64,000 nt of DNA, from IMG/VR virus record IMGVR_UViG_3300032007_000001. One strand, written 5' to 3'. This document shows positions 1 to 64,000 of the stretch, piece after piece (the first letter of the stretch is position 1; every line of letters starts with the position of its first letter). The stretch is from a virus. Its lineage: Duplodnaviria > Caudoviricetes. A program made the translations under genes and the position numbers. The notes under the pieces were generated by a model. The model made no database searches. It saw nothing but the letters and a program-made list of their open reading frames with translations, and was not told the DNA's origin.

Positions 1-150
1 TATAATAATGACATTTGAAAAAAACATTTTGCCAAAAATCAAAAATTTCGAACAAGAAACGTATGAAATGCATTTAATCAAATATGGATATTAAAAAAGC
101 AGCTAGTTTTTATAGCTGCTTTTAATTTATTTAATTTTTGGGTGATGAGA

Positions 151-849
151 ATGAGTAATGATTTGAAAAATCAATTGATAGATTTACTTTCGTCCAATGA
201 TTATGATATAAATTTTAACACATATGAAACAATAAAAAGTTTAATTATAAATGAAGAAAATCAAAATAATATTTCTAATGAGAACTTAGTTTTCATTAGG
301 GTTTTATCTAAACAAGAATATAATAAATATATTAAAAATGGAACTTGTAATGGGTCTATAACTGCTGAAAATATTAATGTTTGGCATATGCAAAAAGATA
401 AAGATTTTTCAAAAAGTTTATTTGTTCATGATGGCAGAGTACATGAAGAGTATTCGTTTGATAGATATTTTTCCTTAACACAAGACAATAACTTAGATGA
501 AATGAATACATCTGATTTAGATGCTTATAATATTTATATTGAAAGTTCCTGGAGTCGTGATAATAATTGGTATAAAAATTCCGACGCAATGAAAAATGGT
601 GGTTATTATTGGAGAGAAAACGAATATAATTTTCCAGTAACTATTCCCAAAACCACAACTATTAAAAATACTAGAATTGAAACAAAGGCTGCACTTCGTC
701 CATATTCTTGGACCTATGAACAGTTAATTGCAGATGGTTGGGTTTATCGGACTTATAGTCTTTTAAGAGTTGATATTCAAGATATAGCTTGTTATAGACC
801 TGCATTTACTTATAAAGACAATAATAAATCAATTAATATATATTATTGA
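151..849 (+). CDS. Variable-middle paralogue family member 1 (putative C-type-lectin-like fold)
   Basis: Motifs IRVLSKQEYNKYIKNGTCNGSITAENINVW and C-terminal YRPAFTYKDNNKSINIY shared with 7 other ORFs in the window; ATG at 151 after GGTGA. Confidence 0.8.
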   Translation: MSNDLKNQLIDLLSSNDYDINFNTYETIKSLIINEENQNNISNENLVFIRVLSKQEYNKYIKNGTCNGSITAENINVWHMQKDKDFSKSLFVHDGRVHEEYSFDRYFSLTQDNNLDEMNTSDLDAYNIYIESSWSRDNNWYKNSDAMKNGGYYWRENEYNFPVTIPKTTTIKNTRIETKAALRPYSWTYEQLIADGWVYRTYSLLRVDIQDIACYRPAFTYKDNNKSINIYY

Positions 850-860
850 GTTGATATAAT

Positions 861-932
861 ATGAAAACAATCAATTTAATAGATGAACAATATAATATTG
901 ATAATAAAAAATCATTGAGTATTTATAAATAA
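861..932 (+). pseudogene. 23-codon collapsed remnant of the paralogue family (MKTINLIDEQYNIDNKKSLSIYK)
   Basis: N-part resembles the family N-terminus (LSDSEYN/ISDELYN); C-part resembles the family C-terminus (IDNNKSNNIYR); sits 11 nt after member 1. Confidence 0.5.
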
Positions 933-962
933 ATTAGAAAATGGAAATGCGAGGTAACAAAA

Positions 963-1484
963 ATGAAAAAAATAGCTGGGTATTATTCTGAAATCGAAGA
1001 ATATGATGGTTTTTATTTTAGATACAATTATAAGCGTCAAGAATTGGAAGCTTTAGATGAAAGTGGTCATGTTCTTACATATAAAGAGCTTTCTTTGGAA
1101 GATTGGGAAGACAACAATGAATATTGGATAGAAACATTTGCTGATGAACTTAGTGAAGAAGCTGGACGCTGGACAGACAGTTTGCTTGAAGAATTTGGCT
1201 GTTTGGAAAAGAAGAAAATTAAAAAAGCAAATTCTCAGGAAGATATTGATAATTTCGTAGCAAATGCTGAATTTTTTAATAAAGGAATTTTATTAAAAAT
1301 AGATAGCTTAAAAAGTCTTGTATTTCCAAACGATAAAAAATTTGAGCAAGATGAATATTACACATCAAAAATTGATAAATTGAAGAAAGAAGTAGAAGAA
1401 CTTGAAGCAGTTGCACAAAAAGTTAAAACAACTTTAGGAGATATTAAAACAACGAAAAACTTAAAGAAAGATAATTTTATATGA
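963..1484 (+). CDS. Hypothetical acidic protein with basic leader (MKKIAG; internal KKIKKAN)
   Basis: 173 aa ORF, GAGGT SD. Confidence 0.75.
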   Translation: MKKIAGYYSEIEEYDGFYFRYNYKRQELEALDESGHVLTYKELSLEDWEDNNEYWIETFADELSEEAGRWTDSLLEEFGCLEKKKIKKANSQEDIDNFVANAEFFNKGILLKIDSLKSLVFPNDKKFEQDEYYTSKIDKLKKEVEELEAVAQKVKTTLGDIKTTKNLKKDNFI

Positions 1485-1500
1485 AATTAAGGTGGGTTAT

Positions 1501-1782
1501 ATGAAGCACTTAAAGAAAATAGCTAGTGACCAAAATTTTGAAACGAAAGTTAATGATTATATCAATAAATTAGAAATGGTATCTTCTGGGCTTACATCAA
1601 ACAAAATTCTTTTAAGTAATCTTTCTGATGATTTTTGGAAAGCTTATCAAGATGAAAATGGTGAAGCTGTTGATGAAACGTTTAAGAAAGCAGCCAAACA
1701 CGTATTAGAAGCAACCAATTTATTAAATGGAGTTTTAGAAGACTTACATTTTTATCAGAGAGATATGGGATTTAGGGAGTAA
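1501..1782 (+). CDS. Hypothetical protein with MKHLKKIAS leader
   Basis: ORF with AAGGTGG SD before ATG 1501. Confidence 0.7.
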   Translation: MKHLKKIASDQNFETKVNDYINKLEMVSSGLTSNKILLSNLSDDFWKAYQDENGEAVDETFKKAAKHVLEATNLLNGVLEDLHFYQRDMGFRE

Positions 1783-1786
1783 AAAA

Positions 1787-2041
1787 ATGAGCAATAATTT
1801 TGAAGCAATTAGATTTAGTAAAGATGTTGTAAGAACACTCACATATGCAATTAATAATATAAAAGAAGATTATATGTTAGAAGGTAGTAAAGCATTAAAA
1901 GATATACAAGAAAGATATGATATGGGATTTGATACAACTTTCAATGGTATTCTTACAAGATTAGAAGAAGCAAAACAGACTGCTGAAAATCAATATAATG
2001 ATATAGTGCGGCTTGATGAAGATGTTGTGGATGAAAGATAA
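1787..2041 (+). CDS. Hypothetical protein
   Basis: 84 aa ORF, GGGAG SD, operonic. Confidence 0.7.
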   Translation: MSNNFEAIRFSKDVVRTLTYAINNIKEDYMLEGSKALKDIQERYDMGFDTTFNGILTRLEEAKQTAENQYNDIVRLDEDVVDER

Positions 2042-2070
2042 AAAGTGGAAGCATTAAGCTTCCACTTTTT
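2041..2070. terminator. Bidirectional intrinsic terminator
   Basis: AAAAGTGGAAGC-ATTAA-GCTTCCACTTTT between convergent genes. Confidence 0.75.
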
Positions 2071-2923
2071 CTTTGTCTTTTTTCTTCCAATCAATTTGTT
2101 TTAAATCGCCTTGATAAATAAGATGTTTATTAATATAGTCTCTATCTTCTTCAAATATTGGGATATTTAAGTCTACATTCCATCTTGTTTTTATTACATC
2201 TGGCTTATCATCAATTGTGAAGTTTTCTTTGAAAACACATACGCCTCTTTGGAAATATATCGGCACACTATCCCAATCAAAATCTTTTTCTTCTTTCAAC
2301 TTCTTAATAACTTCACCAGAATTTACGCCTTCCAATTCTTTCGTTGAAAAATAACAATGCGCTACTTGATTAATAGCATTTCTTACTGCATCTCTTTGCC
2401 TGAAAATGAAAGCATTATTGACTTCAAACTCTGGGAGTGAAAATGCTGTGCAATCAAATTCTGCTTGGAAAACTTTCGTATAAATATGATTTAAGATAGT
2501 ATCATCTAATTTTGTTGGTTGGTCTGTAAACGGGTCGATATAAGATTTATTTGTACATGCATTATACAACGCTTTATTGAAGCCATTTGTGCAAATAGAA
2601 GCAGATACAGAAAGCAGTTTATTCAAACGTTTGGAATACCAAGATTCTGTATTTTCTCCTTTTTCTACTAAAAGCAATGTGATTTCATCACTTTGTGTAT
2701 ATGCAATTTCTGTATTCGGTATATTTCTGCACATATGCTTTGCAGTTTCAATCATACAATGTCTAAATAATGTGCTAAATGGGCGCTTAAATCCTTTTGT
2801 AAAATTTCGAAAAGCTCTACCGTCGCATCTTATAAGAGTTGGAGTCCTAATAGGAAGAACATTTTTGTAAACAGCTTCATAACCTTTCATTCTTGCTGCC
2901 AATGTATTTGGTTTCTTTTTCAT
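2054..2923 (-). CDS. Thg1-like protein (tRNAHis guanylyltransferase / 3'-5' polymerase)
   Basis: RMKGYE, IRCDGRAFRNFT, YTQSDEITL, KLLSVSAS, FD, RQRDAVRNAI motifs typical of the Thg1/TLP family. Confidence 0.93.
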   Translation of the reverse strand: MKKKPNTLAARMKGYEAVYKNVLPIRTPTLIRCDGRAFRNFTKGFKRPFSTLFRHCMIETAKHMCRNIPNTEIAYTQSDEITLLLVEKGENTESWYSKRLNKLLSVSASICTNGFNKALYNACTNKSYIDPFTDQPTKLDDTILNHIYTKVFQAEFDCTAFSLPEFEVNNAFIFRQRDAVRNAINQVAHCYFSTKELEGVNSGEVIKKLKEEKDFDWDSVPIYFQRGVCVFKENFTIDDKPDVIKTRWNVDLNIPIFEEDRDYINKHLIYQGDLKQIDWKKKDKEKVEA

Positions 2924-3039
2924 CTTTTTCTCCTCTCTTTTCAAAACGCATTTTTAATATATAATATATAAAGAAAATAAAAAAGTAAACAATGATTCTT
3001 AAAAATTACAAAGTTTTTGTTTTACATGGAGTTGAAAAA

Positions 3040-3585
3040 ATGAGAATTGGATTGGATATAGATGGGACAATCAATAACTTAGACGAAGTTGTGCGTCCCA
3101 TTATTAAAGAACAATATAATATTACTACTTATCCAGACCAATATGAACTTTTCCCAGGGATGACTACTGAACAAATTCACGAATTTCATGTTAATAATAA
3201 AGATATTTTTATTAACGATATTAAGCCAATTAAAAATTCTCAATATGTTATTAATAAGTTATATAATGACAAATGTCATATTTATGTAATAACGGCTAGA
3301 ACAAAAAAGAAAATATATGATATGACTATTGATTGGTTTAGAAAAAATGATTTTAATTTGAGAGCTTTTAAGGATATGTTTTTTGACGTTGACGAAAAAC
3401 ATAATTTATGTAATTTATTAAACATTGATTTTATGATAGAAGATTGTCCTAAACATTTGGAAGATTTGTATAATTACAATATCAAAACAATTAGATTTGA
3501 CCACCCATATAATCAAAATAATCACTGTTATTTTCATAGTAATGATTGGTTAGAAATTTATGATTACTTGAAAACATTTTATTAA
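3040..3585 (+). CDS. HAD-family 5'(3')-deoxyribonucleotidase (NT5C-like)
   Basis: MRIGLDIDGT (DxDGT), ITAR, MIEDCP, HPYN, DWLEI. Confidence 0.85.
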   Translation: MRIGLDIDGTINNLDEVVRPIIKEQYNITTYPDQYELFPGMTTEQIHEFHVNNKDIFINDIKPIKNSQYVINKLYNDKCHIYVITARTKKKIYDMTIDWFRKNDFNLRAFKDMFFDVDEKHNLCNLLNIDFMIEDCPKHLEDLYNYNIKTIRFDHPYNQNNHCYFHSNDWLEIYDYLKTFY

Positions 3586-3642
3586 TAAAAAGTATTTTGT
3601 ATTAGAACGGATATGAAAATAAGTTTTTGGAAGTGAAAAACA

Positions 3643-4347
3643 TTGGCAAAAAATAATGAATTATCATTAAAGAAATTGTATGAAATGATTCAGGAAAAAG
3701 CTCCTTTGGAACATTCTCATTCGTTTCTTGGAAGTATAGAAGATGCAAGAAAATTATATGGTATTTCATACGAAAAATATATGAGAAATAATTTGAAAGA
3801 CCAAATTATTCAATCTCCTCATAATACTGTTAGTGTTGGCGTTGAAAGTAATAGTTCTATAATGAGAATGATTGCTGGAAATAATAAGAACTATTTGATA
3901 TCTGAAAACAAAAATTTAAGTACTAACAACTTAACAATTACTGGATATAATGAAGAAGATGTTGTTGTAAATATCAATGGTTCTTTATTAATCAAAGGAC
4001 AACCGATTTCAGCATCGCCAGAATTATCAGAACCTTCACCAAGCACTCCATCTGTAATCAATAATATAACTACTAACGCACCAGTCGGGTCAATCATACA
4101 AATGATTTCTCAGGCAGTACCAGATGGTTACGTTGAAGCTAATGGTAATGATTTATTAAGAAGCGATTATCACGATTTATATGAATTTGCTAAAACGAAA
4201 ACCGATATATTGTCAGATTCTGAATGGTTAGCAAAACAGGCAGATGATGAAAATGTAGAATATTATAGTCATGGAGATAGCTTAACAACATTTAGAGTAC
4301 CAAGTTTAGTATCTGGTGGAAAGATGAGATATTTTATTAAATATTAA
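3643..4347 (+). CDS. Tail-fibre-related protein with C-terminal tail-collar-like domain
   Basis: PVGSIIQM...VPDGYVEANG..L.RSDY.DLY...GDSLTTFRVPSL. Confidence 0.7.
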   Translation: MAKNNELSLKKLYEMIQEKAPLEHSHSFLGSIEDARKLYGISYEKYMRNNLKDQIIQSPHNTVSVGVESNSSIMRMIAGNNKNYLISENKNLSTNNLTITGYNEEDVVVNINGSLLIKGQPISASPELSEPSPSTPSVINNITTNAPVGSIIQMISQAVPDGYVEANGNDLLRSDYHDLYEFAKTKTDILSDSEWLAKQADDENVEYYSHGDSLTTFRVPSLVSGGKMRYFIKY

Positions 4348-4384
4348 AAATAAAAGACCAACAAATGTTGGTCTTTTATTTTTT
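4348..4384. terminator. Bidirectional intrinsic terminator
   Basis: AAAATAAAAGACCAACA-AA-TGTTGGTCTTTTATTTT. Confidence 0.75.
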
Positions 4385-4488
4385 CAAAAGAAAAAGTATG
4401 ATTATTTTTTCTTATTTTTTTTTATCATTCTTTTCTTGTTCTTGTACATACCGCACACACTTCGGATTGTTGCCATGCTTCTCACCAC

Positions 4489-4743
4489 CTAACAAATGGA
4501 ATGCGCGACAAGCACTATAATCTCGCCAGCCAGCGCACCAAGAGCATCGGCAACTATATCACGCCAGTCCGCATCGTGTTCGTCTGAATGCCTGTAGTCG
4601 TATATCTCTTTGCCGCATCCGAATAGCCCGACGTTAAGAGCGAACCGTTGCCACGGGAGCCATGTACGGAAAACGCCAACAAGGATAAGTTCGATGCCGA
4701 GAGACGCGCCGAAGTGCATAAGTTTATCTTTTGGGATATTCAT
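4489..4743 (-). CDS. Small membrane protein (VanZ/YfiM-like phage family)
   Basis: DKLMHF...GCGKEIYD...DWRDIVADALG, hydrophobic segments. Confidence 0.65.
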   Translation of the reverse strand: MNIPKDKLMHFGASLGIELILVGVFRTWLPWQRFALNVGLFGCGKEIYDYRHSDEHDADWRDIVADALGALAGEIIVLVAHSIC

Positions 4744-4770
4744 AATGCCCTCCATAATACAAGGGCAGGA

Positions 4771-4959
4771 TTACTCCTGCCCGTTGTCACGGCCTTCTTT
4801 GACTTTGCGCTTTACTTCTTCGCAGAAGTCAAAGAACGCTTGATACTCCTGCGGCTTTTCGTCTTTCTGGCGAAGTATGGCAATCTGTGTGTCGATTGAG
4901 TATTTACTGTCGATTACGAGCGCGACTTCTTCTTCGTATGTCAGTTGTTTTTCTTCCAT
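4771..4959 (-). CDS. Small tail-fibre-associated protein
   Basis: AAAGGAGG SD; YSIDTQIAILRQ...EYQAF..FCEEVK; directly downstream of the fibre gene. Confidence 0.6.
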   Translation of the reverse strand: MEEKQLTYEEEVALVIDSKYSIDTQIAILRQKDEKPQEYQAFFDFCEEVKRKVKEGRDNGQE

Positions 4960-4973
4960 TGTGATTCCTCCTT

Positions 4974-6854
4974 TTAGGCGATGCGGAAACAAAGGGGAAC
5001 GCAAACTGTCGTATCGAATGCATTGTCAAATGCCGCTGCGCCAGTGATGTGAACGTAGCAAATGTATGTAGTGCTTTCTTTACAAGCAGACAATTCCCAC
5101 CACTCACAACGAGTACCACCATTGCCTCGACCTTTAATAATTTTGCTCGCATTCAACTTGAAAATCGGGTACTGCAAATTACATCCAGAGCCGCCAGTTC
5201 CATAACCGGGTTCACTCCAAGATGCGTGGCCGAAAACTTCGATTTCTGAAGGCAACCACAGTTCTCCAGCTGAAGCATCCGACCACCCAGTATCAGATGA
5301 TACAACCCCGCCTCCAGAATACCTATTTTCCAACATAGCTCTTTTGGCTAATATAACATTTTGAACATCAGAAGGAAGAGTTGAGTATATTGATGAAGCT
5401 CCGCTATTAAATTTCCAAAACAAATCGGAACCCTGCCAAGGGGAAGTGTAAGTTAGCCCTTCTCTAACTTGTCCGTTATTTGTATTCGTCGCATTGAACT
5501 GATACGGCGTAGCAAGGCAATCACGACTTATAAAATCAATGTGATTCCCAACGGTTGTACTTCCAAATCCTTTGTAGCAGTTAATACCAGCAATCTCCAT
5601 GATAACTACTTCATTTGTAGTAAGCGTAATTTGCTTATAGTCGCCGATATAGTAGTTATCGAAATTCCCTGCCTGAATGTTGGACTGAATCGTCGCCCAC
5701 GAATCAGTTATTTCCTGTCCACGGAAGATATTGTTGTGGTCATTACCAAATGTTGATGTAAATATAGCAGTTGGTAATTTATTAGCTAACTCTTGAGCAT
5801 ACTGAGTTACATCTATCAATGCTGACTCAGGAGTCTGATTATCGAATGCTTTGATTAATACTCTGTTGGAGGGTCCAATGAATTCGAAGATGATGTAACC
5901 GTCGCCTCCAGCAGTTCCAGCGGTATACTCTCCATCTTTCCAAATAAATCCTCCTCCACCGCCTCCACCTAATTCTCCAGTCATTCCAATAGAATAAGCT
6001 CCACCATCTCCTGCACCATTTCCTCCTATTGCATAAGTACCAAAAACATGACCCGAACCACTACATGGTCCACGATATACTTTTACACCATTAATCGTAG
6101 CAATTGCACCAGGAGTACTAACAGCTGCTTCTGAAGAAGAATACCCTCCGAATCCACCATTACTGACGTAAACATTACTATTTAAGGTAATAGACGAGGT
6201 ACCTCCAACTCCACCCATCGAGCCTGAAGTGGAGTTACTTCCTGCAGTACCTCCAGCACCTCCAGCACCAACAGTAAATGAATATGAAGTCCCAACAGTT
6301 AATGGCTCATAAAAAGATAATATTGCTCCTGACCCACCACCTGAACCAGAAAGATGAACTCCAGATGACCATGTTCCAGCGCCACCACCACCGCCGCCTC
6401 CACCTTGGAGAGTAATCTTATAATAACCTGACTTAGTAGGAGTAAACGTTCCGTCACCAGGAGTAGTGATCATAGTCTTCTCATAATCAGTAAATGATAA
6501 TGAATGAGTCATCTTAGGAAGATTAAATGTAGTACTACCATCACCTGGACCATATGATGTACCAATTACATCAAATAAATCAGGATACATAGCACGAGAT
6601 ACTGCAGCACCATTACATTCAAGATAACCCATTGGATTAGTATTTGTAGCACCATATTCAATAATTGATCCAATAGGAATACTACTGCTACCTATTTCCG
6701 TCCTTAATGAATTTGCGCTATCTATAGTCTTGCTTATACCTTTCATATAAGAAGACATATCTTCTATTTGGTCTACCTCGGTCTCAAGATGATGTAGTTC
6801 TTGGGAGTTTGTAGAAGGATTGGGTAGATATAATTTTGATTTTCTAGTTGGCAT
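4974..6854 (-). CDS. Tail fibre: tail-collar domain, glycine-rich domain, C-terminal DUF6273-like C-type lectin domain
   Basis: PIGSII...GYLECNGAAVSRAMYPDLFDVIGTSYGPGDGSTTFNLP; GGGGGGG/GAGGAGG repeats; IGDYK...LWLPSEIEVFG...WWELSA...VPLCFRI. Confidence 0.85.
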   Translation of the reverse strand: MPTRKSKLYLPNPSTNSQELHHLETEVDQIEDMSSYMKGISKTIDSANSLRTEIGSSSIPIGSIIEYGATNTNPMGYLECNGAAVSRAMYPDLFDVIGTSYGPGDGSTTFNLPKMTHSLSFTDYEKTMITTPGDGTFTPTKSGYYKITLQGGGGGGGGAGTWSSGVHLSGSGGGSGAILSFYEPLTVGTSYSFTVGAGGAGGTAGSNSTSGSMGGVGGTSSITLNSNVYVSNGGFGGYSSSEAAVSTPGAIATINGVKVYRGPCSGSGHVFGTYAIGGNGAGDGGAYSIGMTGELGGGGGGGFIWKDGEYTAGTAGGDGYIIFEFIGPSNRVLIKAFDNQTPESALIDVTQYAQELANKLPTAIFTSTFGNDHNNIFRGQEITDSWATIQSNIQAGNFDNYYIGDYKQITLTTNEVVIMEIAGINCYKGFGSTTVGNHIDFISRDCLATPYQFNATNTNNGQVREGLTYTSPWQGSDLFWKFNSGASSIYSTLPSDVQNVILAKRAMLENRYSGGGVVSSDTGWSDASAGELWLPSEIEVFGHASWSEPGYGTGGSGCNLQYPIFKLNASKIIKGRGNGGTRCEWWELSACKESTTYICYVHITGAAAFDNAFDTTVCVPLCFRIA

Positions 6855-6873
6855 TTATATACCTCAGTTATGA

Positions 6874-7053
6874 TTAATTTTGTTGTTCTTGCTCTATTTG
6901 AATCCACATTGTATTCGGATCTTGTGGTTGTGTACTGCTAACAACAATCTTCATTACGCTATTATTTAAATCATCTATATCTTTTGATGTAGCGTTTTTC
7001 ACTATCTGAAATTTAGCCGTACCATAATTAATAATACTTTGATTGGATGACAT
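6874..7053 (-). CDS. 59 aa protein sharing its N-terminus with ORF 44311-44817
   Basis: Not in ORF track; GGAG SD; MSSNQSIINYGTAKFQIVKNATSKDIDDLN vs IITYGNAKFKVVKFATSNDINELN. Confidence 0.7.
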   Translation of the reverse strand: MSSNQSIINYGTAKFQIVKNATSKDIDDLNNSVMKIVVSSTQPQDPNTMWIQIEQEQQN

Positions 7054-7064
7054 TTTTTCATCTC

Positions 7065-7496
7065 CTATTGATTATTTTCCCAATTGTCCATTTCTTCAAG
7101 ATTTTCTTCGCAAAAACCTTCAGATGTTGTATAATACACTTTTTTAATTCCGACAGATTTTATTAAATTAAAACATGCTGGGCATGGTCGACAAATTGCT
7201 ATTTTTTTATTTTTATCTTCTCTATATACATAAATCGAACACCCCTCTAAATTTGTCGTTCCAGCATGTATAATAGCAGAAATTTCAGCATGAATGAAAT
7301 GATGACATCTATCATCCAATTTTTTATTGAATTCGTTGTATTTTTTTTGTATTGGGTGTGTTTTATGCATATTTGTGCCACAGCTTATGACAGTATTTTT
7401 ATCAGTTATAACCGCACCAATACTAATACGTGGGTGATTTGATGTTTTTGATATTTCTTTTGCTAACTTAAAAAATTTCATATTTTTCTTATTCAT
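7065..7496 (-). CDS. CMP/dCMP-type zinc-dependent deaminase
   Basis: IGAVI, HAE, RPCPAC motifs. Confidence 0.88.
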   Translation of the reverse strand: MNKKNMKFFKLAKEISKTSNHPRISIGAVITDKNTVISCGTNMHKTHPIQKKYNEFNKKLDDRCHHFIHAEISAIIHAGTTNLEGCSIYVYREDKNKKIAICRPCPACFNLIKSVGIKKVYYTTSEGFCEENLEEMDNWENNQ

Positions 7497-7699
7497 AATT
7501 TTATTCTATTTGTTTTCTTCATATTTATTTTTCTAAATAGTATATACTTGGAGATGATAAAATGAAAGTATTGAATTTTTTATGTAAAGAAACCGATAAA
7601 TTCGTATCTAGTTCTTTTTTAATGTTTATCATTAAAGTATATGTTATTTATATTGTTGCGTCTTTTCTTAAAATAATTTTATATGATTGAGGAGAAATC

Positions 7700-7891
7700 A
7701 TGAAAAGATTAACAAAACTATTTACAAACAATGAAAAATATGGTAAAATATCTATTGGAAAATCAGATTTGACTGGTAATAATATTTGGTTTGCTGATGT
7801 AGAAGATTTTCTTTCATCTAATAATGAATGGAAAAAGTTATTAGACAAAAATCAATATGAAAGAGTTCTTATAAAAAGGATTATAAAGTAG
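7700..7891 (+). CDS. Hypothetical protein (MKRLTK leader)
   Basis: GAGGAG SD, 63 aa. Confidence 0.6.
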   Translation: MKRLTKLFTNNEKYGKISIGKSDLTGNNIWFADVEDFLSSNNEWKKLLDKNQYERVLIKRIIK

Positions 7892-7897
7892 AAAATC

Positions 7898-8341
7898 ATG
7901 GAACAACAGAAATTGAGCCCTAAAAAAATAGCATTATTAAAAAAATGGGCTTGGTATGACGAATTGGAAAAGGATGTAAGAGAAAGATTTTTGCCTTTTT
8001 TCAAAAATGAAGTTTATTCTTTGATTAAAAATAATCAGGTTCTTTGTTGCATGATGCCTCAAGATGTAGATTTACTTTATAGAATTACATCGGGTTATAC
8101 AAAAGATTCTCACCGTCGTATAGTTAGTGAATTTAATGAAGTTGATAATTCAAAAAAAGATTATGTCATTATTCGTTTTGATGTAGTATATAACGTTAAT
8201 GAAAAATCTCATTGGGCTTTGGAAAAAATAAATGATGAAGAATATATAATTCATTTATTTTTACAGGAAGATTGTTGCAGAAATGCGATTAAAAGAGCAA
8301 TTGTTGATTTTGCAACTGGTAATGATACTAAGGAGGATTAA
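7898..8341 (+). CDS. Hypothetical protein
   Basis: 147 aa ORF, operonic. Confidence 0.65.
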   Translation: MEQQKLSPKKIALLKKWAWYDELEKDVRERFLPFFKNEVYSLIKNNQVLCCMMPQDVDLLYRITSGYTKDSHRRIVSEFNEVDNSKKDYVIIRFDVVYNVNEKSHWALEKINDEEYIIHLFLQEDCCRNAIKRAIVDFATGNDTKED

Positions 8342-8343
8342 TT

Positions 8344-8502
8344 ATGAGCAAAGAATTCAATTTTGATGATTACAAGAAACAAATTGACGACATTAAGTTT
8401 GATATTCCAAGGTTTGAAAATCCAGATTGGTTTGCAAAACAAACTGTAAATGATTTTCCAGCCGAAACAGAAGATGTAACGATTAGATGGGAATGTCATT
8501 GA
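8344..8502 (+). CDS. Small hypothetical protein (52 aa, MSKEFNFDDYKK...)
   Basis: AAGGAGG SD in the 3' end of the upstream gene; not in ORF track. Confidence 0.6.
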   Translation: MSKEFNFDDYKKQIDDIKFDIPRFENPDWFAKQTVNDFPAETEDVTIRWECH

Positions 8503-8609
8503 TGGATTTGCTCATGACATCTGTTTTTTCAGTTATTATCATTTCCTGTATTTTTTGTGGAATGTTTTTTTACAATAGAAGCAAATATTGAAAGAAAGAG
8601 AGAGAAATC

Positions 8610-9251
8610 ATGTTTGAAAATTTGTTTGAAAAAAGCAATATCACTGTAATGCTTGGTGGATTGCCAGGTTCTGGTAAGTCTTTCATTGCAAAACAATTTG
8701 AGAATCATGGTTTTCTTGTTATTTGTAAAGATACAATAAGGTATGAAATGGCTCGGCGTATTTTTGGAGATAAGCCAGAGCCTCTTTTTGATGATGAACT
8801 TGTGAGTATGGGAAGATTTGTACACCCAGTACTTAAAGATATAATTGAATCTTTTATTGCAAAAACTCCTGTTTTTACGCATGTTGATGAAAAGATAAAA
8901 AATCAAAAACATAATAAGTTTGCAAAAGAATACATCAAATCAATTGATTATAATAAATATAAATCAATTGTTCTTGACGCTACTCACTTTAATAAATCTC
9001 AACGTAAGCCTATGATTGATAATATCAATGAAAGAATGGATATATATTGCATATACATTAGCAAAAACGTTAATGACTCTTACAATGGCGTTCAAAAACG
9101 AGTAGCTTCTGTTGTTGGAATATATAATGGAGAAGAAGTTCATGGAAGAGATGTTCCAAGGAATGTATTGGAAGATATGCATAAATATGAAAGTTTGCCA
9201 TATAAATCAGAAGGTTTCAAAGAAGTATATATCATAGAAAACAAATTTTAA
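8610..9251 (+). CDS. P-loop kinase (AAA_33 / polynucleotide-kinase-like)
   Basis: GLPGSGKS Walker A, D-x-IR, VLDATH...R, RDVP...LEDM, P..SEGF. Confidence 0.85.
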   Translation: MFENLFEKSNITVMLGGLPGSGKSFIAKQFENHGFLVICKDTIRYEMARRIFGDKPEPLFDDELVSMGRFVHPVLKDIIESFIAKTPVFTHVDEKIKNQKHNKFAKEYIKSIDYNKYKSIVLDATHFNKSQRKPMIDNINERMDIYCIYISKNVNDSYNGVQKRVASVVGIYNGEEVHGRDVPRNVLEDMHKYESLPYKSEGFKEVYIIENKF

Positions 9252-9272
9252 GTTTTGTTAGCTGGTGATAAT

Positions 9273-9548
9273 ATGATAGAATCAAGAAATGTTGTAGACA
9301 TTTTTAAGAACGCCCCAGAAGGAACTTTTGTGCCTGAATTTTTTAAAGAAAAGTCTGAAGTAAAAGTCCGCCCAGCGTTTATTGACATCTCGGTTGTTTG
9401 TATGAGATGCGGGAATGTTTTGTATAGCGGATGCTATGAAAAAGGCATTATTGGAAAACTGAAGAAAAAAATCAAAAAAGCGAAATGGGTGCACCACTCA
9501 GAAGAAGGGACACTTTGTCCTGACTGTTTTAATGCAATTTCAAAATAA
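9273..9548 (+). CDS. Zn-ribbon hypothetical protein
   Basis: CMRCG...LCPDC. Confidence 0.6.
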   Translation: MIESRNVVDIFKNAPEGTFVPEFFKEKSEVKVRPAFIDISVVCMRCGNVLYSGCYEKGIIGKLKKKIKKAKWVHHSEEGTLCPDCFNAISK

Positions 9549-9602
9549 ATTAATTTTAAGCTGGACAATGTCCAGCTTTTTGTATTGAAAGGAGAAAACA
9601 TT

Positions 9603-9965
9603 ATGAACCAGACATTTATCTCAACGCCGTATCACACAATTCCCAAGGATAAAATTCTTTCTATTTCTGTTGGGACAGATGACAAAAATCCAGATTTGTG
9701 TGCATTAATGGCACATATGATTAATGGACAATCTATTATGTTTCTTGCAGCTTCACATATTTCCATTGTGCATGACCTAAAAAGAATTATAGAAGAACAT
9801 TGGGAACAACATATTTTTGTAGACCAATTTTTACCAACCATTGTCAATAACGTAAAAGAAAAAAACCAAAATCGGCCCATTGTTTATAGCTATATTTCGG
9901 AAGACCACCTCGTTCATTTATACGAAAAAGAAAAGAAACGTATAGAGGAGGAATCTAAGAAATGA
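9603..9965 (+). CDS. Hypothetical protein
   Basis: AAAGGAG SD. Confidence 0.65.
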   Translation: MNQTFISTPYHTIPKDKILSISVGTDDKNPDLCALMAHMINGQSIMFLAASHISIVHDLKRIIEEHWEQHIFVDQFLPTIVNNVKEKNQNRPIVYSYISEDHLVHLYEKEKKRIEEESKK

Positions 9966-10654
9966 AAACTGTGCAAGAAACGTTAAAAAACATTGATAGG
10001 TCAAAACTTATCAGTGAAGTTTATGACAGACATCATACTCCTTTATATGAATTGGAAAAAAGAATAAAAGACGATGAAAAACAAAGAACTGTCATTGAGA
10101 TTATTGAACGATTTAAGAAGATTTACAATAACTTCATTGACAGATTGATTTCTTTGCCAATTCAAAAAATGAAAAATAATGACAATGGAATCTTTTTTGT
10201 TCACGATAAATATGATACTAATTTCGATAATAATGAATTTGCATTAGTATATATCAACGAATTAAAAGAAAAAGGCGTTGACGCACAAAGCTACGCTTTT
10301 GAATTTGTAAAACAAGAAGAGATTGTAGGATATTTGATTAGCGATTCAAAATATACGCAGGATAATTTATATGAACTGCTTGCCTTTATTCTTGACGAAG
10401 CTTCTTTCTTTGGTTTTGAAAATGAAAAACTTGAAGAAGAGCAAAGGAAATTGGAAGAAAGCTTAAAAGAAATAGAAGAAGGAAAAGCAAAATTACTTAG
10501 TGCACAAGAAGTCTTCAAGGAATTTGATATGGATTTTGAAGATGAAAATGATGAAGAAAAAGATGAAGCTTCAAGAAAATGCGCAGAAGCAATTTACGAA
10601 TACGGGAAAATCTTTTTCAAACGAGAAATCAATCACATTTTAGAGCAAATATAA
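9962..10654 (+). CDS. Hypothetical protein
   Basis: 230 aa; ATGA overlap; SYAFEF..QEE..GY...ILDEASFFG pattern. Confidence 0.7.
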   Translation: MKTVQETLKNIDRSKLISEVYDRHHTPLYELEKRIKDDEKQRTVIEIIERFKKIYNNFIDRLISLPIQKMKNNDNGIFFVHDKYDTNFDNNEFALVYINELKEKGVDAQSYAFEFVKQEEIVGYLISDSKYTQDNLYELLAFILDEASFFGFENEKLEEEQRKLEESLKEIEEGKAKLLSAQEVFKEFDMDFEDENDEEKDEASRKCAEAIYEYGKIFFKREINHILEQI

Positions 10655-10668
10655 GGGAGATTTGTAAT

Positions 10669-11094
10669 GTGGAAAAATTAGTTCCTATACAATATGATGA
10701 AAAACTTACAGAATTTAATTTAGAAGAAAATAAAAATTGTGATGATAGGATTGAAACACTATTAATATTACATGATTATGATTGGATGAACTACAAATTT
10801 ATTACAATTTTGCCAACAAAAAAACAAGGATATTTGAAAGTAGAGATAGAGTATTTTGGAACATCCACATCAATTATGAAGGTTTGGCAAACAATTAATG
10901 AAAAAGTATATATACACGAAATTGATTTTGATGCTTATATTTTTATCGATTTTGTAAAAGATTATATGACAAAGCATATTCAAAATTGGGAAGATACATA
11001 CGCTTTTTGTGGCGAAAAAGAAGCAATTGAAATTTTCAATAAAATTTTGAACAATGTAAAAAATTATAAATTAGTAGAAGATAGCGATGATTAA
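10669..11094 (+). CDS. Hypothetical protein
   Basis: GTG start after GGGAG. Confidence 0.6.
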   Translation: MEKLVPIQYDEKLTEFNLEENKNCDDRIETLLILHDYDWMNYKFITILPTKKQGYLKVEIEYFGTSTSIMKVWQTINEKVYIHEIDFDAYIFIDFVKDYMTKHIQNWEDTYAFCGEKEAIEIFNKILNNVKNYKLVEDSDD

Positions 11095-11148
11095 ACGAAT
11101 TGACAAAAACTATTTTTTTATAGATGATATTTTAAGGAGTGAAAATTG

Positions 11149-11664
11149 ATGAGCTATTTGATGAAGAAAACAGCAGAACCAAAAGGAGAAAGAATTTCAA
11201 TTGATGAAAAATGGGATTTAGATACAGCTCTTCTTAAAGATAATATTGACTATTATATGGACCCATATAATATCGACAATAATGATTATGCTATAAAGGA
11301 TGTTTTCGAAGGTGCGGAAGCAGCTGGTATCGATATCGGAAAACTTGGCAAATGCGAATATATCGTTTTAATGGAAAACGTTGAAAACATTTTGGATAAA
11401 TCATATAATACTTTGGAAATCATAAAAATGATTAAAGAAGGAGAAATCGATATCGACCCAGACGATAAATACGTTATGGTAGTATATGAACCAAGCCGTA
11501 AATATGTTTCGTCTAGCGACATTTACGATAAACTCCCTGAAATCAAAAGTAAGTTTTTCGATTTTCTTGTAAAGAAAGCAAAATCAGGAGAAATCGATGA
11601 TATGAATAAATATGACATAACATCATATATTGTCGATGCGTCTTTAGTACAAAAAGAGGATTAA
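11149..11664 (+). CDS. Acidic hypothetical protein (MSYLMKKTAE leader)
   Basis: AAGGAG SD. Confidence 0.7.
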   Translation: MSYLMKKTAEPKGERISIDEKWDLDTALLKDNIDYYMDPYNIDNNDYAIKDVFEGAEAAGIDIGKLGKCEYIVLMENVENILDKSYNTLEIIKMIKEGEIDIDPDDKYVMVVYEPSRKYVSSSDIYDKLPEIKSKFFDFLVKKAKSGEIDDMNKYDITSYIVDASLVQKED

Positions 11665-11667
11665 AAA

Positions 11668-12372
11668 ATGAAGTTTGATGAATTAAGCGAAAGTGCAAAA
11701 GAAAAAGCAATTAATGATTTAGTTAATTTCTATACAAACATGGTTGTAACTTATGGTGATAAAACGTTAGAAAACAATTGGTGTTTTAGCGTTTTGGATG
11801 ATTTTGTAACAACGCAAAAAGAAACGTATGGATTTGCTGTAGATAAAGAGAAAATAAGTTTTGACGTAAGTGACCCAGCTGGCGGAGATAATTACGCAGA
11901 ATTTGAAATACCAAATAAAATACCAGCAGCAATGTTCGAATTTATTTTTAAGCAACTTTCTTCCGTTACAAGAAAAAAAGAAGAAAAACAAAAAATAATG
12001 AATTTGCTTAATGAATCTCCAATAGAAGGCGTTTTTGGAAATCAAAAAGCAAATTCAAGAGAGAAAAATCATATATCTTTGAATTGGGAAATTTTTGAAG
12101 ATAAGATAGATACATTAGACCCAGAAGTATATGAACCGGAAGTTGCAATATCTCAAAAAACTTTCGACAAATTGAATGATAAATTTATCGATATACAAGA
12201 TTCTACAGAAGAAAAATTCACAGATTTGTTTAATGGTTTGGCAATAAGTTTGCTGAGCAATTTAGAAAAAGAAATAGAAAGTTTATATGAGAATGCTAAA
12301 AATTCAGCAAAAGAATATGATTATGATGAAAAAGGAAATATCATTCCAGTTGATATGAGAGAAGTTATTTAA
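11668..12372 (+). CDS. Acidic hypothetical phage protein
   Basis: FDELSESAKEKA N-terminus and YDYDEKG C-terminus, a pattern I recall from uncharacterised phage proteins. Confidence 0.7.
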   Translation: MKFDELSESAKEKAINDLVNFYTNMVVTYGDKTLENNWCFSVLDDFVTTQKETYGFAVDKEKISFDVSDPAGGDNYAEFEIPNKIPAAMFEFIFKQLSSVTRKKEEKQKIMNLLNESPIEGVFGNQKANSREKNHISLNWEIFEDKIDTLDPEVYEPEVAISQKTFDKLNDKFIDIQDSTEEKFTDLFNGLAISLLSNLEKEIESLYENAKNSAKEYDYDEKGNIIPVDMREVI

Positions 12373-12376
12373 GTTA

Positions 12377-12405
12377 TTTACATTTCTATATTTGTGTGGT
12401 ACAAT
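12377..12405 (+). promoter_or_regulatory. SigA-type (early) promoter
   Basis: TTTACA-17nt-TACAAT with extended -10 TG. Confidence 0.75.
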
Positions 12406-12441
12406 ATATTTGTATGAGCAGTGAGGAAAGGAGGAGAATCA

Positions 12442-12522
12442 ATGGAATATAATAGAGAAGATTTGGAATTGATTCGTTCTGGTGTACCTTTGGAAATTGT
12501 ATTGATGATTAAAAGGAAATAA
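12442..12522 (+). CDS. 26 aa microprotein MEYNREDLELIRSGVPLEIVLMIKRK
   Basis: Own promoter, very strong SD AAAGGAGGAG, own terminator. Confidence 0.7.
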   Translation: MEYNREDLELIRSGVPLEIVLMIKRK

Positions 12523-12551
12523 AAAAGAGAGGCTATAAAGCCTCTCTTTTA
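12522..12551. terminator. Bidirectional intrinsic terminator
   Basis: AAAAAGAGAGGCT-ATAA-AGCCTCTCTTTTT. Confidence 0.8.
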
Positions 12552-13319
12552 TTATGCAGATTTTCTTTCGTAATGTTTTTTGTAGTAAAGAGATTTTAGA
12601 ATTTCTGATAATCCTTCTTTTTCTCTCATCTTCTTAAATCTCATGTAAATGTTTGAAGGACTAATCCCAGTCTTTTCTGAAATTTCCTTTACCGAATACC
12701 CATCAACTGTCATATTTACTATGACTTTTTCTTCGCTGTCAAGCTTCGGTAAAATGTTTGACTTCAGAATTGATTTGAATAATACATCATCCATTGTATC
12801 TTCAAATTTCTTATCCTCAATGACATTTTCTACTGTAACGTCCATGTCTTGCATCATTGAATTTAATGAAATTTCGCCTTGCTCGTTTTTTCTCTTTTTG
12901 GAATTGTTACGAATCTGAATCATTCCAACGTGATTCTGCGCCGCCGTCCACAGCAACGTATTAAAACAGCTGGAACCTCCTGCTTCGTATTTGTCGATGC
13001 AATGTAATAACACCATTGCCAATTCCTGAACAAGGTCTTCATTGTTGTACTTTGCTGCTACATAACCGAACTTCTTTTTGTAGTGGTTATATAGGAAATT
13101 AAATGCTTCTTTACATCCACACTTAAAATCCTCAACAGCTTGTTCTAAAGTGGGCTTCTTAAATTTTAGCGCTGAAATAATTGCTTTTTCAGCATCATCC
13201 ATGAGCTTTGGCAAATCCATGTAGGTAATACAGTCGTCTTCGTCAAAAGAGTTTCTGGTAATCTTTACCGGAAACTCATTGTAAACTATGACGTCATCAG
13301 AGGATAAAGCTACGTCCAT
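12552..13319 (-). CDS. Phage RNA polymerase sigma factor (sigma70 family, SigH/ECF-like)
   Basis: Region 2 EAFNFLY...EDLVQE...IDKY...FNT..W..AQN; region 4 HTH DGYSVKEISEKTGISPSNI. Confidence 0.85.
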   Translation of the reverse strand: MDVALSSDDVIVYNEFPVKITRNSFDEDDCITYMDLPKLMDDAEKAIISALKFKKPTLEQAVEDFKCGCKEAFNFLYNHYKKKFGYVAAKYNNEDLVQELAMVLLHCIDKYEAGGSSCFNTLLWTAAQNHVGMIQIRNNSKKRKNEQGEISLNSMMQDMDVTVENVIEDKKFEDTMDDVLFKSILKSNILPKLDSEEKVIVNMTVDGYSVKEISEKTGISPSNIYMRFKKMREKEGLSEILKSLYYKKHYERKSA

Positions 13320-13506
13320 TTTTCCACCCGACTTTCTTATAAGATAAATTATTTTATTAGGAAAAAACGTCCTCGTTTTTTTAATTTCAAATTTTTTATT
13401 TTCTAATTTTTTTATCTATTTGATAATTAAAAAAACTTTTGCGAACATTTTTTCCTCCCCGAAACTTATATTACCACTAAATTTTAAAAGTGGGAACCAC
13501 TGTATA

Positions 13507-13665
13507 TCAGTTTTTTCTATCGAATAAGTTATTTATTTTTTCAAGGTCGATTTCTTCTTTCTTTTTCGGCTCTAACATGATTTCAAGCCATTCTGGAACT
13601 TTATCATTATTTGGGTTTTGAGAATTCCAAACATTTCCAGTGATTTGTTGATTTACAGTTTCCAC
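13507..13665 (-). CDS. Small hypothetical protein (52 aa)
   Basis: GTG overlapping the upstream TAG; GGAG SD; not in ORF track. Confidence 0.5.
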   Translation of the reverse strand: METVNQQITGNVWNSQNPNNDKVPEWLEIMLEPKKKEEIDLEKINNLFDRKN

Positions 13666-14309
13666 TATTTTGAATCTCCTTCCTGTTCTTCGGTTTCTTC
13701 TTCATTATTTTCTTCTTGATTTTCATCATTGTCATTATTGTTAGAATTTTCTTCGATTTCTTTACTATTTTCTTCTTCAACGTTTTCTTCGTTTCTCATG
13801 TCAACGACGTCTTCATTCATATCGTTAATGTCATCAAGCAATTGATTCTCAATTTCGTGCGTTTCTTCTGTGTTTTCGAGAGTTTCTATAGCTTCATCAT
13901 ATGGTAATTCTCTTTCATCAACTTGCTCATTTTCTGTTTCTTCTATAATTTCGTCAATGTTAGGTAAAGTCGGAATCATGTGGTCTTGCGGTTGTTCGTG
14001 TTCTTTTTCTATAGTTACTTCATTTTGTTCTTCTTGTGGTTGATTGTAAGCATTAATAATACTATCATCTACCATGACCTGAAGCAATCTATCAAACCGG
14101 TAAGACCTAATTGACCCGTCCGGTTTATAACACATCAACAATAAATTGTTGTCTTTACTAACACTCCACCCATAAGCTAGTGCTTCACGAAATCCACTTC
14201 CTTCATATTCAACATGAATAGGAATATTGTTTGCCATAGAATCTGTTATAAATTGTATAGCTTGGTCTCCTAATCCAACACTTACATATTCAGCTAATTT
14301 TTTTCTCAT
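13665..14309 (-). CDS. WYL-like (SH3-fold) N-domain with long acidic tail
   Basis: IHVEYEG...RE..AYG...LLMCY....IRSYRFDRL; E/N-rich tail. Confidence 0.6.
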   Translation of the reverse strand: MRKKLAEYVSVGLGDQAIQFITDSMANNIPIHVEYEGSGFREALAYGWSVSKDNNLLLMCYKPDGSIRSYRFDRLLQVMVDDSIINAYNQPQEEQNEVTIEKEHEQPQDHMIPTLPNIDEIIEETENEQVDERELPYDEAIETLENTEETHEIENQLLDDINDMNEDVVDMRNEENVEEENSKEIEENSNNNDNDENQEENNEEETEEQEGDSK

Positions 14310-14464
14310 TTTTATCACACTTCTTTGATTGTTTTTCTTCGCCAGTAATCATTGAAATAAATGAATTTTCTCCAATTTCTTGTTTTATGAAATTATATGT
14401 ATTACTATTTTCTGCTATGCTATTTAAGTATTTATCTATATCTTTCATTAATTAATTCCCTTCT

Positions 14465-15181
14465 TTATGAATAAATATTTTTACTTTTATTGTTATCTAT
14501 ATATTGAAAAACTGGTCTAAAACAAAAATTTGCATCACATAAAACATCAAATTTAACTGAATGAGAATTATTAGTATGAAAATAAATTATATTTGACGAT
14601 AATGTAAATTTTTTATTTGCAAAATTTTTTTCAATTAATAAATTACTATCATCAACAAAAAAATATTTACATGTTACACCAGTATATTGACTTTTTGCAT
14701 ATAATGCTACATATGCACTAAAATGTATTACAACGTTACAAACAGATAATTTATTATTATTAATAATTTCTAAATTTTTATTACCAAAATTATATGTTTG
14801 ATAATATGGACTACCTTGTCCATTTCCAGGGAAATATTGTTTATTTAATTTACGTAATTCTTCCGGTATATACGGGTCAACACTATTTGCTGGATAACCA
14901 TACCAATCACTGGAAACAAAAAATGTATTTGAAGAATCACAACATTTATCATAATGCCATGAATTAATATCATATTTTGTTATAGCACCATTTAATGTAT
15001 TATTTCTAATAAATGCGTTATATTCATTTTTAGATAAAGTTCTTATTAAAATATTTAACTTACTAATTTGATTATTGTTTATATTTGAATTGATAATAGA
15101 ATTTTTTATATTTAATAATTCCGGCGGGAATTCTGTATTTAATATTTCATTATATAATTCATCTGAAATTATATGCGACAT
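14465..15181 (-). CDS. Variable-middle paralogue family member 2
   Basis: IRTLSKNEYNAFIRNNTLNGAITKYDINSW ... CFRPVFQYIDNNKSKNIY. Confidence 0.8.
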   Translation of the reverse strand: MSHIISDELYNEILNTEFPPELLNIKNSIINSNINNNQISKLNILIRTLSKNEYNAFIRNNTLNGAITKYDINSWHYDKCCDSSNTFFVSSDWYGYPANSVDPYIPEELRKLNKQYFPGNGQGSPYYQTYNFGNKNLEIINNNKLSVCNVVIHFSAYVALYAKSQYTGVTCKYFFVDDSNLLIEKNFANKKFTLSSNIIYFHTNNSHSVKFDVLCDANFCFRPVFQYIDNNKSKNIYS

Positions 15182-15383
15182 ATAAACAGCCCCTATAAAA
15201 AGGAAAGACGACAAGTCTTACTTTGTACTATGTAAATTCTCAACGTATGAATATATTCACAATCAATATATTTTTATATGTACACTCTAAAAACTTTATA
15301 TTGTGACGGTCACATACATCTTATTTTACCCTTCTAAAGTATGATTGCCTCTTTCATCTAATTTATATATGTAATATTAAAGA

Positions 15384-16331
15384 TTATAATTGTTTTTCTG
15401 TTTTCATTATCAAATTTTCCATAAATTCGTAAATATCTTTGCAATAGAAGTTACTTACGCCGGCAGCAAAACCGTGTCCACCGCCACCAAACTCTTCCAT
15501 TATTTTCCCGACATTAATCTTTTCACTTCTCGCCTTGATAGAGATTCTTTTTTTGTTTTGTATAATAAGATACATTACGTCAATTTCTCTGACGTTCTTG
15601 AGTATATCTATGATATGAGATGCATCATTAAATGTAGAATCGCTGTCACATATTTCTTCTTTTGTTATGATAAGATAAGCGATTCTTGTTTTTGGATTGT
15701 ATACCAATTTATTGAAAACTTTTCCAATCAATTTTAATACTGATACATTATATTTTTCGATATCGTTAATCAAAGTAATATCTGCTTTATAATGCATAAG
15801 TTCTGATGCCATCTGATGTATGTCAAAAGAATCATTATATATACGAAAATTATTCGTGTCTCCTCTTATTGATAAGAGTAAACATGTAGCTATATATGAT
15901 GTAATTTCAAAATTCAATTCTTTGAGTAATTGATAAATCAATACGCCTGTCGCTTGGACATTTTCTCTCCAAATGATATCGCCTTCTTTACTATCACTTA
16001 TATGATGGTCTATGACGATAATTTTTTCTCCCAATTCATTGCAGTTTATATACTTAATTCTGTCAAAATATGAACAATCCAAAACGAATACTAAATCAAA
16101 AGTTTCGTTCTTTTTAGGGAGTCTTTTTGTACATGAATCTTTTACTATTTTCTTAAAAGAATCATTTAATGTGGTTTGTATTACGTGCGTTACATTTTTA
16201 TTATATTGGAGAAGCGCTTCTTTTAAGGCCAATGATGAGCCTAATGCATCTGCATCTGGTCCATCATGGCTGATGATGCAAATGTTTTTTGCATTATCGA
16301 TGCATTGCTTTATTTTTTCTATAGTTTGCAT
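15384..16331 (-). CDS. DHH/DHHA1 phosphoesterase (NrnA-like nanoRNase/pAp phosphatase)
   Basis: SHDGPDADALGS, VLD, IDHH, GDTNNF, GGGGHGFAAG. Confidence 0.92.
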   Translation of the reverse strand: MQTIEKIKQCIDNAKNICIISHDGPDADALGSSLALKEALLQYNKNVTHVIQTTLNDSFKKIVKDSCTKRLPKKNETFDLVFVLDCSYFDRIKYINCNELGEKIIVIDHHISDSKEGDIIWRENVQATGVLIYQLLKELNFEITSYIATCLLLSIRGDTNNFRIYNDSFDIHQMASELMHYKADITLINDIEKYNVSVLKLIGKVFNKLVYNPKTRIAYLIITKEEICDSDSTFNDASHIIDILKNVREIDVMYLIIQNKKRISIKARSEKINVGKIMEEFGGGGHGFAAGVSNFYCKDIYEFMENLIMKTEKQL

Positions 16332-16415
16332 GAGCGATATCTTTCCTTGTAAATAATAAAAAATAATCTATTTACAAAATATCACTACTGCTTATATTTA
16401 TAAAAAAGGTGAGGA

Positions 16416-17579
16416 TTACCTCACCTTTATTTTGCTAATCAATATAGTATTTATTGCCATTAATGTTGCGAATATATTCAACATTAGATTATAATTGCCT
16501 GTCAATTCATATGTGTATGATATGATTGGCGAGGCACACAATCCAGCCAATCCCCATGCAAACAACGTTCTTCCATGTATAACCGACAAATGTTTTTTGG
16601 TAAATAAATCAATTATAAATGATGGAACCACAGCAAAATATCCGCCATATCCAGATGCTATAAGAAGCAATAATACTTCATATAAATACTCGTTTGTAAT
16701 AAACGGAAGTAATGTATAAGAAGCGCATTCTATAGCCATAAACGTTAGTATTGTATTGGGACGTCCAAAATAATCACTTAAGCTACTCCATAAAATTCTT
16801 CCGGCACCATTTACCAATCCAACAAAACCAACGAATGCAGCTGCTCTTACAGGAGTAAATTCAAACGTTTGCTGCAACATTGGAGATATCACCGCAAGCA
16901 ATGCTATACCACAAAGAATATTGATATAAAATGTTATGAACAGCAACTTAAAATTATTTGTTTTGCATATTTCTTTTACCGACAACGATTTTATTTCGTT
17001 ATCTTGTTCGATAATATCATCTGGATAATCCAAATAGAAAGATGCCGTAAACATAATAATTGGATAAATAATTCCTAAAATAATGAAGTTATTTACCAAC
17101 CCATAACTGCTTAACAGATATTGCATTAATGGACCAGCTATCATAGCTGCAAATCCAAACGACATTACTGTAGCTCCACCAGCAAATCCTGGTTTATCCT
17201 TAAACCATGATATAATGCATTTTACTGGAGTAACATATCCAATACCATAAGCACATCCGCATATTACGCCATTAAAAAGATACATTAATATAAGATTGTG
17301 AGTTAGTATAGCAAAAGCAGAACCTTGAAGACCAATAGTAAACAACAATCCAGCTAAAGCACCGGTTTTTCTTGGTCCATATTTTTCTACCCATTTTCCG
17401 CCAAAAGACGCCGAGGTGCCTAAAAAGAAAATTGCAATGGAAAATATAAACGTTGTAGCAAAAAGCGACCAGGATGTCTCTGAGATAATAGGAAGCACTA
17501 ATGTGCTATACGCATATACAGAACCGATTGAAATATGTATAGCACATGCTGCCAATAACATTAACCATCTATTTTTCAT
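16416..17579 (-). CDS. MFS transporter, OFA (oxalate:formate / lactate) family
   Basis: NRWL...IHISIGSVYAYS, VEKYGPR, GYVTPV...WF.DK.GFAGG, NGAGRILWSSLSD.FGR, IHG....AWG; about 12 hydrophobic helices. Confidence 0.92.
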   Translation of the reverse strand: MKNRWLMLLAACAIHISIGSVYAYSTLVLPIISETSWSLFATTFIFSIAIFFLGTSASFGGKWVEKYGPRKTGALAGLLFTIGLQGSAFAILTHNLILMYLFNGVICGCAYGIGYVTPVKCIISWFKDKPGFAGGATVMSFGFAAMIAGPLMQYLLSSYGLVNNFIILGIIYPIIMFTASFYLDYPDDIIEQDNEIKSLSVKEICKTNNFKLLFITFYINILCGIALLAVISPMLQQTFEFTPVRAAAFVGFVGLVNGAGRILWSSLSDYFGRPNTILTFMAIECASYTLLPFITNEYLYEVLLLLIASGYGGYFAVVPSFIIDLFTKKHLSVIHGRTLFAWGLAGLCASPIISYTYELTGNYNLMLNIFATLMAINTILISKIKVR

Positions 17580-17839
17580 TTATTCTTCATCAACCTCGAC
17601 ATGCATTCGTTACTACAAACCATCGTTTTCTTTGCGCGTTTTGTATGACGATATTCTCTCATAAAGAACTTTCCGCATACATCACAGCGGCATAATACTT
17701 TTGTAGTAGACCCTTTTGACAAATCTTTTACTTTTGCATTGAAAAAACTATTGAAGCCAGTGAACTTATACCCTTTCTTTTGATAAAATTTCCAATTTCT
17801 TGAAGACCATTTGACTCTTGCGACTTGATTCGTAATCAT
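17576..17839 (-). CDS. Zn-ribbon protein (resembles N-terminal modules of phage homing endonucleases)
   Basis: VKW..RN..FY..KGY...VKDLSKGS..KV.CRCDVCGK...CSNEC. Confidence 0.6.
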   Translation of the reverse strand: MITNQVARVKWSSRNWKFYQKKGYKFTGFNSFFNAKVKDLSKGSTTKVLCRCDVCGKFFMREYRHTKRAKKTMVCSNECMSRLMKNK

Positions 17840-19491
17840 TAATTACAACTTCCCTTCTTAAAATCTTTTGGAATTAATTGAATATTTCTTCTCCCCATGA
17901 ATTCGTTTAATTCAATTGTAAACGCTAAGTCTATACAATTGCAATCATCAAATTCACCGAGAAAATAATCTTTCATAGCATTAAAACATATTGCTTCAAA
18001 TACATATTCGTTTTGAGCTAATGAAAATTTTAATGCGTTTTGTTTTTTGCCTAATATTCTTTTATCTAGTATTTCAATGTTTTTCGAGCAAAAAACAATT
18101 TCTTCATTGCCTTGTCCAAACGGACGAAATCTATTTATATCGTATAACAAAGAAAACGTTATGTCTTTGAAGTTTATCAAAAAGTCTACATTCATTACTG
18201 GACGTTCTTTTGCTTCGTTTTCTTCTAAGAATTTTAAGTAGTTTTCATTACAACGTTTTTTGAATTCTTCCAAATCTTTTTCTGCAATATTCATTGCACA
18301 AGCTTCGGAATGTCCACCGCCAGATATATCCAAATCATTATTTAGAAGAATATTCTGCGATAGATTATATCCATATACAGAACGTCCAGAACCACCATAT
18401 CTACCATTGTTTTTTGTAACAGCAAAACATGGGCGCATATATGTATCAGCTATCCTATTAGCTATGATTCCCATGATTCCCGCTGGTACATCTTTGATTT
18501 CCTGTATGATAACAGGAGAATCATCTACTTCTATATTTTCAATGACTTTTTGCTGGATAGCTTTTCTTTTTTCGTTTAACGAAACGATATGTTTTGCTAT
18601 TTTCTCTGCTTCTATTTCATCATCGGCCAAAAATAAATCCACTATTTGTGTAGCATTTTCTATTCTACCAGCCGCATTTACGCATGGTGCGATACTATAG
18701 CCAATATCTTTTTCAGTTAATTCTTTTGTAATTTTTAATTCTTTTAATAAAGCATTAAGCCCGTAATTACTTGTTTGATTAGCCAATTTTAAGCCGTGAT
18801 AGACAAATATACGATTTTCGTCTTTTACTGGCATAACATCAGCAATTGTCGCTATAGCAGCCAAAACAATCATTTGATTATTTAAGTCTTTATCCATTTT
18901 TTTGATATCTGGCAAAAGAGCTCTAATAACCTTATATGCTACCATTGCTCCGCAAATGCCTTTGAACGGATAATCGCTATCTATGTATGGGTCAATTGTA
19001 AGCTCACAAGGAAGAGTATCGGTATTCCATGGGTGATGGTCTGTTACTATTACGTCTATACCTTCGTCAATTGCTTTTTTTACTAATTCATGTTCTGCAA
19101 TCCCACAGTCTACTGTAATCAATAAATTTATTTTTTCTTCTTTACATCGATTAATAAGTCTTTCTGATAATCCATAACCGTCTATTGCTCTATCTGGAAT
19201 GTCATAATATACATTTTTTGTAAGAGTCAATAAACCAAGCATCATAATAGAACATGCTGTGGTCCCATCACAATCATAGTCACCAGCAATCATAATTCTT
19301 TCGTCATTTACAATTGCATCTTGAATACGATTTATTATCAAATCCATATTTTTCAATTCATATGGATTTCTTATATTGCCTGCATGGTCTATGAATTTCT
19401 TGAATTCTTCTTTGCTTAATCCTAAATCTTTTCGTCGTTCTTTGAATAGATTATTGTTATATACGTGTTGTATGTCCCACATATAATTCAT
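17839..19491 (-). CDS. recJ: Single-stranded-DNA exonuclease RecJ
   Basis: GDYDCDG, PDR..DGYG, ITVDCGI, TDHH, ATIADVMP..ENR, APCVNAAGR, GSGRS, GGH, PFGQGN. Confidence 0.95.
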   Translation of the reverse strand: MNYMWDIQHVYNNNLFKERRKDLGLSKEEFKKFIDHAGNIRNPYELKNMDLIINRIQDAIVNDERIMIAGDYDCDGTTACSIMMLGLLTLTKNVYYDIPDRAIDGYGLSERLINRCKEEKINLLITVDCGIAEHELVKKAIDEGIDVIVTDHHPWNTDTLPCELTIDPYIDSDYPFKGICGAMVAYKVIRALLPDIKKMDKDLNNQMIVLAAIATIADVMPVKDENRIFVYHGLKLANQTSNYGLNALLKELKITKELTEKDIGYSIAPCVNAAGRIENATQIVDLFLADDEIEAEKIAKHIVSLNEKRKAIQQKVIENIEVDDSPVIIQEIKDVPAGIMGIIANRIADTYMRPCFAVTKNNGRYGGSGRSVYGYNLSQNILLNNDLDISGGGHSEACAMNIAEKDLEEFKKRCNENYLKFLEENEAKERPVMNVDFLINFKDITFSLLYDINRFRPFGQGNEEIVFCSKNIEILDKRILGKKQNALKFSLAQNEYVFEAICFNAMKDYFLGEFDDCNCIDLAFTIELNEFMGRRNIQLIPKDFKKGSCN

Positions 19492-19568
19492 ATATCTTTA
19501 CCTCTTTAGTTCGTTCTTATTTATTTTATACAAAATTTTATTAATCAAAAATTAACGTATAAAAACTA

Positions 19569-19597
19569 TTTACATGCATTGAAAAATATGGTATAAT
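19569..19597 (+). promoter_or_regulatory. SigA-type (early) promoter
   Basis: TTTACA-17nt-TATAAT with extended TG. Confidence 0.8.
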
Positions 19598-19621
19598 TTA
19601 TATCGTGAAAGGAGAATTCTT

Positions 19622-20431
19622 ATGGATAAGAAAGAAATGAAAGAAATTTTATTTGATGCCTTGGCAGAAAAAGAAAAAAATATGGAAGAATATAAAAAAG
19701 TTATGATGAAAATTCTTCCAGAATATATGGAAACAACTCCAGAAGAACGATTGAATAAACATTTTGAAAAATTTGATGATGATACAAAATCTTTTATTAT
19801 GCAATTTGAGCAAGAACAACCGGAATATATAGATTTCAATAATCCGGATAAGTCTATTATGACGATTATTTACGATTTCATTTATGGAGATAAACCAAAT
19901 TTGACAAAAAAAGAAAAGAAGTTTTTGAAAAACTTTGATAATATTCTTTCTCTTATTCAAACATGCCAATATGCTCTTGGAATTAAAGAGGATAGCGGAG
20001 TTGGAATTACTCATTTCGGATTGGACAAAACATTGTTTGATTCTGATACGTTGCATGTGGAAAACGAAGATATTATCATTACCGACCCATGCTACATTGG
20101 ACATAATAGAGGATATGATTTAGACCATATCCATCATAGCACCATTTATGGTGATTGGGGTTGTAATGTAGTAAACGAAGATACTGGCGAAATGCTCGGA
20201 ACTTTTTGTGCTGATGCTGGAGAAGTTGGCATTTTTAAGCTCGAAGAAGTAAAAAAGAAATATCCTAAATATAATTATATAGAATCTTATCCTCACACCG
20301 TAACGGTTATTAAGAATTTTACTGGAGACGTTACCATAAAAGTTGGATTTGACAAAAAGCATAAGGACTTTTATTGTTATGTAGAAGGAAAAGGCTCTAT
20401 TAATTTTAAGTCGTACCAAAATAGATTTTAA
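19622..20431 (+). CDS. Early hypothetical protein
   Basis: C-half IIITDPCY...TIYGDW...FCADAGEVGIF; AAAGGAG SD. Confidence 0.75.
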   Translation: MDKKEMKEILFDALAEKEKNMEEYKKVMMKILPEYMETTPEERLNKHFEKFDDDTKSFIMQFEQEQPEYIDFNNPDKSIMTIIYDFIYGDKPNLTKKEKKFLKNFDNILSLIQTCQYALGIKEDSGVGITHFGLDKTLFDSDTLHVENEDIIITDPCYIGHNRGYDLDHIHHSTIYGDWGCNVVNEDTGEMLGTFCADAGEVGIFKLEEVKKKYPKYNYIESYPHTVTVIKNFTGDVTIKVGFDKKHKDFYCYVEGKGSINFKSYQNRF

Positions 20432-20472
20432 GGTCAAAAATTTTTACTTCAAGTTTGCGAAAGGAGCTAACA

Positions 20473-20670
20473 ATGCATTACACTGAAAAAGACGAAAAGG
20501 CATTAAATGCTGCTAAATTTTTGAACGACTATTGTGAAGGAAACATTAGTTGCAAAAAATGTTTCTTTCATTATCAAAATATTGATAACGTAACTTGTTG
20601 TTCGTTAAATTCAACGCCTTCACATTATAAAATTCGTTTTGCAGAATTAAATCTTAAAGGAAATGAATAA
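20473..20670 (+). CDS. Small Cys-rich hypothetical protein
   Basis: AAGGAG SD; YC...CKKCFF...C. Confidence 0.6.
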   Translation: MHYTEKDEKALNAAKFLNDYCEGNISCKKCFFHYQNIDNVTCCSLNSTPSHYKIRFAELNLKGNE

Positions 20671-20884
20671 AATGAATCATTTTTCAAAATTAAATGATGC
20701 TGCATTGAAAGATGCATTAATTGATTATATGGCGTTTGGAAATAGTAATTTAATTCAAGACGGATATCTTAGTGATAAAAAAGAAAAATATGTAAATGAT
20801 TTTGGTGATAAAGCATTTGCAATTATGGAAAAAGATTTGTTATTTGAATGTGCAAAACGTTGGATGACATATCGTTTTAAGTAG
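20663..20884 (+). CDS. Hypothetical protein
   Basis: 73 aa, operonic. Confidence 0.6.
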   Translation: MNKMNHFSKLNDAALKDALIDYMAFGNSNLIQDGYLSDKKEKYVNDFGDKAFAIMEKDLLFECAKRWMTYRFK

Positions 20885-20896
20885 AGAGGTAAAAAC

Positions 20897-21082
20897 ATGA
20901 ATAAGAATGAATTGATAAAGATTATTGAAAACATTGAAAAGAATAGATGTCCAATTTATCATGGTGGAAGTTGTAATATGGATTGTGGTTATAGAATAGA
21001 TGGATGCTACGGAGATGAATGTATGTTTGATTCTTTTGTAAGAGCTTTAGAAAGTGATGATAAATTAGAACATATAAAATGA
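20897..21082 (+). CDS. Small Cys-rich hypothetical protein
   Basis: GAGGT SD. Confidence 0.6.
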   Translation: MNKNELIKIIENIEKNRCPIYHGGSCNMDCGYRIDGCYGDECMFDSFVRALESDDKLEHIK

Positions 21083-21109
21083 GCACCAAAATTAATTGGT
21101 GCTCATTTA
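21077..21109. terminator. Bidirectional intrinsic terminator
   Basis: AAATGAGCACCAA-AATTAA-TTGGTGCTCATTT. Confidence 0.75.
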
Positions 21110-21111
21110 TT

Positions 21112-22287
21112 TTATATAAATTCAATAATAAGAGTATCATCACCTTTAAGTAATTGAGGAGTAACTTCAGACCTAATATTATAATTTACATTAGCTAATG
21201 TTACATTAGTTACCGAAGAACCATAGAACATATCTTGCATATTACTAGCATCACTTATACTACTACAATCTATAGTCCATGGGAATATATCTGTGAGAGA
21301 CTGACAATCACGAAACATACCCATCATGTTTGTGACTTTACTAGTATTTAATTGAGGTATAGTAGTAAGAGAAGTACAATAATTAAACATATTATTCATA
21401 CTAGTTACATTATTAGTATTTAATTGAGGAATAGAAGTAAGATTAGTACAATTACCAAACATTTCTTGCATATCAGTTACTTTACTAGTATTTAATTGAG
21501 GTATAGAAGTAAGATTTGTACAATTACTAAACATATTATTCATACCAGTTACATTACTAGTATCTAATTGATGTATAGAAGTAAGTCTTTGACAACCACT
21601 AAACATAAAATTCATACCAGTTACTTTACTAGTATTTAATTCAGGTATAGCTGTAAGATTTCTACAATTATAAAACATATCATCCATATCAGTTACATTA
21701 CTAGTATTTAATTCATTAGGTATAGTTGTAAGTTTATAACAATTATAAAACATATTAATCATACTAGTTACTTTATCAGTATCTAGTTGAAGTATAGTAG
21801 TAAGATTAGCACAATCATAAAACATCGACCTCATATCAGTTACATTACTTGTATTTAATTGAGGTATAGAAGTAAGTTTAGTACATTGATGAAACATACA
21901 AAACATATCGGTTACTTTACTAGTATCTAATTGAGGTATAGAAGTAAGAGATTTACAATTTTTGAACATATTACTCATAGTAGTTACATTACTAGTATCT
22001 AATTCATTAGGAACTGTAATCATATTAGTATATGTATTTGGATATACTTGACTCATCTTATAATAAGAATCTGTTAATTGTAAAGGTGGTTTTGCTTCCT
22101 GTATAAAATAGTAAAAATTGTCATATTTTACATAGATACCTTTTTGATTAGGATTTACAGCATTTACTTTTGTAGCTGATATTGGTACACTATTTCCATT
22201 AATAGTTAACATTACTCTTGGAAATGTAGTAGTATCATTATTTTCTAATACATTTACAGAAATATTACCAAACATTGTCGTTGACAT
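21112..22287 (-). CDS. BspA/DUF285-type leucine-rich repeat surface protein
   Basis: About 11 repeats of L-T-S-I-P-Q-L-[ND]-T-S-x-V-T-x-M-x-x-M-F-x-x-C. Confidence 0.88.
   Translation of the reverse strand: MSTTMFGNISVNVLENNDTTTFPRVMLTINGNSVPISATKVNAVNPNQKGIYVKYDNFYYFIQEAKPPLQLTDSYYKMSQVYPNTYTNMITVPNELDTSNVTTMSNMFKNCKSLTSIPQLDTSKVTDMFCMFHQCTKLTSIPQLNTSNVTDMRSMFYDCANLTTILQLDTDKVTSMINMFYNCYKLTTIPNELNTSNVTDMDDMFYNCRNLTAIPELNTSKVTGMNFMFSGCQRLTSIHQLDTSNVTGMNNMFSNCTNLTSIPQLNTSKVTDMQEMFGNCTNLTSIPQLNTNNVTSMNNMFNYCTSLTTIPQLNTSKVTNMMGMFRDCQSLTDIFPWTIDCSSISDASNMQDMFYGSSVTNVTLANVNYNIRSEVTPQLLKGDDTLIIEFI
21300..22015 (-). repeat. 66-69 bp coding tandem repeat (about 11 units)
   Basis: Recurring ...TTACTAGTAT(T/C)TAATTGAGGTATAGAAGTAAG... 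on the + strand. Confidence 0.85.
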
Positions 22288-22357
22288 TTTTATATCACCT
22301 TCTTACTTTCTATTCTAAATTAAGAATAAAAAAAGATGGACATTTAAGTCCATCTTT

Positions 22358-23551
22358 TTATTTTGTATTTGTATGTTTTTCTTTTATATCACTCTCATGT
22401 ACTATATGCTTCTTTGTTTTTGTCCCTGGTAGAGAATACATAGCATCCATTAAGCTATCTTCTAGTACTGATTTAAGTCCTCTAGCACCAGTTTTTCGTT
22501 TTATTGCTATTTTAGCTATTTTATGTATGGCTTCATCATCAAATGATAATGCAATATTATCAAATTTGAATAATTGTTGATATTGCTTAATTAATGCATC
22601 TTTAGGCTGCGTTAATACTTTTACAAGAGTATCTTCATTAAGCGAATCCAACGTAATAATAATTTGAAGTCTACCGATGAGTTCTCTTACTAATCCAAAT
22701 TCATATAAATCTTGTTGCTGAACTTGGTGAATTAAATTTTCATTTGGCTTTACTTTTTCAGTTGAACATCCAAAACCGATTTCTTTTTTGCTTATTCGTT
22801 TTGCTATTATTTCTTCCAATCCAGAGAATGACCCCATGCATACAAATAATATATTACTTGTATCAATGCTTACCATATTGCTTCCTAATGTATTTTTGGA
22901 ATATTCAACGTCAAATTTATTTCCTTCTATTAACTTCAAAATTGAGCTTTGAGCATCTCCGCCATTTACGTCTTTTCCTGATTCTTCAGTAGCTTTTAAT
23001 TTATCTATTTCATCTAATATAATGATTCCTCTTTGTGCTACATCTATATTCCCATCTGCTTCGTTAAGTAATTGCGTTAATATATCTTCTACAGAAAGTC
23101 CAACATAACCTGCAGATGTAATGCTTGATGCATCTGTGATTATCATTGGAACTTCTAAGAATTTAGCGATTGTCCTTATTAGATGAGTTTTTCCAGCGCC
23201 CGTTGGTCCAATCATTAATAAATTTGATTTTTGTATTTCAATATCTTCTTTTTCTTTTATATCAGTTTTGAATACTCTTTTGTAGTGATTATATATTGCA
23301 ACGCTTAAGGCTTTCTTAGCATAATCTTGACCAACAACATATTCATCGAGATGTTCTTTTATATCTCTTGGCGTTAATGTTTTTCCTTTGGTCTTTGAAG
23401 TGCTTACTTTTCTGCCAGCAAGGATGTTTTTGCAAAGGTCTACGCATTTTTCACAGATATTGATTGAGGATGTGGTACCAAAAATAATTTTGTCTTTATC
23501 TACCTCTTCTCCACAAAATTTGCATTTGATTTTTTTCTCTTTTTTAACCAA
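22358..23551 (-). CDS. clpX: ATP-dependent Clp protease ATP-binding subunit ClpX
   Basis: C4 Zn finger, YVVGQD.AKK.LSVAIYNHYKR, GPTGAGKT, AGYVG, DEIDK, IGF loop, TGARGL. Confidence 0.95.
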   Translation of the reverse strand: MVKKEKKIKCKFCGEEVDKDKIIFGTTSSINICEKCVDLCKNILAGRKVSTSKTKGKTLTPRDIKEHLDEYVVGQDYAKKALSVAIYNHYKRVFKTDIKEKEDIEIQKSNLLMIGPTGAGKTHLIRTIAKFLEVPMIITDASSITSAGYVGLSVEDILTQLLNEADGNIDVAQRGIIILDEIDKLKATEESGKDVNGGDAQSSILKLIEGNKFDVEYSKNTLGSNMVSIDTSNILFVCMGSFSGLEEIIAKRISKKEIGFGCSTEKVKPNENLIHQVQQQDLYEFGLVRELIGRLQIIITLDSLNEDTLVKVLTQPKDALIKQYQQLFKFDNIALSFDDEAIHKIAKIAIKRKTGARGLKSVLEDSLMDAMYSLPGTKTKKHIVHESDIKEKHTNTK

Positions 23552-23603
23552 ATATCATCCCATCCTTTGCTACCAAATAATTTATTTTAACAAGAAAAAA
23601 CTG

Positions 23604-24278
23604 TCACAGACGGATTTTTTCATCAGAAATCAATATTTTAGGGGTTTGTATAAGAAAAAATTTGTTTTTGTTTTCCTTAAATCTATATATATCTAAATCT
23701 GTAGTTAATAAATCGTATCCCTTATAACATTTTGCAATTGATGCATATGAAAATTTTTTATTTGAATTAACATGTTTTACACTTAAAGCATCAATTGCTT
23801 CTTTTTTATTGTAAAAAAATCCAATTGTCAATTCTATGCCAAAAAATCCAAATTTTTTATTGAAGTTTTCATGCAACGTTACAACGTAAATTGGAGGTGC
23901 CATATCGTTTTCTCCATAGAAAATAATGTAAAAATCTCTTTTCAAAATATCTCTTGCATAAATAAAACAATGCGTTGTGTTTTTATACTTTCCAATATAA
24001 AATCTTTTTTCTTTTTTATCTTTAAGTTTTTTGGAAAGTTTTTGTATCATTAAGCAGTTATGTATATATGCTTCGTTTCTAGTAGCAAAAAAAGAGTATT
24101 CGCTCATTTCATCTATCCACGTGAATTGTTTGTCTATTCCATTATCATACCAATATGTAGTAAAAACAATTCCGTTATAAATAGAAGTCAAAGCCTTTAG
24201 ATTTTCAAAAGAAAATCTAAAAGGCTTTAATCCCATTTCATCTTTTATTTTTTTGCAGTATTTATATCCCTTAATCAT
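23604..24278 (-). CDS. Hypothetical protein
   Basis: 224 aa, overlaps the gyrA stop. Confidence 0.6.
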   Translation of the reverse strand: MIKGYKYCKKIKDEMGLKPFRFSFENLKALTSIYNGIVFTTYWYDNGIDKQFTWIDEMSEYSFFATRNEAYIHNCLMIQKLSKKLKDKKEKRFYIGKYKNTTHCFIYARDILKRDFYIIFYGENDMAPPIYVVTLHENFNKKFGFFGIELTIGFFYNKKEAIDALSVKHVNSNKKFSYASIAKCYKGYDLLTTDLDIYRFKENKNKFFLIQTPKILISDEKIRL

Positions 24279-26656
24279 AATTTTTCCACATTAAATGTAT
24301 TCGGTTTCGCTTTAATCAATTCCATTTTTTCCAAACGATTCTTAAAGTCAAATTTCTTAATTTCTACTAAGTTATTTTTATCGTCATAATAAATTGGTTT
24401 TTCGCATACATTGACTTTCAATAACTTACTAAATTTCTTATCAAAACAATACCTTAATGCTTTGGATATTCTACCTTTAATTAAAGCATCTCTTGCTCTC
24501 ACAACTTTATAAGAATACGTATCATTATTATTTTCTGCTAGTACCAAAATTAAGTCTTTATCATTATTCTTAAGAGAAGATATTTCGCAATCTACTATGA
24601 AATCTCCATCTTCCAATTTTGGTGCTGGCATAGCTTTTGCGTTCATACCAGTAGAAGTGAATGAATTTGTACTGAATCTTGCTACATATCCTTGTTCTGT
24701 TGCAACCGTTACAATTTCATCTTCAATGTCATCTATAAATTTAGCACATACGATATCTGAGTCAATGTCTTTAATCAACTTTTTGCCAGATTTTAATTTG
24801 CCTATTTCTGTCTTTTTAATATTACCATTTTTCAAAATGGTGAAAAGTGTTTTCTTCAATGTAACTGGAAAAATAGTTACAACGTCTTTTAATTTAGCAT
24901 CTTCTATTTCTTTTACTTTTATAGAAGATACTTCACCATTTTTGAATAATACATATATCTCATCGTTTATCTTTGCTTCAAAATAAATTTTATATAATTC
25001 GGATTTGTCTTTAAGTTTTGAATCATCAAATTCTTTTTTATCGTATACTTTAACGTTTTTATTTGTCAAAACAACAACAGCATCAATAAATGCTTCGGTA
25101 TGTTCTTCTGACATTTCTGCGAATTTAGCTACTATTTTCGTCCTACGTTCGTCGCCAAATTTTTCTTTCAACTGAATCAATTCATTTTTGATATATTCGT
25201 CTCTTGTTTTTTCATCATTTAAGATGTTTTTATGTTCTTCTATGCTTTTCTTTAATTCTTCGATTGATTCAAACACAGCATTGACATTTTTCTTTACAAC
25301 TGAACGGAATTTTCTATCCAATACATAATTGGCTTGAAATTCTGTCAATTGATATTTATTCATAAGCATTTCAATTGCTTTGGCGTCATCTTCGCAATCT
25401 ACTATTTCTTTTGATACTTCTTTTATATTATGAAGTATCTTAGCTACGCCTTCTTGAATCTCTAATTTCTTTCCTTCTTTTTCTATTAGAAATTGCATAC
25501 GGCGTTTGATTACGTTTCTTCTATTTTCAAGATATATATTTACGTAATCAATCAATGTAATCAATTTTGGCGTTTTTTCATGTATGCCACACATGATATA
25601 ACTGCATGGTTTTTGCAAGTCTGTAGAACTATATAATTTATTAACGATAAATGGAATGTTTGCTGTTTTAGCGCACTCTATTACTAACCTTATATTTTCG
25701 CCTTCGCTTTCTTCTCTAACTTCCAAAGCTTTAGGCAAAGACTTGCTAGAAATTAATTCGTATATTTTCTCTAACGTTTTAGAGATATTCATGTTTGGTG
25801 TAGTATCGGTAAATACAATTTGAGGGTTCTCATTTTCTGCATTATGCTCAATTTCATAATTTGCTCTATATATTATTTTACCTTTACCAGTACTATATAA
25901 TTCTTTCAAATTTTCTGAAGATATGCACCCTCCCAAAGGCATATCTGGTCCTTTGATATAAGTCATCAAATTTTCCAAAGTAAAGTCTTTATTGTCTATA
26001 GCATAAATTAAAGCATCGCACACTTCTCTTAAATTATGGCTTGGGCAATTTGTTGTCATACCGACAGCGATACCAGATGCACCATTTACAAGAAAGTTGG
26101 GAAGCAATCCTGGCAATACTATTGGTTCTGTTGTGGTTTCAGAATAATTCGGCTTGAAATCTACGCTACATTCATCTAAAACATCTTCCAATAGATTATA
26201 GGCTATTTTTGCTAAACGGCATTCTGTATATCTATCAGCAGCTGGAGAGTCACCAGAAGCAGAACCATTACATCCATGGAAATCTATTAAAGGATATCTA
26301 AATTCCCAATCTTGTGACATATTCGCAATCGTACCATAACACGAAGAATGTGGGTGATAGTCACCCATGACTTCACCAGATACTTTTGCACATTTTACAT
26401 ACTGTTTATCACTATCATGCTTTCTTTCTGCGCATGAATATAATATCCTTCGCTGTGCTGGTTTCAGCCCATCTAAGACGTCTGGAATCGCACGAGACAG
26501 GATAACTAACATTGAATAAGAAAGCATAGACGTTTTTATTTCTTCGCTTATATCTCCAGTAATGATATTTTCGTTCTCTAGTAATTTATCTACATTCAGT
26601 TTGGCTGTTCTCTTTGCCAAAAAAATCACATCCTTTACTAATTCCATTATAAACAA
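24275..26656 (-). CDS. gyrA: Type IIA topoisomerase subunit A (GyrA/ParC-like)
   Basis: SRAIPDVLDGLKPAQRRILY, YHPH, AADRYTE (catalytic Tyr), NGASGIAVGM.T..PSHNL.E, degenerate pinwheel CTD. Confidence 0.93.
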   Translation of the reverse strand: MFIMELVKDVIFLAKRTAKLNVDKLLENENIITGDISEEIKTSMLSYSMLVILSRAIPDVLDGLKPAQRRILYSCAERKHDSDKQYVKCAKVSGEVMGDYHPHSSCYGTIANMSQDWEFRYPLIDFHGCNGSASGDSPAADRYTECRLAKIAYNLLEDVLDECSVDFKPNYSETTTEPIVLPGLLPNFLVNGASGIAVGMTTNCPSHNLREVCDALIYAIDNKDFTLENLMTYIKGPDMPLGGCISSENLKELYSTGKGKIIYRANYEIEHNAENENPQIVFTDTTPNMNISKTLEKIYELISSKSLPKALEVREESEGENIRLVIECAKTANIPFIVNKLYSSTDLQKPCSYIMCGIHEKTPKLITLIDYVNIYLENRRNVIKRRMQFLIEKEGKKLEIQEGVAKILHNIKEVSKEIVDCEDDAKAIEMLMNKYQLTEFQANYVLDRKFRSVVKKNVNAVFESIEELKKSIEEHKNILNDEKTRDEYIKNELIQLKEKFGDERRTKIVAKFAEMSEEHTEAFIDAVVVLTNKNVKVYDKKEFDDSKLKDKSELYKIYFEAKINDEIYVLFKNGEVSSIKVKEIEDAKLKDVVTIFPVTLKKTLFTILKNGNIKKTEIGKLKSGKKLIKDIDSDIVCAKFIDDIEDEIVTVATEQGYVARFSTNSFTSTGMNAKAMPAPKLEDGDFIVDCEISSLKNNDKDLILVLAENNNDTYSYKVVRARDALIKGRISKALRYCFDKKFSKLLKVNVCEKPIYYDDKNNLVEIKKFDFKNRLEKMELIKAKPNTFNVEKL

Positions 26657-26682
26657 AAAATAAATAGGCGAAATTTATTCGC

Positions 26683-27213
26683 CTATAACTTTATCATATG
26701 AGCTGCTGATGTTATATATTCTCCATTCATTTTTGGACTATTCCAAAGTGATATGTTATCTACTAATATTGGTGTTCTTGGCAACTTAAAAGGAATGAAT
26801 TCTTGTGTATCATAAGCGAATGTAATGTGTGGAGTATATCCTTCAAATTTATCTTTAACTTTTTGATACCCAACTTCTTGATATAATTGTTGCAATAAAT
26901 AATGAATTTGATATAACTTAAAAGAGTTATTTACATCCATCCATGCCGCACCCATATCGAAACGATTTAATGTGTTGGCAAAAACATAGAAAGAATGATA
27001 TTCTTCTCCGTATCTTTCTTTGAATAGATTCATTGCTTCTTTTACTAATTCTATGTCGTGTTCTGTGTCACCAAGAAAATCTATAGTAATATGGAAACTG
27101 CTATCGTCAACAAAATTTCCCTTTATTTTTTGTTTAGCTAAAATCTGACAATACTTTAATGAATCAATTGTTTGTTTGTCAGTAATATCAACGGACATAT
27201 ATAACGAACTCAT
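26683..27213 (-). CDS. 2H phosphoesterase (LigT/2'-5' RNA ligase-like)
   Basis: Two HxT motifs: FHITIDFLG and YTPHITF. Confidence 0.88.
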   Translation of the reverse strand: MSSLYMSVDITDKQTIDSLKYCQILAKQKIKGNFVDDSSFHITIDFLGDTEHDIELVKEAMNLFKERYGEEYHSFYVFANTLNRFDMGAAWMDVNNSFKLYQIHYLLQQLYQEVGYQKVKDKFEGYTPHITFAYDTQEFIPFKLPRTPILVDNISLWNSPKMNGEYITSAAHMIKL

Positions 27214-27218
27214 CTATT

Positions 27219-27686
27219 TCACCCTTGAATCTGGTCAACTTTTTTCCAATTCATATTGTACCAGATTTTTTCAAATCCTTTGTAAGTAATTTTTTCTCTA
27301 TACAACGAATATGCGTTTTTCTTTTTTTCTCCTCTTAATCTTCTTGCTCTTATATCTTTTACTTCATTTACAGTCAATTTGCTTCTGCATATATATAAAT
27401 TTTCGAAATCATTGCCGCCAGGAAGAGTATTATAACCAGTGTTCGTTGTATCGTATTTATTAATAAAATATTTTTCTCTCTCCTCGAGATTATCTGTTAT
27501 TTCCAATACGTAAAAAGTGAAGTTTTCTATTCCTTCATTTATTATAGCATCATAAAGTTTATGTTTTATTTTTCTATTAAAAGCACTTTTTATGTGCTGT
27601 TTCCAACGATTCATTACATCTTTTGAACGTCCTATATATTTTTTGTGATTATTGATGTTTTCTATTGCATATATTCCAGATATCAT
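27219..27686 (-). CDS. GIY-YIG homing endonuclease
   Basis: SGIYAIEN..N.KKYIGRS....RW.QH...E.YFI...GYN. Confidence 0.9.
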   Translation of the reverse strand: MISGIYAIENINNHKKYIGRSKDVMNRWKQHIKSAFNRKIKHKLYDAIINEGIENFTFYVLEITDNLEEREKYFINKYDTTNTGYNTLPGGNDFENLYICRSKLTVNEVKDIRARRLRGEKKKNAYSLYREKITYKGFEKIWYNMNWKKVDQIQG

Positions 27687-28102
27687 GTTATAAACAATGC
27701 ATACATTGCATATGAAATATGCAATATTGGTAATATGTTTATAAATACTTTATTATTAGATATACGTTCTTTAAAGAAAACATCAATATAAAAAATACTA
27801 TTATATAACAATAATGTGAATAAATATATATACATAACATTTGTAGACATTATAAAACAACTAACAATAATTAAAATAAAAAATACACATATATTAAAAA
27901 GAAAAACAGAAACTGCTGCAGAAAACGATTCTAAAAATCTTATATATTTCATATGTTCTGCTAATGTTTTATCTTTTTTATTATGTAAAAGTCTATCATC
28001 AAAATTTTTGATTACATATATAATATCATCATTGAATGGAATCTTTTTCCAAATCCCTAATACGTTGTAACAAATCACTATTAGTAGTAGACAATTTATC
28101 AT
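27683..28102 (-). CDS. Hypothetical membrane protein
   Basis: Several hydrophobic segments, coupled overlaps. Confidence 0.6.
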   Translation of the reverse strand: MINCLLLIVICYNVLGIWKKIPFNDDIIYVIKNFDDRLLHNKKDKTLAEHMKYIRFLESFSAAVSVFLFNICVFFILIIVSCFIMSTNVMYIYLFTLLLYNSIFYIDVFFKERISNNKVFINILPILHISYAMYALFIT

Positions 28103-28373
28103 GAATTTCTTCCTTCAATTTATGTAATTTGTATTCTAAAATAATTGTTAAGTAATTGATTACAGATTCTTTTTCTTCTTTCAAAAAATCAAATAAATTA
28201 CAACATTTATTATCATTTGATAAACCACTGGACATTATCAAATATTTCATGCCATATTTTTCAATACTTTGTAGTATTGAAAGGAGTTCTTTCATTACTT
28301 TTGTTTTACTTTTTAATTCGTCAATTGATTTTTCAGATTCATTAATAAAATCATTGACTTCTTGAAAATCCAC
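28029..28373 (-). CDS. Hypothetical protein
   Basis: 114 aa, AAAGGA SD before GTG. Confidence 0.55.
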   Translation of the reverse strand: MDFQEVNDFINESEKSIDELKSKTKVMKELLSILQSIEKYGMKYLIMSSGLSNDNKCCNLFDFLKEEKESVINYLTIILEYKLHKLKEEIHDKLSTTNSDLLQRIRDLEKDSIQ

Positions 28374-28508
28374 TTCCTTTCACTCCTGGTTTATTGTAAA
28401 CCATTTAAGCTCGTTTGTTTTTATTGATATTCGTAGTTTTATCTACCAAAACAAAAATAATTACTTTTAATATAGAAAAACATTCCAATTAAAAAGTTTT
28501 AATAAATA

Positions 28509-29714
28509 TTAGTATTGTACTGAATATTTATATGGCCTATTACATGCCTCTATTGGATCGATGACGTCATACGTCATGTTTCCAACTACTTTTTTTAAGA
28601 TATTATAACTTCCATTTACGTCTGCATTTATCGTTATTCCATTTTCACTTCTAAATAATCCTCTTTTTACTCTTTTTCCTTTATATACATCATGTTTACA
28701 TATATCTTCTTTATCAAGAAAGCTACATTTAGAAGTATAACTTTCCTCATGAGTAATTAAATTAATGCCTAATAATTTACATTTATAAGAAATCATAGTT
28801 AAAAGTTTATAAAATGGAATTTGTGTAAAATTTTGATTATTTACTTTTCCCATATTAATGTCTTGTTTCCAAGATTTATTATATCCTACTACTAAAGTAG
28901 ATATGTCATTAGAAACTAATTGATTCATTAAATAAGAAACACTTTTGTATAAATAATCATTAATTTTATTATTTCTTTTTAATGAAAGTTTTTGCAATCT
29001 TTTACTTGTATATTTATTATTTACTTTTATCAATTTTGAAACTATTTTTGCTTTTTTCTTATTATAATATTGGTTTATTGATTTTAATGGTTTGCCATTA
29101 ATAATTAACGGTTTGTGATTTGTAAAAACTAATGTCATTAAATTATTTAATCCTAAATCTATTGATGCATAATTTTGATTTGTTTTAACCTTTTTTTCTG
29201 TTTCATTATAAAGTACTTCTATTTTTACATATCCATTACATGGTACTATTCTTAATGCTTGAATTTTATTTTTATCTATTTTTGTTTTAATTTTTATATC
29301 TGTTCCACTTAATTTTATATAATTTTGTTCTTTAAGAGATAAAGCTTGTTTTGTATAAGGTACAATTTGTCTTCCTTTTATTGAATCCAAATATTTTGGT
29401 ATAGATACTTTTTTATTGTATTTATTTTGTTTTTTTAATTTGAGCAATTCAAAAAAAGACTTAAAGTTTTTGTCTACTATTTTTTGTATTTGTTGACTAA
29501 CTTTAGAAGGCAAAGCTCTATAATCTTGTTGATTATTTTGAGAAAATTCTTTATTGATTGTACAATAATTTTTATATTTTTGCGTATTAAAAAAATATTG
29601 TCTTATATCATATAATGTAGCGTTATATAAATTTTTAGATAAAAAACATAAATTATCCAATTCTTTATAAAACTTGTGATTTTGCTTAAAAATATGTGTT
29701 TCTACTAATATCAT
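28509..29714 (-). mobile_element. tnpB: Solo TnpB (IS607/IS1341-type RNA-guided nuclease), no tnpA
   Basis: SKNLYN, RuvC motifs SIDLGLNNL / EESYTSKCS / NADVNGSYNI, RVKRGLFRS. Confidence 0.92.
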
Positions 29715-29806
29715 TTTTTCACCTCCTTATTTGAATAATACACTTAAGGTTATGTTTTGTTCATTGTTCTATTTTGTTTATAGAAAATTATGATGGGAGG
29801 TAAATC

Positions 29807-30517
29807 ATGTCATATTTTTTTTCTAAAAACAAATTATCTGATAGCGAATATAACGATTTAATTAATTCAAATTCATTAGAAGAAATAAAAAATTACTTAA
29901 ATAACATAATTAAGAAAGATGAAAATGATAATTCAAATGAAAATTTAATGATTATTAGAATATTGTCTTATGATGAACATAAAAAATATATAACAAGTAG
30001 TACGTTAAGTGGTAGTATTTCAAAAAATGATATTAATGTATGGAATAATTCCGATATGGTTCGATACAGAACATTTTCATATGAAGAATCTTATAATGGT
30101 TGGAATTATAGCGAATATTTAAGATGTTTTAGAAATAACACTAAAATTAGAATAAATGAAATTTTAAAAGAAAATGACAATTACGATTGTTTTTTCCCAA
30201 CTGGAGGTCGTGTTAAAAACAGTCCTTCTTATTTTACACAATATAATAGTTTAATACAAAACAACAACAATAACAATGGCAATGTATATCTTATCCCATC
30301 AGTAATTCAATTTTGGACTTCGCAAGGTGGATATAATAATTCTTACTATAGAAATGACATTTCATATATATATTTAACAAAAAATCAATTAAAATATACA
30401 ATTTCATTTCTAAAAACAAACGGTAATTGGTGGTTTATGGAATTTAATTTTGTACCGGCATTTCGTCCAGTATTTAATTATATAGATAATAATAAAAGTA
30501 ATAATATTTATAGGTGA
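29807..30517 (+). CDS. Variable-middle paralogue family member 3 (array gene 1)
   Basis: IRILSYDEHKKYITSSTLSGSISKNDINVW ... FRPVFNYIDNNKSNNIYR. Confidence 0.8.
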   Translation: MSYFFSKNKLSDSEYNDLINSNSLEEIKNYLNNIIKKDENDNSNENLMIIRILSYDEHKKYITSSTLSGSISKNDINVWNNSDMVRYRTFSYEESYNGWNYSEYLRCFRNNTKIRINEILKENDNYDCFFPTGGRVKNSPSYFTQYNSLIQNNNNNNGNVYLIPSVIQFWTSQGGYNNSYYRNDISYIYLTKNQLKYTISFLKTNGNWWFMEFNFVPAFRPVFNYIDNNKSNNIYR

Positions 30518-30518
30518 T

Positions 30519-31283
30519 ATGATGATTATACAAAAACAATTATACGATTCATTGAAAAATATAAAAAATTTCGAAGAATTTGAAACTTTCAGAAATTCTT
30601 TGGAAATAAGTGATAATGATATTTCAAATGGAAAACTATTTTCTGTAAGAACATTATCAAAAAAAGAATATGATAAATTCATAATGCAAGAGACATTAAA
30701 TGGTTCAATAACAGCAAATGACGCAAATACATGGAATTCTTCATCTAACATTTCATATAAAAGTTTATTTTTAATTGTAACACAAGTAAACTACGGTGGA
30801 GATACATCCAGTTATGGTAAATTCAATCCAAATACGAATTGGGATAGTTTAACTGGAAACGTTTTTAATATAAATTCTTATATAAAGAATAATGATTATA
30901 TTTTGTATAATCAAATTATACCAGGCGGAACCTCTACACAAACTCTTAATAAAATGACAGAACTTTTACAAGATAATAAAACTAATGCATTTTCATTATC
31001 TATTGGTTGTAAAATATTAGAAATAGCTACAGCAACATACAACGATATGTACCGTAATTGGTACGCTTATTGTGGATATAGAGATTCTATAGTACATGGT
31101 ACAACAATTTCTGGGTCAGCAACAGCAACAAAAACGCAAACAAAATTGACTTATTCTTGGAATTCATCATTGCACTTTATAACACCAATAACATATTGTA
31201 CGAGAAACCTAAATATTAATTTATGTTTTCGTCCGATATTCCAATATGTTGATAATAACAAGAGTGCAAATATCTATAGGTGA
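30519..31283 (+). CDS. Variable-middle paralogue family member 4
   Basis: VRTLSKKEYDKFIMQETLNGSITANDANTW ... FRPIFQYVDNNKSANIYR. Confidence 0.8.
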   Translation: MMIIQKQLYDSLKNIKNFEEFETFRNSLEISDNDISNGKLFSVRTLSKKEYDKFIMQETLNGSITANDANTWNSSSNISYKSLFLIVTQVNYGGDTSSYGKFNPNTNWDSLTGNVFNINSYIKNNDYILYNQIIPGGTSTQTLNKMTELLQDNKTNAFSLSIGCKILEIATATYNDMYRNWYAYCGYRDSIVHGTTISGSATATKTQTKLTYSWNSSLHFITPITYCTRNLNINLCFRPIFQYVDNNKSANIYR

Positions 31284-31288
31284 TTTTA

Positions 31289-32065
31289 ATGAGTATAGAA
31301 AATAAAAAAAGAGATTTGTTAAATCTCTTATCTTCTAATAATTACGATATAAACGACGATGAAACGAAACAAGCTTTACAATTAATTATTAATGAAAACG
31401 ATGCAAATGATATAAATGAAAGCTTAATTCTTACTAGAATGTTATCTTACGATGAATATAACAAATATATAAAAAATGATTCTTTGAATGGGTCTATAAC
31501 TGAAAATAACAATAATGTTTGGCACCATTTTATAAACAACAAAGAATTTAATATATATTTTGCTTGGTTAAATGATGGTGGCGGATTTAATGAAAATACA
31601 TGGAAAACCACTATCTTAAATAACTTAAAAACATATAAAAAAATAGATTTTACAAAGTATTTACAGGATAAATGTTACTTAAAAGATTATCAATATAACT
31701 ATGATAAAAATACAATTGATATTACAAGTCTTTATGTAGAACAAACAAACAATGATTCTACAAATACATATAAATTTAATGGACCAATGCAATATATTTT
31801 ATGTACCAATCTTTATTGGAGAGGATATTATAACGGATTTATAAGCCAAATTTCTGGCAACGGTTGCAGTGCGTTAGTATCATATATAGATGTAAGCTCG
31901 TATACAATTAACAAAAGCAACACTAGTGAAACGAAACATATTTATTCTACTATGTATTCAGAATATTGGTCAAGACAAATAGACTTTAGATTTCAGTTTT
32001 TATCAAGTTTTCGTCCAGTATTTAATTATGTTGATAATAGAAAAAGTAATAATATTTATAGGTGA
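31289..32065 (+). CDS. Variable-middle paralogue family member 5
   Basis: TRMLSYDEYNKYIKNDSLNGSITENNNNVW ... FRPVFNYVDNRKSNNIYR. Confidence 0.8.
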   Translation: MSIENKKRDLLNLLSSNNYDINDDETKQALQLIINENDANDINESLILTRMLSYDEYNKYIKNDSLNGSITENNNNVWHHFINNKEFNIYFAWLNDGGGFNENTWKTTILNNLKTYKKIDFTKYLQDKCYLKDYQYNYDKNTIDITSLYVEQTNNDSTNTYKFNGPMQYILCTNLYWRGYYNGFISQISGNGCSALVSYIDVSSYTINKSNTSETKHIYSTMYSEYWSRQIDFRFQFLSSFRPVFNYVDNRKSNNIYR

Positions 32066-32071
32066 TGTAAA

Positions 32072-32649
32072 TTGAGTATAGAAAATGATTTGTTGGACGC
32101 AATATCATCAAAAGGTTACAATATTGAAAATGAAAATGTTAGAAATGCATTATATAAAATCTTAAGTAAAAAAAAAGATAATTACACTGGAGATTTAATA
32201 TCCTGCAGAGTATTATCGCCAAATGAATGGAATAAATATATAATAAAAGATACATTGGACGGTTCCATAACAGCAAATAATAATAGTGTGTGGAAAAAAA
32301 TAACACCAACAAATACAAACAATTCATTTGGTGGTGGTGGCTGTCCAACTTATTATTCTTATTTTTATTTAGAGTTATCTCAAAATAATAATTCTGGTAA
32401 TTCAACATGTTTGCATGAACCAACTAATTGTTCAAATTCGATTTATGTTATGGGACGTTTGAATAATCAAGATAATTTTACAATTGGAAATACAAATATC
32501 AGTAAAAAAGAAGTATATATCTTTTGAGAGATTCATATGTTCGTTCAAACAATTCAACCGGTATAAGAACTTATGTATATGGATATATAAATTTTAGACC
32601 AGTTTTTCAATATAAAGACAATAATAAATCTCGAACGATTTTCAATTAA
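32072..32649 (+). pseudogene. Variable-middle paralogue family member 6, frameshifted
   Basis: Frame-0 ORF stops at 32527; the family C-terminus FRPVFQYKDNNKSRTIFN* is in the -1 frame ending 32649; one extra A in the A6 run at 32504-32509 restores it. Confidence 0.78.
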
Positions 32650-32663
32650 TTTGGTGAAAATAT

Positions 32664-33392
32664 ATGAGTGAATTTAAGCAAAAATTTATAGATTTTTTAT
32701 CAGAAAATAATTTTAATATAAACGAAATTAAAAACGAATTGTTATCATTATTTAATGAAAACATAGAAGATAGTCCAACAAGAAATTTATTTTCTTGTAG
32801 AATTTTATCTATAGATGAATACGATAAATATATATTAAATAGTACATTAAATGGGTCCATCAATAAATATGATAGCAACGTTTGGAATGATTTCTTAAAA
32901 ACAAATGTAAATGGTTTTGTTTGTTGTCATAGGCCAATTGGTGAATCAATTAGTACATGGAATTCTGGGATAAAACAAAATAAATTTGTTTGTTATTCAA
33001 ATACAAATATAAAAAAATTACCCGAATATACAAATTTTAATAATTATGAAGTTAGAGGTTGTTCGCCAAACGTAAAAGATAATGTATATGTATATACAAA
33101 TTTATCACAGGATGACTCAAATAATAAATGCAAATATGCAACGCAACGTAAAACATATGAATCATTCCAATCTGATTGGGTTGATTTTGAAAAATGGTCT
33201 TATATGATTATAGAAATATCATCAAAAGAATTGATAGATAAACAACAAACTAAAAAAACAACGGTTGTCGTTAATGCACCAATAGTTTGTAGTAATGGTG
33301 CAACTCATACATTAACATGTAATAATTATTTATGTTTTAGACCGGTTTTTAATTATGTTGATAATAACAAGAGCGAAAATATAATTTTTTGA
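32664..33392 (+). CDS. Variable-middle paralogue family member 7
   Basis: CRILSIDEYDKYILNSTLNGSINKYDSNVW ... FRPVFNYVDNNKSENIIF. Confidence 0.8.
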   Translation: MSEFKQKFIDFLSENNFNINEIKNELLSLFNENIEDSPTRNLFSCRILSIDEYDKYILNSTLNGSINKYDSNVWNDFLKTNVNGFVCCHRPIGESISTWNSGIKQNKFVCYSNTNIKKLPEYTNFNNYEVRGCSPNVKDNVYVYTNLSQDDSNNKCKYATQRKTYESFQSDWVDFEKWSYMIIEISSKELIDKQQTKKTTVVVNAPIVCSNGATHTLTCNNYLCFRPVFNYVDNNKSENIIF

Positions 33393-33404
33393 TTTGGTGA
33401 TATC

Positions 33405-34094
33405 ATGTCTCACATTATTTCAGATTTATTATATAATCAACTTATAAATTCCAATACATTGGAAGAACTTCTAACATCTAGAGATTTAATAAGAAATTCT
33501 CAAAATACACAAGGAGATGTTTCTAATGAGAACTTTGTTCTCATTAGAATTTTATCAAAAAACGAATATGATAAATATATTAAAAATGGAAATTTGAATG
33601 GGTCTGTAACAGAAAACAATATGAATACTTGGAATTATTCTCGATATAATGGTTATTTAATGTTATTTGGAGTTTATGGTGGTTACAATATAGACACATA
33701 CGATACATTTCAAAGCAGAGATAAAAACTTAAAAGCACCAAAAAATAGAGTATCTTGTTATCATAAAGGTGCTTGGCACGATGCTGCAAATTGGATAATG
33801 CAAACATATTTTATATTTGAAATTTTATCGAACAACAATGAAAATAAAAATACAGGCATATTCAATAATGATGTATTATTGGAAATTTATATAAATACAA
33901 GTGAAACAATATATAAGAATTATTCTGTTCCTAAAAATGTTACATTTAATAAAAGCGAAATAAATCATTTGGATTCTTTTTCAGCCTCACCAGTTAGTTA
34001 TGTAACTGGAACAATTAAATTAAATTGTTATTCATCATTTAGACCAGTTTTTAATTATAAGGATAATAACAAAAATAATTATATTTTCAATTAA
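33405..34094 (+). CDS. Variable-middle paralogue family member 8
   Basis: IRILSKNEYDKYIKNGNLNGSVTENNMNTW ... FRPVFNYKDNNKNNYIFN. Confidence 0.8.
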   Translation: MSHIISDLLYNQLINSNTLEELLTSRDLIRNSQNTQGDVSNENFVLIRILSKNEYDKYIKNGNLNGSVTENNMNTWNYSRYNGYLMLFGVYGGYNIDTYDTFQSRDKNLKAPKNRVSCYHKGAWHDAANWIMQTYFIFEILSNNNENKNTGIFNNDVLLEIYINTSETIYKNYSVPKNVTFNKSEINHLDSFSASPVSYVTGTIKLNCYSSFRPVFNYKDNNKNNYIFN

Positions 34095-34121
34095 ATGGGT
34101 AAAAATATATCCAATAAATAA

Positions 34122-34144
34122 AAAGAGAGCATTAAGCTCTCTTT
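34122..34144. terminator. Repeated hairpin terminator, copy 1
   Basis: AAAGAGAGC-ATTAA-GCTCTCTTT. Confidence 0.75.
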
Positions 34145-34146
34145 AT

Positions 34147-34422
34147 TTATTCCATTTCATATCTCATTTGTTGTTGTTCTTTTGCTTTTTCTATGATTGT
34201 TATTTTTATGATTTGTTTAAGTTCTTCAATTGTTGTATTGCTATCTACTTTTTCTTTTACAGCATCACATAATGCTTCAAACACTCTATCATCATTCAAA
34301 CAATCATGTACATAAAAATAAATGTAATTTTCTTCACAATTGTTTATTATGAAATTTAGTACTTCATCGCAATTGTATGTTATATCTTTTTGCGTTATCG
34401 CTAATCTTCTTAATCTTTTCAT
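34147..34422 (-). CDS. Hypothetical protein (MKRLRRLA leader)
   Basis: GGAGTG SD. Confidence 0.65.
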   Translation of the reverse strand: MKRLRRLAITQKDITYNCDEVLNFIINNCEENYIYFYVHDCLNDDRVFEALCDAVKEKVDSNTTIEELKQIIKITIIEKAKEQQQMRYEME

Positions 34423-34482
34423 TATATTCACTCCAATTACTTATTCTAAATCAAAATATATATATCATTAAGAAAAAAAATA

Positions 34483-34502
34483 AGAGAGCATTAAGCTCTC
34501 TC
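34483..34502. terminator. Repeated hairpin terminator, copy 2
   Basis: AGAGAGCATTAAGCTCTCTC, overlapping the stop of the upstream minus-strand gene. Confidence 0.7.
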
Positions 34503-35048
34503 AATTTTTTCTTCTTTTAACATTTTCAATATAAATTTATCAGGTGGAGTTCCATTTTCTACATTTATTAAATCCAATGACAATCCATTTATCATTACTT
34601 TTGTTTCATCGTATAGATTTGCAAATTTATCTTCAGATATTTCAGCTATTGGTTTCCCAATATATGTAATTTCTATATCATTTTCTGTAAGCTTTTCAGT
34701 CTGTTTATCTTTCGCTTTTTCTTTTATTTTCCACTCAAATTTTTTAGCTAATGCTATTGTAAGTACTTCTCCAGAATGTTTTATATTCTTAAATTGATAA
34801 ACTTCTACTACATAAAATTCTATGTTTTCTCCTTGTCCATAACAACCATAATTAGCATAACTTGGAGGAGTAGAAGATGCTTCATCAATTACATGTACAT
34901 ATTCTTTCGTTATCAATTTCTTTACTATTTCTTTGTTTTCTCTTAATGCATCTGTTACTTCTTGATGAGTGATAGCTTCGCCAGTTTGTATTGATGGTTC
35001 TCCAAATACCATTTTATACATTTCTTCTTTTGATATTAAACGTTTCAC
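34491..35048 (-). CDS. Hypothetical protein (MKRLISK leader)
   Basis: GAGGTGA SD then GTG; early promoter upstream. Confidence 0.7.
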   Translation of the reverse strand: MKRLISKEEMYKMVFGEPSIQTGEAITHQEVTDALRENKEIVKKLITKEYVHVIDEASSTPPSYANYGCYGQGENIEFYVVEVYQFKNIKHSGEVLTIALAKKFEWKIKEKAKDKQTEKLTENDIEITYIGKPIAEISEDKFANLYDETKVMINGLSLDLINVENGTPPDKFILKMLKEEKIERA

Positions 35049-35068
35049 ATCTATCACCTCTTTTTTGT

Positions 35069-35097
35069 ATTATAACATATTTGATAAACAATGTAAA
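35069..35097 (-). promoter_or_regulatory. SigA-type promoter
   Basis: TTTACA-17nt-TATAAT on the minus strand. Confidence 0.7.
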
Positions 35098-35100
35098 TAA

Positions 35101-35128
35101 AAAGAGAGCATTAAGCTCTCTCTTTTTT
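35101..35128. terminator. Repeated hairpin terminator, copy 3
   Basis: AAAGAGAGCATTAAGCTCTCTCTTTTTT. Confidence 0.75.
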
Positions 35129-36443
35129 ATTCTTCTACTTTTTTATATTTGTATTTTGCTCTATTATTTTCATATTGTTCAATGATACCACGCGTATATG
35201 CTAAATTAGCCAATTCAGATTCAGTTTTAATAAATTCATTATATTTATTACCAAGTACATTAAACGGTGTTTCTACCCAATATTTTGCATCTTTCAAAGA
35301 CACATTATAATATGTATCTATTATTTTTGTATGGTCTTTAAAATCATTTCCATGACCATCAAGTATCAATACTACATTGTTAGGATTCCCATCTGTGAAG
35401 ACTTGATCTTCTCTCATAAGTTTAATGTATCTTGTTTTGCATATATCGAAATGAATTGCTGTGGCAATTTGCCCAACAACAAAGAAATTTCTTTCTACTG
35501 CATCAAATTGCCGTTTTGCATCTGTATAAAGGAATGCAGCGCCACATTTTGTATTGCCATTGAATAAAACACCAAAATCATTGTCATACTTAACAAATCC
35601 CAATGACAATTCTTCTATTTTTCTAATAGCTCTTTCTAACCGTTTGGCTGTTTTACTATGTGGATGAAGCCAATTTGTTACTCTATCTTCAATACCACGC
35701 ATTATTTTGTAATTATATGCTCTATATTCTACCATTGCTTCCCCGCCAACACTATATTCAGGCACATACATGGCGTATTCCATAGCTTTCTCATCTGCCT
35801 GTTGTTCTGTCTCAAATCCCATTTGACGACTATTAAAAGCATTGATAAGACTTGAACCAGCAGACAATCCAAGCAAAGCCCATACATTTCCAGCTGGAAT
35901 CATCGATATGATAAGCCTCGTATCCATCTGCCTATCATACTGCCTTAACATATCTTCGTTCTCCCAATGGCCAATTTCATGGCCAATAACAGCCGCCATT
36001 GCTGACATTTGATATATGTTTGATTTTTTCCAAGGCGTTTGTTCATTTTTATTATAAGAAAATGCACCACTTGTCATAGTAGCTAAATGGTCAAACATAC
36101 CTTCATATACGTATATTTGCCCACCACCATAACTTATAGCATTGGCAGAATCATTTTTTGCCATAAGTATGGGTTCTAGTCCGCGCTTTTTCCCTGGCGT
36201 GCCGTACATCCAGAGTTTGTCAGAGTTGAAGAGCATAATCCGCTTCTGGATGTGTTCGAGCACCCAATTGTGCTCGACAGGGTATTCTTTTGCAAAATCT
36301 TGGGCAGCTTGTGTGCCTATCTCTTTTTCTTGTTTTGACGATAACCAATGAGCTTCAGAAACAAATGGTACTGTAAGAGTTGCTGCAGTAGCAATTACCA
36401 CGGTTAAATTTTTAATTGCATTTTTGATTTTCAATGATATCAT
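35127..36443 (-). CDS. Secreted M48-family zinc metallopeptidase
   Basis: Signal peptide (…VSEA|HW), EKEIG, NAISYGGGQIYV..G, AAVIGHEIGH (HExxH), EQQADE, HP....RL. Confidence 0.85.
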   Translation of the reverse strand: MISLKIKNAIKNLTVVIATAATLTVPFVSEAHWLSSKQEKEIGTQAAQDFAKEYPVEHNWVLEHIQKRIMLFNSDKLWMYGTPGKKRGLEPILMAKNDSANAISYGGGQIYVYEGMFDHLATMTSGAFSYNKNEQTPWKKSNIYQMSAMAAVIGHEIGHWENEDMLRQYDRQMDTRLIISMIPAGNVWALLGLSAGSSLINAFNSRQMGFETEQQADEKAMEYAMYVPEYSVGGEAMVEYRAYNYKIMRGIEDRVTNWLHPHSKTAKRLERAIRKIEELSLGFVKYDNDFGVLFNGNTKCGAAFLYTDAKRQFDAVERNFFVVGQIATAIHFDICKTRYIKLMREDQVFTDGNPNNVVLILDGHGNDFKDHTKIIDTYYNVSLKDAKYWVETPFNVLGNKYNEFIKTESELANLAYTRGIIEQYENNRAKYKYKKVEE

Positions 36444-36460
36444 TTCCTTTCATAGATAAA

Positions 36461-36772
36461 TTATAATTGTTTTTCGCATGCATGATTAGGTTTAACAAAA
36501 TAGAATTTACCATCTTTAAATACTTCTTTTACAACTTCTTTGTAAGATACAATTTGGTCACTATCATAAAAGGATGACCTATTATCTTTGTCTTCCCAAT
36601 AATAAAATTGTACAGAACCAAATCCAATTACTTTTTGAACAAGTTCTTCGGCTTCTTTTTCAGTTTTTGCTCCAACTCTATATCTTCCAGCTGTATTTCT
36701 TTGTCTACTTGGTCTTCTATAATTATCAACTAAGACTATAGCTTGTCTAATTTCTTTCATTAACTTTTTCAT
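36461..36772 (-). CDS. Hypothetical protein
   Basis: About 103 aa. Confidence 0.55.
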   Translation of the reverse strand: MKKLMKEIRQAIVLVDNYRRPSRQRNTAGRYRVGAKTEKEAEELVQKVIGFGSVQFYYWEDKDNRSSFYDSDQIVSYKEVVKEVFKDGKFYFVKPNHACEKQL

Positions 36773-36817
36773 CTCCAAAAAATAAAAGAGGAATAATTTC
36801 CTCTTTTATTCTATACA

Positions 36818-38749
36818 TTATAAACTGTCTATGTTAGCACTAAAAGCATTTTCTTCTATAAATTCTTTTCTCAATGAAGCGTCTTTTCCCATAAGTATTT
36901 CGAACATTTTTGCAGCTTCTTCGGCATCTTCTATAGTTATTCTTTTTAACGTTCTTGTTTTTGGGTCTAGAGTTGTTTCTTTGATTTCTGTATGGTTCAT
37001 CTCGCCCAAACCCTTAAAACGGTATAAAATATCATTGTCGTTTGGATGCAGTTTTCTATATTTTTCCAATTCATTATCATCTGCTATATAAACAGATGTT
37101 GTATCTTTTTTTACTATTCTATATAATGGTGGCAAAGCTGCATATACATGTCCTTTCCTAACCAATTCTGGCATATAATAGTAAAATAATGTCAATAACA
37201 ATGAACGTATATGAGAACCATCAACATCAGAGTCTGTTAATATTATTATTTTATCATATCTTATATTATTGACATCGAATTTATCTCCAATTCCTCCACC
37301 AATAGCTGCTACTATACCTTTAATAATTTCAGAATTTAATATCTTCCCAATATCAGCTTTTGATACATTTAATATTTTACCACGAAGTGGCAATACGGCT
37401 TGGAATTCTTTATATCTTCCTTGTTTCGTTGTACCAGCAGCTGAATCACCTTCTACTATAAGTAATTCACTTTGTCCTTCGTGGTTAGCACAATCTGCCA
37501 ATTTCCCAGGAAGAGCCATGGAAGTAAGTTGTTTTGCTTTTCTTGAATTTAGTCTCGCTTGTCTTGCTGCAAGTTCTGCTGTTTTTGTTTTGCTTGCTCT
37601 TTCAGCTATTAAGTCAAGTATCTTGGATTGTTTACGGTTTTTGGCTATTGCTTCCAATCCTTTTTTAAGCACACTTTCAACCGCATCTTTCGCAATAGCA
37701 TTGCCAAGTTTTGTTTTTGTTTGTCCTTCAAATTCAGCATTGGTCATTTTGATAGAGATAGTAGCATATAGGCCATCTTCAAAATAACGCATTTCAATAG
37801 GTTCTTTGATTAACTTCTTATTAATAGCATATTCATTCAAGTAATCTTTTAATGCATTCCTAAATCCTTGGACATGCATACCACCTTCATAGGTATTGAT
37901 ACTATTGACGAAAGATTTGATTTTATTGTTTGGTTCAACCTCATTATCATGAATAAAAGAAATTTCTACTAAAATCTTACTCCCGTCTATATTGTCATAC
38001 TTATCGTTGATAAGAATTGGTTCATCATATAAACGTTTTTTCTTTTCAATTAATTGTAACGTATATCCATTAATGCCGTCTTTATAATAAAAAGATTTAT
38101 TAACTTTTCTTTTTTCGTTAATATAATTGATAGTCAATCCAGAATTTAGTGAAGCTAATTCTACTAAACGACCTTCTAATCTATTTGAAGGTTCAAGAGA
38201 AGCTTTATAGATTTGTTTATCTGGGTGATATTTAATGGTTGTACCAGTTTCATCAGTATCTCCAATAACTTCTACTTCAGAAGTTGGAACGCCATAAGCA
38301 AATTCTTGTTTATAAATATGTCCATCTCTTTTTACAATGGCACAAAAATAATCACTGCAAGCATTGGTGCAGCACGAGCCAACGCCGTGAAGGCCCGCGC
38401 TTACCGAATATCCGCTATTTTTATCATGACTATATTTACCACCAGAATGAAGTGTTGTAAGAATACCTGTAAGAGTATCAATAGGCTTACCATCTTTATC
38501 TTTGAAAATTTCTGATGGACCAACGGGAATTCCTCTACCTCTATCAATTACTTCTACTGTAAAATCCTTATATATATGAACATCTATAACATTACCATAA
38601 CCGGCCATAAATTCGTCAATTGAATTATCCAATATTTCATAGACAAGTTGTTCTGTGGAATTTAATTGTCCTAAATACATGGCTGGCATTTGACGTATTG
38701 CATCAACATTTTGAAGAGATTTTATTTGATTAACACCATATTCGCTCAA
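36818..38749 (-). CDS. gyrB: Type IIA topoisomerase subunit B (GyrB/ParE-like)
   Basis: PAMYLG, EILDNSIDE, DRGRGIP, LHSGGK, GLHGVG, VEGDSA, PLRGKILN, DSDVDGSHI, RFKGLGEM. Confidence 0.95.
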   Translation of the reverse strand: MSEYGVNQIKSLQNVDAIRQMPAMYLGQLNSTEQLVYEILDNSIDEFMAGYGNVIDVHIYKDFTVEVIDRGRGIPVGPSEIFKDKDGKPIDTLTGILTTLHSGGKYSHDKNSGYSVSAGLHGVGSCCTNACSDYFCAIVKRDGHIYKQEFAYGVPTSEVEVIGDTDETGTTIKYHPDKQIYKASLEPSNRLEGRLVELASLNSGLTINYINEKRKVNKSFYYKDGINGYTLQLIEKKKRLYDEPILINDKYDNIDGSKILVEISFIHDNEVEPNNKIKSFVNSINTYEGGMHVQGFRNALKDYLNEYAINKKLIKEPIEMRYFEDGLYATISIKMTNAEFEGQTKTKLGNAIAKDAVESVLKKGLEAIAKNRKQSKILDLIAERASKTKTAELAARQARLNSRKAKQLTSMALPGKLADCANHEGQSELLIVEGDSAAGTTKQGRYKEFQAVLPLRGKILNVSKADIGKILNSEIIKGIVAAIGGGIGDKFDVNNIRYDKIIILTDSDVDGSHIRSLLLTLFYYYMPELVRKGHVYAALPPLYRIVKKDTTSVYIADDNELEKYRKLHPNDNDILYRFKGLGEMNHTEIKETTLDPKTRTLKRITIEDAEEAAKMFEILMGKDASLRKEFIEENAFSANIDSL

Positions 38750-38855
38750 ATTTTACACCTTCTGTTTTTAAGTTGAATTATTCTATTCTTAAAATTTGTT
38801 TAATAAAAAATTTATTGCTAACAATATCTTAGTAAAAAAATGTGCTTAAATTATT

Positions 38856-39974
38856 TTAATTATGCACAATTATGAAATTTGACTGATTTAGTGCAACGCA
38901 AAGGTTGTTTGCCTTGCATAATTTTATATAATACATTGCTTTCTTTTCTGTATTTTTCATCAATTGAGTAGATACTACTTTGTGATTATAATTTTTTACA
39001 TATTCTAAGAATTTATTAAAATCTTTGAAATACTTTTCTATTTTTGAAAATGGTTGAGCATTGCTATGCAAAAATCTTTTCTTTTCTTCATAATTTTCTT
39101 CAGTGATTTGTTTTCCTTCATCTAATAAAAGTCTTCCTATTTTTGCTATAGCATTTCTTTTTGATGTTTTTCTGTCTTCAATAGAACGTGTTAACATTTT
39201 ATAGTCGCTATTTGACAATTTATTTTCATATTCATAACTAAGATTCAAAAACTCATCAAAAGATTCAAAGTATTTATTGACAAGATTCATATTAATTGGG
39301 AATCTAAGAAATCCATTAATTCTATTTGACTCTAACAAATCTTGGTCTAAAATCAAATATTTTCTTATTAAACATGCAGCAGAACGTAATACATATTCTC
39401 GTTTTTGGTCATTTAAGATATTCTTATCTCTATCTGCATTGTAGCGTATCGTTTTTTCTCTATCATGATAAGCTTTATGTTTATTAGAATCTAACCAAAT
39501 TAAATTAGTTGGATTATTATTTTTATGATTTTCGTCAATGTGATGTACATCAAATCCGCCTATATCAATTTTGGGTTCCATATAATTCATAACCATATGA
39601 TGAGTAAATTTCCATTCATTATTATTAATGTCATAAAACATTTCTCTATCGTAGTTATAGTCTTCTTGATTAATTTGAAAATTCATTGGAAATATACTAT
39701 CAGCTTTTTTTAATAAATTTGCAGAAACGTATCTATTGTCTTTTGTATAAAAAAGATGAAGTGGGTCTGTTTCTATATAATTGCCTGTGTCTAATGTAAT
39801 AATGAAAGTATCATAAATATAAGATTTATTAATTGATGATACTTTATCTGGAAAAACGTTGTTATTTTCATCAATTGAATAGACAAAATAATCTTCTTTT
39901 TTGTTATTGAACATTTCTTCTATAGATTTTATTGTTCCATCTAAAAGTTTTATTAAAGTATTTCCACTCAGCAT
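38856..39974 (-). mobile_element. Free-standing intein-like gene (Hint + HNH endonuclease) without exteins
   Basis: Starts MLSGNTLIKLLDG (block A, Cys replaced by the start Met); TDPLHLFYT (block B); VHHIDENHKNNNPTNL (HNH); NHKVVS...YYIKL...IIVHN-stop. Confidence 0.85.
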
Positions 39975-40080
39975 ATCTCTCACCCTCTCAGAAGCTGCTT
40001 GTGCACATTATATATACGTTGTTATAGATTTATTTTAAGCATAAAAAAAGAACTGGATAATCCAGTCCTTTTTATTTATT

Positions 40081-40668
40081 TTACATCTCTAAATTATCTT
40101 GTTCTCCTGTTTCAAAATATTTTTGTATCTTTTTTAATCGTTCTAATTTTTTCTTGTCAACCGATTTTTCACTTTTTTCCAATTTTTTTATCTTTTTTAA
40201 GTTTTCTTTTTTAAGATAATCTAACATTTTATTCATGTCAATCCAATTATTAAAATGTATTGTATCATCATAATTTGGCAATTTGTAATCTTTTGAAAAA
40301 ATATTTTTATAATCATCATAATTATTACAACTTTTAATTTCAATATCTTCTACTATCCCATCTGGATTTCCGTCAAAATCAATACTAACAGTAATAATTG
40401 CTGTTACATAAGAATTTAATTCGTTTTCACTTCTAAATACATGTAATTCTGTTACATAAAATAATGGATATTTTATCCCATCTTCGTTTGTCTTTTGATA
40501 TCCAAATTGTCCCCTTAATCCAACATCTTTTCCAGTTGTATCGTTTAATCTAAAGAACAATTTTTCATTAAATAAATTTGAATCTTTACTATTTATCAAC
40601 TTTTTTACTATATTTTCATTTATATTAAATATATTAGGAGATAATCCTTGTTTTATAAGATGTTTCAT
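40081..40668 (-). CDS. Hypothetical protein (MKHLIKQG leader)
   Basis: 195 aa; GGTGA SD. Confidence 0.7.
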   Translation of the reverse strand: MKHLIKQGLSPNIFNINENIVKKLINSKDSNLFNEKLFFRLNDTTGKDVGLRGQFGYQKTNEDGIKYPLFYVTELHVFRSENELNSYVTAIITVSIDFDGNPDGIVEDIEIKSCNNYDDYKNIFSKDYKLPNYDDTIHFNNWIDMNKMLDYLKKENLKKIKKLEKSEKSVDKKKLERLKKIQKYFETGEQDNLEM

Positions 40669-40681
40669 TTTTTGTTCACCA

Positions 40682-41104
40682 TTAAAAACTACTTATTTTT
40701 ACATTTAGTTTTTTACTTGCTTTCTTGAAAAAAATATCTCTGGGTTGTAACGGCATATATCTTACAAACGCATCTTCATCAATATTTTTTGAATATACTA
40801 ATATTTCCAAGTTGTTTGTATCTTTAACTACAAAACTCATACCCGGTGTTTCTCTTCTTACTGTTTTAACCAATAATTTGACATTGGCATCCAATTTAAT
40901 CCAATTTTTGTAAAAAATTTTATGCCCACCAATATCTATCATAACCCAAGGCATACCAATACCAACAGCAAAATCGTTATCACCGTCATAATTGGGTACG
41001 AGTTCAATATTTCCTTTTATATTATCAATAATATACTTAAACATTTTTATCGTTTCTCTTTCGAATTCTTCTTGCCAAAATTTTTCTTTATTTGTTCTAT
41101 TCAT
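40682..41104 (-). CDS. Early hypothetical protein
   Basis: AAGGAGG SD and promoter upstream. Confidence 0.7.
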   Translation of the reverse strand: MNRTNKEKFWQEEFERETIKMFKYIIDNIKGNIELVPNYDGDNDFAVGIGMPWVMIDIGGHKIFYKNWIKLDANVKLLVKTVRRETPGMSFVVKDTNNLEILVYSKNIDEDAFVRYMPLQPRDIFFKKASKKLNVKISSF

Positions 41105-41125
41105 TCTTCTCGCCTCCTTATGTGT

Positions 41126-41154
41126 ATTATACCAAAATAATCGAAAAATGTAAA
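41126..41154 (-). promoter_or_regulatory. SigA-type (early) promoter
   Basis: TTTACA-17nt-TATAAT with extended TG. Confidence 0.8.
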
Positions 41155-41168
41155 TAGTTTTAGTGTTT

Positions 41169-43031
41169 TTATTTTAGAATTTCTTTCAATTCATTTTCTG
41201 TATGAAGAACCTTGGTGTTATACTTTTCAGCTGCTTTAAGTTTGTTTCCACCAGCATCTTCACCGATAAGGAGATAGTTAGTATCTTTCGTTACTGAAGT
41301 CTTGAAAACATGACCAGCATCTTCAATGAGCTTCTGGAAGTAACTGCGAGGTTGGTCAAACTTACCAGTTACACAGATATTCAATGCATTTTCTTTTACT
41401 TCTTTTTTCTCAATAGCCTCTGGATTAATGTATTCGCGAAGCTTCAAAACATCTGTTAAGGCATTAGCAAGGTTGTCAATAACAGCAGAACCAATACCTT
41501 TAATAGTATAGAGATTTTTGCAGCCATTTTCAATCTCTTTTACAAGGTTTTCGTAAGTGCCAAGATATTCTGCGATAATCTTGGCGTTCATTTTTCCAAC
41601 ATGGTCGATACCAAGGCAATAAATGAATGTGTCGAGAGAAACGTTTTTTACAGACTTTTTAATATTATCTGCAAGTTTCTGAGCAGATTTTTCTGCAAAT
41701 CCTTCAACGTTCATCAAATCTTCTTTTGTAATTCTAAAAATATCATGCCAAGATTTGAATTGATAACTTTCAATAATCTTATCAGCAGTCTTAGCAGAGA
41801 GATTTGCAATGTTGAGAGCCGGTTTTGAAGCAATGTAGTTAATCTGCATAGAAATTCTTCCTTTGCAAGAAGGATTTACGCAGGCAAGCTGGCCATTATT
41901 TTTGATTAAAGGTTGACCACAAACAGGGCAAACATTTGGAATTTCAATTTCCTTATCACCATCTTCAATGACGCTTGTGATATAAGGGATAATTTCGTTT
42001 GCTTTCTCTACCAAAACCTTTGCATTCATAGTGAGGTGCTTTTCTTTAATCCAATCCACGTTATGGATAGAAGCTCTCTGAACAGTAGTACCAGCAAGGC
42101 GAATTGGCTCAAGGATAGCAACTGGAGTAACCTTAGTTCTGCCAAGGCTCCACTCAACATCGATGATTCTTGTTTCTTTCTTTTCTGTTTCAAACTTAAT
42201 AGCAATAGCATCTTTCGGATGATGGCCAGTGACGCCATATTTTTCAAAACTATCTTCTTCCAAACACTTCATTACAAGACCGTCAATGTCATACTTCATA
42301 GAATTCTTATCGAAGTTATTGATGAAATCCATGAGCTTATCAAAATCATCAAAAATCCAAGTATCTGGAGTTTCATAACCAAATTCTTTAAGCATTTCTA
42401 TATCTTTGTCATAAGAAAAATGATGATTTGTTATATCTTGACCTTTTCGCCTTATTTCATAAGCAAGAAAGCCAACAGTATAGTATTTGTTATCGTCAAG
42501 ATTGCGAAGAATTCCAGCTGCTGCATTTCTTGCATTTTCAAAAGGTTCAAGACAATTCTTTTCACGTTCTTCATTGATTTTCAAAAACGTTTCTTTGTCA
42601 ATGTAAGCTTCACCACGAACAACGTATCCATTCGCTTTACCCATTTTAATTTTGTTGGCAAGAGGAAGGATATCTCCACGTGTACCAGTACCTCTGGTTA
42701 CTCTTACATTGTTACCGTAGTCAACAAGAGTCAGACCATCAATTTTAGGCTGAATCATAACGTGATTATTGAATTTATTAAAAAACTTTTTAATTTCTTC
42801 AATTTCGTGAATCTTAATTTTATCCAGCGACATCATTGCAAAATCATGCTTACGCTTTGTAAACCCATTTACTTCATCGCTCGGAACATAATTTAGTTCT
42901 TTAGTACCATATTTCTCTATGAACTCCTTGCGAAGAGCGTCATATTCAGCGTCACTCATAATGGGGTTATTACATTCATAGTATTGGATATCGCAACGGT
43001 TGATGAGATCTAACATCTCTTGTTTAGTCAT
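41169..43031 (-). CDS. ligA: NAD+-dependent DNA ligase
   Basis: YY....P.MSDAEYD, MMSLDK, PKIDG (adenylation Lys), TRG.G..G, NARNAAAG, IDGLV, AIKF, C4 Zn finger, HhH, BRCT (VTGKF). Confidence 0.96.
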   Translation of the reverse strand: MTKQEMLDLINRCDIQYYECNNPIMSDAEYDALRKEFIEKYGTKELNYVPSDEVNGFTKRKHDFAMMSLDKIKIHEIEEIKKFFNKFNNHVMIQPKIDGLTLVDYGNNVRVTRGTGTRGDILPLANKIKMGKANGYVVRGEAYIDKETFLKINEEREKNCLEPFENARNAAAGILRNLDDNKYYTVGFLAYEIRRKGQDITNHHFSYDKDIEMLKEFGYETPDTWIFDDFDKLMDFINNFDKNSMKYDIDGLVMKCLEEDSFEKYGVTGHHPKDAIAIKFETEKKETRIIDVEWSLGRTKVTPVAILEPIRLAGTTVQRASIHNVDWIKEKHLTMNAKVLVEKANEIIPYITSVIEDGDKEIEIPNVCPVCGQPLIKNNGQLACVNPSCKGRISMQINYIASKPALNIANLSAKTADKIIESYQFKSWHDIFRITKEDLMNVEGFAEKSAQKLADNIKKSVKNVSLDTFIYCLGIDHVGKMNAKIIAEYLGTYENLVKEIENGCKNLYTIKGIGSAVIDNLANALTDVLKLREYINPEAIEKKEVKENALNICVTGKFDQPRSYFQKLIEDAGHVFKTSVTKDTNYLLIGEDAGGNKLKAAEKYNTKVLHTENELKEILK

Positions 43032-43069
43032 TAAAAATCTCTCCTTTTTTTCATCTGTTTTGTATATTT

Positions 43070-43098
43070 ATTATACCACAAAAAGCCTTAAATGTAAA
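43070..43098 (-). promoter_or_regulatory. SigA-type (early) promoter of ligA
   Basis: TTTACA-17nt-TATAAT with extended TG. Confidence 0.8.
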
Positions 43099-43247
43099 TG
43101 GTTTTGAACAAATTCTCTCAAATGTTTTTTGTATTTTTTGAGAAATATTTAGCAAACTTAGTTCTATTGTACTAATAGGAAGGGATTGAATGGTCTAAAG
43201 AGTTAAAAATGTTAAATTTACTCATAATTTTATGGAGGGGATGATAT

Positions 43248-43610
43248 ATGGAATTACCTGCATGGCTGCAAATTGCTTTTATGATATTATCCTCTTGCCT
43301 TTCTTTAGTTGTAGCTTATCTTGGAACAAAAATCAAGAAACTGCAGGAGAGAAAAGAAGAGGAAGCTAAGCAAACTGCAAAAGAAGAAGAAGCTTTTAAG
43401 ACTGGCATCAGGTCGATGCTAAGAGACAGATTAATTTACATCTGCTATAAATGTAAAGAAAAGAACTGCATTACAGTTGACGAACTTGAAAACCTTGCTG
43501 ATATCTTTAAGTCATACGATGATTTAGAAGGCAACGTTGCAGTAACTAAACTTTACAAAGAAACAATTGCATTACCATTAGACGCTAATGAAAATGTGAA
43601 ATATATTTAA
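43248..43610 (+). CDS. Putative holin-like membrane protein, copy 1
   Basis: N-terminal TM helix; GIRSMLRDRL...ENL.DIF.SY..L.GN. Confidence 0.65.
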   Translation: MELPAWLQIAFMILSSCLSLVVAYLGTKIKKLQERKEEEAKQTAKEEEAFKTGIRSMLRDRLIYICYKCKEKNCITVDELENLADIFKSYDDLEGNVAVTKLYKETIALPLDANENVKYI

Positions 43611-43824
43611 GTGAGCTAAGAACAATGAAACAAATCAATACTGAAACACATAGCGATAAAAAGAGCGTGGATGTTCTTTATCGCTTGTGTAGTGATTCAG
43701 GCGCTACCCTCTAACATTGAGATAGCGCTTATTTTTATAAAATTTCATTGTTTTTTTATAAACGAGACTTTTTGAAATATTTTACTTATAGTAAGAAAGA
43801 CAATATTTTTATGGAGGGATAATA

Positions 43825-44241
43825 ATGGAATTACCAGCATGGACGCAAGTTGTTTTTATGATTATTTCTTCTATTCTTTCAATTATTGTCGCATATCTTG
43901 GACGTAAAATTACTCAAGAACAAGAAAGACGTGATAAGGCTGAAGAACAAATAACTAAAGAAGAATTAGCTTTGAAAACTGGTATTCGTGCAATTCTTAG
44001 AGACCGTTTACTATATATATGTCTGATTTGCGAAAGAAGAGGAGCAATAACAGTTGAAGAACTTGAAAATCTTTCTGACATTTTTAGGTCTTATGAAGAT
44101 TTAGGTGGTAATGGAGCTGCTAAAAAAATTTATCAAGATACAGTCGAATTGCCATTAACTACACATGCAAAGGATGCAGAACATGATGTTGGAATAAGTG
44201 ACGAAACGTTACAACACATAAAAAAAATGAAGCTATCATAA
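43825..44241 (+). CDS. Putative holin-like membrane protein, copy 2
   Basis: Close paralogue of 43248-43610 (MELPAW...GIRAILRDRL...YEDLGGNG). Confidence 0.68.
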   Translation: MELPAWTQVVFMIISSILSIIVAYLGRKITQEQERRDKAEEQITKEELALKTGIRAILRDRLLYICLICERRGAITVEELENLSDIFRSYEDLGGNGAAKKIYQDTVELPLTTHAKDAEHDVGISDETLQHIKKMKLS

Positions 44242-44310
44242 TGATAGCTTTTATTTTTATAAAAAATAAATGTATGTTATTTATAGAAATAATATTTGGG
44301 TGATATATAT

Positions 44311-44817
44311 ATGCTAAACTTAAATGATATTATAACATACGGCAATGCAAAATTCAAAGTAGTTAAATTTGCAACAAGTAATGATATAAATGAACTTAAT
44401 AAGAAAATAGGTCTGGGTGTTGATTGGTGTTATATCTACCCAAATGGTGGTACAGAATCAAATCCAGCAACCGTGTCAAATAATTCTGAATACATCGAGA
44501 ATAATCCGTTCCCGGGGTATATCGTAGAATGTAAACCGGAATTATATGTTGACGGAGATTGGGGTTTTCCAAATTGGGCGCAAAGTGTTAGACCAGATAA
44601 TAATACATGGATGGGATTCGGTGTTTCTGCTAATCAACACAATAACGAGAACATAAATATTAAGGTCGGTTCTCAACATTTATATACTGGGTCTTCCTAT
44701 GGAAATACGCTTAATGGTTCTTCTTGGCCAAAAAATTCTCCAACAACAGGTCCATTGAACACACCTCTTCCTTGCCGCGTCAAAGTCTGGAAAATTGGAA
44801 AAATTAAGGAGAACTAA
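44311..44817 (+). CDS. Putative virion/tail-fibre-tip-like protein
   Basis: IYPNGGTESNPA...NPFPGY...PCRVKVWK; N-terminus shared with the 59 aa ORF next to the tail fibre. Confidence 0.55.
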   Translation: MLNLNDIITYGNAKFKVVKFATSNDINELNKKIGLGVDWCYIYPNGGTESNPATVSNNSEYIENNPFPGYIVECKPELYVDGDWGFPNWAQSVRPDNNTWMGFGVSANQHNNENINIKVGSQHLYTGSSYGNTLNGSSWPKNSPTTGPLNTPLPCRVKVWKIGKIKEN

Positions 44818-44833
44818 AGTTTAGTTCTCCTTT

Positions 44834-45346
44834 TTATATCCACAAACTATCAAAATATTTGGCAAACAATAGTATTCCTCTTTTTTTTTCTCTTTCTTCT
44901 TTTTCTGTCTTTATTTCAGAATTATGCGTTGCTAAATCAAAAGCATATATAATTTTATCTAATATTTTATCCCATTCTTCAGTTGCTTTTTCTTCATCTT
45001 TATATTTCTCATATATTTTACTCGGAATTGAATTTTTATTTTTCTTAAATCTTTTTAATAATTTCGCAATAATACCGGCAGATATAGTATCTAATTCCCA
45101 TACCATATCATTGACACCTTGAATTTTATGATAATTTTCTTCATCGCCTATCATAAAATTAATGGTGCTTTTTAATTTTTGTTTTTGTTCTCTGTTTTTT
45201 TGTTTGCATTGATGAAGCCTATCTCTAAGAATTATGTTTTCAATCTGGAGTGACACATTCTCCAAACGTATATTATTATATTCATTACTTTCCAATTGAA
45301 GCAAACGGTGTTTTTCTTTCTCCAAAGCATTCAGTTTTTTATTCAT
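44834..45346 (-). CDS. Hypothetical phage protein
   Basis: WELD...I...L..FK...EWD.ILDKIIYAF...G..LFAKYFDSLW pattern. Confidence 0.7.
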   Translation of the reverse strand: MNKKLNALEKEKHRLLQLESNEYNNIRLENVSLQIENIILRDRLHQCKQKNREQKQKLKSTINFMIGDEENYHKIQGVNDMVWELDTISAGIIAKLLKRFKKNKNSIPSKIYEKYKDEEKATEEWDKILDKIIYAFDLATHNSEIKTEKEEREKKRGILLFAKYFDSLWI

Positions 45347-45428
45347 TATTTATCACCGATTATATTCTATCAAAAAAACTTAAAAATGTACAAAATAAAA
45401 GAGGAGCATTTCGCTCCTCTCATTTGTT

Positions 45429-46190
45429 TTATGCTTTTGCTGCTTTGTATTTGTTATACTCTCTATTTGCATTGCCAACCACTTCTTGGAAATCATCGAG
45501 ATTGATGATTGCATTCTCATCAAGGCGGGTGTGAATCCAATTGACTTGGCATTTTGCAATAAGAGAATGTTGTACATGCTTTGCAAGAATGATATTCGGC
45601 GTTACGAAAATCTCATCGATGCAATTATCCGGATTTTCAAGTCGTACAATGTAGTTGTTCTTGTCTTTGTACAATGTAGTCTTGATTTTTGACTTATTAT
45701 ATACGTTTTCAGTCTGGTCAATAACTTCATATTTATCAAGGTCATTTTTATCGTAATCACCAATCGTCTTATACTGAGAACGTTCATAATGTTGCGCTTT
45801 AATCTTTTCTTCAATCTGGTCGAGGAACTCTACAGGTACAGTCATAAAACTGTCTCTATATTCATTGAACAACTTCTGGTCTGCAAGAGGATAACGAGTC
45901 TTAAGTTCTGCAAGCTTGGAAAGGATAGCATACACAACTTTATCATGCTCGTTTTTCATCTTCTGACGATTTTTTGCATCTTGTTCAGCTTTCTTCAATT
46001 CTTGTTCAAACTGATAACGTTGCAAAGTGCCATCGCTCTCAAGTTTCTTCTTCAAAAATATCTGATTGCCAATGTAGCTCATTATACCGTAAATGGCTTT
46101 CAAAATCATAGTAATTACACTATTCATGCAATTGAAAAGAAAAACAATTGCTGCGCCAGCCATCAGTATGAATCCAAGCGTAATCAACAT
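45429..46190 (-). CDS. Early membrane-anchored hypothetical protein
   Basis: N-terminal TM helix, GAGGAG SD, own promoter. Confidence 0.75.
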   Translation of the reverse strand: MLITLGFILMAGAAIVFLFNCMNSVITMILKAIYGIMSYIGNQIFLKKKLESDGTLQRYQFEQELKKAEQDAKNRQKMKNEHDKVVYAILSKLAELKTRYPLADQKLFNEYRDSFMTVPVEFLDQIEEKIKAQHYERSQYKTIGDYDKNDLDKYEVIDQTENVYNKSKIKTTLYKDKNNYIVRLENPDNCIDEIFVTPNIILAKHVQHSLIAKCQVNWIHTRLDENAIINLDDFQEVVGNANREYNKYKAAKA

Positions 46191-46220
46191 TTTCGTTCGC
46201 TCCTCTCTTTATTTGTTTAT

Positions 46221-46249
46221 ATTATACCACAAAATAACGAAAATGTAAA
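46221..46249 (-). promoter_or_regulatory. SigA-type (early) promoter
   Basis: TTTACA-17nt-TATAAT with extended TG. Confidence 0.8.
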
Positions 46250-46286
46250 TAGTTTTGTGCAAAAAATATATAAAAGAAGCCATAAA

Positions 46287-46508
46287 TTATGGCCTTTTGA
46301 TTCCAGCTTTTATTTTTATTTTCAATGCTTTGTTTTCATATTTGTCATTTCTTTTTGCATTTTTAGCCCAACATTTTACTTCATTGGCTTCATATTGTGT
46401 AATATGACTACACATTTCGTGTAAATATTCTGGTATATTGCCAGCACTCTTCCATGATGAACCGTATTCTGTTTCTACAAAAAACATCATTTTGAATCTC
46501 TCCGTCAT
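46287..46508 (-). CDS. Hypothetical protein
   Basis: 73 aa. Confidence 0.5.
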   Translation of the reverse strand: MTERFKMMFFVETEYGSSWKSAGNIPEYLHEMCSHITQYEANEVKCWAKNAKRNDKYENKALKIKIKAGIKRP

Positions 46509-46568
46509 TTCTTACTTTTTAATAAAATATATTTCAACAAAGAAAAAAAACGAAGAAAAACGGGCACA

Positions 46569-46772
46569 CTACCCGTTTTTCTTACTTTTTAAGAACCATT
46601 GCGTTTCTCCTGTCATTTCATTGACAAAATAGTCGATCTTGAAATCCTTTTTACTTTCCAACATTTTCATTTTTAATGTGGCGTCAAAATCATTTTTAGC
46701 TTCTACAAATTTTAGTTTCGCCTCTTGAGATGGACTAATAGGATTTCTTCCAAATACTCTTAGCTTAATCAT
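46569..46772 (-). CDS. Hypothetical protein
   Basis: GGGGAG SD. Confidence 0.55.
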   Translation of the reverse strand: MIKLRVFGRNPISPSQEAKLKFVEAKNDFDATLKMKMLESKKDFKIDYFVNEMTGETQWFLKSKKNG

Positions 46773-46851
46773 AACTCTCCCCTTCTTCAAAATTTGTTTT
46801 AGTAGTAAAAACTCTTTTAAGTCGGGATTTAATCTCGGAAAATAATGTTCA

Positions 46852-47487
46852 TTAAAACATTTGTTTGCTTTTTAATAAAGTTTTTCTTTCGTTTATAGTT
46901 TTTACTACCTTTTCGTACATATCTTGAAGTTCTATCGCTGGCATAGTTGTAAAAGAGTCATCCAATTTCTTATAGAATTCTTGCATCCATGCGAATTCTT
47001 TATCAAATAAGTATGGATATTGCTCTTTTATTAAAAATACATAATCGCGGCAGTATGAAGAACAGTAAATATTAATTTCAGGAATCGTTTTAATATTATT
47101 GTTTTGATTATTTTCCAAATTGTTTATTAATTGATTCAATTCATTAATTTTTTCGTCTTCTCCATATGATATTCCGTACCTAATTCTAAATAAATCAAAC
47201 GTCTGTTCGTAATCATCATGTTTTTCCATGTTATGAACAAACGTGACTATATTTCCAGACGCGGAACATCCAAAGCAATAATATGTTAAATGTGTTTGTA
47301 TTTCATTATTATTTTTCTTAAATCCTTTAGGATAAACAGTAAACGATGGTGTTCGTTCATTGTGAAATGGACATTTGCAACGATATATGCCATTAATTGG
47401 CTTTAATTGAATATATTCGTTCATGATTAATAAATCATCGCAATGGTCCGCAATATATTCAGTTATTTCCTTCGTTTCCTTGTCCAT
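46852..47487 (-). CDS. DnaG-type CHC2 zinc-finger protein (primase N-terminal domain only)
   Basis: CPFHNERTPSFTV...YYCFGCSASGN; no TOPRIM motifs. Confidence 0.85.
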   Translation of the reverse strand: MDKETKEITEYIADHCDDLLIMNEYIQLKPINGIYRCKCPFHNERTPSFTVYPKGFKKNNNEIQTHLTYYCFGCSASGNIVTFVHNMEKHDDYEQTFDLFRIRYGISYGEDEKINELNQLINNLENNQNNNIKTIPEINIYCSSYCRDYVFLIKEQYPYLFDKEFAWMQEFYKKLDDSFTTMPAIELQDMYEKVVKTINERKTLLKSKQMF

Positions 47488-48829
47488 TTTCTTCTACCGC
47501 TTTCGCCCACTCATTTGCGTCTCTCTCGATAATATTCATCATGGAAAACTGTTTTTCAAATTTGAATTCAAATGGTTCTCCATCCCTTGTCTTAAATGAT
47601 TCAATAATTCCGGTATGGTCTGATGTAGAACGTATTGCAATTCCCCAATCTATGTGGTCGGAGATTTGGTCTGATTCGGCAACATGTTCTGTACCAGCAT
47701 GACCGGTTTGTGTTTTTGTTTCTTCACGTCCAGCGCGAGTCATTTGTGCAGCAGATATAACAATTTTTTCCTTATCTCTGGCGAATTGTTTTAATGACAA
47801 TGCAATTGCGCCAAGGTTATCTCTTTTTACATCTGTTATCACATTGGGAGACATAATCTGAGCATAATCAACAACGACACAATCAAACACAATACCTAAA
47901 CGGTTTTCAATTTCCTCAGTTTTATTTTCTACGTATGCTGGCGTACATTTACCTGGTACGTCAACTACGTAAAAACGACCAACTGGTTTACCGTTTGGCG
48001 AGAGACCCTTCTCAAGATTGTCAAGATAATGGAAGAATTTTTCTTCTTCGACATCAGTGAGCGTTCCAAGTTTTATGCCTTTGCTTGGCACCATTGCTGC
48101 TCGTGAATCGAATCTTCTCATATAATCTTTTCTTGAGATTTCGAGTGAGAACAGGATGACATTTTTCTGTCTTCTCCACATGTGATAAGCAAAATTCAGC
48201 ATGAGGACAGACTTCCCATCACCCTTCCTACCTATAATATACACTAACTCCCCATAAGAAAAACCCCCATTACTGTCATCAATCTGTTTGAATCCAGTTG
48301 GTATTAACTTAAGGTCATTTGGGTTTTTCTTTATATGTTCATACGTTTCTTTTCGTTCTCTTACATCTTCTTCTGCTCCACCTTGACGAATATTAAATTG
48401 CCCTTCAGAAGCAAGGCTTGATATTTGATGATTTGCATCGTTAATAATATTATCTATATCTATCTCGTCTTTTGCTCCAACATCATTAGCGATATTACGC
48501 AATATATCTATGACAGAACTTTTCTTAAAGTTATTAACAACGACTTTTGAAATATATCTATATCCATTCATGGAATTTTTAACTTGCGAACTTAAATCAA
48601 TTTGTGTCAATTCCATGACCAAAGTTGTTGGGATATTTATAACGTTAGGATTAAGATGGTCTTTTACTTCATTATATGCTGCTTTTAAGATATTAAATTG
48701 TTTTCTTGTTTCTGCATTTATGAAGTATATTTCTTTTAATTCTGCCATTGCTGTTGGCAAAACATCTTGATGCTGCCATATATAACTAAGAAGTTTCTTT
48801 TCTTCCTTTAATGCATTTTCGTTAGACAT
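47459..48829 (-). CDS. dnaB: Replicative DnaB-like helicase
   Basis: IPTGF..ID...GG...GEL, GRKGDGKS, FSLE, VVVDY, LKQFA, SAAQ, ESDQI. Confidence 0.9.
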   Translation of the reverse strand: MSNENALKEEKKLLSYIWQHQDVLPTAMAELKEIYFINAETRKQFNILKAAYNEVKDHLNPNVINIPTTLVMELTQIDLSSQVKNSMNGYRYISKVVVNNFKKSSVIDILRNIANDVGAKDEIDIDNIINDANHQISSLASEGQFNIRQGGAEEDVRERKETYEHIKKNPNDLKLIPTGFKQIDDSNGGFSYGELVYIIGRKGDGKSVLMLNFAYHMWRRQKNVILFSLEISRKDYMRRFDSRAAMVPSKGIKLGTLTDVEEEKFFHYLDNLEKGLSPNGKPVGRFYVVDVPGKCTPAYVENKTEEIENRLGIVFDCVVVDYAQIMSPNVITDVKRDNLGAIALSLKQFARDKEKIVISAAQMTRAGREETKTQTGHAGTEHVAESDQISDHIDWGIAIRSTSDHTGIIESFKTRDGEPFEFKFEKQFSMMNIIERDANEWAKAVEENGQGNEGNN

Positions 48830-48844
48830 ATGTCCAATTACCTC

Positions 48845-49600
48845 TTAAAAATCTTCTTGTTCTTCAACTACTTGGTTTTCCACTCTATGATTTTCACCAA
48901 GTATTTTTATGATTTCATTGTTTGAAATAATAAAATCATGCACATCTTCCCCATAATTTTCTTTCATCTCTTTCATATCATAATTTGACGAAAGAATCAA
49001 TGGCTTACAATCATTGTCTCTCTTTCTAATAATATTTTCTAAAAATCTTTGAGAAAACCTATTATCATTTTTTCCGTTTTCATTTCCAATATTGTCTATA
49101 ATAAGCAAATCGGACTTATACAAAAATTGATTCAATTTATTCTTTTCCATGTCAAAAGACATTTTTATAATATCGGAAAATAAAGCAAATGCAACGGTAA
49201 AACATTTAAGTGTATCTTCATTATACATTGCAGATACATGTTTTGCTATTACGCATTCAGCTGTTGTTTTCCCACGGCCATGTGGACCATGAAAAAATAT
49301 TCCTCTATTATTTCTATAATTTTCTTTGAAATTATCAAAGTAATTTTTTACTCTTGGATAATAACTTTTATTCTTTAACTTCTCTTCCCACTCATCTTGT
49401 ATGAATTTCTTTGGCACTCCCCAGTCCAATAAATTCAAATTTCTTTTTATCTTTTTTATGCATTCGCATTCTTCGGATAATTGATAGTCATCATTTTCTT
49501 TTAATATATATCCTTTTCCATTGCATTTTTTGCAATTATGTTTAATGATATTATTCAATCTTCTTTCTTCTATTTTAAGTTCTTCCTCAGAAAGCAACAT
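48845..49600 (-). CDS. DnaC/IstB-like helicase loader ATPase
   Basis: CKKCNG...CEC, GPHGRGKT, LLIIDNIG.E, PLILSSN. Confidence 0.85.
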   Translation of the reverse strand: MLLSEEELKIEERRLNNIIKHNCKKCNGKGYILKENDDYQLSEECECIKKIKRNLNLLDWGVPKKFIQDEWEEKLKNKSYYPRVKNYFDNFKENYRNNRGIFFHGPHGRGKTTAECVIAKHVSAMYNEDTLKCFTVAFALFSDIIKMSFDMEKNKLNQFLYKSDLLIIDNIGNENGKNDNRFSQRFLENIIRKRDNDCKPLILSSNYDMKEMKENYGEDVHDFIISNNEIIKILGENHRVENQVVEEQEDF

Positions 49601-49607
49601 TTGTTAT

Positions 49608-50852
49608 TCATTCCTTTTTCATCCATTGTTTGAATTTATTGTATTCATTCATGACTTTCTCATAAGTAACGCTATCATTTTTATATTTTTCAAAAAGCTT
49701 CTTAAATTTTGAATTTCTGCCGCCATGATTTTTGATAAATTCAATCATTTCGTTATCTGGGTACATGCGAATTTTGTATAACCACTCGCTGTAATTATAA
49801 TTTTCATCGAATTTACCGGATAAAATAATATTTTTTAATTTTTCAAAACACTGTTGAGCTATACGATGAGAAATTTCAGTAAACTTCATATGCCCATGCA
49901 TAACTTCTTCTACATTATCATCAATTTCTCTATCAACATCATAATTTACACACGGGTCTGACGTTTCATTAATTTTATCAATATAATCATTAAACCAAAA
50001 AAGAGAATTAACATGATTGTTTATCATATAATCAACAATAGATTTTGCATTTTCAAACGTTAAATTATTCTCTTTCATTAAAGATTTGATTCTATCTACT
50101 AACTTCACAAACATTTTTTTATCAATTTTTGTATGTTTGGCATCATAGAACTTTTTGATTAAGCTTGGAATAGAATTTTTTTCGTTGATTTCTTTTGCGT
50201 ATTGATAAAATCTTTCAGCTTCTTCAATTAAAAATTTGGCATCACTAATTTTTGAATGTCCAGTTTCAGCTGTATAACGTAAAAGTTTTTTTACAAATTC
50301 TGGTTCCAATTGATGTTTGAAGTATAAGCTTTTAATAGAAGATGTAGCAATAATAGAATTATATTCTTCAACACCAGCCAATTCATAAAAATATTTTACA
50401 AGATTTAATGGCTTGAATTCGGTATCTAATTCTTTTACATATTTTTTTTCATATTTCTTTTTGAATTGCTTTGCTTCTAATATTTGCTTATATTTTTCGG
50501 CTTCTGCTTTTTGTTTTTCTAGTTTTGCTAATTTTTTAGCTTCTATCTTTTCATTTTTTTCAGCTTGTTTTAATGCCGCTTCTTCAAGTTTTTCTTGTTG
50601 CTTCTTTTCTTTTTCTTCTTTCTTTTGTTTTTCCAAATATCCCTTATAGTCAGAAATTGACAAAGCTACATCAATAGTTTTGTCAATTATTTCTTTATGA
50701 TTATCATATACTTCTTGAAAGTCTTTGTTTGATTTTTTATCTAACTTAATCAATTCTTTTAAAAACTGGTGTTTGTTGTCTCCAGATTTCAAATGATTTC
50801 CTAATTTAATAGGAGTCTCAAATTCTTGTTCGCATAATGGACATACATACAT
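49608..50852 (-). CDS. Zn-finger protein in the replication operon (possible initiator)
   Basis: N-terminal CPLC...HL....H; position upstream of loader/helicase/primase. Confidence 0.55.
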   Translation of the reverse strand: MYVCPLCEQEFETPIKLGNHLKSGDNKHQFLKELIKLDKKSNKDFQEVYDNHKEIIDKTIDVALSISDYKGYLEKQKKEEKEKKQQEKLEEAALKQAEKNEKIEAKKLAKLEKQKAEAEKYKQILEAKQFKKKYEKKYVKELDTEFKPLNLVKYFYELAGVEEYNSIIATSSIKSLYFKHQLEPEFVKKLLRYTAETGHSKISDAKFLIEEAERFYQYAKEINEKNSIPSLIKKFYDAKHTKIDKKMFVKLVDRIKSLMKENNLTFENAKSIVDYMINNHVNSLFWFNDYIDKINETSDPCVNYDVDREIDDNVEEVMHGHMKFTEISHRIAQQCFEKLKNIILSGKFDENYNYSEWLYKIRMYPDNEMIEFIKNHGGRNSKFKKLFEKYKNDSVTYEKVMNEYNKFKQWMKKE

Positions 50853-50960
50853 TTTGATTCTCTCCTTTGCAAAATGTCATAAATTATTCTATTCATTTGT
50901 TTTTACATAAAAAATTAAGAGAGACTTTATAGTCTCTCTTTTATTAAGAAGAGTAATTAA

Positions 50961-51269
50961 TTACTCTTCTTCTCTCATATCTGTTATTGAACGCACATAT
51001 TCTTGATATTCATCTTCATATCTTTGCATTTCGCTTTTCATCCATCTTTTTACATCAATTGCAGTTCCTTCACAAAGCGTATTATCATTTTCATCTGTTA
51101 TAAAGTAATAATTGTCCCCTTTTCTTTTAGTCAATTTGAATGGTCTAAACTTATCGTTTTGCCAATCCTTATAATTTAAGGAACTATTTAAGACTTCAAT
51201 GTATCTATCCCATAAATTAAAAACACTATTATTGACTCTATTAGTAACATCTTCACCTAAACGTTTCAT
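50961..51269 (-). CDS. Hypothetical protein (MKRLG leader)
   Basis: AAGGTGA SD. Confidence 0.65.
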   Translation of the reverse strand: MKRLGEDVTNRVNNSVFNLWDRYIEVLNSSLNYKDWQNDKFRPFKLTKRKGDNYYFITDENDNTLCEGTAIDVKRWMKSEMQRYEDEYQEYVRSITDMREEE

Positions 51270-51392
51270 ATATATCACCTTTTTCATTTAATTTAATTTC
51301 TATTTTTGAAAAATAATTTTTATTTAATATGTAGATTTTATAAAAAAATATACATTTAACTATAAAAAATAAATCCATTATTGGATTCCATC

Positions 51393-51614
51393 CTAATCGG
51401 CACGATGAGGATTTATGACAATTCGCTTTGTAATTACCAGATATAATCCAATTATTCCAGCCGCAATCCAGCGTCCAAACATCATATACTGAACATCACA
51501 AAAAGGATATGCACACCAAATGACTGTAAGAAGGATTGCAATTAAAGCACATAAGAACGTAAAAACAGCTAGACTGGAAATCAATTTACATCCTCGAATA
51601 AAATTTGATGCCAC
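51393..51614 (-). CDS. Small two-TM membrane protein
   Basis: AAAGGAG SD, two hydrophobic helices. Confidence 0.6.
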   Translation of the reverse strand: MASNFIRGCKLISSLAVFTFLCALIAILLTVIWCAYPFCDVQYMMFGRWIAAGIIGLYLVITKRIVINPHRAD

Positions 51615-51695
51615 ATTTTCAACTCCTTTTTTAAAAAATTTTTACTTGTAAATTATATATTCTAACCCATGTAACTTCAACTTCTTTTTGAATAA

Positions 51696-53561
51696 TCATA
51701 CATTTACCACAAACTCTCTAATATCCCATTCTTCTTCTGTCTCATACATTTTTCGTCTTACTTTTGTTTGTCTTTTAAACATTGGAGTTTCATCATCAAA
51801 ATCAAATACAAAAGCTTTTGTTTTTCCAGGGTATAAACGTAATACTCTGCCAATTCTCTGGAAAGCTCTTGTAGAAGATTTTCCAGCGCCAGCTAAAATT
51901 AATGTATCTAAATTTGGTAAATCTAATCCTTCATCTGCAATTACGCTTGCAATCAATATTTTACAAACTCCTTGTTTTACACCTTCTATAACAGCCTGTC
52001 TTTGTTTTGTTGAATCTTTACCAGAAAGAAATTCTATATTAGACACTTCCAATGTATCTTCCAATCCAGATTTTGGGTCTATAAATGTAACATTTTGTTT
52101 TGTTTCACCAATAATATGCAATAATTTATCTCTTAAAAATTCTCCATGTCTTACTAATTTTACAAGAATCAAAATCGTACGATTTCTTTTATATAATTGA
52201 TAAGCTATTTTGCATACCATTTTATTTCTTGGAGTATTGTCTACTATCGCTTTTTCATATAAATCTTGATAATTTTTTCCTTTGAAAAAGCCATGTACAG
52301 GAACAAAATAAATCGTAGGCTTTACTAAATATCCTAATTGAATTAATTTAGAAGCATTAATATCATTTTCGTGATTTCTACGATTTAATATTGCTTCTAT
52401 AAGCATATCATCTCCGCTATCTCTCCACGGTGTCGCAGAAACGCCAATTCTATAATATGCATCTTTACACATAATGGAAGTTTTTAAGCATGTATCTGCA
52501 GCACAATGATGACAATTGCTTACCAAAATTCCATTAGCAAAGAAATTATGGTTCTTTTCTACAGTGATATCATATACATATTCTATTCTTGAAGCCACAT
52601 TGACAGCATTTAAAACAATACCATGAATAATATCCTTTCCATCAAACAAAATCACTTCTGTGTCCTTCTGAAGGTGTTCTGTGCGGATATATTTATTGTC
52701 TGAATAAGAAAATATTTTGTGATTATGCGTACACATTAAATTGTACGTTTTTTTATTAAAGTCTTTTATAGAAATAGAGTAAATTTTTCTTTCACCAATT
52801 GGTTGTTCCATATAATTGATGATTTTATTTTCTTCCAATGAACCGGTAGAAACATTATATGTCATTACATTGGCGTTGATTCTATTTCTTACTATTTCTC
52901 CAATTTTCATATTCGACCCATCTGACATTAGAACGTTTACATTTGCAGGTAAACATTCATCAATCATTATCATTTTGGCTTGCTTACATAAATCTTCATC
53001 AGCCGATTGTATTGACATAACAGTAATATCTTGTGGGTCATATATACCATCGCCAATAAAGCCAATCTTTCTGCCGAGAAATTTTTCAAATTCTGATTTT
53101 AATTGATTGCATAATGTAATTTTATCAGCAAAAACGCAGACTGGAGATACTTTATATTTTGCTATCAATCCAGCCATGATAAAAGTTTTCCCTGCACCAG
53201 TTGCAGCTTGAATCGTTTCTCTTTCGTTACATCTATCTATAATTTCTTGCTGATATGGACGTACTACCAATGGAGTATCTCCAATTTTTTCTACCAATTC
53301 ATAATCAGCATTTTGTTCTGGTTTTACTCTTAAATCTTTTATTTTATATGGAATATTACAATCGTTGCAAAAATCTATAACGTTATGTATGAGTCCTGCA
53401 TATGTTTTTAACGTTTTCTTATTAAAAACATGACGATATCTGACTTCACGCATACCAAAAACTTCTACTTTGAAGCTTAATTTTGCCCAAAGATTTGAAG
53501 CTTGGTCTTTTGTCAAGCCAATTACTTTTACATATACATTGTCTAATTCTAATGTTACCAC
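51696..53561 (-). CDS. SF2 DExH helicase (UvsW/ResIII-like) with intein
   Basis: RPYQ, ATGAGKT, DE|CHH, GVSATPWR, EGLDLP.L, QRIGRVLR. Confidence 0.92.
   Translation of the reverse strand: MVTLELDNVYVKVIGLTKDQASNLWAKLSFKVEVFGMREVRYRHVFNKKTLKTYAGLIHNVIDFCNDCNIPYKIKDLRVKPEQNADYELVEKIGDTPLVVRPYQQEIIDRCNERETIQAATGAGKTFIMAGLIAKYKVSPVCVFADKITLCNQLKSEFEKFLGRKIGFIGDGIYDPQDITVMSIQSADEDLCKQAKMIMIDECLPANVNVLMSDGSNMKIGEIVRNRINANVMTYNVSTGSLEENKIINYMEQPIGERKIYSISIKDFNKKTYNLMCTHNHKIFSYSDNKYIRTEHLQKDTEVILFDGKDIIHGIVLNAVNVASRIEYVYDITVEKNHNFFANGILVSNCHHCAADTCLKTSIMCKDAYYRIGVSATPWRDSGDDMLIEAILNRRNHENDINASKLIQLGYLVKPTIYFVPVHGFFKGKNYQDLYEKAIVDNTPRNKMVCKIAYQLYKRNRTILILVKLVRHGEFLRDKLLHIIGETKQNVTFIDPKSGLEDTLEVSNIEFLSGKDSTKQRQAVIEGVKQGVCKILIASVIADEGLDLPNLDTLILAGAGKSSTRAFQRIGRVLRLYPGKTKAFVFDFDDETPMFKRQTKVRRKMYETEEEWDIREFVVNV
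52515..52955 (-). mobile_element. 147 aa mini-intein in helicase motif II
   Basis: CLPANVNVLMSDG ... CTHNHKIF ... VYDITVEKNHNFFANGILVSN|C; no endonuclease domain. Confidence 0.92.
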
Positions 53562-53953
53562 GCTGAACGCGTCCTCCTTGTAGAAGATATTTCCATTTGC
53601 AAGGCTATATATTTTTGAATTTTTTCCAATTCTTCTCTATTTATCGTTTCATATATCCAATCTTTATTAAGAACTCCGGTAATCACTTCATATAATTCTT
53701 CTATTGTATATTTTCTTCTTGTATATAAAGGATTACCTTCAAATTCTTCGTTTTTTGCATATTTTTTAACTTTTGGAATAACGCCTTCTCTTTCCCAACG
53801 TCTTATTGTTGATGTCTTTTTACCAAATAATGTAGCTACTTCTGATATAGTGAACATTTCACCTTCCAATATTTTTCTATATATTTCTTGGTGTCTTTCT
53901 TTTTCTTTTCTTTCACCATATCTTTTTCTTTGTTCTTCTTTTGATATAGCCAT
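53555..53953 (-). CDS. MerR-type HTH DNA-binding protein
   Basis: FTISEVATLFGKKTSTIRRWEREGVIP...RKYT. Confidence 0.8.
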   Translation of the reverse strand: MAISKEEQRKRYGERKEKERHQEIYRKILEGEMFTISEVATLFGKKTSTIRRWEREGVIPKVKKYAKNEEFEGNPLYTRRKYTIEELYEVITGVLNKDWIYETINREELEKIQKYIALQMEISSTRRTRSAW

Positions 53954-54057
53954 GCGTTATTCACCTCACAAGCTATTCTATACAAAACATTTATTTTCTA
54001 AATCAAAATATAAAAGAGCAAAGGCAATTAACACCTTTGCTCTAATCAAAATGAATT

Positions 54058-54477
54058 TTAAGGTTCAAGACTATCAGTTGCAGTATTTACTATATTTTTT
54101 ATTTTTTCTTTTTGAGTTTTATCCATTATTTTTATTGTTCTTTCTAAGAAATTCAAAAAATCATCATCATCTCTAATAAACATTGATTCATATTTGTGAA
54201 CTTCTCTTAAATGTTGTTCTACAAATTTATTCAACGTTTCGTTCCAAAGTTTTTTTGCATCATCCATTGATTTTGAACTTATACATGCATAATCAAATTC
54301 ATAAAAGTCAGTTATAAATTTTTCTATATTTCGTTCGTCTATAAGTATTTCTCTTGTTTCTTCCGTTACAGTTTCGTCATCAATAAAAAATGCATATTTA
54401 TTATTTTCTCTTGGATATGCTTCGCTTTGAAAAAACTGAATGCCATTTCTATTTTTACCTATCAAATATAACGTCAT
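54058..54477 (-). CDS. Hypothetical protein
   Basis: 139 aa, GAGG SD. Confidence 0.65.
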   Translation of the reverse strand: MTLYLIGKNRNGIQFFQSEAYPRENNKYAFFIDDETVTEETREILIDERNIEKFITDFYEFDYACISSKSMDDAKKLWNETLNKFVEQHLREVHKYESMFIRDDDDFLNFLERTIKIMDKTQKEKIKNIVNTATDSLEP

Positions 54478-54491
54478 TTATTTCATTCCTC

Positions 54492-54788
54492 TCAAAAATA
54501 CTTTTTAGCTTCTTCAAAGAAATCATTAAATGCTTTTTGAAGTTGTTCAATTTCTTCTACATCTTGTACCATCATGGAAAATCCATTTTTAGTTGGTCCA
54601 TCATATGTATCGTTTTTGATAAACTGACGCATGTTAAGATAACGATTACCATTATTTTTGCTTTCTTGCAATGCGAAATCAATTCTCATTTCTGGATTTT
54701 GTTGAAGAGTTTTTGTTACAATTTTGTTAATGGATTGTGCGAACTTCTCAGGATTTTTCTTAGCCAATTTTAATGTCCCCTTTCTCAA
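54492..54788 (-). CDS. PC4/YdbC-like ssDNA-binding protein
   Basis: GNRYLNMRQF.......GPTKNGFS pattern. Confidence 0.6.
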   Translation of the reverse strand: MRKGTLKLAKKNPEKFAQSINKIVTKTLQQNPEMRIDFALQESKNNGNRYLNMRQFIKNDTYDGPTKNGFSMMVQDVEEIEQLQKAFNDFFEEAKKYF

Positions 54789-54960
54789 CTGGTTCCAATG
54801 CTGATTCTTTTATGTTTGTATAGCTTAATTTACCATTATCAATGAAATAAGTATTATCATCAAAAATTTGTATGATTTTATATGTGCTATCATCGTATGG
54901 GTGTTTTTTGAATTTCACACTATCATTTATTCTAAACAAATGTTTTCCTAAACGTTTCAT
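54760..54960 (-). CDS. Small SH3-like hypothetical protein (MKRLG leader)
   Basis: FRINDSVKF...YKII...YFID...IKESALE. Confidence 0.55.
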   Translation of the reverse strand: MKRLGKHLFRINDSVKFKKHPYDDSTYKIIQIFDDNTYFIDNGKLSYTNIKESALEPVEKGDIKIG

Positions 54961-55406
54961 CTTCCATTTTTCACCAACCACTCTTTTACTATATCCCAAA
55001 CAACATAATCAATATCTTGTGCAATTGAATAATCATAATTCAACAACAAAACATAATCACAATTCATAAAAATATTTTTATTTTCAACTTTCATATCATT
55101 TAATTTATAAAACTTAAAAGAATTTTCACCATTTAAGTTTACAAATTGAACGCACGATATTTTTAATGAATTTTTTTTATCTTCAAATTTTTCGACGCAA
55201 TGACACAATTTACCATTAATAATTTCCTCATCAAAAAGATATGATATATTACCAAATTGTAATCTTAAAAACCCATTACTTTCATTACAAGACAAAAATT
55301 GGATATCATTGAATCCATTTGAAATATTAGATAAGACATCGGATAATTCATTGAATATATTTTGTTTTAATATTGTTACAATATTTTCATTGATTTTCAT
55401 ATTCAA
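54957..55406 (-). CDS. Hypothetical protein
   Basis: AAGGAGG SD, promoter at 55427-55455. Confidence 0.65.
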   Translation of the reverse strand: MNMKINENIVTILKQNIFNELSDVLSNISNGFNDIQFLSCNESNGFLRLQFGNISYLFDEEIINGKLCHCVEKFEDKKNSLKISCVQFVNLNGENSFKFYKLNDMKVENKNIFMNCDYVLLLNYDYSIAQDIDYVVWDIVKEWLVKNGR

Positions 55407-55426
55407 TCAACCTCCTTTTTATCTAT

Positions 55427-55455
55427 ATTTTAATACATTTTTATCAATTTGTAAA
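55427..55455 (-). promoter_or_regulatory. SigA-type promoter
   Basis: TTTACA-17nt-TAAAAT. Confidence 0.65.
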
Positions 55456-55463
55456 TAGAAAAA

Positions 55464-55886
55464 TTAAATTTTTTCTATAAGAAATCCATTGATTACAACA
55501 TCGGATGTATTAAAATTTTTATTTTGACCATCAAATATTCTACCACCAGAAAATCTATTATCTTTTGCTTTAGTGAAAATATTATCTTCCACTTCTTTTG
55601 CAAAAATAACTGTTTTATACCCATTTCCAAGTTGTTTTGAATTAAATTGAAAAAATTCAACAACACAAAAATGTTCTATACCATTTTGGTCAAAATAATG
55701 TCCTTTCATTCCTTGCATCGCATAATCTTCTTTTGGATGAGGTGGAGGTCCTTTCTTAAAATCATCTAAGCTAAAACCGTTTTGATTATTTTTTATAAAT
55801 TCTTTTACTTCATCAAATGAAATTATATTTCCAGTTTGGTCGCTTGGAAAAGCTATTTTTTTTAATCTTTTCAATTTAATCACCAA
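55464..55886 (-). CDS. Hypothetical protein (KRLKKIA leader)
   Basis: 140 aa. Confidence 0.65.
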   Translation of the reverse strand: MVIKLKRLKKIAFPSDQTGNIISFDEVKEFIKNNQNGFSLDDFKKGPPPHPKEDYAMQGMKGHYFDQNGIEHFCVVEFFQFNSKQLGNGYKTVIFAKEVEDNIFTKAKDNRFSGGRIFDGQNKNFNTSDVVINGFLIEKI

Positions 55887-56463
55887 TCATGCCTTTTAAG
55901 TCAATTACTATAGGTTCTTTGGGTTCACAATAATTATAATAAATATTGCAAAGATAATTTGTTTCAGATAAAATACTGCAATTGTTTCTTTCTTTTATAT
56001 CGTAAAAAACTCTTTCTACGAATTCCTTTGTATGAGGATGCATAAGCTTCTTTAATATTTTATTCTTTTCCCACCATTCCCATTCATCTTCAAAAGAAAA
56101 ATGTTTTCCGTGATAAGCCTTTCCTGCTCCGAGCCAATCGCAAATCAATTCCAACGCATCATAAAATGGCATTTTGCATATTACAATAGTATTGTCTGTC
56201 CTCATTATATAATGCTCAAAATGATGAGAATTAAAATTTTGATGATGAATCCAAGCTTTACTATATTTTTTTTCTTTTTTACAAGCTTCTATTGGAGATT
56301 CATTATCGTTATAATATTTTACAGATTCAAAAAATTCAATTGGATGGAATTTACTCAAATCATGTTTTATTCCTCTCCAATATAATCCAGCCATAAAACA
56401 ATATACCATAACATAATATTTGTGTATGCATATTTTCTTAAAATGCTTCAAATAGTTATTCAA
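55876..56463 (-). CDS. DUF5662-like HD-fold protein
   Basis: HK..V...G..HDLSKF...EF...AW.HH...N.HH.EH...MP....E.ICDW.GA. Confidence 0.75.
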   Translation of the reverse strand: MNNYLKHFKKICIHKYYVMVYCFMAGLYWRGIKHDLSKFHPIEFFESVKYYNDNESPIEACKKEKKYSKAWIHHQNFNSHHFEHYIMRTDNTIVICKMPFYDALELICDWLGAGKAYHGKHFSFEDEWEWWEKNKILKKLMHPHTKEFVERVFYDIKERNNCSILSETNYLCNIYYNYCEPKEPIVIDLKGMIGD

Positions 56464-56863
56464 CGTTATTAACCTTCTTGTTCAAAATTTTCAATAAATC
56501 ATCAATGCCAAATTCTAAATAGCTTTCATCAACATGAAATTCTCTAAAAATGATTTGCAATAACATTTTTTCTTGTTCATATGTAATTGTATCGTAACTT
56601 TTTAATGAATAAAAGAAAGTTCTTATAATCCCTTTATTCATTTTGCACCAATCAATAATTGATTTTGTATTTATTTTATGAATTACTGGTTTTGTTGTTT
56701 TGCGCTTAGCAAACGCTTCGTAAGCACTTTGTTTTGATGAATATCCAAAACTACAATTATCAGCTAAAATCTCTCCAGTGTTTTTATCAACTATAACGTA
56801 CTTTTTTTCATTGATTTTTGTAGCTACAATATTCATTACAATCACCTCAACAAAACAAAGCAT
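56456..56863 (-). CDS. Hypothetical protein
   Basis: YVIVD..TGEIL.D...GY.S...A pattern. Confidence 0.6.
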   Translation of the reverse strand: MLCFVEVIVMNIVATKINEKKYVIVDKNTGEILADNCSFGYSSKQSAYEAFAKRKTTKPVIHKINTKSIIDWCKMNKGIIRTFFYSLKSYDTITYEQEKMLLQIIFREFHVDESYLEFGIDDLLKILNKKVNNVE

Positions 56864-58478
56864 TTTTAATAGTTCTCAATGTATTGATTATTTTTGAAAA
56901 ATTATTTTCTTCTTTTTTTACTATTGTTTTTTTATTTTCATAAGGATATTTTTCCAATACTTTTCTTGTTAGCGTTTCTAAAAATGTTGTTTCTTTACAT
57001 TTCGTTGCCCAACTAACATTTTGAGAGCCATAATTATCTGGTCTTGCTGTTATTGATTCAAGGTTTGTTATTACATAACCAATATAATCCATCTTATCAT
57101 ATACTACAAATATATATGCATATCCCATTAAATTTACTACAATATCTTCACTCAAAATATACATATTCTTAAATTTTTGTGCCTCTGATTCGTTTTTTAG
57201 GAATTCTATTCTAATATCATTGAAATAAATGCAATCAGTTGGCCTTTTTAATTCAACGTTTGAAAAATGACTGCTAACGCTATTTAAGAAAGTATCATCA
57301 TGAAGTTCTTCATTTATTATTTTTTCAATTACTTCTTTGCAATCTACTTTTTTTGCAGCATAATAATAATAACATAAATTTTTTGTATTGACTTTTGAAT
57401 GTATCAACTGATTAAATGCTTCTTTTTCTCCAAGTTTTTCTTTTTTCTTTTCTACTATTTCTTTCAAGACTTCTAAAAAAATCTTATTTATTTTTTCTCC
57501 ACGAATTTTGTATAAAGATTGATTCAAATCTCCAATCAAAAGAAAATTTTTCTTCTTTTTCGCAAAAGCTATTTTTTTAATATTAAACGTTTTATTTATT
57601 TCTTCATCATCAATATAATCATCCAATAAACTATAATCATTAAATCCAAAATATGAAATCATTTTATATATAATTACATTTCGTGGATTTTTTTTGAAGT
57701 ATATCTCCAATTCTTTTGTTGGTTCTACATCAAAATATTTGCACAAATTCCCAAACAAATATTCGTTCTTTATAAATATTTCATTTTTTTCCAATTGATG
57801 ATTATATCCTCTATATGATTCCAAATATTCGAAACAATCGAATTTTTCATAGTTAAGCAGAAAATCAAATATTCTACATTCTCTCCAAAAACTTTCTTCT
57901 GGAAAATAATCTTTTAATTCTTTAATAATTTCTTTTGGAAAAAATTCTTCATGGTTAAATAAATTAACCATGTCTTTATAAGTCATTGCTGGTTCTGCTA
58001 TTATATTACCATTGTTTTTGAATGTCAAGGTTATTGTTTTTGGCTTTAAGTTTTTATTATCATTATGTATTCTATACCAGCTATCAACATTTTTATGTTC
58101 TTCCATATCAATGGATATATGAACATCAATATATTGTATATGCATTCTGATATTATGTCCGAAATAATCCTTTTCCATTTCAAACATAATCGGTAATGCA
58201 CCATAATATGAAAGCCAATTGTATCTTTCTTCTTTTTTGCAAAAAACAGTGGCTACACAATTTTTGCAAAAACAGGAATTTGTACATACAAAAATTGAAT
58301 TATCTACTGGAAAAAATCCTTTATTTACAGAACCATATTTACCGCATATAAAATATTTTTCATCTTCGGACGTTATAGCTATGCCGGCAAAACAATCTAA
58401 ATCTACTTCTGCTTTTTCATCAAAAGATTTTTCCCATGTATCGTTTTTTAAGTTATGAGTAAATCTTATCAATTCCAT
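56847..58478 (-). CDS. Hypothetical protein (543 aa)
   Basis: Long ORF with GGAG SD; no recognised motif. Confidence 0.7.
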   Translation of the reverse strand: MELIRFTHNLKNDTWEKSFDEKAEVDLDCFAGIAITSEDEKYFICGKYGSVNKGFFPVDNSIFVCTNSCFCKNCVATVFCKKEERYNWLSYYGALPIMFEMEKDYFGHNIRMHIQYIDVHISIDMEEHKNVDSWYRIHNDNKNLKPKTITLTFKNNGNIIAEPAMTYKDMVNLFNHEEFFPKEIIKELKDYFPEESFWRECRIFDFLLNYEKFDCFEYLESYRGYNHQLEKNEIFIKNEYLFGNLCKYFDVEPTKELEIYFKKNPRNVIIYKMISYFGFNDYSLLDDYIDDEEINKTFNIKKIAFAKKKKNFLLIGDLNQSLYKIRGEKINKIFLEVLKEIVEKKKEKLGEKEAFNQLIHSKVNTKNLCYYYYAAKKVDCKEVIEKIINEELHDDTFLNSVSSHFSNVELKRPTDCIYFNDIRIEFLKNESEAQKFKNMYILSEDIVVNLMGYAYIFVVYDKMDYIGYVITNLESITARPDNYGSQNVSWATKCKETTFLETLTRKVLEKYPYENKKTIVKKEENNFSKIINTLRTIKNALFC

Positions 58479-58519
58479 AAATTTTCTCCAAAAATAAATG
58501 GACTTGGAAATCCAAGTCC

Positions 58520-58548
58520 ATTTTACTATGTTTTACATGAAATGTAAA
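58520..58548 (-). promoter_or_regulatory. SigA-type promoter
   Basis: TTTACA-17nt-TAAAAT. Confidence 0.55.
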
Positions 58549-61500
58549 TTATTTTTTTATACTTGGTCTTCCTTTTATTCTATACAAATCACCGTATTGC
58601 GGGTCCAATTTCGTTATAACGCTAGTGTTTGTATTTATATTTCCAATAACAAACATGAATATTTCACCTTTTTCATCTGCTACTGGACAATATGCTCCAA
58701 TATACTTTTTAATTGGAGTTGTGGTATCATTAAAGTATAAATTAAAATCTACATTCTCAAATGATATGTTCCCATCTTGGAAATAATTGCTATTTTTAGT
58801 AAGAATATATTCGTTTGAAAGACTACATGTCTCTTCATTATTTTTCAACATGAAATCATTCATAAATACAATCTTTTTATTTATATCTTCATTATTCAAG
58901 GTTGTAGTCATATCATTAGTTACGTTTTTAAGAATAATATCTGCATTATCAATTTTATAACTATACACCATACCACCAGGTAAACCATTAATAATATTAG
59001 TTTGAATAGCTTCATTATTTGGTTTCCCTGTACTAAGTGTAGTCATAAAGTATTTCCAGTCTCCAACTCTTGTAACTTTTTTGTTGTTGACTGTCATAAC
59101 ACCTTGATAAGGAACATGTTCGTACCAAATTGACAATAAATCTTCATTTGTCATTTGATAAGAAACCATAATTGGAAGTTGTATCGTTACATCTTTTCTT
59201 GGTTTTGATTCTTCATCAAATATAATCGTAATGAATGGAGAACCAAAAGAATCGTCTGTAATCCTAACTGGCATTGTATTATAAATCTTTTTATTTGTTG
59301 GCATACCGTGTTCATCATAAAAAATTTCACCATTATGATATACGAGAACGGTTTCTTCTTGTCCAACTATTTTTGCTTCATTATTTAATTCGTTGTTTAT
59401 GAATGTATATACACTCTTTAGTACACCACCATGTATTCCACCGTCTTGTGTCATATTCATGCAAGGCAATGTATATACATTATCAACGCCATTTGCTACA
59501 AATTCCAACAATTTACATTTATGCATGTTCGTCATGATTGTTTTGGATTTTAAATCATAATCAAAACTATATCCGGCACACGCAAGTTCAAATGTTATAG
59601 TATCACCAATATTCAATGGATATTTTAAGTATACTTTGAAATTCAAGTCTTCTTCGCCAACAATTGGTGAAGGTGTTTTTGTTATTGATTCAATCCTATT
59701 TGTATGAGAACCAACAATACCCAACACTTTATACCCATATACTTCTATCGGTATTTCATATTGGTTTGTACCATTACCTGAAACGTTATAGTAAATCAAA
59801 CGAGCATAACATTGACTGTGCGTTCTGTATTCATTTGTAAAATCATATGCTTCATCTTCATTACCAAAAACTTTTCTTGGCTTTAAGTATGGAATTTTTC
59901 TTGGATATTTTGAATTAATATCATTGAAAGAAACTTCTTGTTCTATATACAATGGATATTCATAATTTGCCACAGTATCTGCATCCATATCGTATTTAAC
60001 AATCGCAGCACCGTTTATTTTTGTTGGCATGTCTATTCCACCGCAACCTGGAGATAAACATACAACACATTGTATTATAACTCTCTCCAAATCTTGGTTA
60101 TATGGATAGAATATGACGTGATTCGTACCTACACCCTCAACTCTACCATACGTTATATTGCTTAATTTATTCCCATCCATATCGTAAATTTCCGTTATGC
60201 TTTCAACGTATTTATCTTCATTTAGATTAATTTCAAAAGTTGCAAGGTTTTCTTCTTCATTTTTATTTATATAGAAAATTGTATCTTTTTGTGTGAAAGC
60301 ATTGTCGCTGTAGTTATTTACGATAGAATTGAATCCCGGCATCAACAAAGTATTATAATTGCTAAAGTCTTTTGGTATCATTGGCCAGAATTTATTAACA
60401 ACGTATGTATATCCAGTACCAGAACCCATGATTAATTCATAATTGTTATTGAATGCAACAAAATTGTCTATAATGAATCCTGGACTATATTGATTCATTG
60501 AATCTCCAATTTTAAGTCTAGCTGCTTTCAAATAACATCTTGAATAATCTGCCTGTGCTACTAATTTCGTATTTATATAAACGTAAATTTGTCCAACAAC
60601 TGGTGAAGGCTCATTACACCAAGAAATACGAATATGATAGTATCTTCCAGAAATAATTAATTTATCTGAAAGATTTACAATTGCTTTATTTTCAATATAA
60701 TTATCATTGCTAATTTCATAATTATATTGAGATAGAATCAATTTATTCTTTAATTTTTGTAATTTAATGATTGGAGAATTGCTTTCATTTACAAGAGACA
60801 ACATAACTTGACTATAATCGTCACAACCGTTCCAATTGCTCTTCATATAGAAGTCAATTGTCCCTTTTTCTTCTGTAAGCAAGTCAGTTACATTGTATGA
60901 TAATTCTTTATTATCATCTATAATTGCGCCAAGATGATTCAAGGAATTATCGAATTTTATAGCCGCGTCATATACCAATGGTCTGCTAGCATCATATGTT
61001 GGAATTAACTGGTTAATAGTACCATCGAATGGTATCATTAATTTACATGAACCAATTTCTCCAAAATTGAATAATCTATTGCCAATTTGTACTCTTCTCT
61101 GAATTGGCGTTCCGTTTGTTGTTAAATTATTATTGATTAAATCTTTGAATGTATTATCACACAATACTTCATAATCAAATCCAGATAATGATACTGTTTT
61201 TCTTAAATCAATTACATCATTTTCTGATATAACATCATATGCTAATCTATCTGTTCTAAAATAATTCTTTATATCACCATTTTTGGAAGAATCGTTATTG
61301 ACCAACATATCATTATAAGAATCAGAACCATTATAATTTTCAAAATTATACTTTGATAAATTTCTTCTTCTTATCCTAAACATTGGCAATGCAAATACAT
61401 ATTTACCGAATAAAGAAGTTGATTTTATTTCAAAATCTTTTCTCCCGGCAACATATAAATTCTTATCGTGGTTAAATGATTCTTCTAAAAATAATTCATT

Positions 61501-62178
61501 TGTTGCTTCGCAAAACACGAGATTTACATTCGGTTCTACACCAAATTGACCATTGGCTTTTGCGAAAACAGAAGAATAATGTAATATATCATTATATCCT
61601 AAGCCTTCTGGATATTCATTAAAATTACATTCATTCTTTACTCTTACATCCCAACACATTGTTATGCGACGAGATGTTTCATCATTTACTCTATCATCGA
61701 ATGCTAATTGACCTAAACTCTCACCATCAACATATCCATTTTTATTTGTATCTTCTATACCTTTTTTGCTTTCAAACCAAACTTCAAGATACACCAAACT
61801 ATCATACGTTGAATCTTCAGTAGGATTACCAAGGTCAATCAATATATAATTATCAATTTTATTGTATGTAAAATTACCACTAGCAACCAATGGATAACCA
61901 TTTATGACGCATTGAAACGGTGCTATTGCAATTTGATTTTTTAATATCAAACCGTTAGCACTCGGGCGGAAAATCATTTTTTCGCCTTTGAAATTTGGGT
62001 CAACCAAATATGTAAATCCACTTGGAATTGCTTCTCTAAGCATTGATGTTCTAGCATTTTCTTGAATCTGTTGCAATTCATTCAGTTCGACTTCAAGTAG
62101 TGGGCGGTCATGACCGAATTTAACAGACGTATAGCTAGATTTTTCATTATAATTGGAGTGTCTATCAAAATGTTCCAA
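58549..62178 (-). CDS. Large virion structural protein (baseplate/tail) with LamG-like domain
   Basis: N-terminal Y.SVKF..DRPLLEVELNELQ; LVYLEVW; GTIDFY...W...YHIRISW...VYIN...IG...IDN (LamG-like). Confidence 0.7.
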   Translation of the reverse strand: MEHFDRHSNYNEKSSYTSVKFGHDRPLLEVELNELQQIQENARTSMLREAIPSGFTYLVDPNFKGEKMIFRPSANGLILKNQIAIAPFQCVINGYPLVASGNFTYNKIDNYILIDLGNPTEDSTYDSLVYLEVWFESKKGIEDTNKNGYVDGESLGQLAFDDRVNDETSRRITMCWDVRVKNECNFNEYPEGLGYNDILHYSSVFAKANGQFGVEPNVNLVFCEATNELFLEESFNHDKNLYVAGRKDFEIKSTSLFGKYVFALPMFRIRRRNLSKYNFENYNGSDSYNDMLVNNDSSKNGDIKNYFRTDRLAYDVISENDVIDLRKTVSLSGFDYEVLCDNTFKDLINNNLTTNGTPIQRRVQIGNRLFNFGEIGSCKLMIPFDGTINQLIPTYDASRPLVYDAAIKFDNSLNHLGAIIDDNKELSYNVTDLLTEEKGTIDFYMKSNWNGCDDYSQVMLSLVNESNSPIIKLQKLKNKLILSQYNYEISNDNYIENKAIVNLSDKLIISGRYYHIRISWCNEPSPVVGQIYVYINTKLVAQADYSRCYLKAARLKIGDSMNQYSPGFIIDNFVAFNNNYELIMGSGTGYTYVVNKFWPMIPKDFSNYNTLLMPGFNSIVNNYSDNAFTQKDTIFYINKNEEENLATFEINLNEDKYVESITEIYDMDGNKLSNITYGRVEGVGTNHVIFYPYNQDLERVIIQCVVCLSPGCGGIDMPTKINGAAIVKYDMDADTVANYEYPLYIEQEVSFNDINSKYPRKIPYLKPRKVFGNEDEAYDFTNEYRTHSQCYARLIYYNVSGNGTNQYEIPIEVYGYKVLGIVGSHTNRIESITKTPSPIVGEEDLNFKVYLKYPLNIGDTITFELACAGYSFDYDLKSKTIMTNMHKCKLLEFVANGVDNVYTLPCMNMTQDGGIHGGVLKSVYTFINNELNNEAKIVGQEETVLVYHNGEIFYDEHGMPTNKKIYNTMPVRITDDSFGSPFITIIFDEESKPRKDVTIQLPIMVSYQMTNEDLLSIWYEHVPYQGVMTVNNKKVTRVGDWKYFMTTLSTGKPNNEAIQTNIINGLPGGMVYSYKIDNADIILKNVTNDMTTTLNNEDINKKIVFMNDFMLKNNEETCSLSNEYILTKNSNYFQDGNISFENVDFNLYFNDTTTPIKKYIGAYCPVADEKGEIFMFVIGNINTNTSVITKLDPQYGDLYRIKGRPSIKK

Positions 62179-62270
62179 AACACATTACCTCCTTTTATAA
62201 AAATAAACTAATTGTATTTTATTTAATTTATAGAAGAACGAAATAAATAAAATAATTTCGGGGTGTAAAT

Positions 62271-62609
62271 ATGAAACATTTGATTAAAAAAGCAAATTAT
62301 GATATAGTTGATAAAATTCTTGAATATGCAAAAAAACGTAATTTAACGATTCAAGAAAATGAAGATAACTATATTATATGTGGTTCAATCGCACTAACAT
62401 TTATGGGAATTGAAGTAATAAATACAGATATGGAATCAATTGATTCCAATGATTTTTCTATTTCAATTATTATAGAAAAAAATCAAACTGATGTAAAAAA
62501 AGGTTTATTAAAATTAAAAAATGGTAAATTTAATTTTGAAAAAGAAATAGCATTGGTTTATATTTTAAGATTACTAAGTACTAAAGACATAGAATCAATT
62601 GGATTGTGA
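62271..62609 (+). CDS. Hypothetical protein (MKHLIKKAN leader)
   Basis: GGGGTG SD. Confidence 0.65.
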   Translation: MKHLIKKANYDIVDKILEYAKKRNLTIQENEDNYIICGSIALTFMGIEVINTDMESIDSNDFSISIIIEKNQTDVKKGLLKLKNGKFNFEKEIALVYILRLLSTKDIESIGL

Positions 62610-62618
62610 GGTAAAAAT

Positions 62619-62942
62619 ATGGAAATTTATTATGGGATTACAGACTTTAATGATGTTAAAATAACTAAACTTATTTTAGACGAATGTACAAATGGAATAT
62701 ATTACATTATAAAAACAGAAAATGATGAACCATTACAAAAATATAATTTGTGGAAAAAAGAGTTAATTTCAGCAGAAAATTTTGATAAGTTGTTTACAGA
62801 TACACATTGTATTTTTTCTCATGATAAAAAATTAATAAAAATGAGATTAACTGATGAAATTAACAAACAACTTGAAGAATTAGATAAAAAAACAAAACAC
62901 TTAAAAACATTGAAGAAAAAAGTAAAAGATGCTACAAAATAG
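62619..62942 (+). CDS. Hypothetical protein
   Basis: GAGGT SD; paralogous start at 63002. Confidence 0.7.
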   Translation: MEIYYGITDFNDVKITKLILDECTNGIYYIIKTENDEPLQKYNLWKKELISAENFDKLFTDTHCIFSHDKKLIKMRLTDEINKQLEELDKKTKHLKTLKKKVKDATK

Positions 62943-62955
62943 TAGCATCTTTTTA

Positions 62956-62984
62956 TTTACATATCATATGTTTTATGTTAAAAT
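62956..62984 (+). promoter_or_regulatory. SigA-type promoter
   Basis: TTTACA-17nt-TAAAAT with extended TG. Confidence 0.7.
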
Positions 62985-63001
62985 AAAAAAGAGGTGATAA
63001 T

Positions 63002-63079
63002 ATGAAAATATATTATGGAATAACTGATTTTCATAAAGTAATTATAAAAGAACTTATAATTGAACCTTATAAAAATTAA
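63002..63079 (+). pseudogene. 5' fragment of a paralogue of 62619-62942, interrupted by IS607
   Basis: MKIYYGITDFHKVIIKELIIE vs MEIYYGITDFNDVKITKLILDE; similarity ends at about 63064. Confidence 0.7.
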
Positions 63080-63127
63080 AAATATAAAATTATAATATAA
63101 TATATTATAAAAATAAGAGGTGATAAA

Positions 63128-63727
63128 ATGTTAGCAAAAGATGTGTTAAGAGTATTAGGTATTACAAGAGCTACTTTAACAAAATATGTAAAAACTGGAA
63201 TCATAAAAGTAAATGTTTTGCCTAATAAAAGATACGACTATAATGAAGAAGATGTTTATAAATTTTTAAATAAAGATATAAAAAGAAAAACAATTATATA
63301 TGCTAGAGTATCTACTCAAAAACAAAAAAATGATTTAGAAAATCAAATTAATTTACTCAAACAATTTTGTTTTTCAAATGGTTATACGATTTCTGGAATT
63401 TATCAGGATATAGCTAGTGGAATATCTTTTGAAAAAAGAAAAGATTTTTTTAATCTTTTAGATGAAGTTATAAGCGGAAAAGTAGAAAGAATAGTAATTA
63501 CTTATAAAGATAGACTTTCAAGAATTGGATTTGATTTATTTCATCATTTATTCCAAAAATATAATTGCGAAATAATAGTAATGAGTGAAATTGGAAATAA
63601 TAAATTAGATTCTCAAGAAATATTTGAAGAAATTGTTAATCTTTTGCGTTGTTATTCTATGAAATTATATTCCAATAGAAGATGCTTAAATAAAATTAAA
63701 GAAGCAATAGAAGATGATAACGAATGA
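63128..63727 (+). CDS. tnpA: IS607 serine transposase TnpA
   Basis: N-terminal MerR-like HTH; IYARVST.KQK.DL.NQ, DIASG, YKDRLSRIG, YSMKLYS.R. Confidence 0.93.
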   Translation: MLAKDVLRVLGITRATLTKYVKTGIIKVNVLPNKRYDYNEEDVYKFLNKDIKRKTIIYARVSTQKQKNDLENQINLLKQFCFSNGYTISGIYQDIASGISFEKRKDFFNLLDEVISGKVERIVITYKDRLSRIGFDLFHHLFQKYNCEIIVMSEIGNNKLDSQEIFEEIVNLLRCYSMKLYSNRRCLNKIKEAIEDDNE

Positions 63728-64000
63728 TAAAAGTAGAAAAACATATAATAAAACAATCTAATAAACATTTTAAATTAATAAAACATTTTTGTTGGTTATC
63801 TAAAAATCTTTATAATCATGCTAATTTTTTGATACGAGAAGAATTTATAAAAAATGGTAAGTGGTTAAGATATCAAGAATTGGATAAGATATTAAAAAAC
63901 GACTCAGAATATCCAGATTATAAAAATATGCCAACAAGCCAATCTGCTCAACAAATATTAAGATTATTAGATAAAAATTGGATTTCATTTTTTAAGTCTA
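63724..64000 (+). CDS. tnpB: IS607 TnpB, 5' part (runs off the window)
   Basis: MIKVEKHII...LSKNLYNHAN...DYKNMP.SQSAQQIL..LDKNW.SFF; ATGA overlap with tnpA. Confidence 0.88.
   Translation, partial: MIKVEKHIIKQSNKHFKLIKHFCWLSKNLYNHANFLIREEFIKNGKWLRYQELDKILKNDSEYPDYKNMPTSQSAQQILRLLDKNWISFFKS

Follow-up and report, generated by a model that had tools for sequence, protein, structure and literature searches.

What would a megaphage gain from six tandem paralogues, lodged between its gyrA and gyrB genes, whose products agree at their ends and differ in their middles, and how did such a set arise? The genes lie in a 64,000-nt stretch (hereafter the window) of an uncultured megaphage from a bovine gut metagenome, in which the original prediction had recognised eight such ORFs, two dispersed and six in tandem, one of them broken. 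All eight are real and lie where they had been placed, but they are only a part of the family. Searched with a profile, the complete 504,279-bp record yields about 27 copies, eight of them in the window, spread over seven loci; 21 of the copies are intact, 2 shortened and 3-4 broken. The family is best explained as one that has expanded within this megaphage lineage.

A constant frame around a variable middle

The dispersed window copies are copy 1 (151..849, plus strand; 232 aa; profile E 6e-67) and copy 2 (14465..15181, minus strand; 238 aa), the latter a mosaic considered below. The array, all on the plus strand, opens with copy 3 (29807..30517; 236 aa; profile E 1.5e-81), followed by copy 4 (30519..31283; 254 aa) and copy 5 (31280..32065; 261 aa), which has a GTG start and overlaps copy 4 by 4 nt, and ends with copy 7 (32664..33392; 242 aa) and copy 8 (33405..34094; 229 aa), for which a structure was predicted; copies 4, 5 and 7 are each identified by ORF, alignment and profile match. 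Between them lies the broken copy 6 (32072..32649), known from the ORF list and from two separate matches in the whole-genome profile search (G000 161533-161904 and 161937-162083): its reading frame ends at 32527, the C-terminal block is encoded further on, at 32593-32649, in a different frame, and the gene is also shortened. A TnpB gene adjoins the array, and a terminator-like hairpin at 34122..34144, readable on either strand, closes both the array and a convergent gene at 34147-34431. Elsewhere in the genome, the copies at 28-46 kb have small genes of unknown function as neighbours, and the cluster at 60-63 kb, one of the seven loci, occupies a fibre-like locus conserved in contig L009, whose syntenic 7-copy array has RCC1-like, CBM96 and DUF285 genes of the tail-fibre type on its flanks.

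Each protein begins with an N-terminal module of two helices (~45 residues) that comes in several interchangeable types. The constant frame then contributes a strand and a helix (block 1; I-R-x-L-S-x-x-E-Y-x-K-Y-I ... L-N-G-S ... W) and, at the other end, a terminal strand and tail (F-R-P-V-F-x-Y-x-D-N-N-K-S), and between these frame elements stand 120-180 residues, predicted to be β-rich, that differ in each copy. Both motifs on which the family had been recognised hold in the alignments: S51, E54, R213, P214, F216, D220 and K223 are invariant in all 21 intact copies of the genome, R48, L50, G66, S67, F212, Y218 and N221 are conserved in at least 90% of them, and the frame residues are conserved over the 224 cluster representatives that an exhaustive profile search returned. 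Mean pairwise identity is 29% in the N-terminal part, 50% in block 1, 15% in the middle and 64% in the C-terminal block, which bears out the picture of a repertoire in which the frame is fixed and the core varies.

The middles (122-180 aa) had been described as impossible to align by eye and as rich in Tyr, Trp, Asn, Ser and Gly. Their low identity and the mere 3 of 210 middle-versus-middle BLASTP pairs at E<1e-3 agree with the former description, but a weak homology is detectable: held-out middles score a mean of 10 bits against an HMM of the remaining middles (shuffled, -3 bits), 88% of them outscore all five of their shuffles, and an E..(Q/N)(N/D)N anchor can be seen in them. As for composition, relative to the genome's long ORFs Tyr is enriched 2.0-fold, Trp 1.7-fold and Thr, Asn and Ser about 1.4-fold, but Gly is not (1.07-fold). 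The middles are under relaxed purifying selection: their dN/dS is 0.24-0.72, that of the frames 0.10-0.32.

Tail-module relatives and the question of the fold

In the distant cluster representatives, an additional N-domain of ~100 aa precedes the family frame, and all 27 distant relatives tested match phrog_30895, a group whose function is given as unknown in the PHROGs database. The matches run in both directions: searches with the family profile recover phrog_30895-type proteins (E 1e-16 to 1e-8), and the phrog_30895 HMM matches 6 of the 8 window copies (E 2.6e-8 to 2.6e-3), its matches being confined to block 1. A compact-frame HMM matches every megaphage copy (E 1e-5 to 1e-11) and also two tandem units in a 609-aa fibre-like protein encoded directly after the 60-63 kb array (genome 63102-64928). 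Among the relatives, gp047 of Brevibacillus phage Sundance is encoded in that phage's tail module, and P0120 has a CBM_5_12 protein on one side and a tape-measure gene on the other. Relatives in Bacillota prophages combine the N-domain with a frame into which an F5/8-type-C discoidin domain is inserted, an architecture in favour of a binding module. The N-domain itself (G-D-Y-I ... F-Y-F-I-K-V-D-K-G-L-L-V-A-D-R) is absent from all family copies, its HMM matching in the whole genome only the 609-aa protein and P0191 (genome 61538-62170), an N-domain-only protein inside the 60-63 kb array both here and in the L009 phage.

By these profile matches, the frame has its homologue in the second half of a bipartite unit, 'N-domain + compact frame', which occurs singly in the tail-module proteins of smaller phages (phrog_30895) and in tandem in the 609-aa protein; the family copies descend from a tail-fibre domain. 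The phrog_30895 proteins, such as Sundance gp047 ('putative cell adhesion domain protein'), are like the family in being phage proteins of similar size with the frame blocks I-R-x-L-S-x-x-E ... N-V-W-H ... F-R-P-x-(L/F)-E-Y-x-D-N-x-K-S. However, they are encoded by single-copy genes in tail modules whereas the family is multi-copy, they possess the ~100-aa N-domain that the megaphage copies lack, and their middle spans ~55-80 aa as against 120-180 aa.

The original prediction had assigned the family to the C-type-lectin fold, a claim that direct searches leave unmatched and to which a compact relative lends some substance. Neither Pfam nor, by sequence, the PDB yields a match for the family, and the Lcl_C (DUF1566) and Fib_succ_major HMMs find nothing genome-wide at E up to 10. 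The AlphaFold model of copy 8 (pLDDT 77.3, pTM 0.67) comprises two N-terminal helices, a strand (46-49), a helix (52-60), a β-rich region (84-217) and a low-confidence C-terminal tail; its middle, where pLDDT is only 60-87, has a generic β-sandwich look (Z ≤4.3), and, with the middle modelled at that confidence, Foldseek finds no match in the PDB at E≤1e-3. The model likewise matches no DUF6273-type clusters, and the support for a lectin reading is indirect because no lectin fold was matched by it.

That indirect support comes from the compact relative P0185, whose ESM Atlas model (pTM 0.89) aligns to clusters of surface proteins with TM 0.66-0.70, one of which consists to 74% of DUF6273 members (TM 0.67 over 164 residues, for this relative and not for a window protein). 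DUF6273 has been described as a C-lec-like target of DGRs (PMC10743442; PMC11792537). Its Pfam HMM (PF19789) leaves the eight window copies unmatched at E up to 1 and the relatives unmatched at E up to 0.01 and also at E up to 10; genome-wide it matches only one other ORF and P0192 (4974..6854, minus strand), a tail-fibre gene whose 626-aa product has Collar, Gly-rich and C-terminal DUF6273 domains. Of the class of domains to which the family's relatives bear a likeness, P0192 is the member that can be recognised in this genome, and by eye the motif order of its DUF6273 domain agrees with that of the family. Comparison by hhalign (A2, A3, A4 and A5) with a 31-sequence DUF6273 alignment places R-x-L-S-x-x-E on W-L-P-x-E and F-R-P on C-F-R, a register that is not significant (P 0.07-0.39). 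Besides the structural likeness of P0185 to the DUF6273 domains of gut-phage DGR targets, including the tentaclins (PMC10743442; PMC11792537), both groups have a fixed scaffold with a variable region before the last strand, which would be the binding region in the family too. In contrast to these domains, the family shows no Pfam or significant profile-profile match, its genome has no DGR, and its variation takes the form of a large insert differing between paralogues rather than of a short repeat mutated at adenines. We infer that the megaphage copies may have a lectin-like fold, as the P0185 model would suggest. Lectin-fold 'FGS' domains were not found in jumbo phages in an earlier survey (PMC7824862).

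Exchange of modules between copies

The middles had been proposed to diversify by duplication and whole-core exchange and not by DGR mutagenesis, and on both counts the genome agrees. No RVT_1 match, and hence no reverse transcriptase, was detected in the 504-kb record by searches whose controls were positive, and pieces of family cores recur near-identical in other samples. Identities of N-modules and middles are uncorrelated (rho -0.03), and triplet tests for recombination find three significant within-genome mosaics whose breakpoints fall in block 1 (p=2e-5, 6e-8 and 3e-8). Copy 2 exemplifies these (p=3e-8): its N-module is like that of the copy at 109423, and its remainder like the copy at 60775, to whose middle its own is 60% identical. 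Between phages, contig L017 shares only a cassette spanning nt 140-680 of the gene (90% nt identity), the gene ends and flanks being unrelated; further block 1 junctions occur in contigs L012, L013 and L019, with the qualification that several of the between-phage mosaics rest on short, low-coverage metagenomic contigs that may be chimeric exactly at the repeated blocks. Contig L010 shows a clean one-gene presence/absence difference in an intergenic spacer, gene number differs at syntenic loci between related phages, and these phages, far from carrying identical cores in one common order, have different repertoires.

These patterns suggest a mechanism in which homologous recombination within either conserved block would swap N-modules and whole core cassettes, unequal crossing-over would add and remove family genes, and ordinary divergence under relaxed purifying selection would supply further variants. 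An unexpected codon-level feature coincides with the crossover point. At the junction of N-module and block 1, copy 8 has an inverted repeat (33521..33549, plus strand) with perfect 13-bp arms, the 3' arm being formed by the conserved L-I-R codons, and with a z of -8 against synonymous-codon resampling; a hairpin at the same junction is present in copy 1 (273..301, plus strand; MFE -11.6 kcal/mol, p=0.003).

Mtd of Bordetella phage BPP-1 and TvpA of Treponema are DGR variable proteins with a C-type-lectin fold, and in concept the likeness is close, a constant fold presenting a variable ligand-binding surface near the C-terminus. The family nonetheless has no sequence or fold match to them, and where they owe their diversity to a reverse transcriptase, it consists of many germ-line genes reshuffled by recombination. 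We distinguish it, as an unnamed gene family and a paralogue library reshuffled without a DGR, from the known DGR-based systems.

Readings of function

Given the descent from a tail-fibre domain and the swapping of parts, the family is most probably a collection of differing binding heads. In its full form, this explanation holds that an expanded tail-fibre-derived family of ~27 copies carries variable binding heads on a fixed frame and is recombined at conserved blocks without a DGR, and we see an even chance that it is right. The enlarged variable part would be presented on the frame as a surface that binds ligands, so that the phage would hold ~21 different binding heads; the N-module or the highly conserved C-terminal tail may dock the protein to a common partner; and the ligands would probably be cell-surface or glycan targets of rumen bacteria. 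Both the binding function and the association with the virion are predictions.

Other large phages, such as the Klebsiella jumbo phage PhiK64-1, encode many receptor-binding proteins or depolymerases that widen their host range. They share with our megaphage the presence of many alternative host-recognition proteins in one genome, as far as that role is correctly predicted for the family, but their proteins are large tailspike enzymes of known folds, proven in the virion, whereas the copies are small proteins of a single unnamed family known from their genes. Lineage-specific expansions have also been described in the phage G group, including a zinc-ribbon family of ~35 copies (PMC7824862), and there too a giant phage with Pol III-type replication has dozens of divergent small-domain paralogues (PMC7824862). 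The domain, however, is another one, and the fixed frame with its variable core, the cassette exchange and the tail-fibre origin belong to the present family.

Among the points against binding heads, most copies, the window array included, lie outside structural modules, among small fast-evolving or DNA-metabolism genes, the N-domain of the tail-module relatives has been lost, and no copy has a signal peptide or any domain recognisable as a virion anchor. Location and N-domain loss favour instead a role as intracellular binders, that is, anti-defence or host-takeover 'sponges', in which a tail-fibre domain re-used without its N-domain would let each copy trap a different host or defence protein. 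The missing signal peptide, the birth and death of copies (3-4 of them broken) and the different repertoires of related phages would all suit such a role. Yet the recognisable relatives are all tail-module or surface-protein domains, one array lies within the fibre locus, and fibre-like genes (Collar/DUF6273, DUF285) are in this genome themselves scattered among replication genes, so the location of family genes says little. As weaker evidence on the same side, a strict sigma-A-type promoter is found at most 400 nt upstream in 0 of 26 copies, the genome having 81 such sites against ~26 by chance. We regard intracellular binding as possible but rather unlikely.

The proteins might alternatively be accessory or assembly partners of fibres, chaperone-like or completing N-domain-only proteins in trans as adaptors, and not bind ligands at all. 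The presence of P0191 within the 60-63 kb array here and in the L009 phage, the fibre-like 609-aa protein directly following it, and the greatest conservation falling on a C-terminal tail that is of low confidence in the monomer model are consistent with partnership; but ~21 intact and very different cores far exceed the needs of a chaperone, and in the relatives frame and N-domain form one polypeptide. Since the frame position can there be occupied by a discoidin domain, the frame side is indicated as the binding side, and an accessory role seems distinctly improbable. A mostly selfish or neutral repeat, spread and shuffled by recombination-prone blocks and the hairpin with little benefit to the phage, is a very doubtful proposition: single-gene insertion or deletion in an intergenic spacer, the pseudogenes, the hairpin at the crossover point and the adjoining TnpB gene would fit it, but 21 of ~27 copies are intact, cores and frames alike evolve under purifying selection (dN/dS 0.1-0.7), the frame residues are kept over the 224 representatives, and the proteins contain no nuclease or transposase motif.

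The preferred reading of a stock of binding heads can be carried further, to a form that we consider unlikely. The family would then be a DGR-independent, lectin-derived germ-line cassette library of ~20 heads, stored as separate genes and recombined at both conserved blocks, with the palindromic hairpin at the first block as a crossover signal; the heads, devoid of the ancestral unit's N-half, would dock in trans onto the N-domain scaffolds of P0191 and the 609-aa protein; if this were true, one fibre could show interchangeable specificities.

Size, state and setting of the family

The eight ORFs of the original prediction are all present (at 151-849, 14465-15181 and, in tandem, 29807-34094), seven of them intact at 229-261 aa and one, the fourth gene of the array, frameshifted, such that it stops at 32527 while its C-terminal block lies in a different frame at 32593-32649. 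Alignments show that both conserved blocks, namely block 1 and the C-terminal F-R-P block that together constitute the frame, are real. The family extends far beyond these eight members: a profile of the window copies recovered about 27 loci in the complete phage genome, an IMG/VR record of 504,279 bp (29.7% G+C; 100% completeness by CheckV) in which the window spans G000:C1:129438-193437, with eight at 28.6-45.6 kb, three at 60-63 kb, two at 108.8-110.1 kb, five at 281.3-285 kb and, in the window, the six array genes and two dispersed copies. Twenty-one copies are intact, two are shortened in frame and three to four are broken. One copy (G000:C1:282133-282795, minus strand) has two in-frame TGA codons and zero frameshifts, a relative on the contig L012 (gene 366-974) has a single TGA where our genome has GGA, and P0097 also carries an in-frame TGA. 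We considered recoding of this stop codon and dropped it, as a suppressor tRNA is absent; hence, the TGA-bearing versions are probably broken copies.

Across the 21 intact copies, mean pairwise identity is 64% in the C-terminal block and 50% in block 1, as against 29% in the N-terminal part and 15% in the middle. The middles had been described as impossible to align by eye, and as pairs they are indeed almost unrelated, with BLASTP E<1e-3 in only 3 of 210 comparisons, two of which are recent duplicates with 60% identity. However, they retain a weak homology: when 116 family members were split for a four-fold hold-out, real middles scored a mean of 10 bits against an HMM of the others, compared to -3 bits for shuffled ones, 88% outscored all five of their own shuffles, and an E..(Q/N)(N/D)N anchor is common even to distant relatives. 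Thus, the middle is a single, very divergent domain of 122-180 aa. Its predicted compositional bias holds for Tyr (2.0-fold), Trp (1.7-fold) and Asn and Ser (about 1.4-fold, a level that Thr also reaches), but not for Gly, which is not enriched. Close pairs show a dN/dS of 0.24-0.72 over the middle, compared to 0.10-0.32 over the frame; the middle is under relaxed yet still purifying selection. We also considered whether the conserved polar residues could be read as an ADP-ribosyltransferase-like R-S-E, and set this aside, as their spacing is too close and no family match backs it.

The array consists of close-packed genes, all on the plus strand with neighbors on the opposite strand, and ends at a terminator-like hairpin (34122-34144) facing both strands. 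It is flanked by gyrA (24275-26656) and gyrB (36818-38749), and its immediate neighbors are an M48 peptidase gene (35127-36443) and, upstream and divergent, a TnpB/IS605 OrfB-type gene (28509-29714, minus strand) with OrfB_IS605 and Cas12f1-like TNB domains. A generic promoter scan around the array stayed at chance level, and no strict sigma-A-type promoter precedes any family copy, in a genome with 81 such sites versus about 26 expected by chance. The word ATTTTGTTTAT was dropped as a shared upstream promoter element, as it occurs only eight times genome-wide. Among public sequencing runs, complete coverage comes from only two, both of one bovine gut sample, and none of the runs listed that carry the sequence is an RNA run; an independent Logan contig of the same sample has no differences across 27000-37000.

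Several other genes merit mention. On the minus strand, the window encodes a Thg1-like tRNA-His guanylyltransferase homolog (2054-2944), a full-length Major Facilitator Superfamily transporter (16416-17579) flanked by DHH/DHHA1 and RecJ-like genes, a 2H/LigT phosphoesterase that weakly matches the anti-CBASS Acb1 family (26683-27213), and an intein with an HNH endonuclease adjoining gyrB (38856-39983). Elsewhere in the genome, ARAGORN reports a tmRNA gene with the tag DNDYVAIAA (G000:C1:6105-6468) and a tRNA-like gene with the odd four-base anticodon cgta (G000:C1:98370-98444).

Exchange of the middle and the junction hairpin

The proposal that the family diversifies by exchange of whole cores, rather than by a diversity-generating retroelement (DGR), finds support in both its parts. 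The genome has no reverse transcriptase, and pieces of the array cores are matched with zero to one differences by short contigs from three other studies, so nothing points to ongoing hypermutation. Within the genome, the pairwise identities of N-module and middle are uncorrelated (rho -0.03): the most similar pair of N-modules (65%) has unrelated middles (14%), and in those pairs whose middles reach 60% identity, the N-modules stand at the background level of 37%. A chimeric make-up is clear for three copies, whose best breakpoints fall within block 1, at alignment columns 78-91 (Fisher p = 2e-5, 6e-8 and 3e-8, each being the minimum over 120 columns). Recombination within this single contig is well supported.

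Contigs of related phages extend this picture to comparisons between phages. In L017, the segment corresponding to gene nt 140-680 of the copy at 28685-29398, from block 1 to F-R-P, is 90% identical at the nucleotide level, whereas identity is only 40-55% in the N-module, in the tail and in either flank; this segment would represent a whole-core cassette in a different setting, on a contig that is possibly an assembly chimera. L012 is 93% identical to the upstream flank of the 30689 copy and to the copy itself as far as codon 64, where the match ends; in L013, an N-module from the 284-kb cluster is followed by the 63-kb cluster's downstream flank; and in L019, the N-part comes from the 108816 copy and is fused with the body of the neighboring copy. 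Assemblers can create chimeras at repeats, and four of these contigs are short, a caveat that covers the between-phage cases only, as the within-genome mosaics are independent of the short contigs. Nor do the relatives carry the same cores in the same order: the cores of L009, a contig from another sample, have no ortholog in our genome (best middle identity 25-32%), and L010 has one extra family gene placed precisely after a stop codon and ahead of the following ribosome-binding site, where our genome has none. Separately, L010, from a related rumen phage, has at 1530-3510 a serine-recombinase (Resolvase) gene together with a 462-aa gene, an arrangement of IS607-like appearance, in place of which our genome has just some 450 bp.

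About half of the family copies possess a stem-loop at the junction of N-module and block 1, whose perfect arms reach 15 bp at most. In the window, these lie at 273-301, 32177-32221, 32769-32813 and 33521-33549, and elsewhere in the copies at 30689, 41796, 108816 and 283527. The mean folding energy at the junction is -5.9 kcal/mol per 44-nt window, compared to -2 to -4 at all other offsets, and the perfect inverted repeats there (arms of 15, 13, 10, 8 and 8 bp, the 13-bp one being that at 33521-33549) are the strongest of their genes. When codons were resampled with the protein held fixed, 6 of 24 copies significantly exceeded the expected stability (z as low as -8; combined p=3e-4). The 3' arm coincides with the conserved I-R-I codons, and the mosaic breakpoints fall at the hairpin or just 3' of it. 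It may serve as a signal for recombination or be an RNA element, or it may be a by-product.

Relatives in tail-fiber units and the proposed lectin fold

The family has no match in Pfam, none in the PDB by sequence or profile, and none in a tblastn search of 50,697 GenBank phage records with one window copy; the Lcl_C and Fib_succ_major HMMs likewise find nothing in the genome. Searched exhaustively with the family profile, 1.84 billion cluster representatives yielded 224 matches. The near ones have an architecture identical to the window copies, and in the far ones the same frame, with a shorter middle, is preceded by a distinct N-domain of about 100 aa; all 27 far matches tested were assigned to phrog_30895, which PHROGs lists without a function. 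One relative, gp047 of Brevibacillus phage Sundance, is surrounded by minor tail, PAAR, laminin-G, Ig and carbohydrate-binding genes, and another, P0120, adjoins a CBM_5_12 protein, a tape-measure gene and the 905-aa P0153, itself made up of three tandem units of N-domain and compact frame. In these relatives, the gene neighborhood is that of the tail throughout. Another round of searching brought in prophage proteins from Moorella, Paenibacillus and Bacillus, where an inserted discoidin (F5/8 type C) domain separates the N-domain from the compact frame.

In the reverse direction, an HMM of 16 compact frames matches every megaphage copy (E 1e-5 to 1e-11), and its strongest matches are the two tandem units of N-domain and compact frame in a 609-aa protein (G000:C1:63102-64928), encoded directly after the 60-63 kb cluster. 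Inside that cluster, P0191 (G000:C1:61538-62170) has only the phrog_30895 N-domain and a Thr-rich tail. Both proteins have the look of an ancestral form of the family and possibly provide a scaffold for it. These links make the family a descendant of the second half of a tail-fiber unit. The 60-63 kb locus is syntenic with L009 (flanking-gene proteins 64-72% identical), which has at least seven family copies between the shared flanks versus three in our genome, followed by RCC1-like, CBM96 and DUF285 tail-fiber-type genes; at least one family array is still located in a fiber locus. A DUF285 (leucine-rich, BspA-like) protein of the window (21112-22287, minus strand) is related to the C-terminal part of the tail-fiber-type protein after the L009 array, and several further DUF285 copies occur at 331-353 kb of the genome.

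The proposed C-type-lectin fold fared unevenly. Favoring it, the compact relative P0185 has a confident ESM Atlas model (pTM 0.89), whose structural neighbors are surface-protein clusters (TM 0.66-0.70 over about 165 residues), one with 74% DUF6273 members; moreover, the motif order G-D-Y ... L-W-L-P-S-x-x-E ... C-F-R of P0192, the tail fiber of the window, parallels that of the family relatives. Against it, profile-profile comparison with DUF6273 by hhalign was not significant (P 0.07-0.39), and the model of copy 8 (33405-34094) had no clear match by shape in Foldseek PDB, BFVD, VIA-align (a wide and a second look) or ESM Atlas, with no C-type-lectin chains among the matches listed; a feature-based ESM Atlas search was uninformative. 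That model, from 131 sequences (pLDDT 77, pTM 0.67; an earlier one from 21 sequences, with pLDDT 58, was too poor for use), has two N-terminal helices, block 1 as a short strand and helix, a beta-rich region at 84-217 and a low-confidence C-terminal tail. As the positive evidence comes via relatives, a lectin frame in the window proteins is rated as plausible only.

A reservoir of putative binding heads

The tail-module relatives, the discoidin-bearing cousins, the fiber locus, the DUF6273 lead and the Tyr/Trp-rich variable part on a constant frame all fit a ligand-binding head, and we would put at about even chances that the family copies function as virion-borne or surface-directed binding heads. 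That they instead act as intracellular binders, for which most copies lying outside structural modules and the missing tail-type N-domain would speak, seems rather unlikely to us. Gene location is weak evidence in this genome because Collar/DUF6273 and DUF285 fiber-type genes are themselves scattered among replication genes. Thus, the tail fiber P0192 (626 aa; 4974-6854, minus strand), with Phage Tail Collar, glycine-rich and C-terminal DUF6273 domains, sits among nucleotide-metabolism genes, indicating that host-recognition genes are dispersed here; a second Collar-domain ORF is found at 3643-4347. Fiber accessory roles or a largely selfish repeat jointly account for what these two readings leave.

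Phages vary host binding by DGR mutagenesis, by swapping tail-fiber tips or by carrying several tailspikes. The family described here looks like a fourth arrangement, with about 20 very different versions of a small scaffold kept by a giant phage as separate genes and reshuffled at fixed crossover blocks. Fixed scaffolds that carry a variable binding region are of an already known kind, as is the presence of many host-recognition genes in one large phage; what is new is the storage of diversity as about 20 separate genes, the DGR-free exchange of cassettes at two conserved blocks, the splitting of an ancestral two-part unit and the location of a hairpin where crossover occurs. The family has neither a name, an annotation nor a Pfam entry and is found only in metagenomic phages, and its links to tail-fiber units and DUF6273 offer a first annotation handle. 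The crossover-point hairpin, in turn, provides a concrete lead on how recombination between paralogs may be guided. If the family copies are binding heads, they would constitute a natural set of binders on one frame and help explain how rumen megaphages handle many or changing hosts.
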